In this document: positions 1-64,000 of the stretch, one piece after another
Numbering within the stretch: the first letter of the stretch is position 1
Layout: each line of letters begins with the position of its first letter
DNA from: Cenococcum geophilum
Lineage: Eukaryota
Direction: 5' to 3'
NCBI GenBank assembly: GCA_050273025.1
Contig: CP158635.1
Location: 12,896,001-12,960,000 of the forward strand
Length of the DNA: 64,000 nucleotides
The notes under the pieces: generated by a model
What the model was told of the DNA's origin: nothing
What the model saw: the letters and a program-made list of their open reading frames with translations, nothing else
The model's database searches: none
Made by a program: the position numbers and the translations under genes

Positions 1-3000
1 ATAGTAATAAAAAGATGCTTCCTTATAGATAGGCCGTATACACTCTAATAGCTATACTAAAGGTGGTATAGGCAGAGATATAATAACGAGTGGGAAGATT
101 TCTATATATAGTTAGACGAGAAAGTTATCTAAAACCACCTAATTATGGAAAAGGTAATAAATTATATTAAGGGAGCCTTAATTATAACGTTAAAGAATCT
201 AAAGAAATAATTAAAGGATTAGAGAAGCGAAAGACGTATCTTAGTACCTATAAATAAAGTCGCAATGTTTAGATTAATATAATAGAAGTTTAAACTTAAG
301 AATAAAGATAAGTTAAGAGTTAACCCAAGACACCTAGTATACTATATGCTATTATGGATTATATATATAGACGATATATATAAGATGCATAAAAACCCAA
401 AAGAAAGGAACCGGAAATACCCTATAAGGACATATTAGGCGCTAAATAAGCGATAATATAGGAATACTAAGTATATATACGGCTAGTATCTAGTAGAAGT
501 TTAAGAGTTAGGAGACTTAATACTTTAACTAAAAAGATTCCTTATGGAAGAATACTTAGACAGATAGTGGTAATAGGAATACTTAGAGAATATATATCTA
601 TAGTATATTAAGGACAAAAAGCGAATAAAGTATTAGCTAAAGAATAAGTTAAGTATATAAGGATCTAGCAGCTAATAGTTAGGAAAAGTAGAGGCCTATA
701 GGACCAAAGGGAGCTAGTGGTAGAGCCTTAGACCCTTAAAGAAATTTAAAAATAATACCTAAATTTATAAATTAAATAGCAAGATCGACAGTTTAAAGTA
801 TTAGTAGATAGTAGAGTAATAAGGAACCATATCTTATTAATAGCAGTTAAAAGAATAGGGCTACTATATAGATAGAAAGAGTACCTATATCTACTAATTA
901 CAATCTTAGGAGATCCGATAGTCTATAAAGGAGGCACTATTAATCTTAAAATAGGACCTATTTAAATAACCATTAAAGGAAGATAGATTAAAATGTCTTT
1001 TAATATATTACTATTGGGGAATAATAAGGTAGTATTAGGAATACCTTAGTTATAGGAATACAATCCAAAAATCAATTAGGTTATAGGTTAGGTCAATATT
1101 AGAGATACTTAACGCCGTAAAACGTAATAATAAGCTAAGATGGTATAGTACTAAATAGGGGCAACCTATAAAGAAATAGATAAAGGACTAAGCTATATAC
1201 TAAAGAGATACTATAAGTACGGCAAGAAACTATAGTCACTAGAAAGTAAAAAGCTATTAGAGTATACAGCATAGGACTATAAGATAGAATTAGAATTAGG
1301 AGTAAGTCTAAAATTCTTTCCAATCTATAAGCTTACTAAAGAAGAAGGGAAAGCACTAAAGGAGTTTATTTAAGAGAACTTATAAAAGGGATATATTAAA
1401 CCATCGTAGTTATTAGTAGGTTATCCAGTACTATTCATACTAAAGAAAAACGAAAAACTTAGACTATGCATCAACTATAGGTAGTTAAATAGCATTACTA
1501 GAAAGGATAGGTATTCTTTACCCTTAATTAGCGAAATTTAAGATAGGATTAGTAACGTATAAATCTTTACAAAGATAGATTTAAGATAGGCGTACTATTA
1601 GATTAAGATTAAAAAAGGCAATAAATAAAAGGCAGCCTTTAGGTTAAAGGAAGGACTATATAAGCTATTAGTAATATAGTTTAGACTTATAAAATGTACT
1701 AGCAACGTTTTAGAAACGTATTAATAATATATTAAGAAAGCACTCAGACGAATTTGTTATAGTATATCTTAATAATATTATTATTTACTTAATAAGTAAG
1801 GAAGAATATAGAGAATACGTTAAATGGGTTTTAAAGAGACTATAAGAAGAACAGATGCTAGTAGTAATTAAGAAATATAAGTTCTTTACTAGGAAGACAG
1901 ATTTCGTTAAATTTATTATTAAACTAGGCCAACTTAGTATAGATCTAAAGAAGATTAAGGCTATAGTAAATTAATAAGAACTAGAGAACGTTATATAATT
2001 AAGGTTATTTTTAGGGGTTTGCAATTACTACAGGAGGTTTATAGCTTAATAGTTAAAGGATATTAAGCCATTTATAAGGTTAATAAAGAAAGAAGAACCT
2101 TAGGTATAGGGAGAGAAGTAAAGGAAACTATTTAAGGAGGTTAAGAAGTTGTTTACTTAGGACCTAATCCTTAAAATCTACTAACTAAAACTAAAGATAG
2201 TGGTTAAAACGGATATATTAAACTTTATACTAGGGGTATACTTCCTATAAAAATATAAAGACGGATGGCACCTAGTAGTATACTATAGTTGGAAGATAAC
2301 ACCACTAGAACTAAACTATAACATCTATAACAAGGAGTTATTAGGTATAGTTACAGCACTTTAGAAATAGAGAGCATTCTTATAAGGCATAGAGAAGCTA
2401 TTAATAGTTAAGATAGATTATAAGAACCTAACGGGGTTCCTAATAATAAAAGAACTTAATTAGAGATAAGTTAGATAGGCAGAAATACTTATAGAATATT
2501 ATTTTAAGATTTAGTATACTAAGGGTATAGATAACGCACGAGCAGATACTCTAAGTAAAAAGGCTAAACTATAAAATAATAAGAAGCTATTAGGGGCTCT
2601 ACTACAAAAGGACACAGACGGATTAATTAGATATAATTATCCGAAAATTATAGTAATAAAACAAATAGTTAGACCCATAAATTACTAAAGAATAACTAGT
2701 TATAAAGGATTTAAGACGCATAGGCAGAGGATTAGGACTTAGAGTAGTATAAAAACTAAGAAGTAATATACGTACCTAAAAATATTATAAAAGAGTTTAT
2801 TAAGTTATTCTACAGGGGATTAACTTAAGGATATAATGGAGCTATAGGCCTAGTATTAAGACTCTAAGAGGAGTATATTATTAATAGAATCTAGGGACTA
2901 GTAAAATAAGTTATAAAGAAATATCTAAATTGCTAAAGGAATAAACTAACGAGATATAAGCTATATGGAGGGCTACAACCTATTAAAATACTGGAGAGAC

Positions 3001-3435
3001 CATAGGAGGTTATATTATAGGACTTTATCATAAAGTTGCTAAAATTAAAAGATCCTATTACCGGACAAGATTACGATGTAATTTTAGTAATAGTAGATAA
3101 GCTAATAAAGTAGGGATACTTTATAGTATACACGGAAGAAATCTTAGCGGAAGATATCGCTAGAATCTATATTAAAGAAGTATTTATAAGATATAGAGCA
3201 CTAAGTAAGATTATATTAGATAGGGATCTAAGATTTATAGCAGCATTCTAGGAGGTGTTTTTAGTAGAATAAGGAGTTTAAGTAGTAACTTCTACTGTAT
3301 ATTATCCGCAGACGGACGGTTAAATGGAAAGACTAAATTAGACACTAAAACAGTATCTAAAATACTATATTAATTATATATAGAATAATTAGGTATTATT
3401 ATTACTAGTTATATAGTTTGTATATAATATAACAC

Positions 3436-6400
3436 AAAGGAACACCAAAAGCGAGATCCGACCCATACTGTCCTATGGGGGTTCCTTTCCGTCTTATCTT
3501 GTCCGTACGGTTAAGCTGAGAGTGAGGATCTCGTCTGTTACTGATGCAGCGGCGTTACGTCGTGGCTAGAGGGCGCTTTCAAATGCGTCGTCCTTAACGC
3601 CGTTAGAACAGCAGAGTTTTCGCGGGTCTTGGCGCTTGTTAACAACATAAGGCAACTTATTAAGAATAGAGGAATGGTCTTAAAAACTACCTAACGTCTC
3701 TCTACCTAGGCGCCGACCTAGGGCCACAAGCCAGCGCTTATATTTGCTGGTAGAAGTAATAGGAATTTAAGGAGACGACAGGGCACCTCTGTACTTATTC
3801 CGCTCTAAGACTATACCTATAGCAAGGGCACAGGAAGAATCTTAACACTATTAACTATATTTAGCGACGTTAATCCTCCCTTTCTACGCAGCGGCGTTAA
3901 CCTTTCTCTAGGTGGTAACGTTAATCTAGAACGGACTAAGAAAAGAGCTGGGGGCACCCTTCTCTAGGCGGCGACGTTAATCCAGAACGGATTAAGAAAG
4001 AGCTAGGACGAACCTATATAGGCAGGCTAGAACGGACTTAGATGCAGGTATTGGTTAAGATGGGAGGACAACAAGTTTAGTTAGTAGGCGGCTAAGGGAC
4101 GGTAGCTGCGCGGCGTTAAGTTATTATGGGCCCACGCCTGCAAGACACGGTTGGCCTATCGTCATAAGAGCGTTATAGGTAACGCGAAGCAGCCAACGGC
4201 TGTGGGGCGTAGTATATAATAGCAGCGACGGACGACTCTAGGAACCTTACCCCTTTACTAGGCTCTAACTCCTAGTGGACCTGTCTTAAAGGAAGGATTA
4301 ATACCTTATCGACGACACTGTTTATATAGCCTAAAAGGACGGATGCGCGTGTCGGTCTATTTAGGCAGGGGTAGGCTGTAAGGATAGGCTTATGGAGCAA
4401 ATTAGGTGCACATGGGTAGGAGCTAGCTTTGTCCACCAGCTGCTACGTTAACCGTGGTAAGGAACTAGGCAAGCAGTTTAGGCAAACTTGCTATATATAG
4501 TAGTTCTATAATGCATATATATTCTAGCCAGCCATCCCAAGCCTTAACGGGCCAGAAGTAACGCCGTGTAATATCACCAGACCGATTAGGGATATAAGGG
4601 TCATAGGGGACACAAGGGAGAGGACGCCCCGTAGGAAGACCCCTATAGACAGCGATAGTAGGCTTAAGACCAGGACAATTAAGAATTAGACTTAATGCGG
4701 TAAATATAACATTCGTAGCCGACCTATAAAGGGTATATAGCCGACCAGTAAGAATAGGGGAAGAACTGGTAATAATAACAGATTTAGATATAGAAGCGCT
4801 AACAGGAACACAAGACATGGGAATGGAAAGCTCTATACAAAATAAGTAGTAACTAGGGTGTAAACATAAGAGACAGAAGCTCTAAATATTTTAGAGAAAG
4901 TAAAAACAGAAGAAGTGAGGAACGAAGGAGAGTTAAAGGACCCTTACTGGGGGTCCGCTACCTATCTATTATATAGTATAACTGCGGTAATATAAACTAC
5001 CGCCTTATAAGGCCCCTACTAGACAGTCTAGACCTAGAGAAATACTATATCCTTACTATACAAGAACCGTATTATAATACCTTTATATAATCGATATACT
5101 GCCCCTAAGGATTCTAGCTCCTATATAAACTAAAAGCAGCTATACGCGTGTGCTTTATAATTAGTAAGGCTATTAGCCTGTTCTTATAGTTATAGTAGGC
5201 AGTTAACCTAAATATTATAGTTATAATAATCCAAACATATAGGGGACTGGTATAAATTATTAATATATATAACCCTAGGGTTAAAGGGGTCCCATAAATA
5301 GAGAATATTATATTAGCAATAAGCTTACTAGAAACCGAAGGTATAGAGTCTATCCTACTAGGAGACATAAACCTCTACCACCCGCGGTAGGGGGGTATCT
5401 ATATTGCTGTAGATTAATAGTTAGAGTGCCTACTAAGAGCTATAGATATCTAGGGCCTTAAGCTAGCTACCCCCCCAGGAGTAATTATATAGCAATGAGG
5501 CACCGCCAGAAGTATAATTGACCTTATATTTATGGATAAAGGCCTATACCAGAGACTTAAAAGGTGCAACCCTAAAGAAGAATAGGCACTTACCCTAGAC
5601 TATATCCCTATCTAAATACAGCTAGACCTAAATACTAAAGCGTAACTAAATAGAAAAAGATACGCAATAAGGAAGCTTAAGATAAATAGTTTCCTTAATA
5701 TAGTTAAATAACAACTCCAAAACCTAGAAGAAATCCACCTAATACCAAACGAGCGAGGCTTATTGGCCACCCCTAAGGAAATTAACCGAAGACTAGAAAG
5801 GATTTAGGCAGCAATTAAAAATAGGCTAGAAGAGCACTGCCTAATCTTAAAACCGGGCCCCTATATGCAATATATATAGTCTATATAATGCGCAGTTCTG
5901 GTTACTAGTTAATAATAAGCAAGAAGGAAATATATAAGTAGCTATAACCCTAAAGACGAGAGACAATACAAAGATATAAGAAACTAGCTAAAGAATACCC
6001 TAAAAAAAGAAGCAAGGAATAACTAGAGATAGTTTATAAACGAGTATACTTCTAATCTAAGCCTCCCCTATAATAAGGGCCTTTGGGCTATAGTAAAATG
6101 GGTAAAAAAAAAGGCAGGGCGCCTAGTAGAAGACCTATATTTACTACCTCTATAAAGAGTAGGAGAATTACAGGCTATAAATAATAATAATAAGAAGGCA
6201 AAGATTCTTATAGAAAGGTTCTTCCCCTAACTGGCTCTAGTAAACCTTAGTAATATTACGGGCGAAATACTGGTGACTCGCCTGCGGGTTAATAGCGACA
6301 TAATAATAGAGGAAATGGCTAGAACTATTAGCCGCCTTTTAAACAATATAGCACTAGGACTAGATAGAATTCTAAATAAGGCCCTAAAAACCTATAGGCT

Positions 6401-8670
6401 ACTTATAGCACCTTAGCTTATAGATATAGCTAGAGCATACTTTACTATAGGCTACTACCCGCAACTCGGAAGATCTATAATAACGGTTATCCTACAAAAA
6501 GAAGGTAAAGCAGATTACTTAATCTTAGAAAGCTACTGCCCTATTGCCTTAGAAAACACCCTTAGTAAGATCTTAGAAAGGGTAATAGCGGAACATATAG
6601 TAGATACGGTAGAGGAACACGCCCTACTACCACAAAGCTAAATAGGGGTAAGAAAGAACCGCTTAACACTATTAGTACTTACGCTACTCGCTACCACTAT
6701 TAAATCTACATGGGCGATACGAAAGGACTTTATAATATTAATACTTAGCCTAGATATTAGTGGTACCTACGATAATATACCCCATAAGCGTCTCCTGTAT
6801 ATCCTTAGGGCAAAGGGCTTTTTAGAATAGATTATATAATTTGTCTAAGGGTTTATAGGCCAGAAAGAAACATTACTAGTCTTTAGCGGATACTAGAGCC
6901 CCCCTATTATAGTTGCAATAGGAATACTATAAGGATTACCCCTCTTACCTATACTCTTCCTTTTCTTTATAAGCAACCTGCTCGACTTTTTTAAGGAAGG
7001 GGCGACTTAGGGGATAGGCTTTGTTAACAATATAAACCTAATTATATACGGGCCAACAGCCGTAGAGAATTACAGAATACTAGAGAAAGCCTATAATACT
7101 TATATAGAATAGGCAAAATGTTATAGAGTCCAATTCTTACTAGAGAAATACTAGCTAATCTATTTTATAAGAAAACGTAACTAATCTATAGATCTTTAGT
7201 ATATAATTCGCATCTAAGGCTTTAGGGGTTAACTAGTTTAGGGCTTAAGGGTATTAGGAGTATAGGTAAATAGTAAGCTCCGGTAGAGCGTATATACGGC
7301 GTAAGCGGCCCGTAAAGGCCAAGTATAGTTTATCGCTTTATCTAGGATTGTTAACTCTATATAGGGTCCATGCTTCTAGAGGTTACGCCTACTATATATA
7401 GCAGTTGTCCGGCTAACCATAATATATAGATCCAGTATTTGGGCCATTAGAGAAACTAAGAAGGGCCCCCCTAAATTACTCCTTAAACTACTTTAAAAGG
7501 TCTAGATAGCCTGCCTCTGGAATATTATAGGCGGGTATAAGCAAACGGCTATAATACTACTTAAGAAGGAATCCAATATTCCCCCTCTATAGTTATATAT
7601 TAAAGCCGCTGTAATATAAAGGACGTAAAATAAACGTAACTCTAATATTATAAAGTATATTAAGACACGCCTAAGTAAACTATGGAGGGACCCTAGGGTG
7701 CCCTATAGGAGAATAAACCAACAACCCTAAAGTAGGGAAGAGATATTAGAGAAACAGGTAAAGAAAGTAGAAGAAAAATAGTGCCGCTTTAGAGCCCAGG
7801 CCTATATAGAGGAGGAAGGAAGACGTATAAGAGGTCAGTAAAGATAATAGTAAGATAGAGAAAGGAGCTAAAGTAGAACATATAAAAACGCTAGGAAACT
7901 ATCTACTATAATGCAATACTGGTTGGACTAACGCTAAAGAGGTAAATGGGAGTTAAAGGTATAGAGGCTAACTTAGGTAAGACGAACCTAAGCTATAGCA
8001 TGGTTAATGCTATGGGGGGTAAATACCCAAGGGCTTTAAGAAGGCCTAATAAAGGCAGAAAATATAATAGCAACACTTTTAAGAATAGGAATAATAGGAC
8101 TAAAAGATTAGCTTTACTGGGTGGGTGTCCTAGTAGGTAGCCTAAGATGCAAATGTGGCTAGCCAAGACAGACACCAAAACATGTAATACTGCTATACCC
8201 CCTACGTACTAATTAAGAAACAATGCTCTTAGTAGCTAGCATAGAGAACTATAATACACTGCTCTTAATATAAAAAGGCCTTAAGGCGGTCACCTAGTGG
8301 CTTATTAGTTAAAATATACTAAATTAGTTCCGGGTTATAAGGGAAATGGTAATAAAAGGTAAGGGGGCAAGCAGCAGGTGCCCCCTAGTAACTCTATAGT
8401 AGTAGAGTAATAGTTTATAATACTAGCGCGTCTATAGGCTTGTTACGGCAGTAGTAGTTCCTAAGAAGGTTAAACAGTAAGGTAGTAGAGCACTATAGGC
8501 GACTTATAGGCGCTAAGTAGGCGAGTCCCAAAAGGCGGGGAGATAGATCACGGGGTTTTCTTATTTTTCTTAAATAGAGTTTTCTCCCCATATATAAATA
8601 AGGAGTAGTCCGTGTGGGCCCAATAGGGATCCAAATCGGACGTTAAGCAATGAATTATTATTATTATTAT
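3436..8670 (+). mobile_element. Full-length non-LTR retrotransposon (Tad1/CgT1-like LINE), RIP-inactivated
   Basis: 15-bp TSD tatataatataacac at 3421-3435 and 8671-8685; (TTA)n 3' tail. De-RIP ORF2 motifs: endonuclease GD.NLHHP.WGG (~5361), RT APG.DGI (~6351), YRPIALENT (~6533), LDISG.YD (~6750), GIPQGSPLSPILF (~6921), FVDD (~7020). Confidence 0.95.
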
Positions 8671-9269
8671 TATATAATATAACACCTTAAGAAGAAATGG
8701 GAATATTACTATTTAAGGCAAATTATAGATATAAGCTAAGAACATCGTTATCGCTACAATAAGTAAAGAAAACGAGTAGTATAGCTAAGTAAAGAATGGA
8801 GATACTAATAAATCTTTATATAAACCTCACGAAAATAGCAAAAGTGGTATAGCAAAGAATAAAAAAGTACTATAACGCTAAGAGATCTAAGGGACTAGAT
8901 CTTAAGGAGGGAGATAAAGTATAGCTACTATATAAAAATTTTAAGAGTTAATAACTAAGTAAGAAGTTAGATTACGTTAGACTAGGACCTTTTAAATTTT
9001 AAAATTTTTTTTATTAGCTATATTTAAGCTAAACCTATTAGCTAAAATAAAGATCTACCCTATATAACGCATTACAATGCTAGAGCTAGCATATGAGAAT
9101 ATTAAGCCACTAGTTTATAAAGCAGACACGTATAGAGGATAAGAAGAAGATAAATAGTAAGTTTTAAAGATTATTAATTATAAAAGCGTTAATAATAAAA
9201 TATAGTATAAAGTAAAGTGGATAGGCTACAATAAGACTACCTAGGAGCTACTAGAAAATTTAAAGAACG

Positions 9270-9942
9270 CTATAGGAAAGGTATAGGAGTATTAAAAGAG
9301 AAAAGGTTAGGTAGTATTAATAAAGAAGGATTACTAAAGAACGAACTACCTAAGGGGGATATAGGAAGAACGATTACCAAGCTATTTAGAGTTATTCCCT
9401 TCTCTATTAAAGGAGAATCTGTTCTTTTATTACTAAGTTCCTATAAACCTTATTCTATAAGTTTTTACTCTTTAAAACGAACCTTTTTATAAACTTTCTT
9501 AAGACGGATTAACTAAGCAGACGCAGTAAGACGAGAATTAAGGGCGCGTTGCTAAGTATTAGCAGCCTTCTTTTTAGCGTTATAAGAATAATAAAGTTTA
9601 GTAAAAGTAACTAAAAGCTTATCGTTAAGCTTTATAGTAGTAAATTAAATACAAGACCCTATAATAGATTACTTAGGGGACTTAAAGACTATTTAGAGTA
9701 ATAAGGCGTATATATTTAGTGTCGGAAACGGAACGAATATTATAAGATAATTAAACGTTTAACTTAGCGCACTTTAAATAAGAGGATAGTTATTGGGAGG
9801 AAGGACTCGCTAACGCAATATAAACTAACCCCTTTTTCGCATAACGAGAATATAGAAATAGTATTATCTTACTAAGAAATAATATTATAGCAACGGTATA
9901 GGACTAACAAGCTATAAAAGAAGAAGAAGGTGCTTTAAGTAT
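9270..9942 (-). pseudogene. Antisense ORF of Gypsy A1: Zn2Cys6-like cluster plus coiled coil, 55-bp intron 9659-9713 (RIP-disrupted; 3' end approximate)
   Basis: De-RIP reading MPKAPSSS..TVAAILSLGEIMPSPCSRCAKKGLVCIALASPSSRQPSSCSECAKSNVRSSCDVRSVSDAE|WSRIQSAAVKL; acceptor TAG|GG intact; aligns with two other copies. Confidence 0.75.
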
Positions 9943-10050
9943 TATAAGTAATAATATTAACCGAGTTAATTAAATAGATATTATACCTCTAATAAACAAC
10001 CTAGAGATACTAAGTATCTTTAAGGACGAAGATAAAGAGGAGGGAGATAG

Positions 10051-10470
10051 TGTTATAGACGCTTTAAGTACAATATTATAACTACTTAGAGAAGAGTTAG
10101 AAGAAGCTAGTTAATTAATATAAACATGGTTTAAGATAAAACCTATAGAACTATATAACAAGGAATAGTAAGCAGAGTTATGTAATATAATCTGTGTAAT
10201 CTATATAATTTATAAGATCTATTACGGAGCGAATAGAGTAGATAGAGTAGACAGAGCGACAACTTTCTTAGGAGTATGGTTATATATTTAAGGACCCTTA
10301 GTCCCTACCTAGATAGTTCCTTCCTTATAGTAATTCTTAGAATACAATTAGAGTTAATCTATTAGGCAACCACTCCACCAGTTATTATTATTGTTGTTAA
10401 CTTATCTGTATCTATATACCTAGCCCATTAATAGGACCCACTGTAGTATAAGCTATAAGGTTCTGTTACA
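10051..10470 (+). repeat. 3' LTR of Gypsy A1 (420 bp)
   Basis: TGTTA...GTTACA termini after the PPT; matches LTR 55929-56350. Confidence 0.92.
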
Positions 10471-13400
10471 TTAATAATAGATACTTAGTAAATGTCTTTT
10501 ATAGTATTATACTAGATACTAGAGCCGCAGGAGTATCTATAATAGGAGAACCTTAAATTTAAGCCCTTTAGCAGCTTAATAACTCTGTTTAAATTAACTA
10601 TTTAACGGCAGGCTAATATATAATTCGTTTTAGCAAGGGTACTATAATCTCTTTTAGCACAATTAGGGTCCAAACCCCCTTAGAGTGCATTACTTTCCAC
10701 GTTATTCCTATAAATACCCCGTTTCTATTTTGCATTAGAAATATAAATAAATTAAGCGTTAAGCTTAATAACCTTAAGAATATACTTATTTAGGGAGATA
10801 ATTAGGTACCTATTATACGCAAGTAGGGTTACCCCTAGCTACTCCTTTATTAACTAGAAAAAAGTATTACTTAAAGCTACTTAACTAAGTTAGAGTTACG
10901 CTAACTATATCGTCGTTTTAGCCACCTATCCATTTATTAATTATTTAGGGTTCTTTAGTAAGTAGGCTATAAAGTTAAGGTTAAGGCAATTAAGTATTTT
11001 ATAAAGTACTATTATTACTACTAAATAAACTAAAAGTCCCCTAACCGATTTAAGTTTACCCTTAAAGATAACTATAACTTTAACTTTTATATTATTGTTG
11101 ACGTTATATATCTTAGCGGCAAGCTAGTACTCTAAGTTATTAAATTCTTAACCTCCTTTTAAGCTGTATATTTCTTAAAGGATATATTAGCTAGGAACGC
11201 ATAAGATACCCTTTAATTATACTGGATTAATGTCTACCTAGAACCCCCTAATTAAATTATCTATAATATAGGAAAGAACTTCTTATCTATAAAGTTTTAA
11301 TAATAGATAAAGGCAATAATAATTAAGGTTAAGGAAGTCCCTGTTAAGGTATATAATAATATTAAAAAAGTAAAGCGATATTATATACTATTACGCCGCG
11401 TATATAAGATTGTTTCTTTAAAACTAAAGGATATTAGTAAAGAACTTACCTTATAAATAGCTGTTAAAGCTATTAACAATTCCGCTGGCCCAGATAGACT
11501 TATACCTATATTATTAGTCTTTAGCGCCTACCCTTAAATAACTAATAATTCTCTACTATCTCCCTTTATTATATAATAATCTAAGGCTATTTACAAGGCA
11601 ATAAAGGAGGTACGACGTCTCTATGCTATATGCTAGGTTAACAACGCACTAAAAATAAGAAATAGCCTAAATACCTTAACTACGCTTAAGCTGCTACTCC
11701 AATCTAAGGTACGCGTATAGTGCGAAAAGGGAGAATAGTTAGGCCTACATAAGCTAATTATAATTAATAGTTAAACTTATACTATTTATATGCCCTATAG
11801 ACCCACTTAATTCCGTTTAACTGCTATTAAGCCTTACTATAAAAATAACAGTTCTAAGCCTTTATAGGATACCCTAAAAGATACCCTAAAGGAGAACTAT
11901 AATTAATATGCTCTAGAAGGCGACTATAATTCTAATATAATTATAGTAGATATACCACAACTACGATGCGGTAGAGGTCGCCTAAAGGGATCACGAAATT
12001 GCCAATATCTTATTAATTTTAAAAAGTAATTTGTTGCCGCCATTAGGAATAGAGTTAAGTTATTAATAGCCTTTATAACAGCTAAAAAGAAGGCTAACTT
12101 TAAGCTCTTAGAATAGCTTTAAAAGGAAGGTTATATTATAACTTTAAGAGCTCCTTTTTAAGTATCTAATAAGTAGGAGATTAATAGTCTTATTATAAAA
12201 GGAGTCTTTAAATTTAAGAAGTATAACCCTACCAAATTCGGTAGAGTTTACATCTTTAAGTTAAGAATAGTTAATAAGATTAAGGGTAAAGCTACTAACG
12301 CCCTATTTAAAAAATTAAGGCTTATTATCTAAGGCTATAACGACGATAGTAAGGAGGTAATTTTTACGTAATCTCTTATAATTTAACGAGCTAGTTAGCG
12401 AGTTATTATTGCGCTAGCTCCCTCCTTAATAAAGAATAGAATAGCAGTTTATTTGTAAAATATTACTTCGGCCTATACCTAATTAGAGACGCACCTTTAG
12501 CGCTTAATACTAGTATACCTTCTAGAGAAAATTCGCTACTAATATCCCGAAGATACGATTATAGTTATACTTAAGCTTTTATATAGAATTATAGAGGTAG
12601 GAACTTATTAGCAGGCTACCTATAGCAAGCACTATAAAGAGAAGCTCTTAATAACTACTTCTATATTTAATCCCTACTTTCTTATTATAGCTATAGGAAC
12701 TCTATTTAGAATTATTGGTATATAAACTAATAATATAATTATCTTAGGAGATAACTAATTTTTAGCTTTTAAAGAAGATAAGCTAGTAAAGGTAAATCTT
12801 ATAGTAAAGCTAAAGGAAAAGCTTAATTTAATAACACTATTGCTTTTTAATAAATATATCCTCTCCCTAAATAAGGATTGTATTGCTTTACGCCAAAAGG
12901 GTTAAGGTAAGAAGATTAACATTATTAACGTTAATTCTCTAAAGTAAGGATATATAGAGCAACGCGCTCGCGAAGTATATATTACTTCTATCTATTAACC
13001 TAAGGCTTCCTTTAATCTCTCTATTACCGCTTAATACCAGGAACTAACTAAAAATAACATTCTTACCCTAAATAAGCGTCTTTCTTAGTAAATAAACTAT
13101 CTTAATTAGGGATTACTTTATGTGCCTATTAATCTTCTCACTACTAAGCTCTTTATATTTATTAATAGATCGTTTATAAATAATAAGGATTTTAGCTTCT
13201 AGTTAGGATATAAGATTATTATTATAAATAAATCTACTAGAGAAAATAACTTTATTATCTACAGCAATCTTATCTATTAAAGCTTAACTAAGAGTAAGCG
13301 CGTTACCTAAAGCGTTTTAGCATTAGAGATATATAAAATAGTTAGTAGAGTTGATATAGCAATTACAATTAGAACTACCCTAAAGATAATTTTAGATTAA

Positions 13401-13740
13401 CTCGCACTTCCTGTTATCTCTACAATTATATATACTAACTTATACTCCCTTTATAAGTGTTTAATTAAGCTTAGTACTATAAAGGAGAAGCGCCTTATAA
13501 TTAATATTATGGCACTTTAGCAATCCTACAAACGGCAAAAACTCTTTAAGATTTAATAGATTAACGGCTAAGATAACCCAGTAGATATAATAATAAAGGT
13601 AAACCCAAATAAGGCTCTAGAGATATTTATTAACATAAACACTCTATATATATAAGTTAAAGGTTAGGTTAAAAAGGAGTAGGAGCAAGACATATATTAT
13701 AATGGTAATAGTTAATAGGCATGTACTATACGCTATTAGG

Positions 13741-13926
13741 GCTTAATAGAATTTAGCAAATCTCTATAGCTTAATAGAATTTAGCAGAACTCTATAGCTT
13801 AATAGAAGTTAGTAAAACTCTATAGCTTAATAGAAGTTAGTAGAACTCTATAGCTTAATAGAAGTTAACAGAACTCTATAGCTTAACAAAAGTTAGCAGA
13901 ACTCTATAGCTTAGCAGAATTCTATA
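13741..13926 (+). repeat. 28-bp tandem repeat (~6.5 copies) in Copia 3' UTR
   Basis: Unit gcttaatagaagttagcagaactctata repeated head-to-tail without spacers. Confidence 0.93.
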
Positions 13927-14094
13927 ACGTAGTAAAATATAGCAATTTACAGCAGATTATAGCAAGTTGCGGTTTTATAACTAGGCTTAATTAGTAGGCG
14001 TATATAAGGCATTATAGGATAGTCCTATAACACTACGCTAGTTAAGCGGTATTTATATATATATATATAGCAACCATAAAAGAAGAGTTGCTAG

Positions 14095-14259
14095 TGTTAG
14101 GAGTAAGATAAGTGGTTATTATATATTGCCGTAGCACTAGCGTAGCAAGGAGCCTTAAGCTCCTCGCCCTTTCTTATTCTAGACAAGAAGCTTTTTAATT
14201 AACATTACTGTAACCTACTTGAGTAGTCATTATTAGTAAGTTACCCTATATAACCAATA
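14095..14259 (+). repeat. 3' LTR of Copia-like element (~165 bp)
   Basis: Starts TGTTAG after purine tract aaaagaagag; ends ccaata (RIP of ccaaca), where minus-strand Gypsy B sequence resumes. Confidence 0.7.
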
Positions 14260-14577
14260 AGTATTATAATATGCTATATAGGGTAAATTTTTATCTTTAC
14301 TAATAAGTTAAGTCTATATATAACTTCTAAAATCTTAGCTATAATTTTAAATAGTCCTAGTCTAACGTAGTCTAACTTCTTACTTAGTTATTAACTTATA
14401 AATTTTTTATATAATAGCTATACTTTATCTCCCTTCTTAAGATCTAGTCCCTTAGATCTCTTAGTATTATAGTACCTCTTTATTTTTTATATATTAGTTT
14501 TGCTATAAAATAGAGGTCTTTATAAAGATTTATTAGAGTCTTTATTCTTTATTCTACTATACTACTTATTTTCTTTA

Positions 14578-14806
14578 ACGTGGTTAATGGGGTTTTAACC
14601 GCTCCCTAGGTTATAACCGTTTTGAACATTAAAACTTTACCTAGGTTATATCTATTACGCCTAGGTAAGCCTTATTACAACACACCGCCTTTTAAATATA
14701 TGTGTTACTTTAATTTTGGCAGAATAACAAAACTTTACTTAAAACAGCAGGCGGTACGCTAGCGCGGTTATAACCCAGGGAGTGGTCAAAACCCCGTTAA
14801 CCACGT
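14578..14806. mobile_element. MITE, Tc1/mariner superfamily (Fot1/pogo-type ends), 229 bp
   Basis: ~41-bp TIR acgtggttaatggggttttaaccgctccctaggttataaccg; TA TSD at 14576-77 and 14807-08; empty site seen in the Gypsy B copy near 35410-35425. Confidence 0.92.
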
Positions 14807-15657
14807 TACTTATTATAGTAATAACAATATTCTAGGCTTATATCTATAATTTACCTAAAATAGTAATATCTTTATACCTTCCTGTAGTGTTATATTATAT
14901 ATAAACTGTATAATTAGTAATAATAATACCTAATTATTTTATATATAGTTAATATAATATTTTAAATACTATTTTAGTGTCTAATTTAGTCTTTCCGTTT
15001 ATTTATCCGTCTATAGATAATATATAGTAGAAGTTGCTACTTAAACCCCCTATTCCGCCAAGAATACCTCCTAAAATACTACTATAAATCTTAAATCTCG
15101 GTTAAATATAATCTTATTTAATGCTCTATATTTTATAAATACTTCTTTAATATGGATTTTAGTAATATCTTCTACTAAGATTTCTTCTATATATGTTATA
15201 AAGTAGCCCTATTTAGTTAACTTATCTACTATTATAAGGATTATATTATACTCCTATCTGGTAATAGGATCTTTTAACTTTAGCAACTTTATAATAAAGT
15301 TCTATAATATTATCTTCTATAGACGTTCTGGTACTTTAATAGGCTATAGCTTTTTATACGGCTTATACCTTATTAGCTTATTCCTTTAGTAATCTAAATA
15401 TTTTTTATAACTTTTCCTGCTAAGCCCTAAATTCTATAAATAATATATTCCTCTTAAAGTCTTAATACTAAGCCTATAGCTCTATTATATCCTTATATTA
15501 TTTCCTTATAGAAATCTCTAATAAACTCTTCTACTATTCCCCTTAGGATATACATATTTATTCTTTACTTATACTAGTCTATTTCTAGGTCCTTAGATTA
15601 TACCTTTTAAAAAAAATTAATTTAATTACTTTCTAGTAACTCGTACTCTTAGGTTAC

Positions 15658-15877
15658 TATTTATATTAATTTAATAATATAAGTGAGTTATATCCAAGGG
15701 CACGAAATACGTGTAGTATCGTATGCTCTTTTAGATAGTGGTGACTGTTAATTCTATTGAGGTAGACTACGTAGTCTATATACTAACGCGCCCTCCCCCC
15801 TAATTAGTTATAAGTAAGTAGTTAGTGCACTAAACACGTAAGTACGCGTTTGGTACAATAGGTGCTATAATTATACA
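15658..15877 (-). repeat. 3' LTR of minus-strand Copia
   Basis: Near-identical to 21484-21703. Confidence 0.93.
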
Positions 15878-18800
15878 CTAGCGGTACTTAAAGATAGACC
15901 CACTTATATATAACCTCCGTAATTACTTTTAATAGGACCGTAAAACACAAAAGAAATATATAGGAAATCCCTCCTAAGGTGCCTTCTAGGCTGCCTTCTA
16001 AACGGTACCTTAAGCTGGCCATAAGTCCTACTTACGACCCGTAAAATAAACCGTACGGCCTTCTAACAGACTGTAAATAAACTATACAACCTTCTAATAG
16101 GCTATAAATAAACCGCAAGTACTCCGTTAGTCTCGTTCCACCCATTCTATAACCTTTAGATTAAGCTTATTTATATTAATTAGGGTTTTAAGAGCTTGGC
16201 ACGGCTTTACCTTAATTATAGCGTCCGCTAGGTTATCTCCGCTGCTAATTCATTTAACCTCTGTAATCTTACGTCGTTTATAGGCCTAATGTAAGCATAT
16301 TAGGTTAACTATAAGCCTCTTCTCTTATATCGTACCTAGTTTAACTATATAGTCGTAAAGGGACTTTAAATCGGTGCATAGAACTAGGGGTAATTACTCC
16401 AATTATAGAATCTTCTGGATTGTTAACTTAATTACGGCTCCTATATTAAAGCCATAAGCTAGTGCGTATAGCTCAGAAGCTAGTACACTATAGGTTACTT
16501 ATTTACATTTAATTAAAGACTAATATAGTATATTTGCGTCCTAATTATGGTCCGTAAGTATAATTATAAAGCCAATTTATAATAATAGGTCTCTATTATT
16601 AGTAAAGGAGGCGTCCGTAAATACCAGGACGCTAAGGGAATTTAGGTCTAGTAGTACAAAAGTAAGTCCTCTTATTATATTATTAATTTGCCACTAAATG
16701 TATTTGTTAAGCTGCTTAATATTTTCCTCTTACAGATATATTACCTAGGCCGTAAAGGATAGATTATAGGTAGATTTAGGTTAATAGACTATAGTAATAT
16801 AGGCGCCTCTTACACGCTATACAACGTATTAGTCCTTTATATTTACGGTCTTATGGGTCTCTCCGCGGGAACTAGTAAGGTTTATAGGCTTTACTATAAT
16901 AAGCCTTAGGTTTTGGGCTTAGCGTTCCTAAGTTAGCTAAATTAAGTTACCCTTTTGTGTAATTAAGCCTCTATTAAACTTAATTAGAGTCTACTTAGTT
17001 AACTGCTTTCACGGCTTTACTAAGAACTTTACCTCTTATAGTTTAGTCTCTTTAGCGTCCGCAAAAGTCCGGTCCGCTAAAAAGAGGGTATTATCTATTT
17101 AAAGTCTAACAATATTAAGGCCGTTTAATAGGGTATATAGGAGGCAGGGGTTATAGGTTAACTATTCCATTTTAAGTTTACTAACGTAATACTAGTAATA
17201 TATTTTGAACCTGTAGTTTCTAGCTTCTAGCACTCCGTAAAGGGGTTTTATAACCTATAAAATTATTCCTAGTTACATATTAAGCTTAAGGGGTGGTTAT
17301 ATATAGATATCTCTACTTAGGTAAATATTAAACTGTATATAGGCTTACGAGATATCCCGTAAGTATAGGGCTACAGGTTTGGTTTACTGTAGTCTAGGTA
17401 TAAGTGCAAGTATAATCCGTTAACTAACTTATTAAATTATAGGCAATTACGTAAGGACTAAGTCCTTTCCCTAGTCGTTATAAGCTTATATAACGAGCCT
17501 TAATTTCTTAAAGGCTTTATTAGTACCAGGGTGCTTAATCTTATTAACAAAGCATAAGTTAAATATACGGACGCCTTGCGGGACGTCTTTCTCCATTATA
17601 ACCGCAAAGATGCCCTTTTTAAGTAGTCCATTAATCTCTTTACGTCGTAAGTCTATAAAAGGGGTTTCCTATACTAAAACTAATATATCTATAGATAGGG
17701 TTTGTCTTATGGGTACGCCTACGGAGGTTAGGTAAATTTCCGTCATAGGGTGCTTTTAGGGGCATCCTCGGCCACGCTTTACGGCAGGCTTAGTAGGTTT
17801 AGTAGGTTTACAGGGGACTTTTAAAGTAGGTAAGGGTGCTTCTAGTTTATCTAGTTCAACGTTATAGGTGTTTTCTGACCGAAAATAGGGTTTTACAAAC
17901 GTGCTTCTAAAGCTAGCCGGTGCGCTAAAGAGTTATATATAGTATATTTCGTCTTCTATAGCTAGTAAATAATAAGGTCCAGTCCAATTGCCGCTTTTAC
18001 GCCATATAAGGACTTTAGAATTAAGCGGGAGGTTATATACTAAGGTTATATTAGGTCCGTTACAGTAGTACAAAGCACTATTAACGGTTTATTTAGCCCG
18101 TAATTTAACTATTTCGGCTATTACCTTCCATATTATAGCTGCTCGTTCCGTAATAGATAGGGCAGGAGGGCCTAGGTTGCTTATCCTTAAGTAAACTCCA
18201 TAAACTAAAAGGGTGGGTACTAGTCCGTTAGGGCTAGCAGTATTATTAACAGCTTTTATAGTCATTTATAAAGCTAGTTCCTTTTAAATATCCTTATACT
18301 CGTCTATAATAATCTAGTAAGCTCTCTATAAAGCTAGGTAAGCTTACTTAATAAGTCTAATAGACTAATACGCCTTAACTAGAACGGCTTTTATTAAAAT
18401 AGCCATAGCCGTAGCGTACTATTAAAATTCCTTACTAATAAAGTTCCTACTGGCATCGTAGGTAATATACTTAGGGGGTCCAACATATATATTAATCTAG
18501 CAGGTCCGTAAAATATCCTACGTATATTTTGTAGATATATTTTATAACCAACGGGCGGCTTAATAGCAGGTTACCTTATTAATTATATATAATACTAGGC
18601 TGCCGTTAATATATATAATGTCTACGTACACTAAGTAGTTAAAATTAAGGTCTTTATAAAGAGTGAACTTAAATCGGCCTAGGGAACGTCTATATTTCTA
18701 GCAGAAGAAGCAGTATTTAGTTAGGTAGTTAATTGCCTTCCTATTAACGTCGTTATATCCAGAGCGTTCTAGGACTCTATACAGCTTTTTAGCTAACGGG

Positions 18801-21483
18801 TGGCCGAAACAGCGGTACAGGCGGTGGATTTTAGTACTAGTAAGGTAACACGGGTTATAGTTAAAAGATTCCTAAATATAGGTCCGTAAAGTCTCTCCCT
18901 ATATAAGGAACGGGTGTCCAAATCGTTATATAATTAGTAGGGTGATATACTTACTTCCTAGGGCAGTTATAGGGCCAATTAGGGTGTCTGTAATATTATT
19001 ATAGTAAACCTATAACCTGTCTATGTCCGCGAGATAGAGTAGAAAAGGGGTATCCACTTTTACTACGTAAAAGTTAACTAGGCTAATTAAGGTCTTAACT
19101 ACAACTAATCCAATTAATACAGTTAAGCCGATACCGAATTAGACGTTTACGGCCCCAGTTTACATAGTATCAATATCCGTATTATCATTTATAGTGGTCT
19201 TATATACAAGGTATTGTCCGTAACCTATAATAGACTTCTTAGAAGCATCTATATCAATTATAACACTATAGAATTCTTTAGGGGTATAGCGTTCCGTAAT
19301 AATATATGCAAATAGGTCCTGTTCGCGGTCTGTAACATCTATAGCGGGTTTAGCGAGTATACTTATAGGCTAGTTTTAGGTGTAATTAAGTATATAAAGG
19401 AGCGGTCGGCTAATACGGTCGTAATATTAAAGGCTTAGCCGTCTGTAAAAGGTCCAAAAGTAGTTAGGAATATCTTTAAGGTCTTCTATTCCTAAGTATC
19501 TAAGTTAAAGTCAATTATAAGGGCTTCCATTAACTTATTAAGAGACTCCTCCACTTCTTCTCCTTTATAGTCTAAGATAAACTAGTTAATCCGATTATAA
19601 AATCTCTTCTTAAACTTATTACGTTCTTCCTAGGTATACCTTATAAACTAATATCCTTCCTTACCGCACACAAAGCACTTCTAGCTGGTTCGTCTATAGG
19701 GGTATACTTTTATACAGGAGTTGCTACAAGGGTTGCGAGCAGGACTTAGTTAGTGCGGGCACTACTAGCAGTAGCAGCGGTCCGTAAAGTAGGCGTCTAA
19801 GTTAGTTTATGGGTTTTACAGGTCTATAACAAAGGCTTAAGTACTGCCTAGCGGGTTTAAGACTTCGTACGTTACAATAAAGGACCGTAAATCGTTAATA
19901 AGGCCAGTTAGGATGTCTATAGGCTTATAATAGGCATATTTGCAGGGCTCTACTTCCTAGCAAGCCGTAATGAGTTTATTATACAGAAAGTCATCTATTT
20001 AAAGCTTAATATTAAGGCCGTGCTATAGGTGCCAAAGGTCTTTAATAAGAATTTACAAGCACTCTATAGTCGATTTTTCAGTGTTTTTATTAATTACGGT
20101 TCGTAACTTAATCGCATTCTATTATATAAGGATGTCACGCTTATATTCTAGCCCTTTAAAGTAGTTACGTATAGCTTTATATAGCTTATTAAAGAGCACC
20201 AAGGGGGTTACTCTTAAGGTTGGTGTAATAGTGGTTAAGGGCTAGGCCGCGCAGTATAGTAGAGTAGGCTTAGCTAAACTCCTATTTAGGGATATTAGCC
20301 TTCTAACAAAGGTCTATAAAGATAGTTAGTTTGAAGTTAAAGTTGTCGTTTTTACCGCTATACTTAAATTCGTCGATATAGAGCTTAGCTAGGTTAGCTA
20401 GCTCCTTACTATAGGTCTTTACTTAGGGGGTTTACGGATCTATAACTTAAGTAACAGAAGTATTTTAGTCCGTATTTTGGTTTACGGGGGTATTATAGTC
20501 CATAATTTAGGTTACGGGTATATTACGGTCCGTAACTTAAGTACTAGGTATACTTTAGCCTGTAAGATTAATCCTAAAACCGTTTGGGTTTATAGGACGA
20601 ATTTAGTTAAGTAGGTTAGGTATAAGGCTAGCAATTTTATTAAGTTTAAAAGAAGCAAATAGTCTACTAGTAGCTTTAACCTAGTCTAGGATTTCCTCTT
20701 TAGTTTATTCCGTTTAGTCTTTTTTATATATTATATTATATAAAGACCATATAATAGTAACTCATTTATCCCTTTTAACCTATATACCTTAGTGACGTAA
20801 AAGGGTTTATAGGTTACGGATAGTAACAAGGTTATAGGTTTTAAAAATAGCTTCCGTAAAGTCTATAAAGTCTTTTTAGTATTACTCCTATAAGTCGTTA
20901 TTTATAAGCTTAAAATATTTATATTTAAGGATTTTAAAATTAATATAGTCGTTAACATTAGGTATAGACTTAGTATTAACTCCCTACCTTTACTTCTTTT
21001 AACCTTTATTAATTTGCTTGCTTAGGTCTGCTATACTATATAACGTAATATATCCGTATAAGCTATAACGGATAGAAAGGTCTTATAGTGGTCTATAAAG
21101 GTAATTAACGGGTCCGTAATAGTTTGAGAGGTCATATAATAGTCCGTAAAGGTAATTAGTAGGTCCATAATAGTTTATAAGAGGGTAGGGGGTTTCTATA
21201 AGGGGTCCAAAAAGAGGTCGGGGTATTAAGGGAGGGTATAGTAGGAATAGGGGTTTAAGGTTTAAGAATAGGGGGTTTCTATAAAGGTCTATATTCGCGT
21301 CTATTACACTTCTAGTAAACCGTACTAAGACTTAAATAAGTATATAGAGATAGTGGTTTAGTCAATAATCCCCAACTTCCAACCTTCTAGCAGGTCGTAC
21401 TAGGATTAAACAGGTAGTCGCTGTTATGTATCGCTCGGGGGAGGTGTTAAGTAATTGCTAATCTATACACGCTCACTAATTAG

Positions 21484-21703
21484 TGTTTATATTAATTTAA
21501 TAATATAAGTAAGTTATATCCAGGGGCACGAAATACGTGTAGTATCGTATACTCTTTTCGATAGTGGTGACTGTTAATTCTATTGAGGTAGACTACGTGG
21601 TCCATATACTAACGCGCCTTCCCCCCTAATTAGTTATAAGTAAGTGGTTAGTGCACCAAACGCGTAAGTACGCGTTTGGTACAACAGGTGCTATAATTAT
21701 ACA
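21484..21703 (-). repeat. 5' LTR of minus-strand Copia
   Basis: TGTTT...ATACA termini; near-identical to 15658-15877. Confidence 0.93.
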
Positions 21704-24634
21704 GTTACTATAATCTTAGAATAATTATATCTAATTAATCTATTACTATCTCTATATAGCATCGCCCCTAATAGCTTTTTATTATTTTATAGTTTAGCCT
21801 TTCTACTTAATACGTTTACCCTTATATTCTTAGTGCCTTTAGTATACTAAATCTTAAAATAGTATTCCGTAAGTATCTCTACCTATTTAACCTATCTCTA
21901 GTTAAGTTCTTTTATTATTAGGAACCCTATTAGGTTTTTATAATCCGTCTTAACTATAAATAGTTTCTCTATACCTTATAAGAAAGCTCTTTATTTCTTA
22001 AGTACTGCGACTATACCTAATAACTCTTTATTATAGATGTTATGGTTTAACTCTAATAATGTTATCTTTTAACTATAGTATGCTACTAGATGCTATATAT
22101 TCTTATACTTTTATAGTAAATATACTCTAGGTATAAAGTCTAATATATTTATTTCTATAACCGTCTCTAACCCTAGTTAGTAAATTTTAAGGATTAGTTT
22201 CTAGGTAAATAATTTCTTAAGTTCTTAGAATAAGTTCTTTTATTTATTTCCCTAAACTTATAGTTCCTCTTTCTTTATAAGTCTAGTAAAGGGTTTAATA
22301 TTCTTTAACTATTATACTATAAACCTTTTATAGTAGTTATAAAACCCTAAAAATAACTTTAACTATATTATATTCTCTAGTTCTTACTAACTTACTATAG
22401 CTTTAATTTTCTTTAGGTCTATACTAATATGACCTAGTTTAATAATAAATCTAATAAAACTAGTCTTCCTAGTAAAGAACTTATATTTTTTAATTACTAC
22501 TAACATATATTTTTTTATAGTCTCCTTAAAACCTATTTAATATATTCTCCATATTCTTTCTTAGTTATTAAGTAGATAATAATAATATTAAGATATACTA
22601 TAATAAACTTATTAAGGTGTTTTCTTAATATACTATTAATTTACTTTTAGAATATTACTAGTGCGTTTATAAGTCCGAATTATATAACTAATAGCTTATA
22701 TAGTCCTTTCTTTAACCTAAAGGCTGCCTTTTATTTATTACCTTTCTTAATTCTAATCTAATAATATACCTATCTTAGATCTATCTTTATAAAGATTTGC
22801 GTATTACCTATCTAATCCTAGATTTTGCTAATTAAGGGTAAAGGATACCTATCCTTTCTAGTAATGCTATTTAACTGCCTATAGTTAATATATAGCCTAA
22901 GTTTTCTATTTTCTTTAGTATAAATAGTATTAGATATCCTACTAATAACTATAACGGTTTAATATATCCCTTTTATAAGTTCTTTTAGATAAACTCCTTA
23001 AGTGCTTTTAACTCTTCTTCTATTAGCTTATAAATTTAAAAAAAACTTTAAACTTATTTCTAGTTTTAATTCTATTTTATAGTCCTATACTATATACTCT
23101 ACTAACTTTTTACTTTTTAAGCTCTATAGCTTTTTACTATACTTATAGTATCTCCTTAGTATATAAGACAACCCCTTCTTAATTTCTTTATATATTGCTC
23201 CAACTTAGTACTATACTAACTTGGTTACTATACATTTCTAGCATTATTAAGTATCTTTAATATTAACTTAACCTATAACCTAATTAATCTTTAGATTATA
23301 TTTCTATAATTAAGGTATTTTTAATACTACATTATTCTGTCCTAATGGTAGGATATTAAAAGATATCTTAATTTATTTTCCTTTAATAGTTATTTAAATA
23401 GGTCCTATTTTAAGATTAATAATACCTCCTTTATAAACTATTAAATCTCCTAAAATTATAATTAATAGATAAGGGTGCTCCTTCTATTTATAAGGTAGTC
23501 CTATCTATTTTACTACTATTAGTAAAATATAGTTTCTTATTACTCTACTATCTACTAGTGCTTTAAATTACTAATCTTACTAATTAACTTTTAAATTTAG
23601 GTATTATCCTTAAATTCCTTTAAGGGTTTAAGGCTTTATTACTAGCTCCCTTTAGTTTTATAGGCCTTTACTTTTTCTAATTATTAGCTACTTAATTCTT
23701 ACGTACTTAGCTTATTCTTTAGCTAATACCTAGTTTACTTTTTATCCTCTATATACTATAGATATATATTCTTTAGGTATTCCTACTACTATTATTTATT
23801 TAAGTATTTTTCTATAAGGAATCTTTTTAGTTAAAGCATTAAGTTGCCTAACTCCTAAACTTCTATTAGATGCCATCTATATATATATTTAGCATTCCGG
23901 TATTATTACTCTTTTAGCGCCTAATATATTCTTATAGGGTACTTCTAATTCTTTTTTTATTAGGTTTTTATATATTTTATATATATTATCTATATATATA
24001 ATCTATGCTAATATATAATATACTAGGTGCTTTAGGTTAACTTTAAACTTATTTTTATCTTTAAGTTTAAACCTCTATCTCGTTAATCTAAACGTTATAA
24101 CTTTATTTATAGGTACTAAGATACGTCTTTTACTTCTCTAATCCTCTAATTATTCCTCTAGATCCTTTAATATTATAATTAAGGCTCCTTTAATATAAGT
24201 TATAGCCTTTTCTATAATTAGGTGGTTTTAAATAACTTATTTATCTAACTATATATAAAAATCTTCCTACTTATTATTGTATTGCTGCCTATACCACTTT
24301 TAGTATAGCTTCCTAAGTATATATAGCTTGTTCGTAAAGAAGTATCTTCTTATTACTATATTATTATAGCCCTTTATATATTATTCTTTAAATCTAGTTA
24401 AAATTCTTAAGTCTTTTTCCTACTCTAGTTTATCTAGCTATTTTACTCTTAGTGTTTCTGCCCTTAGCCTATTAGTAATTCTTTATATAAGTACTCTATC
24501 TCTTATATAACCTAATATACTAAATCTTTCATCTAGTTTTAGTTCTTACTACGCGAAAATTCTCTATCTAAATTCCTCTATAGTTTCTTTATTTGCTTAC
24601 CTTATAAATAAATTCTTAAAGTCTTCTTACTTCT

Positions 24635-27600
24635 TATAACGGGACTAGCCTAGTTATAGTAGGCATGTCTTGGTGAAACACTTAACAGATAAATTCCGAC
24701 GCTTTAACTAAATTCTGCCGAATTTTATTAGCTTAATCAACTTCTGCCAAGTTCTACTAGATTAATTAAATTCTACTAAAGTCCGTCGAAGACCGCGTGT
24801 ATATATACGTACGTATTGACCACCAAGACCCCTAACTATTTAATTATATAATTTTCTTGTTATTCCCTTCTCTTTTTACGCAATGTCTTATTCTCTATAA
24901 GAGCTATACCTATAGATTTAGATAGAATTTATATTATTCCTTTAAATCTGCCCCAAAGCCTCTTTGCGCCCTTATATTACGCTATATTAATACTAATACC
25001 CTTAAAATAGTAAACGAATTTAAATCCGCTACATTAACTATTATGGCCCTAGTTAGGGAATAAATAACTATAATATAATAGTCCTTTATAGATGCCTTGG
25101 CCTAGTAATAAGATATACTAGAAGCTTAGTATTAGTAATTAATTAAAGCAATACGCAAAGAACTCTACAACGCTAAAGTACTTATATTAGAGACCCTAGT
25201 ACTAACACCCTCTATAAATAAGATTAAAGCAACTATACCTAAGCCTAACCCGTTAAACACGAACCCTAAACTAGTAATAGTAGCTTAACTTATATCTCTA
25301 ATAAATCTAATACCCATTATAAAATCCAAAAAGCTTCCTAACCCTCTAATATTTAATAGAAATTAAAACAACCTATAACCCTTTATAACTAAGCTCCGAC
25401 TTAAACTTTTAATAAACTATAATTAATACCCTACTAAAGCTAGCAAAATTAGCTATGGAATGTCTTGTTTAAGTAAAGATGCTATATAAACTATAGACCT
25501 ATTTTTCTATAACGGCACCTTCGTTAACTTTAAAATCTTTATCTCTCTACTAGAACAAATATATAATAACGCTAGCTATAAATATACAGCTATTATAAAA
25601 CTTAAGAACCTGTAATAATGGAACTAAGACTTCGCCAGCTTCTTTTCGGAATTTTAAGGTTTTATTAGTGAGCTAAATTAAAACAAAGCTGCTAGAGTTG
25701 CTGTTTTTTAATAAGCTATTTTGGATAATATTAGAGCCTAATTAGTAGGTAAAGAACTGCCAAAAGACCTGCCCAAATTTGCTATAATGTGTTAACAAAC
25801 TAATAAGGACCTTTAATATAATAAACAGACTTATTCTTTAAAGCTAACTATACCTTACGTTTAAAGCTCTATAAAACCGGTATATACCCTAAAGCGCGAC
25901 CTGTCTTTAAAACCTAAAAGCCCTATATATAACCTTATAAACCTTAACGCCATTTAATCCTATATACCCTTAGGAACTAATAAATAAGGAATATAAGCTA
26001 TAAATAGAGAATGCTTTAGATATAATAAAAAGGGACATATTTAAAGGAATTGCCAAACTTACCCCTTTAAAAAGGTCCGCTGTAGTTCCTTTTAGTTCTT
26101 AAATTATACTTATTTTATAAATTATACTTAATCACCGCAAAGTATTTTACCTTTAGTTAACTTAAAAAATAAATCGTTCTAGGCTAAGTTGCGCCTTAGG
26201 ATAGAAAGTAGAAGAGTGTAAGTATTTAGGCTTTTTTAGCGCTAATATACGATATAACTCCCTTAATATATTTAGCGAAATTTAAATACTTAAAAAATAG
26301 AAGAAGGTATAAATCCTAATAGATAATAGAGCTACTAGTATAGGCTTTATTAATACGAATTACGCAAAAACCTAACGCCTAAATTTAAAGAAACTTAATA
26401 AGCCCTAAGGCCTATAAGGCTTTAACGGTAAACCCTTAATATATAGCGAATTAATATACTACGCTCTTATAAAATTGCAAATAGGTAAATACCTTAAATA
26501 CGTTTTTTTATTTATAATACCCCTAAAATATTATAAAGTAATACTTAAATACGGATAGCTAAAATAATATAACCCTTTAATTAGCTGGGTTAAAAAAATA
26601 CTTAAGTTCTATACGACCTACTACTAAAGCTATTATTTAAAATACTATCTGCTCTATAAATATGTATATAACTATTTAAATTTAATATAATATAAATTAC
26701 CCTTACTATAAACCTTAAACTAATATAATAAAGTTATAACTACTAATTGTGGTAAAGAATGTAAAATTAATATATTAAAACTCCTTAAAATTTATATAAT
26801 ATAAGCCGTACCCTTTTATTTATTAGTAAGAAAATAAGACTATAAGATCTTTACTATAATACTAGAAGATATTCTATATGGGGTCTATGCTTCCAGAGGT
26901 CACGCCTACTATATATAGCAGTCGTCCGGCCAACCATGACATATAGATCCAGTATTTGGGCCATTGGAGAAACTGAGAAGGGCCCCCCTAAATTACTCCT
27001 TAAACCACTTTAAAAGGTCCAGACAGCCTATTTCTAAAGTATTATAGGCGGGTACAAGCGAACGGCCATAGTACTGCTTGAGAAGGAATCCAATATTCCC
27101 CCCCTATAGTTATATATTAAAGCTGCTGTAATATAAAAAACATAAAATAAACGTAACTCTAATGTTATAAAGTATATTAAGACACGCCTAAGTAAACTAT
27201 AGAGGGACCTTAGGGTGCCCCGTAGGAGAATAAACCAATAACCCTAAAGTAGGGAAGAGATATTAGAGAAACAGGTAAAGAAAGCAGAAGAAAAATAGTG
27301 CCGCTTTAGGGCCCAGGCCTATATAAAGGAGAAAGGGAGACGCGTAAAAGGTCAGTAAAGACAATAGTAAGACAGAGAAAGGAGCTAAAGTAGAATATAT
27401 AAGAACGCTAGGAAACCATCTACCGTAATGCAATACTAGTTGGACCAACGCTAAAGAGGTAAATGGGAGTCAAAGGTACAGAGGCTAACTCAGGCAAGAT
27501 AAACCTAAGCCATAGTATAGTTAATACTATAGGGGGTAAATACCTAAGGGCTCTAAGAAGGCCTAATAAAGGTAAAAAATATAATAGTAACACTCTTAAG

Positions 27601-30600
27601 AATAGGAATAATAGGACTAAAAGATTGGCTTTACTAGGTGGGAGTTCTAGTAGGTAGCCTAAGATGCGAATGTAGCTGGCTAAGATAGACACTAAAACAC
27701 GTAATACTGCTATGCCCCCTACGCATCAATTAAGAAATAATACTCTTAGCAGCTAGCACAGAGAACTATAATATACTGCTCTTAATATAAAAAGGCCTCA
27801 AGGCGGTCACCCAGTGGCTTATTAGTTAAAATGTGCTAAATTAGTTCTAGGTTATAAGGGAAATGGTAATAGAAGGCAAGAGGGCGAGTAGTAGGTGCCC
27901 CCTAGTAATTCTATAGTAGTAGAGTAATAGTTTATAATACTAGCGCGTCCGTAGGCTTATTACGGCAGCAGTAGTTCCTAAGGAGGTTAAATAGTAAGGT
28001 AGTAAAGTACTATAGGCGACTTATAGGCGCTAAGTAGGCGAGTCCTAAAAGGCGGGGAGATGGATCACGGGGTTTTCTCATTTTTCTTAAATAGAGTTTT
28101 CTCCCTATATGTAAATAAGGAGTAGTCCGCGTAGGCCCAATAGGGATCCGAATCGGACGTTAAGCAATGAATTATTATTAATACTAGAAGATATTAAAAA
28201 GGCGTTAGAACTAAAGCAATATATTAACCCCCAACCTCTTATACCTAAAGAATATTATAATCTAATTAATACGTTTAAGAAACGATTTATAGACTAACTA
28301 CCCCTATATTAAGATAAGTATAATTTTAAAATAGAACTTAAACCTAGTATAATGCTAAAGTTTGGCCCGTTATACAGTATATTGTAAAAAGAGCTGCTTA
28401 TAATGCTATAATACCTTAAAGAGTACCTAAGGAAAGAATTTATTTTCCCTAGTTAATTACTATTTACCTTATCTATACTATTTATTAAGAAACCTAGAGA
28501 AGGCTTAAGGTTCTATATTAATTATTAAGCCTTAAATGCGATTATAATTTAAAACCGATATTTAATTCCTTTGCTTTAAGAAATGGTTAACCGCTTAACC
28601 GCTTAGTAAAAGTATAATACTTTATAAAGCTTAATATAGTCGCTGCTTTTAATTAAATCTGTATTTATAAAGGAGATAAGAAGTATATAGCTTTCTATAT
28701 ATAATAAGGACTTTTTAAATACTTAGTAATACCGTCTAGTATAAAGAACGGTCCTAGTATATTTTAGTAATACGTTAATAATACGCTTCGCGAATTTCTT
28801 AATATATTTATTACCACGTATATTAATAATATCTTTATTTATTTATCTTCGCTTTTAAATATTAGAAATATGTCTAAATAGTCCTTAAACGCCTATAAGA
28901 CGCAGGCTTATAATGCGATATTAAGAAATATAAGTTCTACGCGTCTAAAGTTATATATTTAGGCCTAATTATATCCTATAACGGAATTAAAATAGACCTA
29001 AGAAAATCGCTGCAATTATAAACTAGGAAAGTCCTAGTAGTATATAAAATATATAAAGATTTTTAGAATTCGCAAATTTCTACTATTAATTTATTAATCA
29101 CTTCTTAAAAATTGTTTAGCTATTAGTAAACTTAATAAGGAAGAATATAAAATTTAAATGGACTACTAAATATAAATAAGCTTTTAATGACCTAAAATAT
29201 CGCTTTATAACTGCTCTAATTCTTACCTACTTTAATTTAGACCTTAAATATATTATTAAAATAGACTTATCTAATTATATACTAGGAGGAGTGTTATTAT
29301 AATATAATAAAAACGGCGAGCTACGCCTAGTAGCCTTTCTCTTCTAGAAACTTACCCCTATTTAATTAAACTATAAAATATATAATAAGAAACTACTTAT
29401 AATTGTTAAATGCTTTAAATAATAGCATCTAGAACTTAAAGGATTATTATTCCTAATATATGCATTAACGGACTATAAAAACCTATAGTACTTTATAACT
29501 ATAAAGCAATTAACGTAATACTAAATTTGTTAGGCCAAATACCTCTTATAATTTAACTTTAAGATTATATACCGACCTAGTAAACTTAATTAGAAGCCTA
29601 ACTTATTAATATAATAATTATAAAACTTACTTATAAACGCCTCTGATAAATGGATTATAAATTAATTACGAATTCTACTACCCCCTAAACACTTTAAGAA
29701 ACTACGCCCTATATTTCTAAATACGGAGCTTAATAGGAATAAATTAGAAATTAATAAGTAGAATATAGAAACTAATAAGTAGAATATAGAAATTAATAAG
29801 TAGAATATAGAAATTAATAAATTAATAGAGCATAAATATAAGAATAACCCTTAGATAGTAAATATAATAAAAGTAATTTAAATAGGGAAATGGTAATATA
29901 AGGATATTATACTTACTAAATGCGAAATCTGTAATAATTAGTTATACTATTAATAGAAAATAGTAGTCCCAAATTTTAAACCCTTATAATTTAAGATACT
30001 TAAATTTATACACGATTTCTTTATGGTAGGGCATCCTAACTATATAAAAACCTATAAGATTATCTAATAAGTATATTACTGGCCTATAATATATAACTAT
30101 ATACGAAAATATGTTTAAGTATACAAAATATGCGTATATAAGAAGACCTCTTATATAAAGAAGTAAGGAGTATTTTAACTATTACCAATTCTAATATAAA
30201 GATAGCAAGATATTTTAATTAACTTTATAGTTAACCTACCTAATAGTAATAGGTTTACGAATGTTATAGTAGTTATTAACTATTTTATAAAAATAGAATA
30301 TATAATTTCTATAGACTTAATTAATATAGTATTAGTAGCCGAATATTTTATTAAATATGTCTTTAAGCTATATGGACTTCCTAATTTAATAATATCCAAC
30401 TATAGAAGCTAGTTTATTTTAGACTTTTAATAAGCCTTATATAAGTGATTAAGTATATAAATAGTTAAACTAAAATTATAAACGCGATTATAGAATAATA
30501 CCTATAAATATACTGCTTCTACCTATAAAATAACTAGGAAAAGTGGCTATCCTTAGCTAAGTTTACTATAAATAATATAAAAAATAAATCAATAGGCGTA

Positions 30601-32008
30601 ATACAATTCTATATAACCTACGGATAAGACCCTTAACTTAGATTTAAACTATAACCTAAAATTAATATAATAGGACTAATAATTAAGAGGATTTAACTAA
30701 TTAACGTATATAAATTTGCTAATTAAATAAAGTAGTTAACGGAACTATTATAAAGTAAATTAGCGTATACTTAAATGGTATAGAAATAGCATATAAATAA
30801 AGAACGAGCTCCTATATAGGACTTTAAGGAAGGTAATATGGTTTACCTAAATATATAAAACCTAAAGACTTAATAACCCTTAAAGAAACTAGACTAGAAG
30901 TTTATAGGCCCGTACTAAATTAAGAAGAAACTAAGCCTATACGCTTATAAGCTTAAACTACTAACCAAGATAAAAATATATCTAACGTTTTATATAAACC
31001 CACTATAACCCTTAAAGGGTAAACCTATAACTCGTAAAGTACTACTACTATCTCCCATAATTGTTAATAACGGTAATAGTTTTTACTTTATTAACTTAAT
31101 TAATAATATATAATAAAAGATATAGTCTAAATAATTTAAACTTCTTATTAAATAGAAAGGATATAAGATATAAACCTAGGAACCTTATAAGCAAATTAAA
31201 ACCGATATATCTTCCCTAGTAAAAGAATTCCATAAGGACTATTCTTTGCGGCCTACTTTAGCTAAATAGACACAATATAAAGGTAAATAACTACTACCTA
31301 ATATAAATACACAAAACACAATAGCAGGAAGCTTAAATTTAAAAAGAAATTAAAATATATTATAATGTTTACAATACGGTTATATAATACGCAAAATGTT
31401 AAAGAACTTTAACTAGCTGTTAAAGTTATCTAATTAGTTAAGATTGCCTTGCTAAGACTCTTTATAAAGATATTAGTTTTACTTACTACCTTAACTAAGC
31501 TAATAGCAATTTTCTATCCTAGGGATAGAAAATCCTAATTAGTCCATTTAACAATAGAACTAGTAAAACTCTATACCGCTACCTAACGTAAGTATATAAA
31601 CGCAATAAGTAATAAGTCTTAACTAAAATTAAATTATTTTAGACCTTTGGCTAAAGGAGGGGGTACTATAATAGGACTAGCTTAGTTATAGTAGGAATAT
31701 CTTAGTAAAACACTTAACAGATAAATTCCAACGCTTTAACTAAATTCTGCTAAATTCTGCTAGCTTAATTAACTTCTACTAAGTTCTGCTAGATTAATTA
31801 AATTCTACTAAAGTCCGTTAAAGACCGCGTATATATATACGCACGTATTAACCACTAAGACCCCTAACTATTTAATTATATAATTTTCTTATTATTCCCT
31901 TCTTTCTTTACGTAACGTCTTATTCTCTACAAGAGCTATACCTATAGATTTAGATAGAATTTATATTATTCCTTTAAATCTGCCCCAAAGCCTCTTTGCG
32001 CCCTTACA
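24635..32008 (+). mobile_element. Complete Ty3/Gypsy family C copy 1, RIP-inactivated, containing a truncated LINE
   Basis: 342-bp LTRs 24635-24976 and 31667-32008; TSD cttct at 24630-34 and 32009-13; PPT aaaggaggggg; gag CCHC ECF.C..KGH..RNC (~26010-26055), RT, RNase H, integrase and chromodomain remnants. Confidence 0.95.
26874..28178 (+). mobile_element. 5'-truncated copy of the Tad1-like LINE (3' 1.3 kb)
   Basis: Matches ~7357-8670; (TTA)n tail; 17-bp TSD taatactagaagatatt at 26857-26873 and 28179-28195. Confidence 0.95.
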
Positions 32009-33960
32009 CTTCTTAATAATAGTATTAACTCTTTAATTATATTACTAAGCCTTACTCGCAATTTCCTTAATAGTCCTTATTCTATTACTAAAATCTTAGT
32101 CCTAAGCTTGCTTCCTTTTTAAGCTATACTTTAGCCTTAGTCTAACTAGGCTTTTATAGTGTTCTTATCTTATCTTAAGAGTCTTAAATCTTACTTACCT
32201 TACTTTAAAAATCTTATGCCTATAGGAAACTCTATCCTAAGCTTATTTATATATCTTTAAACTAAGCTACTACTCTACTTTATTAGTTATTATCTATTAT
32301 AGGTTCTTAAGCTTATCTTATCCCGTCTTAGAAATCTTAAGCGTCTCTTATCTTATTTTAAGAATCTTAAGCCTATAGCTTTTTACCTTTATTAAGTAGT
32401 AAGCTAGCACTAGTAGTCGTCTACTTATTTAATCCTTTTTATTAAATATTTCTCCTTCCGTTTTATAAAGCGATAGATACCGTATCTAATAGTAGTATAA
32501 TTTTTATTACTAATTCTTGTTCTATAAAGGTCTTAGTCTCTACTTTTAATATAACTATTTTAAGGTCTATATACTTCTAGTAAGCTACTTTTATTACCTT
32601 ATTATTGCTAAATATTTTACTTATATTAAATTTATTGTCCTTAATATCTAATTTATAAGATAGTTCGTTAGTTCCTCTAAACTTTAATAATATTAGCTCT
32701 TATAGCTAATAGCTTACGCTATACTTAGCGTCTTTATAAATTTAGTATACATTATTATAGCAAAACATAAAACTTCTAATTAAACACTCTTTTATTCCTT
32801 ATAGTATACTTATTATCTCTTTATATATATATATCTTCTACTAGTCTAGTTCCCTTAACCGCATAGTTATTTTAACTATCTTTATAGTTTCTAGCGAAAT
32901 AACATTATTTCCCGTAATTTATATAAGCTCCTTCTTTAAACCATTTTTACTGCTATAAAGTTTACCTAAACGTCTTCTACTATTAAGATCCCTAGTTTAG
33001 CCTCTGCTCCTTAGGTCTATAATTACTTAATCCTTACCCTTTAGGTTTCTATAGTTGCTTTATCTATCTCTTATAGGTTTTTTTAGTACTACTTAGGTCT
33101 ATTAGCTCTACGCTATACTATAATTTTTAACTTAGTTAATATGTACTCTACGCCTTATATAACTATAAAACTCTATTCTAACCCTTCTTAGTTTATTCTC
33201 TTTGGTAGATCCTATTATTAATCTTAATTACTTAATTAATTAGTTCTCTAAGAGTATCCGCATTTTCTATTAGGATAATTACGTCCTAAACTTTCGCCTT
33301 AAGTCCTTATTTATACTGTGCTATAAGCGCCTTATTATTCTATTTAACCTACATTGCTAGCATTTAAAACTATATCGTATACTCAATTACTAAGGCTTAT
33401 TATACTAAATTTTAGAGCTTTTTTTTGCCGTAGTGATTACCTCTAGGTCTCTAAATATTTACATTAGTTACTTTATAAACCCGTTCTAACTAGCAAATAT
33501 ATATTATACTTCTTAATTAGTAGTTACTATATCGTTTTCCTATATCTCTATAAGGTAAGGTTTAAACTACTTAAGTGCCCTTTCTATTAGGAATAGTCCT
33601 GCGTAGGCTATTTAGTCCATAACCATTACTAGCTTTGCCCCCTCTTATATAACCTTAAATTGCATTTACATAAGGAATCCCTTAAGCTTTAACTTCTTCC
33701 CTAAGAATCGCTTAATAGATAGTAGCTTAATCTTAGCTACTCTTATCCCATTAATCCTTTTTTAAGTATCCTATTATTATCTGTTAATTAATTAACTATT
33801 GCCTATAACTATCTAACCATAACTAGTTATAAGTTAGTATCTACTATACTAGTGTTATTACCTAACCCTAAAGTAGTTACCGCTGTAGACACTATTATAG
33901 CTACTGCTTTTAGTAGCATATTATTTAACTTTATTAATACTATAACTTTAGTAGTAAATA

Positions 33961-34384
33961 TATAATAAAGCCTTATAGTAAGAACTACAGTAGACTTATT
34001 ATTAGGCTAGGTATATAGGTAAATAAGAAGTTAATAACGTAATAATAACTAATAGAGTGGTTGCCTAATAGATTAACTTTAATTTTATTTTAAGATTTAC
34101 TACTAAGAATAGAACTATCTAGGTAGGGACTATAGTCCTTTAAATATATAATACTGCGCCTAAGAAGTACTTAAGTATATTAGTATGTTAAATATCCTAA
34201 GTATATAACGTTCTAATAGATCTTATAGATCCTACGTTCTAAACCTATAATGTAATCGCCTCTGTAACTTGGTTACCCCTTATTTTATAGTTTAACTAGT
34301 TCTAGCACCTCCTGTACTTCTACTACTAGTCTATTTATATCTTTCCTTAGTAGTTCTACTACTGCCGATATAAGGTCCGTAATA
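33961..34384 (-). repeat. 5' LTR of minus-strand Gypsy B (424 bp)
   Basis: Reverse complement of LTR 36709-37350 minus its MITE; TATA-like box at ~34141-34150 on - strand. Confidence 0.9.
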
Positions 34385-35929
34385 TTAGATAGGCATAAAT
34401 GCTTATAGAATACTATTTTAAGATTTAGTATACTAAAGGCACTAAGAATATAAGGGTAGATGCACTTAGTAGAAAAGCTAAACTATAGAATAATAAGAAG
34501 CCATTAGGAGCAATACTATATAAAGATAGTAATAAATTAATTAGGTATAATTATCTTAAGATTATAGTAACTTAGGAATATAAGCTACCGGAAAGTTATT
34601 AGATAAGAAGAATCTAAAAGGCGTAATCTAAGGATTTAGAAACAAACTAGTATAAATAGAGAATAAATATATATATCCTAAGGGGAATAGCAGAAGAGTT
34701 TATTAAGGATTTTTATAAGGGAATAATATAAGGACACAACGGAGTAATAGGCTTAGTATTGAAACTTTAAGAGGAGTATATTATTTATAAAATCTAAGGC
34801 TTAGTAAGAAAAGTTATAAAGGAGTATTTAGATTGCTAGGGAAATAAGCTAATAGGGTATAGGCCGTACGGAAAGCTATAACCTATTAAAGTATTTAGGG
34901 GGTTATAGGGAGCAATATTATAGGACTTTATCGTAAAGTTGCTAAAGTTAAAAGATTTTATTACTAGATAGGAGTATAACGTAATCCTTATAATAGTAGA
35001 TAAGTTAACTAAATAGGGCTATTTTATAGCATATATAGAAGAAATCTTAGTAGAAGATATTGCTAGAATCTATATTAAAGAAATGTTTACAAGATATAGA
35101 GCACTAAGTAAAATTATATTAAATAGAGATTTAAGATTTATAGTAGTATTTTAAGAGGTATTTTTAGCAGAATAGGGAGTTAAAGTGGTAACTTTTACTA
35201 TATATTATCTATAAACGGATAAATAGGTAGAAAGACTACATTAGATACTAGAATAGTATTTAAGACATTATATTAATTATATATAGAATAGTTAGGTATT
35301 ACTGTTACTAGTTATATAATTTATATACAATATAATACCGCAGGAAGGTATAAAGATATTACTATTTTAGGTAAATTACGGATATAGGCCTAGAATACTA
35401 TTGTTACTATAATAAGTAAAGAAAATAAGCGGTATAGTAAAGTAGAGAATAGAGACTCTATTAAATCTTTATAAGGACCTCTATTTTATAGCAAAATTAG
35501 TATAAAAAAATTAATAAAGTACTATAATATTAAGAGATCTAAGGGACTAGATCTTAAGGAGGGAGATAAAGTATAGCTATTATATAAAAATTTTATAAGT
35601 TAATGACTAAGCAAGAAGTTAGATTACGTTAGATTAGGACTATTTAAAATTATAATTAAAGTTTTAGAAGTTATATATAGACTTAACTTACTAGCGAAGA
35701 TAAAGATCTACCTAGTACAGTATATTATAATACTAGAACTAGCGCATAGAGATATAGAGCTACTAGTTTATAAAGTAGATATATATAGAGGATAAAAGAA
35801 AGATAAATAGTAAGTTTTAAAGATTATTAGTTATAAGGACGTCGATAATAAAATATAGTATAAAGTAAAGTAGATAGGCTATAATAAGATTACCTAAGAA
35901 CTACTATAGAACCTAAAGAACGCTATAGG

Positions 35930-36603
35930 AAAGATATAGGAGTATTAAAAGAGAATAGGTTAGGTAATATTAAAAAGGAGCTAAAGATAAAGGGATTAGT
36001 TAAAGGTAATAAACGAGCCGGATTATCTAAGGGATCTACTACTAACGTATTAGTTATTTCCGCCTTAGCTTAATTAGAATCCTTTTTAGCCTCTTTAGCC
36101 TTAAGCTTATAGAGACCTTACTTAATAAAACGGAACTCCTTTAAGCGTACCTTTTTATAAACTTTTTAAGATAAAGTAGCCAAACGGATATAGCTAGGTA
36201 AGCCTTAGTAGCCTATTACTAAGCTTTCGCAACCTTTTACTCTACTTTATAAGAACGGCGAAGTTTATTTAGGGCTAGTAAGAACTCCTTATTAAGCTTT
36301 ATAGTAGTAGACTAAATATAGGACCTTATAGTAAATTAAATAAGGAAGTTAAAGACTTTAAAGACTAATAAGGCGCGTATACTTAGCGTTAGAAATAGAT
36401 TAAATATTATAAAACGATTGTATATTCGCTCGCGTACACTCTATATAGGAAAAGGGTTAGCGACTAGAGGGAGCCGCAATTATAATATATACTAACTTCT
36501 TCTCTATATAACGAGAATAAGGAGATATAATTTTACCTAGTAAAAGAATCGTTAAAATAATATAAGCATAACGCTTAAATACAGAAGATTTAATAGGAGG
36601 TAT
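35930..36603 (-). pseudogene. Antisense ORF of Gypsy B: Zn2Cys6-like cluster plus coiled coil, 55-bp intron 36326-36380 (3' end approximate)
   Basis: De-RIP MPP.ESSASKRRARIVSTILSLGEIMSPCSRC.EKKLVC..IAAPSGRQPSSC.ECTRANMRSSCDVRSVSDAE; same cysteine spacing and intron position as the A copies. Confidence 0.75.
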
Positions 36604-36845
36604 TAAAAACGATAAAGGTTATTAAATTAAAGATGCGAATACTATACCTCTAATAAACAACTTAGAGATATAAGATATCTTTAAGGACGAAAATAAAGAG
36701 GGGGATAGTGTTACAGACCTTATATTAGTAGTAGTAGGACTACTAAGGAGAAATATAAATAGACTAGTAGTAGAAGTATAGGAGGTGCTAAAACTAGTTA
36801 AACTATAGGATGAGGGGTAACTAAGTTATATAGTAAGTTACGTTA

Positions 36846-37061
36846 CTATCTGCAAAAGATCGGTAACTCGCTTAGGACGCGAAAAAACCGCATCGCCCCC
36901 CCATCAAAACAATACACCCCCTATAGTCCTACCAATATAGCTCCATACCTCATAAATACAGAGCTATATTGGTAGGACTATAGGGGGTGTATTGTTTTGA
37001 TGGGGGGGGGATGCGGTTTTTTCGCGTCCTAAGCGAGTTACCGATCTTTTGTAACAGATAG
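36846..37061. mobile_element. Foldback MITE (216 bp, TA TSD) inserted in the Gypsy B 3' LTR
   Basis: ~98-bp near-perfect inverted arms with a 17-nt loop (36944-36960); TA at 36844-45 and 37062-63; empty site in LTR 33961-34384. Confidence 0.93.
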
Positions 37062-37537
37062 TATAAGTTTAGAATATAGGATCTATAAGATCTATTAGAA
37101 CGTTATATACTTAGATTATTTAATATACTAACGTACTTAAGTATTTCTTAGGCGTAGTATTATATATTTAAAGGACTATAGTCCCTACCTAGATAGTTCT
37201 CTTCTTTATAGTAAATCTTAGAATATAATTAGAGTTAATCTATTAGGCAACTACTCCACTAGTTATTATTACATTATTAACTTCTTATTTACCTATATAC
37301 CTAGCCTATTAATAAGTCTACTATAGTATCTTCTATAAGGCTTTATTACAAATATTAATTTTATTAAAGTTTAAAAATGCGTTATTAAAAGCCTAAGCAC
37401 GTATTATATCTTATTAAATAGTTTACTAATATTAATAAAACTATATAGGTGTGTAGATATCTACTACTTAAAGCTATTACAACACCTAGTAGGTATTATA
37501 GTTAGGTCCTTCCTTAAAAATATCCTTCTACGTATTA

Positions 37538-37890
37538 GTAGAGCTTTAGGTAGAGCCGTAAGCTTTAAGCAAAGCTTTATACAGAGCTTAATATAAAGCT
37601 TCGTATAGAGCCACGTGTAGGCGTATAGACGTGTAGATATATAAACGCGTAGATATATAGACGTTTGTACGGGCGATTGTAAAACCTTCCTAGTATATTA
37701 ATGCTGCGTCTTAGTAGAGCTTTAAGTAGAGCTTTTATAGAGCTTTGTACGGAGCTTCGTGTAAAGCCTCTATAGAGCCTTAGTAGAGCTCTATGCAGAG
37801 CTCCGTGCAGAGCTCCGTATAGGTCTCCCCCTAAGCTTTATTCTGCAGAGCTCTTATAAAGCTTTATAGCTCTATATAGACGCGGAGCTT
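37538..37890. repeat. Degenerate 12-bp tandem repeats (gcagagctccgt-like), RIP-affected; origin unknown
   Basis: Recurring agagct core at ~12-bp period, e.g. gcagagctccgtgcagagctccgt at ~37795-37818. Confidence 0.7.
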
Positions 37891-38002
37891 ATAACTCTAT
37901 TAGGGCCTACACCATAACCTATAAAGGGCTGCGAAGTAAATTAATTAAATAGGTATATAGCAGATAAAATACCCACTGGTTATAAAGAGGGCTAGTAGCG
38001 TA

Positions 38003-38427
38003 ACGTAGTCGGTAAGCCTGTGGGCCATGCAAGCCTATAGGCTATATCAAAACCCTACCAAAAATTACCTTAATATCTTAACAACCACTTAATAATAAAT
38101 CCTAATAATTTAGATTTAGACTTTTATATACACTTTACAGCTTGTATTAAAGTTGCATGGAAAATAGTTTAGTAGTTTTTAAGATATTAAAATTTGGGGG
38201 CCGAAATAAGGCCATATTACCATATCTTACCATATCTTAAACACTACTAAACTATTTACTATGCAACTTTAATAGAAGCTGTAGAGTATATATAAAAGTC
38301 TAAATCTAAATTACTAGAAATTATTATTAAGTAGTTGTTAAGATATAAAGGTATGAATTTTCTAATTTCCGGTGGGGTCTTAATGTGGCCCATAGGCTTG
38401 CATGGCCCACAGGCTTACCGACTACGT
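38003..38427. mobile_element. Foldback MITE (425 bp), Fot1/pogo-type ACGT termini
   Basis: TIR acgtagtcggtaagcctgtgggccatgcaagccta extending as ~185-bp imperfect inverted arms; TA TSD at 38001-02 and 38428-29. Confidence 0.92.
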
Positions 38428-38859
38428 TAAGCGTAAGCGTATTTACTACGCGCCTTAGGAGGGCAGTAGAATTGGAGCCTCTGCGGCAACAAACTCCTCT
38501 TAGCGTCACGCGTATATAAGGAGCTAAAGATCTTATAACTTATAGAGTAGGTTTTTCTCTATAATTTAGTATAATTTTTATGTCGATAAGTATTATGGGA
38601 GGGTAGATTAATTTCGTTAAAGTTAATAAGGTCTTCTCATATAAACGGTGTTTAGGTTTTCTATAAATCTCGCCAAAGTCCCTCAGACCAAGAAAACGAT
38701 TACCGTCCTAAATTAGCTTATATCCGCAATCGATTTCTTGGTCTGAGCTTCTGAGGTAACTTTATAATGCGTGCGCATTTCAGATTTGTCAGGTAAACCC
38801 ATAGAAAGTAAAAATTACCAAGCATTAAATTAGATCTTACAAGACATCGAGCACAACAT

Positions 38860-39385
38860 CGTTTAATTTTGACGATTTTTACACCCCCCATACACCCATC
38901 CTTTAATTAACGCCATGCCTCCCTCATCTACCATCATAATTAAGGACGATGATACTTCCTCCTCTGCCATTTCTGATCAGTTTACCCACTCTGGCGACGA
39001 CGACGCGTCGAGCTACTCTACACCAAATACACCACCCGTAACCACCCCTAAGTCGCCTCGTAAAAGGCGCAGGTTAGCTACTTCTTCTTGGCACAGCGCT
39101 CGCGCCCGCGCCCACGCCTATGCGTATATACGGTATTCTGTTCAAATGGGTCACGACGAGTCGATGTATTAACGCGAACAGGGCTAGCTGGGCGGCCGCA
39201 GCGGCGCTCAACAGTTAGAGCCTGGGGTGGGGATAGGTAAGGCAAATACGAGGTAATACTTTGGGTATGGGCGCGCAATAGTCGCGCACTAATGTAGATA
39301 CAAACAACTTAAATTTATGTGATATTCTAACTTAATCAGTAGGGAGTGTCCATGCATCAATTGGGGGTGTCCAATTACCGCTGCC
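38860..39385 (+). mobile_element. Probable non-autonomous Mutator-like remnant carrying a short ORF (38915-39172) resembling a transposase N-terminus
   Basis: Right end gtgatattctaacttaat...ttgggggtgtccaattaccgctgcc shares motifs with the right TIR of 45066-45720; both contain (GCGCCC)n; the ORF has an acidic/Ser stretch and an NLS-like SPRKRRR. Left TIR not found. Confidence 0.45.
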
Positions 39386-39508
39386 TAAATTTTAAGCTTT
39401 AAATATTTTTTAAAGCTTTAGAATTAATTGTGTGGTTATTATATAGTAATTCAGTAGGGTTCGTCATCCTAAAAATGCGCTCGGCCGGAGACTTTTGACG
39501 TGGGACTG
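39386..39508. mobile_element. Terminal fragment of a Tc1/mariner (impala-like) element
   Basis: Minus strand reads TA|CAGTCCCACGTCAAAAGTCTCCGG, matching the CAGT-N6-CAAAA Tc1 TIR pattern with a TA flank at 39509-10; partner end not in the window. Confidence 0.55.
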
Positions 39509-39704
39509 TAAAGATAAGGTAGGCGCACTCTACTGGCGTGGCCTAATACATTATAGGCGGGCGGACACAGGGATTTGATTATGCGCGAAACCCACTCTAC
39601 GCGATAAGCACCGATAAACACATACTATCATTGGACGACTAATTCAGTATTGTAAATCCGTTAGAAAGGCGTGATGAATTTCGTTTCTTCCGCCTAAACC
39701 GCTC

Positions 39705-40456
39705 CTAACACTTCCCGCAATTCAGACAAACGCGAGCAAGCTTCATTACAGCACTTTCCAGTCCTCGCTTGCAGTCAAATGACCATACTGCCTCGATGTT
39801 GCCATGAAGGTCCTCGACACCGTTACCATCGCCACCCCTTCTAACAGGTACTGTGACACTGACCCTTCCCACTGTTTTCTCAACCCTTCCTCCATCATCG
39901 CCGTCCATTGTACAGATACCAAGTATATCGGCAAGCCCATTGTCAGTAAGGAAGCCCCCCACTTGCCTGGCAAAGTCCTCAGGTACTTCTTCGGTATCGT
40001 ACATCTCATCGCCGTTAATATTGAAGCCATATTCATATGCTTGGAGCTCGCCCTCGAGAAATCTCCAAGAACGCGGTACGGTAACACCCCCAAAGACATT
40101 ACCATTGGCTGGGACTTGCCAAGGTGTAGATACGTTGCCGTATTCAACTACTCGCTCACCAGGGTCGATCTTGAAGTGGTTATGCAAGAGTGCCAACCCA
40201 AGCCGAAGTTGGACGCCATGTTCCTCGAAAATAGTCCTGCGTGATAGGATTAGCAATGATGCAGTATATCATAGAGACCAGCCTCCCTTGCGATTGCAGT
40301 GGGTACATACTTTAGTTCAGCAAGATCGCTTCTCTCCCCCATCGAGGCCAACTGCATTGAGAGCCGGGTATTCGACTCGTGCAAACTCGGCAATTCGTTG
40401 AAGATTGAGGTTCTGTCGATCATTGTGCGCACATTCATGACTTTTGAGCACGCCAT
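39705..40456 (-). CDS. Hypothetical protein, ~225 aa, two coding exons (40456-40311, 40236-39705), C-terminal CxxCxxC
   Basis: GC-balanced, RIP-free; intron 40237-40310 with GTATGT donor, GCTAAT branch site and GCAG acceptor joins ...LAELK|TIFEEHGV in frame. Motifs FNELPSL, LLHNHF, PW, PRSW, YEY resemble an uncharacterised fungal family (recollection only, not searched). Confidence 0.85.
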
Positions 40457-41138
40457 ACCTGACCTGCAATTAGCTTGCATCCAAGTGAATAAGAAAGCGT
40501 GAAGACCCACCTATTTTGAGGCAGGTTCTGCTTTAAGCTGTCTAGTGGCGTACGATGAGGGTGCCAAGTCGGAAATTGATGGATTCCCGGTGGTATTTAT
40601 ATTCGGCGCCTCCGGTGTACAAGGTGGCAGGCTCTCAGATAAGACACGTTGCTGCCTTGCAGGGCTGCCAAACGCATCGGTGAATGATCACCCAACACCG
40701 CTCAGCATCCACCCTGTCTATTACATCCGCTCATCGAGGCTTGCACTGGCGAGCCAACCGGGCACAAAGTCCCTCCGTATTTCTATGCCTCTGGGCGCTC
40801 AAAACATGCCTAGAGAGGTGGGGGGGCGCAGGTCCTGAGTGGCTCCACGTTGAGCCAGCTGCAGTCAGGTTCCTAACCTAGCAAGAAATGGGTTGTCGAG
40901 GTGGTGAGTTGAATCTCGTGATTGTGCGTGCTGCAATACCCAATAGCAAGAATGAGCACTTTAGCGTTATATGATAAACCCCCCGACTCATCGGGGCCGG
41001 CTCGACGGGTGGGAACCCTTCACCGAGCGGAATACTCAGCGAATAAAGTGCAACACTCATATTGCTCAGACAACTCCACTAGTCCGTTTCCGTCTGCCTC
41101 TAAGCTCCTTAGAAGCTTCGCAAATCCACGCTCAATAA
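40457..41138. promoter_or_regulatory. Divergent promoter region; TATA box for the - strand gene and probable 5' UTR intron
   Basis: Minus-strand TATAAATA at ~40594-40601; GTGGGT donor at 40510 with GCTAAT..CAG near 40460-40475; several CGG/CCG pairs. Confidence 0.55.
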
Positions 41139-43498
41139 ATGGACCGCACGATGAACGACGATGATGAGTGGTTCACCGCTTTTTGGGGAGAGTCAATAGA
41201 AAGTTTTCCTACGAGTCCTGAGAGAGATACCGCTCGAATCGCGTCTGGAGGTAATTGGTCTGAAGAGAGCGATGAGAGCTTCGAGGAGATATCAATCCCT
41301 AATAGGAGTCGTGTCCCCATATGGGATGCTGGGTACGGACCTTCTGATTCTAAGATCAACTGCAGAAATACTGGAACAGAAATGTTCAGCGTAGAAGTTC
41401 CCCCAGCGGGGCGGATTACTTCGCAGTTAGTCCTCTTGGCCTTGTCACTGCACATATTCTGAGCGAGGTTTTCCGCACTGTTAGCGCAGACTACTGATTG
41501 AGAGCAGTTATGGTATTATACGCCACACCTCCGAAGGTTCTCCGCGAAGAACCCGCCAGCCAGCCGAGAATACCGAGCATCAGAAGGCGGCCACTCTCCA
41601 ACCATTCGCGGATTTGCAAAGCGTGTGGAATCCTTTAGCCACAGAAGTAGCTGTGCAGCCAAAGATACCTACAGATCCTAAATCCATAATTACCGAGGAA
41701 CGCAAGTTCTTAGAAAGCATGAAAGCGCAAATCGAGAAGCGACTTCGTGCATTAGACCAGCTTCAAACAGGAAGAGCTACAGAAGGACGAACACATGTTC
41801 CCGGAATTACAATCGGTCGTAAAGGCGAGGAAGCTGAACGTGCGAGAACGTATACTGTAAGGAGCTTTGCTAAACAAGTGTTGTTCTAAGAGTCCGCTAA
41901 TAACGAAACTGCTGCAAATGAAGTCGAATATTCAAAATCGAGACTATCACTCTGTCAAACGCACGAGTCCTGTAGCGATTCAGCATCAAGGATCTCCAAG
42001 CTTAAAAGCAATCAAGAATCCTAAGCAAAACGTGGAAGGAAAACGACTCAGCCGGAGGGGAGGACGGCCAGGCGGAGACACATGCATCCGATGCAAACAT
42101 CAGAAATTGAAGGTCTGTATTTGCTTTAATATCGTGAAGGTACAACTTGATGATGTGCTATAGTGCAAAGGAAGAGCTCCTTGCGAAGGGTGCCGGAAGC
42201 TCAAGTTATGGGCACCGATTTGCGTGCCTGCCGGCTTCGCGAGTGATAGGGTCTATATACGTGGTAGGACTGTTTTCGGGTTCAAAATCCCCCTTGGGAT
42301 GTATATTGATATTCTGCAGGGCTGTACAAAGCTCGTATGAGTAATTTAATTTCCAATGTTGCAAATTGGATCCCTATGAATCCGTTCGTTGCACCTCCGA
42401 CCATCACAGTTTCAAACGGCTTCCCTGTGACATTATCTCTTGAAGTACAAGAATACACACCACACAATACGAGCGCCCTAATACATGTCATATGGCGTGG
42501 CATGGAAGCTGGAACAATTCCGCCTCAGGTTCAAAGCAGTCCATTTGGACTCAATCCAAGGAGATATGATGTGAGAATTATCGATTCCTACCTGGACGAA
42601 ATGGTGCCACATCTTATAGAGAGTGTTGCCAAAGAGAGCCCTCAACTGATTAGAGTGATCCTGCTACGGGCATACAGTCAGAGTCAAAGGGATGATTGGA
42701 TAGAAGGAGCGGCAGGTGTAAGTACAGCTTGTGTTTCTTAAAAGATGACATATCATTCTGACCCAATTGTCCAGAACCTGCTCATCAAAGTGTCCTTGCG
42801 GCTTTGGGCGGCGCAAACCATATTCTTCAAGTCGCATTGGAGGATTGACTCTGGCGCTGAAGTTGTACAAATGGCACCCCTTGATATCCCTGGCTATTGG
42901 AATGGCGTGACACTCTTACCTCGCCTTATCAACCAGCAATTGGACGCTCTCTTCGAGCAGCGGATGGCTGATCTGGAAAAGGAAATCCTGTACCATCTGC
43001 AAGTAGCGATGCATAAAAATCGCCGTGACTTGTGGTTCTCCATCTTCCTTAGCACTTTCCTAGTGCTCCATAGTTTGGAAAAGGATTCCTGGAATCTCCA
43101 CGCTTGGATGTCGGAAGTGCGCCGCGATGGCGGAGCAAGTTGGCCATTGGAAACCAAGCCAGAGGTGTATAATGACCAAAATACTCATCTTGCGCATCTT
43201 TTGTGTGCACACTATAAGTCCATTTGCAAAGGTAGTACGCCGCTCACTCTCGATTGGACGCGCCCAAGCACCAAAAAAATAGTACACAATGACGAACTCA
43301 CTGCTCAGTTCTTGCAAGGGATCAGCGAACTGATCAACAAACAAGGTTTTTGATTACCGCTTTCAAGGGTTTCTATGTTGATTGCTAATGACTTCAGAAG
43401 AACTCCAACGACTGAAAGCGCAGGGGGATGCACGCTTCACACGAGAGGACAACAGCAGCTTAGATCTGCTCTTTACGTCGAAGCTACTTATAGACTGA
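41139..43498 (+). CDS. Zn(II)2Cys6 fungal transcription factor, multi-exon (~650 aa)
   Basis: Spliced cluster CIRCKHQKLK|CKGRAPCEGCRKLKLWAPIC (C-X2-C-X6-C-X5-C-X2-C-X9-C). In-frame introns: 41426-41507 (alt. acceptor 41489), 41857-41923 (acceptor uncertain), 42113-42163, 42264-42319, 42718-42774, 43346-43397. Stop TGA at 43496-98; start 41139 or 41151. Confidence 0.9.
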
Positions 43499-43969
43499 CT
43501 AAAGATTAGCAGTCATGGAAAGCCCCACACGTATGCTCATGATGAAGCGGGGTCATGGGTTAACTTATTTCAGTGTATGCACCACCCCAATATCCCCAAG
43601 CTCTACGACTGAGATTCACGTTGCGGATTACCTTTGCCTTTCAGCCTCATGCACACTGCTGAGATTTTGCTCCCTAATGCTTCTTTCATTACAAAGTACG
43701 AAGAACACCATGAAGCTTTTCCAAAGGTTTCCAACGATTTCCAAATGTTCAACTTAGCGAAAAACATCTTCCCTCCTTTGACGAAAGGGCTGCAGGACGC
43801 CAGTGGCGCGGTAGAGAATTGCCCTGCAGCGGTTGTTGTTTCTGTCAATTTTGCGCATGTCAATTTAGTAGCGTGGCTCTGATGTCACTCACCGTGCTAA
43901 GTAAAGTCCAAGCATCGCAGGTAGCAGCTATTGTCGCGAAATACAAGTTGAGAACGGTAAAGAGATGGC

Positions 43970-44042
43970 CAGGCTTAGGTTTTTAATCCATAATCAATAT
44001 TGATTAGTGATGATTGAATATTGAATATTGAAGCTTTTCGCG
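43970..44042. mobile_element. Probable terminal fragment of a DNA transposon (hAT-like)
   Basis: Starts CAGGCTTAGG at the sharp edge of the gene island; subterminal caatattg/gaatattg repeats; partner end not visible. Confidence 0.4.
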
Positions 44043-44356
44043 CAGACTTGCTATTAAGCAAGCAAGCCAAGCCGGAAAGCCTTAGCTTGCTGGCCCGCTT
44101 GGCTTCATAGGCAAAATAGTTGGCTTGCTTAGCTTGCTTAAATTCTTATTTAATTTTATATATAAAATTAAGCCTAAGCCACTAAATTAGCTAAAAAGCT
44201 CCTCTGTAGCCCTAATCTACAGTTATTATATTATAAGATTATATAAGGATAATATAATAAGGAAGTTCATATCGTATAGTAGTAAGGAAGGCTTTAGTAG
44301 AAAGGCTCTAGTAGAGAGGAAGATTCTACTAGCAACTCTAACGGTTAGCTACTAGT

Positions 44357-44549
44357 TGTGACGGCTCGAACCATCGAACAAATGTCTCAACAGAGACTTG
44401 AACGAATGCTTGCAAGATCAAGCGAACGAATGCTGTATTACGAAGATATTAAGCTAAGGAGCAAGAGAAGGTGGTGAGGCCACGTCTATATACACATGCC
44501 AAGTCTTAAGCGAACCCCTGACTAGGTGACGCGCTCCAGCGCCGTCACA
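44357..44549 (-). repeat. Solo LTR (193 bp), little RIP
   Basis: TGTGACGGC...GCCGTCACA termini; TSD ctagt at 44352-56 and 44550-54. Orientation inferred as opposite to 44701-44912. Confidence 0.92.
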
Positions 44550-44700
44550 CTAGTTATCCTAATTATAGTAAACTTATTACCTTATCTACTAGATTTTTAA
44601 AGCCTATTCTTAAATAGCTACAATTATACTATAAGGTAGTGATAATATTAGGGTAAAGCTTTAAGTAATATAGCTTTAGTAAATTATTAGCTTTACTAAA

Positions 44701-44912
44701 TGTAACGGCGCTATCGCACATTACCTGCCAAATTCTGCCATATTCTGCCGACCCGCGATTGGCTCGCCTGGAGCTAGCGCCTTGGCGACTCACCCTATAT
44801 ATTTGTTTACATCGGTCCTGGCGACCCCTTTTTCCCTTCTCCTTAGCTTAGTATCTTCGTAATACAGCATTCTACAAGTTTCGGTTCAGAGGCATTTATA
44901 CAAGCCGTAACA
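44701..44912 (+). repeat. Solo LTR (212 bp), little RIP
   Basis: TGTAACGGC...GCCGTAACA termini; TSD ctaaa at 44696-700 and 44913-17; TATA-like tatatattt followed by a pyrimidine tract. Confidence 0.92.
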
Positions 44913-45065
44913 CTAAACGCCTATTTATAGTTATTACTTATAGCTAATATAGCTAATATATTAACTCTTGCTACTAGTAAAGTATAAGGTTGTTTGCTAG
45001 TAGGTAATTATTTAGTAGTAGTAATAAAGTCTTTTAAGCTTTATATTTATTTAATATATTAATAA

Positions 45066-45720
45066 GGTGACCACTATTCATACACCCCCTACCTTATTTG
45101 GTTTGGACGCTTCCTCATTAAGTTAGAACATCACGTGCGTTTGACTTGTTTGCGCCTGCATCGCGAAAATCAAAGTGCGCGCCATGTAAGTTCCACGACC
45201 ACGACACCACGATTAAGTCTTAATTTTAGTTATAGTACAAGCAGTAGAGTCTAAATTGGATTTGGAACGCGCCAAAGAAGCGATTAATTAGATTACGTAG
45301 TGCTTTATAAGGCGTCGCGCGAACTAATTTAGATGCCTCCGCGCCCGCGCCCGCGCCTGCGCCCGCGCCCGGTAGGAGTCTGGCTAGTATTTCGCTCAAA
45401 TACTAAGGGCTCTCTACAAGTAAATTTGTTGACGCGATTGGAAATTATAGAGCTAGTTATAGAGCCAATTGACTAACTATGGCGACGCTCTAAAATTGCA
45501 GGCTCTTGGATGCGAAGTTGAAGTGTCAATTTAGATGGGCGCGCACTTTGATTTTCGCGATGCAGGCGCAAACAAGTCAAACGCACGTGATATTCTAACT
45601 TAATAAGGAAGCGTCCAAACTAAATAAGGAAGCATCTAAACCAAATAAGGTAGAGGGTGTATGCGTATTAATTGGGGGGTGTACATGTATCATTTAGGGG
45701 GTGTATAAATAGTGGTCACC
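45066..45720. mobile_element. Non-autonomous TIR element, probably Mutator-like (655 bp)
   Basis: GGTGACCACTATTCATACACCCC...GGGTGTATAAATAGTGGTCACC; ~118-bp left TIR; 8-bp TSD attaataa at 45058-65 and 45721-28; central (GCGCCC)n. Confidence 0.88.
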
Positions 45721-48700
45721 ATTAATAAAGCTCTAAGCTATTAGTATAAATATAATTACCTCTAGCTAATAACGCGTATATATATCTTAGTAGTAAATAA
45801 GCTAATAGAATATTTAAGGAAAAACTTAGTTGCTCTATATATTAAAGCTAAAGCCGTTTAATGTATTACCTTTAATTAGCTACTCCAGGTAATTTACCTA
45901 TATATTTTAGTAGAAGACCTTATAATAAAGATATAGTAGAACAGCTATATAGTAGACAGGCGTATTATTAAGCTTTTTAAAATACTTCTATAGCTTTAGC
46001 TAGCCGTAATTAAAGTTACTTATATAGCAATCCTTAATTATATCTTAATCTAGGCAATTATTTAAAGTTACGTTAATTATGCAATCCTTTCTCTTTTTAA
46101 AAAGCTTAAGTAGCTAATTAAGTATAGAAATAACCTACCTTTAGCTTTAAGTATCTTTATAAAATCTTAAACTAGTAATAAAATCTTAATATAGTTATTA
46201 ATAATACTCTAGTTGTAATTATTTAAGGTACCTACTACTATAATAGGCAGTAGTAGAGGAACCTTCTGTTATTTAGTATATAAAGGAGCTGTTTCCTTAT
46301 ATTTATTTATTATATATTATATAATTAAGTTAATTAGGCCGTGGAGGATAACGGCTTATAAAAAGGTATTATAATAACTATTCTACCTAGTCTTAACTAG
46401 CTTTACTACTTCTAGTATTTTAAAATTATAGCCTAGTAAGGCCTCTTACTTAGCCTTTTAGTAGAATTTAAATAGTTAATAAAGCTGCGGTATATTTGTT
46501 ACGGAACTTGGCAGAACTTAGATGGTAGAACTTAGTAGAACTTCGCACCGGCTATAACAGGACTAGCCCAGTTACAGTAGGAATGTCTCGGTAAAACACT
46601 CGACAGATAAATTCCGACGCTTTGACTAAATTCTGCCAGATTAATTGAATTTTACCAAAGTCCGTTAAAGACCGCGTGCGTATATATGCACGCATCGACC
46701 ACCAAGCCCTTAACTATTTAATTATACGATTCTCTTATTATTCCCTTTCTCTTCTTTACGCAACGTCTTGTTCTTAGCAAGAGCTATATACCCTTAAATT
46801 TAGATAGAATTTATATTATTCCTTTAAATCTTCTCTAAAGTCTTTTCGCGCCCTTATATTACGTTACGTTAATACTAATACCCTTAAAATGGCAAACGAA
46901 CTCAAATCCGCTACGATAACTATTATAACCCTAGTTAGGGAATAAATGACTATAATACAATAGTCCTTTATAGATGCCTTAGCCTAGTAATAAACTATAC
47001 TAAAAGCTTAGCATTAATAATCGATTAAAGCAATATATAAAGAACTCTATAACGCTAAAGTACTCGCGTTAGAGACCCTAATAGCAACACCTATAAATAA
47101 AATTAAAATAACTATATATAAACCTAACCCATTAAATATAAACCCTAAACCAGTAATAGCAGTTTAACCTATACCTATAATAAACCTAGTACCTACTATA
47201 TAATCCAAAAAGCTCCCTAACCCTCTAATATTTAATAGAAATTAAAATAACCTATATCCCTTTATAACTAAGCTCCGTCTTAAACTTTTAATAAACTATA
47301 ACTAATACCCTACTAAAGCTAGTAAGATTAGCTATAGAATATCTTATTTAAGTAAAAACGCTACACAAACTATAGACCTATTCTTCTATAACGGCACCTT
47401 CGTTAATTTTAAAATCTTTATCTTTTTACTAAAACGAATATATAATAACGCTAGCCGCGAACATATAGCTGTTACTAAACTTAAAAACCTATAATAACGG
47501 AACCGAGACTTTACTAGCTTCTTTTCGGAATTTTTAGGCCTTATTAGTAAACTAGATTGGAATAAAGCCGCTAGAGTTACTGCCCTCCATTAAGCTATTT
47601 TAGATAAAATTAGAGTATAGTTAGTAGGTAGAGAACTGCGAAAGAACTTACCTAAATTTGCTATAATATATTAACGAATTAATAAGGACCTTTAATATAA
47701 TAAATAGACTTATTCCCTAAAGCCAACTATACCTTGCGTTTAAAACTTTATAAAATTAGTATATACCTTAAAGCGCGATCCGTCTCCAAAACCTAAAAGC
47801 CCTATATATAACCCTATAAACCTTAATGCTACCTAATTTTATATACCCTTAGGAACTAATAAATAAAGAACATACGCCGCAAATAGAGAATATTTTAGAT
47901 ATAGAAAAAGGGATATATTTAAAGGGATTGCCGAACTTACCCTTTTAAAAAGGTTCGCCGTAGCTCCTCTTAGTTCTTAAGTTATACTTATTTTATAAAT
48001 TATACTTATTCTATAAATTATACTTAGTTGCTATAAAGTATCTTACCTTTAGTTAATTTGGAAAATAAATTATCCTAAGGCTAAGTTGCGCCTTAGGATA
48101 AGAAGTGGAAGAGTATAAGTATCTAGGCTCTTCTAGCGTTAATATATAATATAACTCCCTTAATATACTTAGCGAAATTTAAATACTTAGAAAATAGAAG
48201 AAAGTATAAATCCTTATAAATAGCGGAGCTACTAGTATAGGCTTTATTAATATAAACTACGCAAAAACTTAATGCTTAAATTTAAGGAAACTTAATAAGC
48301 CCTAAGGCCTATAAGGCTTTAATAGTAAGCCTTTAATATACGGCGAACTAACGTACTACGCTCTTATAAAGATGCGGATAGGCGAATACCTTAAATATAT
48401 TTCCCTATTTATAACACCCTTAAAGCATTATAAGGTAATACTTGGATATAAATAGCTAAAATAACACAACCCTTTAATTAGCTAGGTTAAAGAAACACTA
48501 AAATTCCGTATAACCTACTACTAAAGTTATTGCTTAAAATACCACTTACCCTATAAACATGCATATAACTATTTAAATTTAATATAATATAAATTACCCT
48601 TACTATAAACCCTAAACCAATATAATAAAGTTATAACTGCCGATCGCGGTAAAGAATGTAAAGATAATATATTAAAACCCCTTAAAATTTATATAATATA

Positions 48701-48762
48701 AGCCGCACCCTTTTATTTGTTAGTAGGAAAATAAGACTATAAGATCTTTACTATAACACTAG

Positions 48763-51700
48763 TGTAACGGAACCTTGTAGCAAGTACTACGGTAGGTCCG
48801 TTACACAATTACTACCTAGTTACGGTTTCAATAAGTCAAACAACATGCTACCAAAAGCAGCCACCACGACGCCATTAACGGCGGCAACTACTTCGAGATT
48901 AGGTAACAACACTAGTATAGCAGACACTAACTTACAACAACCTGTGACAGTAGGACAGTTACAAGAGATAGTTAACTAGTTGACGGAAAATAATGTAATA
49001 CTTAAAAATAGGATTAACGGGATAGGTGTAGTAAAGATTAAGCTACTATCAATCGAGAGATTTTTAGGGGAAAGATTAAAATTTAAAGGATTCCTTACGC
49101 AAATGCATTTTAAGGTTTTATAGGAAGGAGCTAAGCTACTAACACCTATGGATTAAGTGGCGTACGCAGGATTGTTCTTATTAGGAAGAGCACTTAAATA
49201 GTTTAAGCCTTACCTTATAGAGATATAAGTAAATAGAATAACGACTATAAACTAAGAAGTACGGTTTATGTTCTTAAGCTGGAGCGGATTCGCGGAGCGA
49301 CTTATATAAATGTTTAGAGATCTAGAGGCAACAACCACAGCGGAAAGAAAACTTTAAGATATTACGCAACGAACCTTAGCAATTAAGTACACAACGCAGT
49401 TCCAGACGCTAGCTATATAGGTTAAGTGAAATAATAAGGCGCTTATAGCACAGTATAAATAGGGACTTAAGGCTAAAGTCTAGGATAGAATTATCCTAAT
49501 GGAAGATACGGGCACCCTAAGGGAACTAATAGATTAAGCAATAAAGATTAATAATAAGATCTACTAAAGGGAACAGACCAAGAAGGGTTAGGATAGAGTT
49601 TTATAGTCGTATAAGGCGTAGAGTACGCAACGACCAAAGCTAAGTTAGAAAATATGGTATGGCGCAGAGCTAATAGACCTAAGTAGTACTAAAGAAACCT
49701 ATAAGAGATGGAGTAAAAAACTATAGAAACCTGGAGGTTAAGGATTAAGTAATTATAGGACTAAGGAGCATAGGCTAAATTAGGGATCTTAATAGTAGAA
49801 GACGTTTAGGCGGACTCTATAGCAAAGCTAATAGTTTAGAGACTGAGCTTATATAAATTGCGGAAAATAAGGTCATTTCGCTAGGGATTGTAAAGACGGT
49901 TAGAGTTACTATGTAATAAAGGGAACCAGACTAGTAGACAACACATACGTATAGAGGGACGATAGTGTACTGCGAGGAACAAAAGAGTGTTTAATTAGAA
50001 GTTTTGCGTTCTATTATAATAACGCATGCTAAACTTATAAGGACGCTAAGTATAGCGTAAGCTATTGGCTATAAGAGCTAGAGTTAACGAAGTATAGAGG
50101 CATTAACGAACTATCTTGTAGATTAGACATTAAAGACGATGAATTCAATATAGGCGAAGCATTTAGTAACAATAAGGCAATAAGAGTAGCTTACTAGGAG
50201 CGTGCAAACCTCGGAGAAGTTATATTAGAAGTAGAGACTGAGACCGCTACAGAGCAAGGTTTAGTAACGGGTATTATAACACCGCTAGATACGATATCCA
50301 TTACTTTATAAGATGGAAGGAGTAATATCTAAAGACGATTAAGTAAGTAGACGACTGCTAGTGCTAGCTCACTACTTAATAAAGGCAAAAGGCTAAAGGC
50401 TTAAGATTTATAAGACGAGATAAAAAACGACTAAGATTCTTAAAATAAGATAAGGTATGCTTAGGGACCTATAACGGACGATAACCGATAGAGTAGAGCA
50501 ACGGCTTAGTTTAGTAATATATAAATGAGCTTAGGACGAAGTTTCCTAAAGGCATAAGATTCTTAAAGCGAGATGAGTGAGATTTAAGACTCTTAAAATA
50601 AAATAAGAACACTAATAAAGCCTAGTTAAATTAAGGCTAGAGTATAGCTTAAGAAAGAAGCAAGCTTAGGATTAAAGAATCTAAGAGACTAAGAATTTGA
50701 AGTATAAATAAGGAAACCTATAAGCAAGAGGTAAGAGGCTTCGCTACAGATTAGAGAATCTATAGTATAAATAGCGGTTAGACTAGGAGATAGATATATA
50801 GACCTAGGAGACTTACCGGGTAAACGAGGCGTTTAGCCTAAAGATTAAAAATTTGATACCGAGATTAGGAAGTAAGAAGACTTTAAGGATCTACTTATAA
50901 GACGTAAAAAGAAAGAAACTATAGAGGAATTTAGAGCAAGAATTACCTTATAGCAAGAATAGAAACTAGATAAGAGATCTAGCATATTAGGTTATATAAG
51001 GGACAGAGCACCTATATAAAGAATTACTAATAGACCTAGAATAGGCATACTAAGAGCTAAGTGGCTTATTAAACTAGAATAAGAAGAGGATCTAGGGATT
51101 CTAACTAGGTTTAAAGAACAATATATAAAGGGCTGTCACAACGCAGTAATAAAAAGATACTTTCTTACGGATAGACCGTATATACTTAAGGAGCTGTACT
51201 AAAAGTGGTATAGGCAACGATATAATAATAAGTGGGAAGATTTCTATATGTGGCTAAATAAATAAGTTATCTAAGACCACCCAATTATAATAAAGGCTAT
51301 AACTTATATTAAAGGAGTCTTAATTATAATATTAAAGGATTTAAAGGAGCAATTAGAGAACTAAAAAAGCGAAAGGCAAATCTTAGTACCTGCAAATGAA
51401 GTCGCAACGCTTAAGTTGGAACGATAGAGGTTTAAACTTAAGGATAAAGACAAGCTAAGAGTTAACCCAAGATACCAAGCACACCACATATTGGCGTGGA
51501 TCGTATATGTAGATAATACGTATAATATATATAGAGCACCCAAAGATAAGAACTAGAAGTACCTAATAAGGATATATTAGGCACCGGATAAGGCAAAGTA
51601 TAGAAATACTAAGTATATATATAGTTAGCACCCCGTAGGAGTTCAAGAACAAGGGGACTTAATACTTTAACTAGGAAGATTCCTTACAGAAGAATGCCTA

Positions 51701-54700
51701 GATAAATGACAGTAGTGGGAATACCTAAAGAATATGTGTCTATGGTATATTAAAGAAAAGAAGCGAACTAAGTATTAGCTAAAAGTGGACTAAGTATAGA
51801 CAGGATCTAGTAGCCAATAGTTAGGAAAAGGGGAGGCCTATAGAACTAGAGGGAACTAGTAGTAGAGCCTTAGACCCTTAAAGGAATTTAAGGACGACAC
51901 CTAAATTTATAAGTTAATTGGCAAGATTAGCAGTTTAAAGCATTAGTAGATAGTGGAGTAATAAGGAACCATATTTTACTAGTAGTAGTTAAAAGGATAG
52001 GACTACCATTATCTATTAGTTATAATTTTAGGAGATCCGATAGCCTATAGAGAAGGCATTATTAATCTTAAAACAGGACCTATTTAGCTAACCATTAAAG
52101 GAAGATAAATTAAGATGTCTTTTAATATATTGCCATTAGGGAATAATAAGGCGATACTAGGAATACCTTAGTTACAGGAATATAATCTAAAGATCGATTG
52201 GGTTACAGGTTAGGTCGATATTAGGGATACTTAACAACATAAAATGCGATAACAGACTAAGTTGGTATAGTACTAAGTCGGAGCGACATATAAGGAAACT
52301 AAGAAAGGGTTAGATTATATACCAAAGAGATACTATAAGTATAGTAAAAAGTTATAGTCACTAGAAAGTGAAAAGCTGTTAGAATATATAGTATAGGACT
52401 ACGAGATAGAGTTAGAACTAGGAATAAGTCTAAGGTTATTTCTAACCTATAAGCTTACTAAAGAAGAGGGTAGAGCACTTAAAGAGTTTATCTAGGAGAA
52501 CTTACGAAAGGGATATATTAGACTATTATAGTTATTAGCGGGTTATCCAGTACTGTTCGTACCAAAGAAGAATAGAAAACTTAGGTTATACATTAACTAT
52601 AGATAGTTAAACAGCATTATAAGAAAGGATAGGTATCCTTTACCCTTAATTAGCAAAATCTAAGACAGGATTGGTAATACGCGAATCTTTATAAAGATAG
52701 ATCTAAAATGGGCGTACTATTAGATTAGAATCAAGGAAGGCAACGAATAAAAGGCAGCCTTTAGGTTAAAGGAAGGATTATATAAATTATTAGTTATGCA
52801 ATTCGGGCTTATAAACGCGCTAGTAACGTTCCAGAAACGAATTAATAGCGTATTAGGAAAGCACCTTAATGAGTTTATTATAGTATACCTTAACGACATT
52901 ATTATCTACTTAATAATGGAGGAAGAGCACAAGGAATACGTTAAATGGGTCTTAAAGAGACTATAAGAAGAATAAATGCTAGTAGCAATTAAGAAATGCG
53001 AGTTCTTTATAAGGAAGACCAATTTCATCGGGTTTATTATTAAATTAGGCAAGCTAAGCATAGACCTAAAGAAGATTAAAGCTATAGTAAATTAGCAAGA
53101 ACTAGAGAACGTTATATAGTTGAGATTGTTTTTAGGGTTTTATAATTACTACAGGAGATTTATAGTATAATGGTTAAAGAATATTAAGCCATTTACTTAA
53201 TTAATAAAGAAAGAGAAACTATAGGTATGGGAAGAGAAGTAGAGGAAACTATTTAAAGAACTTAAGGAATTATTTACCTAGGAACTAATCTTCAAAATCT
53301 ACTAACCAAAGTTAGAGACGGTATTAGAAACGGATATATTAGACTTTATACTAAAGGCATACTTTATATAGAAATATAAAGACGGATGGCACCTAGTAGC
53401 ATACTATAGTAGGAAGATAACACTACTAGAACTAAACTATAACATCTATAATAAGGAGTTATTAGGTATAGTTATAGTATTAGGGGAATAGAGAGCATTC
53501 TTATAAGGCATAGAGAAACTATTTATAGTTAAGACGGATTATAAGAACCTAATAGGATTCCTAATAATAAAGGAACTTAACTAAAGATAGGTTAGATGGG
53601 CAGAGACACTTACAGACTACTATTTTAAAATCTAGTATATTAAGGGTATAGACAACACATAAGCAGATGCGCTAAGTAGAAAGGCTAAACTACAAAACAA
53701 TAAGAAGCTATTAGGGGCTTTATTACGAAAAGACATAGATAGATTAATTAGGTACAATTATCTAAAAATCGCAGTAACTTAAGAAGACGTAATAGAAAGA
53801 GCCTACAAGACACTAGAAAGCTTTTGGGTATAAAAGATTTTAAAAGCATAACTAGAAGATCTGTAGGTAGATATATATAAAAACCAAAAAGTAAAGTACA
53901 TCCTAAGAAATATAGCAGAGCATTTTGTGGAAGATTTCTATAAGGGAATAACTTAAGGACATAATGGAGCTACGGGCTTAGTGTTAAGACTCTAAGAGGA
54001 GTATATTATTAACGGAATCTAGGGCATAGTACGAAAAATTATAAAGGAATATCTAGATTGCTAAAGAAATAAACTAATAAGGTATAAGCTATATGGAGGG
54101 CTACAACCTATTAAAATACTAGAGAGACTATAGGAGGTCATATTATAGGACTTTATTATTAAGTTACTAAAGTTAAGAGATCCTATTACCGGACAAGATT
54201 ACGACGCGATCTTAGTAATAGTAGATAAGCTAACAAAGTAGGGATACTTTATAGCATATATAGAAGAAATCTTAGCGGAAGATGTCGCTAAAATCTATAT
54301 TAAAGAAGTGTTTATAAGACACGGAGCACTAAGTAAAATTATATTGAATAGGGATCTAAGATTTATAATAGCATTCTAGGAAGTATTCTTAGTGGAGTAA
54401 GGAGTTTAAGCAGTAACTTCCACCGCATATTATTCACAAACAGATGGTTAAACAGAGAGATTAAATTAGACGCTGGAGTAGTATCTAAGACATTATATTA
54501 ATCACGTATAGAATAATTAAGTATCGTTATTACCAGTTATATAGTTTATATATAATATAACACCTTAAGAAGGAATGGGTACATTACCATTTAAGGCAAA
54601 TTACGGATATAAACTAAGAACATCGTTATCACTATATTAAGTAAAGAAGATAAGTAGTAGAGCTAAGTAAAGAATAAAGGATCTAATAAATCTTTATATA

Positions 54701-56350
54701 AACCTTATGGAAATAGCTAAGGGAGTATAGTAAAAAATAAAAAAGTACTATAACGCTAAGAGATCTAAGGGACTAGATCTTAAGGAGGGAGACAAAGTAT
54801 AGCTACTATATAAAAATTTTAAGAGTCAACGACTAAGTAAGAAGTTAAACTACGTTAGGCTAGGACCTTTTAAAATTACGCAGAGGATTTCACTAGTTAT
54901 GTTTAAGTTAAACCTACTAGCTAAAATAAAGATCTACCTAGTATAGTATATCGCGATACTAGAGCTAGCGTATGGAAATATTAAGCCACTAGTTTACAAA
55001 GAAGACACGTATAGAGGGCAAGAAGAGGATAAATAGCAAGTTTTAAAAATCGTTAGTTACAAGGATATAGACAATAAAATATAGTACGAAGTAAAGTAAA
55101 TAGGCTATACTGAGACTACCTAGGAGCTACTAGAGAATTTAAAGAACGCTATAGGAAAGGTATAGGAGTATTAGAAGAAAATAGGTTAGGTAATATTAAT
55201 AAAGAAGGATTAAAAAAATAAGTTACCTAAGGGGGACCTAGGAAGAGCGACTGCTAAACTACTTAGAGTTGTTTCCTTTACTAATAGAGGAGGGTTAGTC
55301 CTCTTATTACCTAGTTCCTAAAGACCCTATTCTATAAGTTTCTACTCCTTAGAACGGACCTTCTTATAAACCTTCTTAAGACGGGTTAACCGAGCGAACG
55401 CAACCTGTTGAGTTTTAAAGGAGCGACGCTGGGCCTTAAGGGCGCGAGCAGTCTCCTTAGCAGAATAATAGAGTCCGGCACGAGCAGCGGCCAACTCCAA
55501 TTTAAGCTTTATAGTAGTAGATTAAATATAAGACCTTATAATAAATTACTTAGGGAACTAGACGACTATTAAGAGTTATAGGACGCGTATACTTAGCGTT
55601 AGAAATAGAGCGAATATCGTAAGATAATTAAACGTTTACTTTAGTGCACTCCAAACAAAATAAGGGCTGTTAAGATAATAGGCTTGCTATTATAATATAT
55701 ACTAACCCCGCTTTTAAACAGCGAGAACACGGAGATAGCATAATTTTACTAAGTAATAGTATTGCAGCAATGGTGCGGGCACGACGTTGCGCTTATAAAG
55801 AGGAAGTTGCTTTAGGTATAGTAAGTAATAATAATAACTAAATTAATTAGATAGATATTATACCTCTAGTAAACGACTTAAAGATACTAGGTATCTTTAA
55901 GGATAAAGATAAAGAGGAGGGAGATAGTATTACGGACGCTTTAAGTACAATATTATAACTACTTAGAGAGGAGTTAAAAGAAGCTAGTTAGTTAATAAGA
56001 GCACAGTCTAGGATAAAGCCGGTAGAACCATGTAATAAGGAATAGTAAGCGAGTCATATAATGTTATACGCAGTATACGCGGTATACGTATTATACGTAA
56101 ACGTATAATACGTATAACACGTACGTTACGTATAAGAAGGATTTTATAGGAGTACGGTTGTGTATTTAAGGACCCTTAGTCCCTACCTAGATAGTTCCTT
56201 CCTTAAAGTAATTCTTAGAATATAATTGGAGTTAATCTATTAGGCAACTACTCCACTAGTTATTATTACGTTATTGACTTACTTGTAATACCTATATACC
56301 TAGCCCATTAACAGGACCCACTATAGTACTTACTATAAGGTTCCGTTACA
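48763..56350 (+). mobile_element. Ty3/Gypsy chromovirus family A copy 2, with aberrant 43-bp 5' terminus and normal 3' LTR (55929-56350)
   Basis: TSD actag at 48758-62 and 56351-55; gag ATG ~48846; CCHC C.NCGK.GHFARDC (~49850); protease ALVDSG (~51940); RT FGL.NA..TFQ/YLDD (~52800-52900); RNase H; integrase; chromodomain (~55115). Confidence 0.95.
55150..55819 (-). pseudogene. Antisense ORF of Gypsy A2: Zn2Cys6-like cluster plus coiled coil, 55-bp intron 55536-55590 (3' end approximate)
   Basis: Literal translation ...QRRARTIAAIL...SPCSRCLKAGLV[Y]-X13-CLECTK-X6-[Y]D: four Cys intact, two TAT/TAC (RIP of TGT/TGC). Exon 2 reads KL.LELAAARAG...ETARAL.AQRRSF.TQQVAFARLTRL. Confidence 0.8.
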
Positions 56351-59300
56351 ACTAGAAGATATTAAAAAGGCGTTAAAACTAAAGTAATATATTAACCCAC
56401 AACCTCTTATACCTAAAGAATATTATAATCTAATTAATACGTTTAAGAAATAATTCGTAAACTAACTACCCCCGCATTAAGATAAGCACGATTTTAAGAT
56501 AGAACTTAAACCTAGTATAATGCTAAAGTTTGGCCTATTATACGGTATGTTATAAGAAGAGCTGCTAGTAATATAATAATACCTTAAAGAGCACCTAAAG
56601 AAAGAATTTATTCGCCCTAGTTAATTATTATTCGCCTTACCTATACTATTTATTAAGAAACCTAGAGGAGGCTTAAGGTTCTGTATTAATTATTAAGCCC
56701 TAAATATAATTATAATTTAAAACCAATATCCAATTCCTCTACTTTAAGAAACACTTAACTACTTAGTAAAAGCATAATACTTTATAAAGCTTAATATAGT
56801 CGCTGCCTTTAATTAAATCCGTGTTTATAAAGGAGATAAAAAGTATACGGCTTTCCGTATATAATAGGGACTTTTTAAATACTTAGTAATACCGTTTAAT
56901 ATAAAGAACGGTCCTAGTATGTTTTAGTAATATATTAATAATATGCTTCGCGAATTCCTTAATATATTTATTACCGCGTATATTAATAATATCGTAATCT
57001 ATTTATCTTTACTTTCTAAGTATTAGAAGCATGTCTAAATAGTCCTTAAATGCCTATAAGACGCGGGCTTATAATGCGATATTAAGAAATATAAGTTCTA
57101 TACGTCTAAAGTTATATACTTAGGCCTAATTATATCCCGTAATAGAATTAAAATAAACCCTAAGAAAATTGCTATAATTATAAACTAGGAAAGTCCTAGT
57201 AGTATATAAGATATCTAAGGATTTCTAGGATTTGTAAATTTCTACTATTAATTTATTAATTACTTCTTAAAAATTGTTTAGCTATTAGTAAACTTAATAA
57301 GAAAGAATATAAGATTTAAATAGACTACTAAATATAAATAAGCTTTTAATAACCTAAAATATTATTTTATAACTACTCTAATTCTTACCTACTTTAATCT
57401 AGACCTTAAATATATCATTAAAATAGACTCGTCTAATTATATACTAAAAGGAGTGTTATTACAATATAATAAAAACAGCAAGCTACGCCTAATAGCCTTT
57501 CTCTCTTAAAAACTTACCCCTATTAAATTAAACTATAAGATATATAATAAGGAACTACTTATAATTATTAGATGCTTTAAATAATAGCGTTTAAAACTTA
57601 AAGGATTGTTATTCTTAATATGCGTATTAACGGACTATAAAAACCTATAGTACTTTATAACTATAAAGTAATTAACGCAGCGCTAAATTTATTAGGCTGA
57701 ATACCTTTTATAATTTAACTTTAAGATTATATACTAACCTAGCAAACTTAATTAGAAGCCTAACTTATTAATATAATAATTATAAAACTTACCTATAAAC
57801 GCCTCTAATAAACGGATTATAAATTAATTATAAATTCTACTGCCCCCTAAGCGCTTTAAGAAAATACGCCCTATGTTTTTAGATTCGGAGCTTAATAGAA
57901 ATAAATTAGAAATTAATAAGTAGGATATAAAAATTAATAAATTAACAGAGTATAAATATAAGAATAACCCCTAAATAGCAAATATAATAAAAACGATTTA
58001 AATAGGGAAATAGTAATATAAGGATATTACACTCGCTAAATACGAAATCTATAATAATTGGTTATACTATTAATAAAAGATAGTAGTCCTAAATTCCAAA
58101 CCCTTATAACCTAAGATACTTAAATTTATATATAATTCCCCTATAGTAGGGCACCCTAGCTGTATAAAGACCTATAAGATTATCTAATAAGCATATTACT
58201 AGCCTATAATGTATAACTATATATAAAAATATATTTAAGTATATAAAATATATATGCGTAGGAAGACCTCTTATATAAAGAAGTAAGAAGTACTTTAACC
58301 GTTGCTAATTCTAATATAAAGATAGCGAGATATTTTAATTAACTTTATAGTTAACCTATCTAATAGTAATAGGTTTATAAATGTTATAATAGTTATTAAC
58401 CGTCTTATAAAAATGCGATATATAATTCCTATAGACTTAATTAATGCAATATTAGTAGCCAAATATTTTATTAAGTATGTTTTTAAGCTATACGGACTTT
58501 CTAATTTAATAATATCTAATTACGGAAGCCAGTTTGTTTTAGACTTCTAGTAAACCCTATATAAATAATTAAGTATATAAATATAACTCTTAACTGTATT
58601 TTATCTAGAGATAAACGGTTAAACTAAAATTGCAAACGCGATTATAGAATAATACTTATAAATATACTACTCCTACCTATAAGATAACTGGGAAAAGTGG
58701 CTACCTTTAATTAAGTTTACTATAAATAATATAAGAAACTAATTAATAGGTATAATACCGTTCTACGCAACCTATAGATAAGACCCTTAACTTATATTTA
58801 AATTACGACCTAAAATTAATATAATAGGACCTATAATTAAGAGGATTTAACTAATTAACGTATATAACTTCGCTAATTAAATAAAATAGTTAACAGAACT
58901 ATTATAAAGTAAATTAGTATACGTTTAAACATTATAGAAATAGTATATAAATAAAGAATAAGCTTCTGCATAGGACTTTAAGAAAGGTAATATAGTTTAC
59001 CTAAATATATAAAACCTAAAGACTTTATAACCCTTAAAGAAACTAGACTGGAAGTTTACGGGCCTATACTAAATTAAAAAGAAACTAAGCCTATACACTT
59101 ATAAGCTTAAACTACTAACTAAAATAAAAATATATTTAACGTTTTATATAAATTTACTATAACCCTTAAAAGGTAAACCTATAACTTATAAAGTGCTACC
59201 GCTACCTCCTATAATTGTTAATAACGGTAACGGTTCTTACTTTATTAACTTAATTAACGATATATAATAGAAAATATAATCTAAACAATTTAAACTCCTT

Positions 59301-61611
59301 ATTAAGTAGGAAGGATATAAAATATAAACTTAGAAAACCTATAACTAGATTAAAACTAACGCGCCTTCCCTAGTAAAAGAATTCTATAAAGACTATCCTT
59401 TACGGCCTACTTTAGCTAGATAGATATAATATAAAGGTAAATAACTGCCACCTAATATAAATATATAAAATATAATAGTAGGAAACTTAAAATTAAAAAG
59501 AACTTAAAATATGTTATAATATTTATAATATAATTACGTAATACGCAAAATATTAAGAAACTTTAACCGCCAGTTAAAGTTATTTAATTAGTTAGATCCG
59601 CCTTACTAAGACCTATTATAAAGATATTAGTTCTGCTTACCGCCTTAACTAAGCTAATAGCGATTTTCTAACCTAGGGATGGAAAATCCTAATTAGTCCA
59701 TTTACGATTAGAACCAGCAGAACTCTATATTATTACTTAACGCGAATATATAAAAACGCGATAAGTTATAAGTCTTAACTAAAATTAAATTATTTAGACC
59801 TTTGGCTAAAGGGGGGGTACTATAACGGGACTAGCCTAGTTATAGTAGGAATGTCTTAGTAAAACACTTAATAGATAAATTCCGACGCTTTAACCAAATT
59901 CTGCTAGATTAATTAAATTTTACTAAAGTCTGTTAAAGACCGCGTACGTATATACGCACGTATCGACCACCAAGCCCCTAACTATTTAATTATACGATTC
60001 TCTTGTTATTCCCTTTCTCCTCTTTACGCAACGTCTTGTTCTTAGCGAGAGCTATATACCCTTAGATTTAGATAGAATTTATATCGTTCCTTTAAATCTT
60101 CCCTAAAGTCTTTCCGCGCCCTTATACCGGCAAGTTGCCATAAATTGCCGTATATTGCGGTTATATAACGCGAAGATTTTATAAAACATTAAGTGGCGCT
60201 ACTCTTCTTCTCCTTTCCTTTCCCTAGCTTTAGATTCTTATTTATAGACAATCTAATTATATAGGCTTGCGCGTCCCTCTTACTGTGCTTATGCCTTACT
60301 TAACTAAGTTGCTAATATTATCTAAAGCTCGCTCTACTCTCTCTTCCTAAGAAGGAACTTAAATATATCTATAAGATTATAAATAGGACAATAACATAGA
60401 ATAAGACCCTAAGGAAAAGAATAGAACCCTAAGGAAAGGATTTATAAGACACGTATAGACCAGAACCCCTAAAGAAATTACCTAGAATTACCTAACACCC
60501 CTACTACTATGCTACAAAACATAGTAGTAAGCAAAGTAGCTACAAGACCCTTAAATACCTTAGATAAAGAAATAATTAATATTTTAACCCCCTAGGCGGA
60601 GCTTACGGCAGCTAATACTAAAATTAAACGACTATAAGAGCTGCTTAAAGCCAGAGATACCCCTATATCTAATAATAAGTCATTATTAGATAACTAAAGA
60701 CTTACTATAGTCCTTTAGGCCTTATCCTAGCGCCTTAGTGGATCTACTAAGGCCTATATAGTACCAAAGCGGTCAGCAAAGGTTGCGGATCCCCCGCTAC
60801 TTACGGATAGAATAAACCTAATATTTAATAACTGGAAGCTTTAATTACGGGACAAGCTTAAAGTTAATGCTGACTACTTTCCTACCCCCTAAGCTAAGAT
60901 GGCCTATGTCTTTAGCCGTACTAGCGGAGACGCCTAGACGTATTTACGCTCGCGATATACTAAAGACTTAACAGACCCTTTTATCTCTAAAGAGGAAATA
61001 ATTAAATACTTGTCTTCTATTTATAAAGACCCTTTTAAAGTATAGAACGCCCGTCTTAGCTATAAAAGCCTAAATATAAAAATAGCGGAGACTTTTTTAA
61101 CCTTTTAGACCCGCTTTCTACATTTAGCCAGATAGGCTTAGATCCCCTAAGAAAACCTACTGCTAGACCTCTTTAATAAGCTTACCCTGAGCCTACAGCA
61201 GGCCGTATTACTAGCTTATACTACGGCATAGACGTTAAAAGAACTTATGGATTATTGCCTAGCTATTAACTAAGGCCTTTATCGAATTAAGGCACGCGCT
61301 AATTGGCTAAAAACTAGAAACCTCGTAAACCAGGCTATAAGTACTGCAAAAACGGCCTATAGTGCCCTAGTATAATTAGCAACCCCTATAGCACCGGCCG
61401 CTTAGCCTATAGTTAACCTAGTAGCTAGCCGCGCAGCTACCCTTACTGTGGGTTTAGTGTACACCTAGCCTATATATAGCGACCCCTAAATATAGGCCCT
61501 TAGTAATTAAGGAGCTTACTTTTTATACGGTTAACCTAGCTACCCTATAAGGAACTACCTAATAAAGGCAAAGATAAACGAGGTCCTATTAATTTAGGAG
61601 GATAGTATAAA

Positions 61612-61655
61612 GTTAAAAAAAGAGGAACCCTAGGGGAAGACTTCCCCCTAGGGTT
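61612..61655 (+). other. Putative -1 ribosomal frameshift signal at the Gypsy D gag/pol junction
   Basis: A-run (RIP of a GGGAAAA-type slippery site) followed by stem-loop aaccctaggggaag/cttccccctagggtt containing the gag TAG; equivalent ggaaaa sites at ~51823 (A) and ~48060 (C). Confidence 0.55.
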
Positions 61656-64000
61656 AAAAGGAATTAATATATTATATATTGATCTGGGTCAGCTAGTTAA
61701 TAGAAAAAGCTATATTATCCCTTATACTTTATTCCACAATAGATATTAAGTTTTAACTTCTGCTTTAGCTAACTTAGAAGTAAATGCCTTTACCTTAATT
61801 AATATAAAGTGCGTTGTAAAACTGGCTGACTTTTTAAATACGCCTCTGGAAGAACTGCCTAAGCCAATTCCTATTTATGGGTATAACGGATAGGTAGGAC
61901 TACCTATTACGACTATATTGCGGATTTACCTTCGTATTAACAGACAAAGGTAGTATAACGTTCCCTTCCTTATTACGGACCTAGGAAGCCATAATATAAT
62001 CTTAAGGAGAAAATAGCTAGCCTATTTAGGCTTACAGCTAGATATATAAAGTAGACGGCTTATCTAGCCTAAAACCCTACCCCTAACTCCTTCCTTTATA
62101 AAAGAAATCAGCATTATAATAGAAAATCTTATACGGCCCTAGATTAATACTATTTACTAGGCCGATGCTATGCGTAGGGACTAGGCCTTTAAGAAAGATA
62201 TATAGCTTAATCCGTAACGGATCTATATACTACGCCGCCCCTAGACTACCTATATTACGCTACCCGTATTAAAGACCTAGGAAGTTAATAATAACCTAGA
62301 AAAGCCCCCTATAGAGAGCTTAGGCCCTATACAGCTATAAAGAATAGTAAGGAATATTAAACGCTATACTAAACTAATAGACCGGAGGGATAACTTGCGG
62401 AAGATGGAATAGAAGCTAAGAAAGATTATAAACCTTAGACTGTAAAATATAGTCCGGTAAATAGCTGTAAGGAAACCTACGGACCTCCTACTAGTTAATA
62501 TCTGCTATATTAGCGCCGTAGGATTCTACTAGAACTTGGTTTAGCCTAATACTATTACTTTTACGACTAGCTTATACGAAATTAACTAGATACTTAAGGA
62601 AAAGGAAAGCGAGCTTAGCGGATAGGAAAGTAAGCTTATAGATAAGGAGCTAGTAGAATAGAAACTACCCCATTAATACTAAAAGTTTAAGGATATATTC
62701 TCTAAGGCAGTATCTAATATACTTCTACCGCATTAACTATACAACCACAAGATTGAGATTAAGTTAGATAAGGAAAACGCCTTTAGCTATACCCCCCTCT
62801 ATAAACAATCTATTACCGAGTTATAGGCTACTAAGCAGTACCTTGTTAATAACCTAGTAAAGGGGTTTATTAAGCCTAGCCAGGCCCCTTTTACCTCCCC
62901 TATTCTCTTTGCAAAAAAGCTAAATAAAGGACTTTGTCTCTGCATTAACTACCATAAGCTTAATAATATAACCCGTAAAGACCGTTATCCGCTACCCCTA
63001 CTTAATAAGACACTAGCCCAAATTAATAGAGCTAAGGTATTTATAAAGCTCGATATCCGTTAAGCTTTTTACTAAATTAAAATAGACCCTAGATCTATAG
63101 ATCTTACTATATTTCGGATTTAATATAAATTATATAAATATAAAGTACTTCCTTTTAGACTGACTAATGGACCGGCTACGTACCAACAATATATAAACGA
63201 TATACTCTTTAACTACCTTAACGACTTCTATACGGCCTACCTGGATAATATTATAATTTACTCTAAGAACGAGTTAGAATACAAGGAGCACGTCTATAAA
63301 GTCTTATAATAACTCTATAAAGCTAGCCTCTAGGCCGATATTAAGAAGTTAGAATTTAGTATAAAGTGTATAAAGTACCTAGGGTTTATTATTAGTATAG
63401 ACGGAATTAAGGCTAACCTAGAAAAGACGGCCGTAATTAATTAATGGGAACCACTACGGACTATAAAAGGGATATAGTTATTCTTAGGCTTCTATAACTT
63501 CTACTAACGCTTTATTAAGAACTATAGTAGAATTACTTAGCCCCTTAGCCGCCTTACTATAAAGGACTAGCCCTTTTACTTTAACACCGTATATAAGTAG
63601 GCTTTTAATAAGCTTAAGAAAAGACTGGTCTCCGCTCCCTTACTCGCCTACTTTAACCTAGAACGGCCCTTAATGCTAGAAACAGATGCCTTAGATAGTG
63701 TTATTGCTAGCATTTATTCCTAGAAGTAGATGGACGGAGAATAGCACCCTATTGCTTACTATTTAAAGACTATAATAGATGCTGAGCTAAACTACCCAAT
63801 CTATAATAAAGAAATGTTAGCTATTATTTCTAACTTTTAGCACTGGCGAGTATAGCTAAAAGGGATCCCTAAGCTTATCTAGGTAGTTTCGGATTATAAG
63901 GCCCTAGAATACTTTATAATAACTAAGGCCTTTACGGCCCAGTAAGCGCGCTAGGTAGACGTTCTATTCTAGTTTAACTTCCTAATTATATATAGGCTAG

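Follow-up and report, generated by a model that had tools for sequence, protein, structure and literature searches.

The window, a stretch of 64,000 nucleotides from Cenococcum geophilum, is a nest of AT-rich RIP-type repeats (GC 0.23-0.50 per 2-kb bin) in which ORFs of at least 150 aa occur only at 39.7-43.4 kb. A GC-rich island at 39700-43400 (GC 0.42-0.50) is presumably ordinary gene space separating repeat nests. At 35923-36603, on the minus strand, lies a copy, inactivated by RIP and here called copy B, of a genuine accessory gene carried by a chromodomain Ty3/gypsy lineage (Table 1). Self-BLAST finds two counterparts of this region, one at 8662-10060 (A1, 71.7% identity) and one at 55493-55937 (69.5%), the latter part of a longer A2 counterpart spanning 54549-55937; in addition, 34385-35979 of the element that carries copy B (element B) pairs with 53592-55205 of A2. 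The A2 element, at 46.5-56.4 kb, bears on its + strand gag, zf-CCHC, RT, RNase H, integrase and SH3_Tf2-1 domains (Pfam, stops read as X), which identify the host element as Ty3/gypsy, and a chromodomain is seen by eye. Because the polypurine tract (PPT) and LTR lie downstream of copy B and the end of pol lies upstream, the antisense gene sits between the end of pol and the PPT and 3' LTR, on the opposite strand. The 3' LTR of element B is itself split by a foldback insertion at about 36840-37066.

Table 1. Features of element B and of the three copies of the antisense gene, in window coordinates. L002, L003 and L008 are intact copies from metagenomes.
Feature	Position	Strand	Basis
Copy A1 of the gene: exon 1 9942-9714, intron 9713-9659, exon 2 9658-9270	9270..9942	-	tblastn, alignment
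Pol remnant of element B: integrase C-terminal part, SH3-like domain, chromodomain; RIP-mutated, 5'-truncated	34385..35990	+	self-BLAST against A2; aligned with pol of L002, L003, L008
Copy B exon 2: long helix, acidic tail, conserved C-terminal motif; natural stop TAG at 35925-35923	35923..36325	-	alignment; tblastn with P0093, E=4e-8
Copy B intron: 55 nt, phase 1	36326..36380	-	position and length as in the GT..AG introns of L002, L003, L008
Copy B exon 1: N-terminal helix and six-Cys domain; start codon ATA (from ATG) at 36603-36601	36381..36603	-	alignment to intact copies; tblastn E 7e-13 to 3e-26
Leader upstream of the antisense start codon	36604..36689	-	strong conservation across types; in intact elements also the conserved end of the pol tail (TPLI..LEM..IFEDE)
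Polypurine tract of element B	36690..36708	+	direct reading; aligned with PPT of L002, L003, L008
3' LTR of element B: starts TGTTACAG at 36709, ends TTACA; 5' half B-type, 3' half common with family A	36709..37350	+	self-BLAST, LTR alignment
Copy A2 of the gene: exon 1 55819-55591, intron 55590-55536, exon 2 55535-55149	55149..55819	-	tblastn, alignment

RIP damage in copy B and its sisters

The exon and intron limits of copy B were set by a six-way DNA alignment with intact copies. The ATA in place of the start codon, splice sites that now read AT..AA (originally GT..AG), nine premature stops, the change of five of the six Cys codons to TAT and a 1-nt deletion in exon 2, just 5' of 36165, mean that copy B is not an open ORF; the earlier note, which missed the deletion, had described the ORF as conserved here. 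The literal translation reads PYSRY-X6-Y-X13-YIEC-X8-YN, then R-stop-PFS, then stop-SISNAK/W (the slash marking the splice junction). The pre-RIP reading takes Tyr TAT as Cys TGT, Asn as Asp, and TAA as CAA or CGA, and so read the motifs that the note had given for copy B (PCSRC-X6-C-X13-CxEC-X8-CD, the RQPSS linker and the junction RSVSDAE/W) are correct, each residue being present in the intact copy L008, although they are absent from the sequence as it stands. The 288 differences between copy B and L008 consist of 201 C>T or G>A changes, 25 reverse transitions and 62 transversions. The 55-bp intron had been placed exactly, and its length and position are the same in all three intact elements; TTAAT within it, which resembles a branch site, derives from CTGAY/TTGAT. 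The note had described the differences as largely conservative or whole-codon indels; the indels between copy B and A1 or A2 are multiples of three except for the 1-nt deletion in B and a 2-nt deletion in A2.

All three copies in the window are dead. A1 has nine premature stops and has lost five of its six Cys codons; A2, the least damaged, has seven premature stops, the 2-nt deletion (near 55212) and two of six Cys codons lost. In a single RNA run bearing the same species label, of which about 12% was covered, no reads fall on 35300-36577, which fits a silent, dead copy. Reads from that run fall on LTR segments only, and at just 90-95% likeness, so they come from other copies.

Relatives, splicing and selection on the protein

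A word-based protein search with the RIP-damaged A2 frame gave no match. With A2 exon 1 (P0001) as query, phmmer found 77 proteins at E<=1e-3, eight of them at E<=1e-10, among 1.84e9 representatives; most are RIP-damaged short ORFs starting MP.., and further searches recovered intact protein forms (P0079, P0097, P0099, P0102, P0103 and P0105-P0108). By tblastn the intact relatives match the window at three minus-strand places only, B at 36040-36609, A1 at 9345-9942 and A2 at 55249-55828, and for both exons of copy B the E-values are far past chance. Among the cluster members of 10 relatives none has a name beyond 'hypothetical protein', and the Atlas neighbours are likewise ascomycete hypothetical proteins, Ascomycota being the commonest source.

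A metagenome scan with a query alignment of nine sequences confirmed relatives of the gene in 75 of 267 candidate stretches (pattern matches). A RIP-affected look is evident in 71 of the 75 (TA/AT 1.16-1.72); the four loci without it (TA/AT 0.70-0.88) are L001, L002, L003 and L008. On the strand opposite the gene, L002 and L003 carry PR, RT, RNase H, integrase, SH3_Tf2-1 and Chromo domains (Pfam). The spliced coding sequences of L002, L003 and L008 give proteins of 209, 197 and 201 aa, all six Cys codons are intact in each, and each has a 55-nt, phase 1 GT..AG intron whose branch site, CTGAY/TTGAT, precedes the AG by about 12 nt. These intact DNA copies number three, and L002 and L003 are related. 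Their contigs (7513, 7505 and 7546 nt for L002, L003 and L008) hold about one element each with a single LTR, differently permuted; the ends of the L008 contig overlap by 3 nt inside the intron, and in L002 the PBS and gag gene come after the LTR. We take these contigs to represent collapsed assemblies of a repeated element, or tandem copies, or circles with one LTR. A fourth lineage of the gene, slightly damaged, is present at L001:962-1618, with an intron of 64 nt (55 + 9) and one frameshift in exon 2 at which the gene frame and the frame of the pol tail both switch.

Database proteins provide evidence of splicing. In our alignment A5, 7 of 16 database proteins read DAEW-SRV straight across the junction, which, the intron length of 55 not being divisible by 3, requires a spliced RNA; in three others (P0106, P0114 and P0025) the reading continues into the intron, as expected of genomic DNA. 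The leaders of P0097 and P0098 extend upstream into sequence complementary to the PPT and to the LTR start, which would place the beginning of the antisense mRNA at the 5' end of the 3' LTR, either inside it or farther out. In a retroelement the sense genomic RNA retains an intron that lies on the antisense strand, and such an intron is thus inherited through reverse transcription; the gene would therefore be expressed from integrated DNA copies.

Selection was assessed among the intact copies and, separately, within the window. The dN/dS of the gene (Nei-Gojobori) is 0.147 for L002-L003 and 0.223 and 0.183 for A-type against B-type, at dS of 0.63-1.47, figures to be read with the bias that dN/dS carries in overlapping frames and, in exon 1, with the coincidence of the third positions of both frames. 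In pol of the same elements dN/dS is 0.08-0.115 overall and 0.085-0.166 for the part from integrase to chromodomain. For the window copies we ignored all transitions and counted transversions per site. Between B and A1 these are distributed over codon positions 1, 2 and 3 as 24/203, 18/203 and 46/202 (chi-square p=1.5e-4), between B and A2 as 27/202, 26/202 and 44/202 (p=0.023), and between B and L008 as 16/202, 8/202 and 31/201 (p=2.6e-4). Third positions thus have about twice as many transversions in B against A, and divergence at non-RIP sites is not uniform across the codon. The bias is significant in all pairs for exon 1 alone; for exon 2 alone p is 0.0498 for B-A1, 0.010 for B-L008 and 0.40 (not significant) for B-A2. 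In the intron, where few sites leave the comparison underpowered, transversions (7/55 and 9/55) are not above those of codon positions 1 and 2.

The earlier note's suggestion of purifying selection at the protein level is thus upheld by the dN/dS of intact copies and by the transversions in the window, with the qualification that this selection acted on active ancestors, before RIP. While the elements were active, purifying selection on the protein was nearly of the strength seen for integrase; the gene is real, spliced and constrained at the protein level.

Gene types, LTRs and a possible regulatory role

Copy B belongs to a second type of the gene with L008 as its intact relative. Over the gene region B is nearest to L008 (0.073 or 0.097 transversions/site) and lies 0.13-0.14 from the A copies. 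The LTR follows the same division in its 5' half: 14/204 transversions separate B from L008, and 43-44 of about 196 separate it from A copies; this bears out the note's claim of a different LTR 5' half in family B. In the 3' half, where all copies are alike, the counts are 7/209 against L008 and 10-14 of about 200 against A copies. Clustering of the genes by transversion distance yields an A-type cluster of 62 loci that includes A1 and A2, while L008, B, L001 and L070 each stand alone. A third cluster consists of six RIP-affected loci (L004, L007, L012, L013, L015 and L057), and these group with the A-type in pol.

The relationships of pol are discordant with those of the gene and LTR. Across the 1.5 kb of pol just upstream of the gene all distances fall within 0.026-0.061 transversions/site; the element closest to B over this stretch is L002 (0.034-0.036), a carrier of an A-type gene, and L008 is farther away (0.049). 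Over the 300 alignment columns that adjoin the gene, no transversions separate L008 from L003, four separate B from L002, and 12-16 are counted in the other listed pairs. The ranking of the intact elements by pol dS (L002-L008 0.52 < L003-L008 0.82 < L002-L003 0.95) is the reverse of their ranking by the gene. Family B is therefore divergent, as the note had it, in its gene and LTR 5' half, but its pol is not deeply so. The gene and the 5' half of U3 form a diverged cassette on closely related, mosaic backbones, and the discordance suggests exchange of this gene and U3 cassette by recombination between co-existing elements.

In the U3 of L002 and L008, about 130-200 from the LTR start, a TATTTAA box is preceded by tandem repeats that share an ACGT core and are specific to each type: CACGTACAT in the A-type, GGGAACGT and GACGTAC in the B-type. 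Inspection of the intact LTRs by eye for Gal4-like CGG..CCG palindromes showed the ACGT-core repeats instead.

The intact protein is 197-209 aa long and invariant in its layout, the six Cys included. It begins with a segment predicted by AlphaFold2 to be helical (pLDDT 75-86), followed by the Cys domain, in which the spacing C-X2-C-X6-C-X13-C-X2-C-X8-C occurs in L002, L003, L008, P0079 and P0097, and by the splice junction at ..SVSDAE/W.. Beyond this a helix of about 100 residues (98-200) is predicted with pLDDT 95-99 and bears the invariant motif RL.RLEKVREKVRSKE; the C-terminal tail is acidic and Ser/Pro-rich and ends SMLPD..SSDTP.PF. The Cys domain is predicted with low confidence (pLDDT 49-67 and 45-52), and exon 1 modelled on its own with 50 sequences has a mean pLDDT of 59.6. 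A complex prediction for two chains of P0097 residues 45-200 with four Zn scored 0.40, and one control scored 0.51, which weighs neither for nor against such a dimer.

The classical Zn(II)2Cys6 pattern is C-X2-C-X6-C-X5-12-C-X2-C-X6-8-C, and Gal4-type domains typically carry basic residues between the second and third Cys. Like Gal4-type factors, the antisense protein has its six Cys arranged as two C-X2-C-X6/8-C halves, with a long helix and then an acidic tail behind them. It differs in that its middle loop of 13 residues is one longer than the classical range, in that by eye no basic residues lie between its second and third Cys, in its size (about 200 aa) and transposon-borne setting, and in falling below the Pfam cut-off. 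The best match to Zn_clus (PF00172) scores 17.0 bits (E=0.0063, L002 exon 1) against a cut-off of 21 bits; any match at E<=10 is obtained for only 6 of 22 A5 members, with partial and mis-registered alignments; for P0025 E was 1.5. Scores for DUF3716 (PF12511) are likewise below the cut-off of 22 bits, at 20.1 (E=6e-4) for L003, 18.6 for L002, 15.4 for P0098 and 12.2 for L008, with alignments that cover profile positions 3-59 of 59 at E 6e-4 to 1.7e-3; matches were obtained for 3 of 22 members in one search and 4 of 9 in another. A sequence-profile search of the PDB gave no match (best E=0.52). Two Atlas neighbour clusters, one auto-named 'Zn(2)-C6 fungal-type domain-containing protein' (score 0.90) and one with DUF3716 in 28% of its members (score 0.77), serve as leads only. 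The Cys spacing that the earlier note gave with its zinc-cluster label is present in intact relatives, but neither profile reaches its cut-off, and the name derives from the spacing alone.

The Cys cluster, the long helix and the acidic tail, together with the co-variation of U3, suggest a small, dimeric, zinc-binding LTR regulator. We tentatively propose, at somewhat less than even odds, that the predicted protein binds zinc, dimerises through a coiled coil, binds nucleic acid and regulates the expression of its own element. Its likely target would be the U3 part of the LTR, which varies with gene type.

About as likely as the regulator, and doubtful on its own account, is a real gene whose product is something other than a transcription factor, such as an RNA-binding or particle cofactor or a copy-number inhibitor, or whose antisense RNA is itself active. 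The lack of basic residues between the second and third Cys and the failure to reach the Zn_clus cut-off speak for this, as does the nearest profile, DUF3716, which, as described in a study of Zymoseptoria tritici (PMC8232023), occurs in REP9-1 and REP9-2, also a fungal Cys domain in transposon accessory genes although the host element there is of another class (class II). The transcript would moreover be fully complementary to the 3' part of the genomic RNA. An RNA-only role, however, sits poorly with constraint at the protein level, and a Cys cluster with a long helix and acidic tail is the layout of a small fungal activator; this layout and the co-variation of U3 with gene type weigh against a product of another kind, and none of these points is decisive.

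A more specific proposal combines the regulator with the exchange between elements, namely that the gene and the 5' half of U3 form an exchangeable specificity cassette in which the six-Cys coiled-coil factor of each type would act on the ACGT-core repeats of its own LTR, with cassettes swapped between pol backbones, and that selection would in addition keep the pol frame stop-free into the LTR without amino-acid constraint opposite exon 2, giving about 0.9 kb of double coding. Taken as a whole we regard this as rather unlikely. With a clear protein layout, strong constraint, many relatives and an A/B contrast tied to the LTR promoter region, the question of self-regulation is directly testable.

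The open pol frame opposite the gene

Beyond the chromodomain, the pol ORF of L002, L003 and L008 continues without a stop for about 280-300 codons (in L003 Pfam Chromo lies at aa 1092-1140 of 1421), over a region equivalent to about 35990-36840 (+) of the window. This tail runs antisense to the gene over its two exons and the intron between them, then over the PPT, to a stop codon in the LTR that lies 220-250 nt past the antisense ATG. Gene positions 1, 2 and 3 lie opposite pol positions 2, 1 and 3 in exon 1, and opposite 1, 3 and 2 in exon 2. In L001 both frames are otherwise open, except for stops in the pol frame near the frameshift.

This arrangement invites the reading that the conservation belongs to the sense strand, the region being the C-terminal tail of pol and the antisense gene a by-product. 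Besides the open frame itself, two observations favour it. Among synonymous shuffles of the gene (5000 trials for each of the three elements, which are not independent, with codon usage kept and codon-pair context not), the pol frame is stop-free over both exons in just 0.08%, 0.22% and 0.7%; and the types share a conserved tail end, TPLI..LEM..IFEDE.E.EGDGVTD, which covers the PPT. In the remaining two antisense frames there are 0-5 stops per exon. The openness of the pol frame thus appears not to be a by-product of the antisense gene. The amino-acid constraint nonetheless lies on the antisense gene, given the contrast in dN/dS between the frames: opposite exon 2 the pol frame has 0.94-1.28 and the gene frame 0.19-0.22 (gene-guided alignment), and opposite exon 1, where third positions coincide, the values are 0.23-0.50 and 0.06-0.22. 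When the pol tail is aligned by its own protein sequence, the stretch opposite the N-terminal half of exon 2 has dN/dS of 1.2-2.0 and the other segments have 0.2-0.6. In either exon the surplus of transversions at third positions tracks the antisense frame despite the changed relation of the frames, spliced forms of the protein exist, and splice and branch signals are conserved. We consider the sense-strand origin of the conservation very improbable on these grounds.

Still less credible is a fragment of a host gene that was captured once and carried passively under neutral drift: the broken state of all three window copies and the lack of a Pfam family at cut-off would agree with it, but the gene is found in 75 confirmed loci, has dN/dS of 0.15-0.22 at a synonymous divergence of 0.6-1.5, keeps its six Cys, intron position and length and C-terminal motif across at least the A and B types and L001, and is broken in the window by RIP-type transitions and two small deletions. 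The best explanation as a whole, to which we assign a probability of roughly 0.8, is that copy B is a RIP-dead copy of a constrained antisense gene with an intron, selected for in active ancestors. Such a gene explains a recurrent pattern in the RIP-degraded repeat nests of Cenococcum geophilum. Its full overlap with an open and largely unconstrained pol tail would be an unusual case of double coding, and one that would affect annotation, both of the end of pol and of extra genes missed by gene callers. Outside retroviruses, to our knowledge, few LTR retrotransposons carry accessory genes, and no function is known for these.

Among published cases brtn of Boty comes closest, likewise an extra antisense gene between pol and the 3' LTR in an ascomycete chromodomain Gypsy element, described in papers that cite the original for Boty-like elements of Botrytis and Sclerotinia (PMC7264820, PMC8365987, PMC4227169). 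The gene reported here agrees with brtn in these respects; the likeness is one of position and orientation as given in those citing descriptions, and the window copies, for their part, are RIP-dead. In Monilinia a transcript is reported to match both a truncated Pol and BRTN (PMC5987419). No database match to relatives of our gene bears the name BRTN, the literature searched, which did not extend to the original 2011 description, gave no description of the BRTN protein, and antisense genes are not mentioned in PMC3248453. Relative to the citing papers' descriptions of brtn, the overlap with the pol tail and the gene and U3 cassette with discordant pol relationships may be new points. In plants, antisense additional ORFs of unknown function lie between pol and the 3' LTR of the Ty3/gypsy elements RIRE2, Grande1, Retand and PvRetro13, and are described as conserved within a family about as well as other element proteins (PMC7264820). 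Going by that description they share position and orientation with the fungal gene although they belong to another kingdom; set beside them, the fungal gene has a defined layout of six Cys, long helix and acidic tail, and a conserved intron.

Two further observations concern the surroundings of element B. A second element (33960-34382 and 32096-33965) lies head-to-head with it in inverted orientation, and the LTR of this element at 33960-34382 is B-type, with 4/210 and 7/212 transversions against the two halves of the LTR of element B. The foldback element in the latter is about 225 bp long, with arms of about 107 bp that are 91% identical, and is GC-rich and apparently without RIP mutation; it is missing from the adjacent inverted LTR copy, and a second palindrome occurs in the window at 37998-38432.

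Follow-up and report, generated by a model that had tools for sequence, protein, structure and literature searches.

Remnants of a probable antisense accessory gene with a six-cysteine motif in RIP-degraded Ty3/gypsy chromoviruses of Cenococcum geophilum

Results

The host element and its state

The window, by which we mean the whole 64-kb stretch of Cenococcum geophilum DNA that was analysed, contains a RIP-degraded element copy at 48763..56350 on the plus strand. This copy, here called A2, is nested in another repeat, as seen by BLAST against the window. Its gag-pol is a single frame (the frame of 48761), and the X-read translation of that frame has Pfam matches to Retrotrans_gag, zf-CCHC, RVT_1 (E 1e-21), RT_RNaseH, Integrase_H2C2 and SH3_Tf2-1, with no protease detected by Pfam in the same frame. 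The chromodomain lies at the C-terminus of pol (55034..55180, plus strand), its coordinates being transferred by aligning translations with those of relatives. Against a cut-off of 25.1 bits, the less mutated relative L026 matches Pfam Chromo at 31.9 bits and L003 at 24.8 bits, and the window copies themselves have no match. A purine-rich tract, the putative PPT, can be read directly at approximately 56132..56157 on the plus strand, just upstream of the 3' LTR. The LTR is about 192 bp long (56159..56350, plus strand, start approximate) and its ends, also read directly, are TG...GTTACA. BLAST finds it to resemble the ends of other copies (56137-56354 with 37139-37354, and 56163-56340 with 34146-33971), and the 5' LTR of A2 is a 43-bp stub. 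By its domain order, its LTR and the chromodomain of its relatives, A2 is a Ty3/gypsy chromovirus.

RIP in the element copies is real. The index TpA/ApT is 1.67-1.96 in these copies against 0.75 in the GC-rich island at 39500-43500, and (CpA+TpG)/(ApC+GpT) is 0.12-0.47 against 1.29 in the same island.

Anatomy of the antisense gene

On the minus strand of A2, antisense between pol and the 3' LTR, direct reading finds the remnant of a gene at 55819..55149, which we call the aORF. A first-pass annotation of this DNA, made from the sequence alone, had proposed an antisense gene between the chromodomain and the PPT, with a start MPKATSS, four literal cysteines and two more turned by RIP into TAT or TAC, and a second exon overlapping the C-terminus of pol; the place, the cysteines and the overlap can all be read from A2. 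The minus frame from 55819 reads IPKATSSL*AQRRARTIAAILLLSKIMLSPCSRC-x6-Y-x13-CLEC-x8-Y. Here the proposed frame and position hold but the literal 'M' does not, the start codon of A2 being ATA, from an ATG that is kept in relatives L028, L058 and L071. In the same way the A2 peptide LSKIMLSP is literal and LGEIMPSP is its de-RIP reading.

Exon 1 (55591..55819, minus strand) carries the start codon, a basic N-terminus and a six-cysteine module, and is interrupted by three RIP stops (TAA). The motif, C-x2-C-x6-C-x13-C-x2-C-x8-C, was located by direct reading and from the family alignment at 55619..55729 on the minus strand; in A2 Cys 1, 2, 4 and 5 are literal, and positions 3 and 6 are TAT/TAC (Tyr). 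Exon 2 (55149..55535, minus strand) would encode a long helix and then a Ser/Pro/Gly-rich tail, and it ends in a TAG stop (55151..55149) that is invariant in 22 of 22 aligned copies. A block within it (ORF 55521..55342), rich in Ala, Glu, Arg and Lys, lies in the +1 frame relative to exon 1. In A2 this exon is broken by RIP stops and by the loss of 2 nt near 55209-55212, and contigs of relatives have two extra letters at 55212. With about 205 codons, the gene also agrees with the roughly 200 residues first estimated.

The 3' end of the aORF overlaps the end of pol, and the pol frame is open opposite exon 2 in less mutated copies. At the other end, the start codon sits about 340 nt inside the internal region, outside the LTR, where the first-pass annotation had proposed a probable antisense promoter. 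Upstream of it lies a conserved non-coding region (55820..55990, minus strand), a candidate 5' UTR or promoter, or else a candidate cis element of the sense RNA. Many database ORFs extend 90-120 codons 5' of the Met; we rejected this extension, as the region is without codon periodicity.

Further remnants are found on the minus strand in copy A1 (9270..9942) and in copy B, which belongs to a more divergent subfamily (35923..36603); each retains one of the six cysteines literally. All three window copies of the aORF are RIP-dead pseudogenes without present activity. A search of the six-frame 64-kb window with the pattern [CY]x2[CY]x6[CY]x13[CY]x2[CY]x8[CY] gave three matches, and these are the aORFs of A1, B and A2. 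In 100 composition-preserving shuffles of the window the same pattern occurred 0.09 times on average and at most once, and no match in these shuffles had at least four literal cysteines.

The intron

The +1 shift between the two conserved blocks is present in every copy that has both blocks. It would be explained by an intron of 55 nt (55536..55590, minus strand), the length already given in the first-pass annotation. Removing the 55 nt keeps the frame between the blocks, and the ends of the interval read GTGCGC..TATAG in less mutated copies and are RIP-mutated to AT..AA in A2. An alternative in-frame intron is 49 nt long (55584..55536), and one group of relatives (L004, L067) has a longer intron. 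A donor at 55592 (GTATAC/GTGTGC) gives a 57-nt out-of-frame interval and was rejected. In P0025, a nearly unmutated metagenome protein of 110 aa, the Cys module is continuous with the exon-2 helix; its exon join corresponds to a loss of 52 nt in the window's family, and is not an exact match to the GT..AG model of either 55 nt or 49 nt.

RNA was searched in one raw RNA-seq run and three sets of metatranscriptome contigs, at 80% likeness. While the in-frame interval and its boundaries in relatives stand, the spliced RNA that had been anticipated was not seen: no junction at 55590/55536 was present in these reads or contigs, and the raw run had zero reads on 55310-55897. One metatranscriptome contig crosses the intron unspliced, and could be sense RNA or DNA. 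The joints reported in the RNA contig sets are pieces of diverged contigs, and none of them is at the intron. Related contigs do occur in the RNA data, but they gave no evidence of strand either. We infer from the reading frames and the boundaries that the aORF was spliced. Such an intron could persist in a retroelement because an antisense intron is no intron in the sense genomic RNA.

Relatives of the aORF protein

When 1.84 billion representatives were searched by phmmer with the X-read exon 1, 72 proteins came back at E<=1e-3, of which P0049 and P0053 were dropped as long repeat proteins. A profile search returned 639 proteins at E<=1e-3, and the 120 of these matches that were listed have no Pfam domains. 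The X-read exons of the window itself gave no match in word-indexed protein searches, because RIP has destroyed the shared words. The exact six-Cys spacing is kept in 169 of 188 relatives. All six cysteines are present in two of the relatives (P0079 and P0036), five in ten and four in 31, with fewer in the rest. In the family alignment every one of the six motif columns is a mix of Cys and Tyr. Decay of TGY codons to TAY would produce just this, which supports an ancestral Cys at all six positions and the RIP origin proposed for the two tyrosines of A2.

The place in the element is also conserved. Among metagenome loci, 81 of 91 exon-1 matches have a pol C-terminus antisense within 1.2 kb downstream; in eight of the others the flank is too short, and two are without pol. 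These counts come from a sample of 79 loci, picked by patterns taken from one protein, all of them RIP-affected and from few lineages in three related metagenome projects. Within this sample, the view that the gene is borne by gypsy chromoviruses, antisense downstream of their chromo-integrases, is borne out.

Selection before RIP

We counted transversions (purine/pyrimidine differences), which RIP cannot make, in the 91 aligned copies. In exon 1 their diversity is.081/.032/.164 at codon positions 1, 2 and 3 (p 9e-7), and the periodicity persists without the two octapeptides used for locus finding (p 3e-6). Exon 2 gives.118/.109/.210 in its own +1 frame (p 3e-7), and p>0.99 in the other two frames. 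Neither the upstream region nor the intron shows codon periodicity (p 0.45-0.8); the region 55820..55990 has low diversity (.062/.055/.070) without periodicity. Furthermore, when 20 close copies are de-RIPped by script alone and the 55 nt are removed, the resulting frame has no stop between the ATG and the invariant TAG. At the level of sequence comparison, these results demonstrate that the aORF was under purifying selection before RIP.

Could there be no gene at all? The stretch might be a cis-acting sequence or an extension of pol, with a Cys/Tyr pattern that springs from RIP-skewed composition. That pol stays open opposite exon 2 where copies are less mutated would fit such a view, as would the flanking non-coding DNA, which is well conserved too. 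However, the transversion periodicity tracks the frames of the aORF and switches at the intron, and pol does not explain the wobble signal, because position 3 of the aORF is position 2 of the pol frame. The pattern is, moreover, essentially absent from the shuffles, and the family has its C/Y columns and its invariant stop. These observations largely refute the idea that no gene was present, and we regard it as highly improbable.

Alternatively, one element family may have picked up a fragment of a host gene, which then travelled with it as a passenger without a role. Capture from the host is a frequent origin of accessory ORFs in LTR elements. That said, the aORF has kept the same place in divergent sublineages, including the group with the longer intron (L004, L067). 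Its 3' end and the end of pol interlock, and the transversions point to purifying selection during the spread of the family. A roleless passenger is, in our judgement, improbable.

Fold and family membership of the cysteine module

Which family, then, does the cysteine module belong to? The first-pass annotation assigned it to the Gal4-type Zn2Cys6 proteins (Zn_clus, PF00172), in which case the aORF product could be a sequence-specific DNA-binding dimer acting on the LTR or on host promoters. The two are alike in the 2+1 / 2+1 arrangement of cysteines, the short linker and the long helix, so that the cysteine spacing, with a long helix 6-9 residues further on, mirrors the order cluster, linker and coiled coil. 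Zn_clus is also the Pfam family touched by the most members, with 5 of 150 relatives at E<=1 (best E 0.009). These matches, however, cover model positions 16-36 of 39, which is one half-site, and none of the 150 relatives reaches the 21-bit cut-off (best 16.5 bits). The window's own exon 1 has no Pfam match at E<=10, and among the relatives, too, no Pfam model reaches its threshold on the Cys module.

The Zn2Cys6 signature is C-x2-C-x6-C-x(5-12)-C-x2-C-x(6-8)-C, and the interval from Cys2 to Cys3 contains basic residues. The C3-C4 loop of the aORF, at 13 residues, is one beyond this range. Lys/Arg are present after Cys2, but some of the basic residues expected before Cys3 are missing, with Gly instead of a basic residue in the fourth place after Cys2; like the loop, this would fall outside the PROSITE signature. 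A profile of the 150 relatives against PDB sequences (E<=10) found no Gal4-type chain, and its only rows were two chance-level matches to TFIID, in the non-coding read-through part.

Structure prediction separates the two parts of the protein. The AF2 model of P0079, built from 150 RIP-laden rows, has a mean pLDDT of 64 and is unusable. In the model of P0025, built from the 42 best-kept rows, residues 47-109 form a helix at pLDDT 95-98, and we are confident in the prediction that exon 2 encodes a long helix, in agreement with the Ala/Glu/Arg-rich helical exon first described. The Cys part has a pLDDT of 46-78 across the two models, and the six-Cys module is poorly modelled, at 46-61. Foldseek found nothing in the PDB at E<=0.001 for the P0025 model, and a complex prediction of two P0025 chains with zinc scored 0.00, which gives no verdict either way. 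The ESM Atlas neighbours of P0079 include Zn(2)-C6 clusters (feature score 0.75, TM 0.67 over 60 residues) and DUF3716 clusters, in both cases below the tool's bar. With sub-threshold Zn_clus scores, matches to half of the model and a poorly predicted Cys part, neither the HMM nor the AF2 check upheld the Gal4-type assignment, and we consider true Zn2Cys6 membership unlikely.

DUF3716 (PF12511) offers another home for the module, and would make the protein a transposon accessory factor, not necessarily a sequence-specific DNA binder but acting, for example, in RNA or protein binding or in anti-silencing. The intact six-Cys protein P0079 aligns with model positions 7-59 of 59, nearly the whole model, at 16.4 bits and E 0.0086. 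It is the sole match among the 150 relatives, none of which reaches the 22-bit cut-off, and P0036, which also has six cysteines, matches no Pfam family. The DUF3716 proteins are likewise fungal, transposon-borne and six-Cys: REP9-1 and REP9-2, two genes of the IS3EU-like DNA transposon REP9 of Zymoseptoria, both carry the domain according to the accessible text of PMC8232023. The same text describes REP9 as a DNA transposon, whose genes are, unlike the aORF, no antisense retroelement inserts. A place for the module in DUF3716 strikes us as doubtful. In our preferred reading, the six-Cys module is probably zinc-binding.

Discussion

Brtn is said to have been reported as an antisense gene of Boty by Zhao et al. 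in 2011 (Virology 417:248). In the accessible parts of later texts, Boty, from Botrytis, is a chromodomain gypsy element in which brtn lies antisense between pol and the 3' LTR (PMC7264820, PMC8365987, PMC4227169). Compared with brtn by layout alone, the aORF has the same antisense place in a fungal chromodomain gypsy element, and this layout is found in the three window copies and in 81 of the 91 related copies. A fungal chromovirus with an antisense gene in this position is thus already in the literature, and the novelty of the gene had been overstated. Beyond brtn, we found no zinc-cluster antisense gene of fungal retrotransposons in the accessible parts of the literature covered, which included PMC3248453 and few subscription journals. 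Plant Ty3/gypsy elements (maize Grande, rice RIRE2, Silene Retand and Phaseolus PvRetro13) also have conserved antisense ORFs between pol and the 3' LTR, whose function is given as unknown in the accessible text of PMC7264820 and PMC4408406. As far as those texts go, the plant ORFs differ from the aORF: they belong mostly to non-chromovirus lineages, their domains are PMD, transposase 28 or none, and no six-Cys module is described.

Our preferred reading, to which we give a probability of roughly 60%, is that 55819..55149 was a genuine accessory gene of an ascomycete Ty3/gypsy chromovirus lineage and was killed by RIP. The results above establish its anatomy, that it was conserved and under purifying selection before RIP, and that it holds a fixed position in the element. 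The ancestral aORF would have had two exons separated by about 55 nt of intron, and would have run antisense in the stretch from the chromodomain end of pol to the PPT. Its product, of about 205 residues, would have had a basic N-terminus, then the six-Cys module and, 6-9 residues further on, one long helix with a Ser/Pro/Gly-rich tail behind it.

What might such a protein do? HBZ of HTLV-1 is encoded by an antisense, spliced gene expressed from the 3' LTR, and this dimerising, helix-based nuclear bZIP protein modulates transcription from its own LTR. By analogy, the aORF protein may have bound zinc and nucleic acid or chromatin, paired via its helix, and modulated the expression or silencing of the element. 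Both are antisense genes of LTR retroelements, but HBZ is vertebrate-retroviral and has no homology to the aORF, and we offer this role tentatively, at somewhat less than even odds. In a bolder version of the analogy, an antisense, spliced gene for a zinc-cluster regulator would be common to a broad group of LTR retrotransposons in ascomycetes; the regulator would bind nucleic acid as a dimer and tune LTR transcription or blunt silencing, and DUF3716 would be the transposon-borne branch of Zn2Cys6. We think it distinctly unlikely that all of this would hold together.

To our knowledge, few LTR retrotransposons carry accessory genes, and most of these genes lack an explanation. The aORF family is conserved, was once selected and is abundant in environmental fungal sequence (639 database proteins), and its predicted zinc module and long helix suggest a regulator that the element brought along. 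If this is true, and an intact relative binds the LTR or affects silencing, the family could provide an HBZ-like handle for fungal transposon biology and a role for an orphan cysteine domain. For the window itself, the result is the annotation of three dead copies in a RIP-degraded repeat region.

Host elements and the antisense gene remnant

The 64-kb window consists of AT-rich repeats that carry the marks of repeat-induced point mutation (RIP). In its Ty3/gypsy chromovirus copies TpA/ApT is 1.67-1.96 and (CpA+TpG)/(ApC+GpT) is 0.12-0.47, compared with 0.75 and 1.29 in a GC-rich island at 39500-43500. This island (39000-44000 in full, GC 0.46-0.51) has normal RIP indices, is surrounded by RIP-degraded repeats and probably consists of single-copy genes.

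The copy A2 is a Ty3/gypsy element at 48763..56350 on the plus strand. Its gag-pol is a single frame when stops are read as X, and this translation matches the Pfam models Retrotrans_gag, zf-CCHC, RVT_1 (E 1e-21), two RNase H models, Integrase_H2C2 and SH3_Tf2-1. Damage leaves the chromodomain of the window copies without a Pfam score; that of A2 is placed at ~55034..55180 (plus strand) through L026, a less mutated relative, where it scores 31.9 bits (cut-off 25.1). The 3′ LTR lies at ~56159..56350 on the plus strand, directly behind a purine-rich tract; the 5′ LTR survives as a 43-bp stub (48763-48805) that keeps both LTR termini (TGTAACGGAACC...GTTACA), which are mutual inverted repeats. A2 is nested inside another repeat; its flanks at 48001-48762 and 56351-56993 match 26105-26865 (86%) and 28183-28833 (89%), which lie ~1.3 kb apart in the other copy. 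Directly upstream of the purine-rich tract and 3′ LTR is a palindromic, TATACG-rich stretch (56064-56135; inverted self-match of 72 nt, 81%) with high transversion diversity.

The first-pass annotation had described, antisense between the chromodomain and the PPT of A2, a spliced reading with a six-Cys pattern that it called Zn2Cys6-like; the reading itself is confirmed. We refer to this two-exon remnant (55819..55149, minus strand) as the aORF. Its reading begins at 55819 with a start codon that is now ATA, a basic N-terminus and a six-position pattern, which in A2 is C-S-R-C, 6 residues, Y, 13 residues, C-L-E-C, 8 residues, Y; there are indeed four literal Cys and two positions that are TAT/TAC. 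The second, Ala/Glu/Arg-rich block is likewise present: it is an ORF at 55521..55342 that lies in the +1 frame and is rich in Lys as well. Exon 1 of A2 has three TAA stops, and damage in this copy also affects its start codon, the two splice sites and the reading frame, the last through a 2-nt deletion near 55209-55212; before damage the product would have had ~205 residues. Copy A1 and the more divergent copy B carry the same remnant at 9942..9270 and 36603..35923 (both minus strand). When Cys or Tyr is allowed at each position, a six-frame translation of the window contains the pattern only at these three remnants, once in each; 100 shuffles that kept composition in 2-kb blocks contain it on average 0.09 times (maximum 1).

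Relatives and gene structure

Word-indexed protein searches with the RIP-damaged window peptides found no relatives. A phmmer search with exon 1, its stops written as X, against 1.84 billion representative proteins gave 72 matches at E<=1e-3, and 70 were kept after excluding the long repeat proteins P0049 and P0053. The kept relatives are short ORFs of metagenome or genome assemblies, mostly RIP-affected too, and their alignment has a mixture of Cys and Tyr in each of the six columns. Among 188 related proteins examined, 169 have the exact Cys/Tyr spacing, and these retain six (2 proteins), five (10), four (31), three (47), two (43), one (33) or none (3) of the six Cys. Since RIP converts TGY to TAY and never the reverse, the ancestral residues at all six positions are Cys. 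A profile search raised the number of proteins to 639 at E<=1e-3, and the 120 listed are without any recorded Pfam domain. The family is uncharacterised and abundant.

One relative, P0025, a nearly unmutated singleton of 110 aa from a 2.1-kb JGI contig, passes from the Cys module straight into exon-2 sequence. Scanning metagenome contigs with back-translated P0025 peptide patterns gave 79 loci from three related projects, although the third Cys column is biased in this set because the main search octapeptide contains Tyr there. Every locus that matches both blocks has exon 2 ~55 nt past exon 1 and in the +1 frame, and the junction alignment has a conserved acceptor (...TTATTATAG|GG) and a TAAC-type branch-like motif. 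A de-RIP reading computed by script from 20 close copies has no stop between the ATG (window 55819) and the end of exon 1, and none in exon 2 between the acceptor and a TAG (window 55151..55149) common to all 22 aligned copies. The proposed 55-bp intron holds in so far as the sole frame-restoring GT..AG interval with a good donor in this reading is 55 nt (GTGCGC...TATAG; window 55590..55536). Its exact length is less firm: a 49-nt interval with donor GTCCTA is likewise in frame, and the join in P0025 is equivalent to losing 52 nt. In a sublineage of the element (loci L004 and L067) the junction interval is ~120 nt, not 55 nt.

Selection and position in the element

Because RIP makes transitions only, we measured selection as purine/pyrimidine diversity per column across an alignment of 91 copies (the 3 in the window plus 88 from loci), which are mutually related and were ascertained via exon 1. 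Exon 1 has diversities of.081/.032/.164 at codon positions 1/2/3 (p 9e-7, Wilcoxon, position 3 vs the mean of positions 1 and 2; p 3e-6 without the two search-pattern octapeptides). Exon 2, which is free of that ascertainment bias, has.118/.109/.210 in its own frame (p 3e-7), with p>0.99 in the two other frames. Periodicity is absent upstream (55990..55820;.062/.055/.070, p 0.45-0.8) and in the intron (about.07-.09, p 0.5-0.75), and the phase of peak diversity shifts by one exactly at the intron. The signal is not that of pol, as third positions of the aORF are second positions in pol; the wobble does track pol below about 55170. That this was once a functional antisense gene of two exons is well supported. 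The upstream segment (55820-55990) and the intron (55536-55590) are more conserved for transversions than exon third positions, and resemble non-coding DNA under constraint, whether a promoter or 5′ UTR, splicing signals or a cis-acting element in the sense RNA.

The location is stable among the copies. In 81 of the 91 exon-1 matches from metagenome loci the pol C-terminus follows in the opposite orientation, no more than 1.2 kb downstream (median gap 423 nt); the flank is too short in 8 and the pol C-terminus absent in 2. As predicted, the gene overlaps the end of pol, its last ~10 codons being antisense to the chromodomain end. Beyond the chromodomain (55180-55540, plus strand), less mutated relatives keep pol open for at least 90 codons across the antisense of exon 2; where stops occur there, other copies have Gln, Trp or Arg codons, and transversion wobble in this extension does not track the pol frame.

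This layout is of an already known kind. Boty-like elements of Botrytis and Sclerotinia, which bear a chromodomain, are described as carrying an additional antisense gene, brtn, in the interval between pol and the 3′ LTR, published in 2011 (PMC7264820, PMC8365987, PMC4227169); as described, brtn has the same arrangement as the aORF. Plant gypsy elements are likewise described with antisense ORFs in the same place (PMC7264820, PMC4408406). No six-Cys or zinc-cluster antisense gene of fungal retrotransposons was found in a literature search that reached few subscription journals.

Identity of the encoded protein

In the aORF protein the six Cys form two C-x2-C...C halves, and a linker of 6-9 residues and a long helix follow, a build that resembles the cluster-linker-coiled-coil of Gal4-type factors. 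The Zn2Cys6-like claim stands for this build; the results below do not establish that the protein belongs to Zn_clus or to DUF3716. Pfam found no match above threshold for the protein or its relatives, and the window's own exons do not match Zn_clus even at E<=10. At E<=1, 5 of 150 relatives match Zn_clus, none above the cut-off (best 16.5 bits, cut-off 21, model positions 16-36 only). A profile of the 150 matched no Gal4-type chain in the PDB. One relative with six intact Cys, P0079, matches DUF3716 (1/150; 16.4 bits, cut-off 22, positions 7-59 of 59); the second, P0036, matches no Pfam family. The ESM Atlas neighbours of P0079 include Ascomycota clusters of DUF3716 and Zn(2)-C6, all under the tool's bar. 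DUF3716 genes are carried by a Zymoseptoria DNA transposon (PMC8232023). AF2 models the Cys part of P0079 and P0025 poorly (pLDDT 46-78) and exon 2 as a single helix (residues 47-109 of P0025, pLDDT 95-98); Foldseek found no PDB match for the P0025 model at E<=0.001. That the protein is of Zn2Cys6 type, that its gene is driven by an LTR promoter and that it has a regulatory role are hypotheses.

Transcript data

The stretch turns up in DNA runs of two organisms, in root or soil metagenomes and, to a small extent, in fungal metatranscriptomes. We mapped a raw RNA-seq run and three metatranscriptome contig sets at 80% likeness. The raw run had no reads on 55310-55897, and neither it nor the contig sets had a joint at the aORF intron; expression and splicing are therefore inferred from P0025 and frame logic. 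One metatranscriptome contig crosses the intron unspliced, and may be sense RNA or DNA. Over 55100-55950, runs X15 and X18 contain the same contig (757 and 748 nt, respectively; depth 25-30) in four mapped pieces; it is ~100 nt shorter than the window there and may come from a spliced transcript or from one of another lineage.
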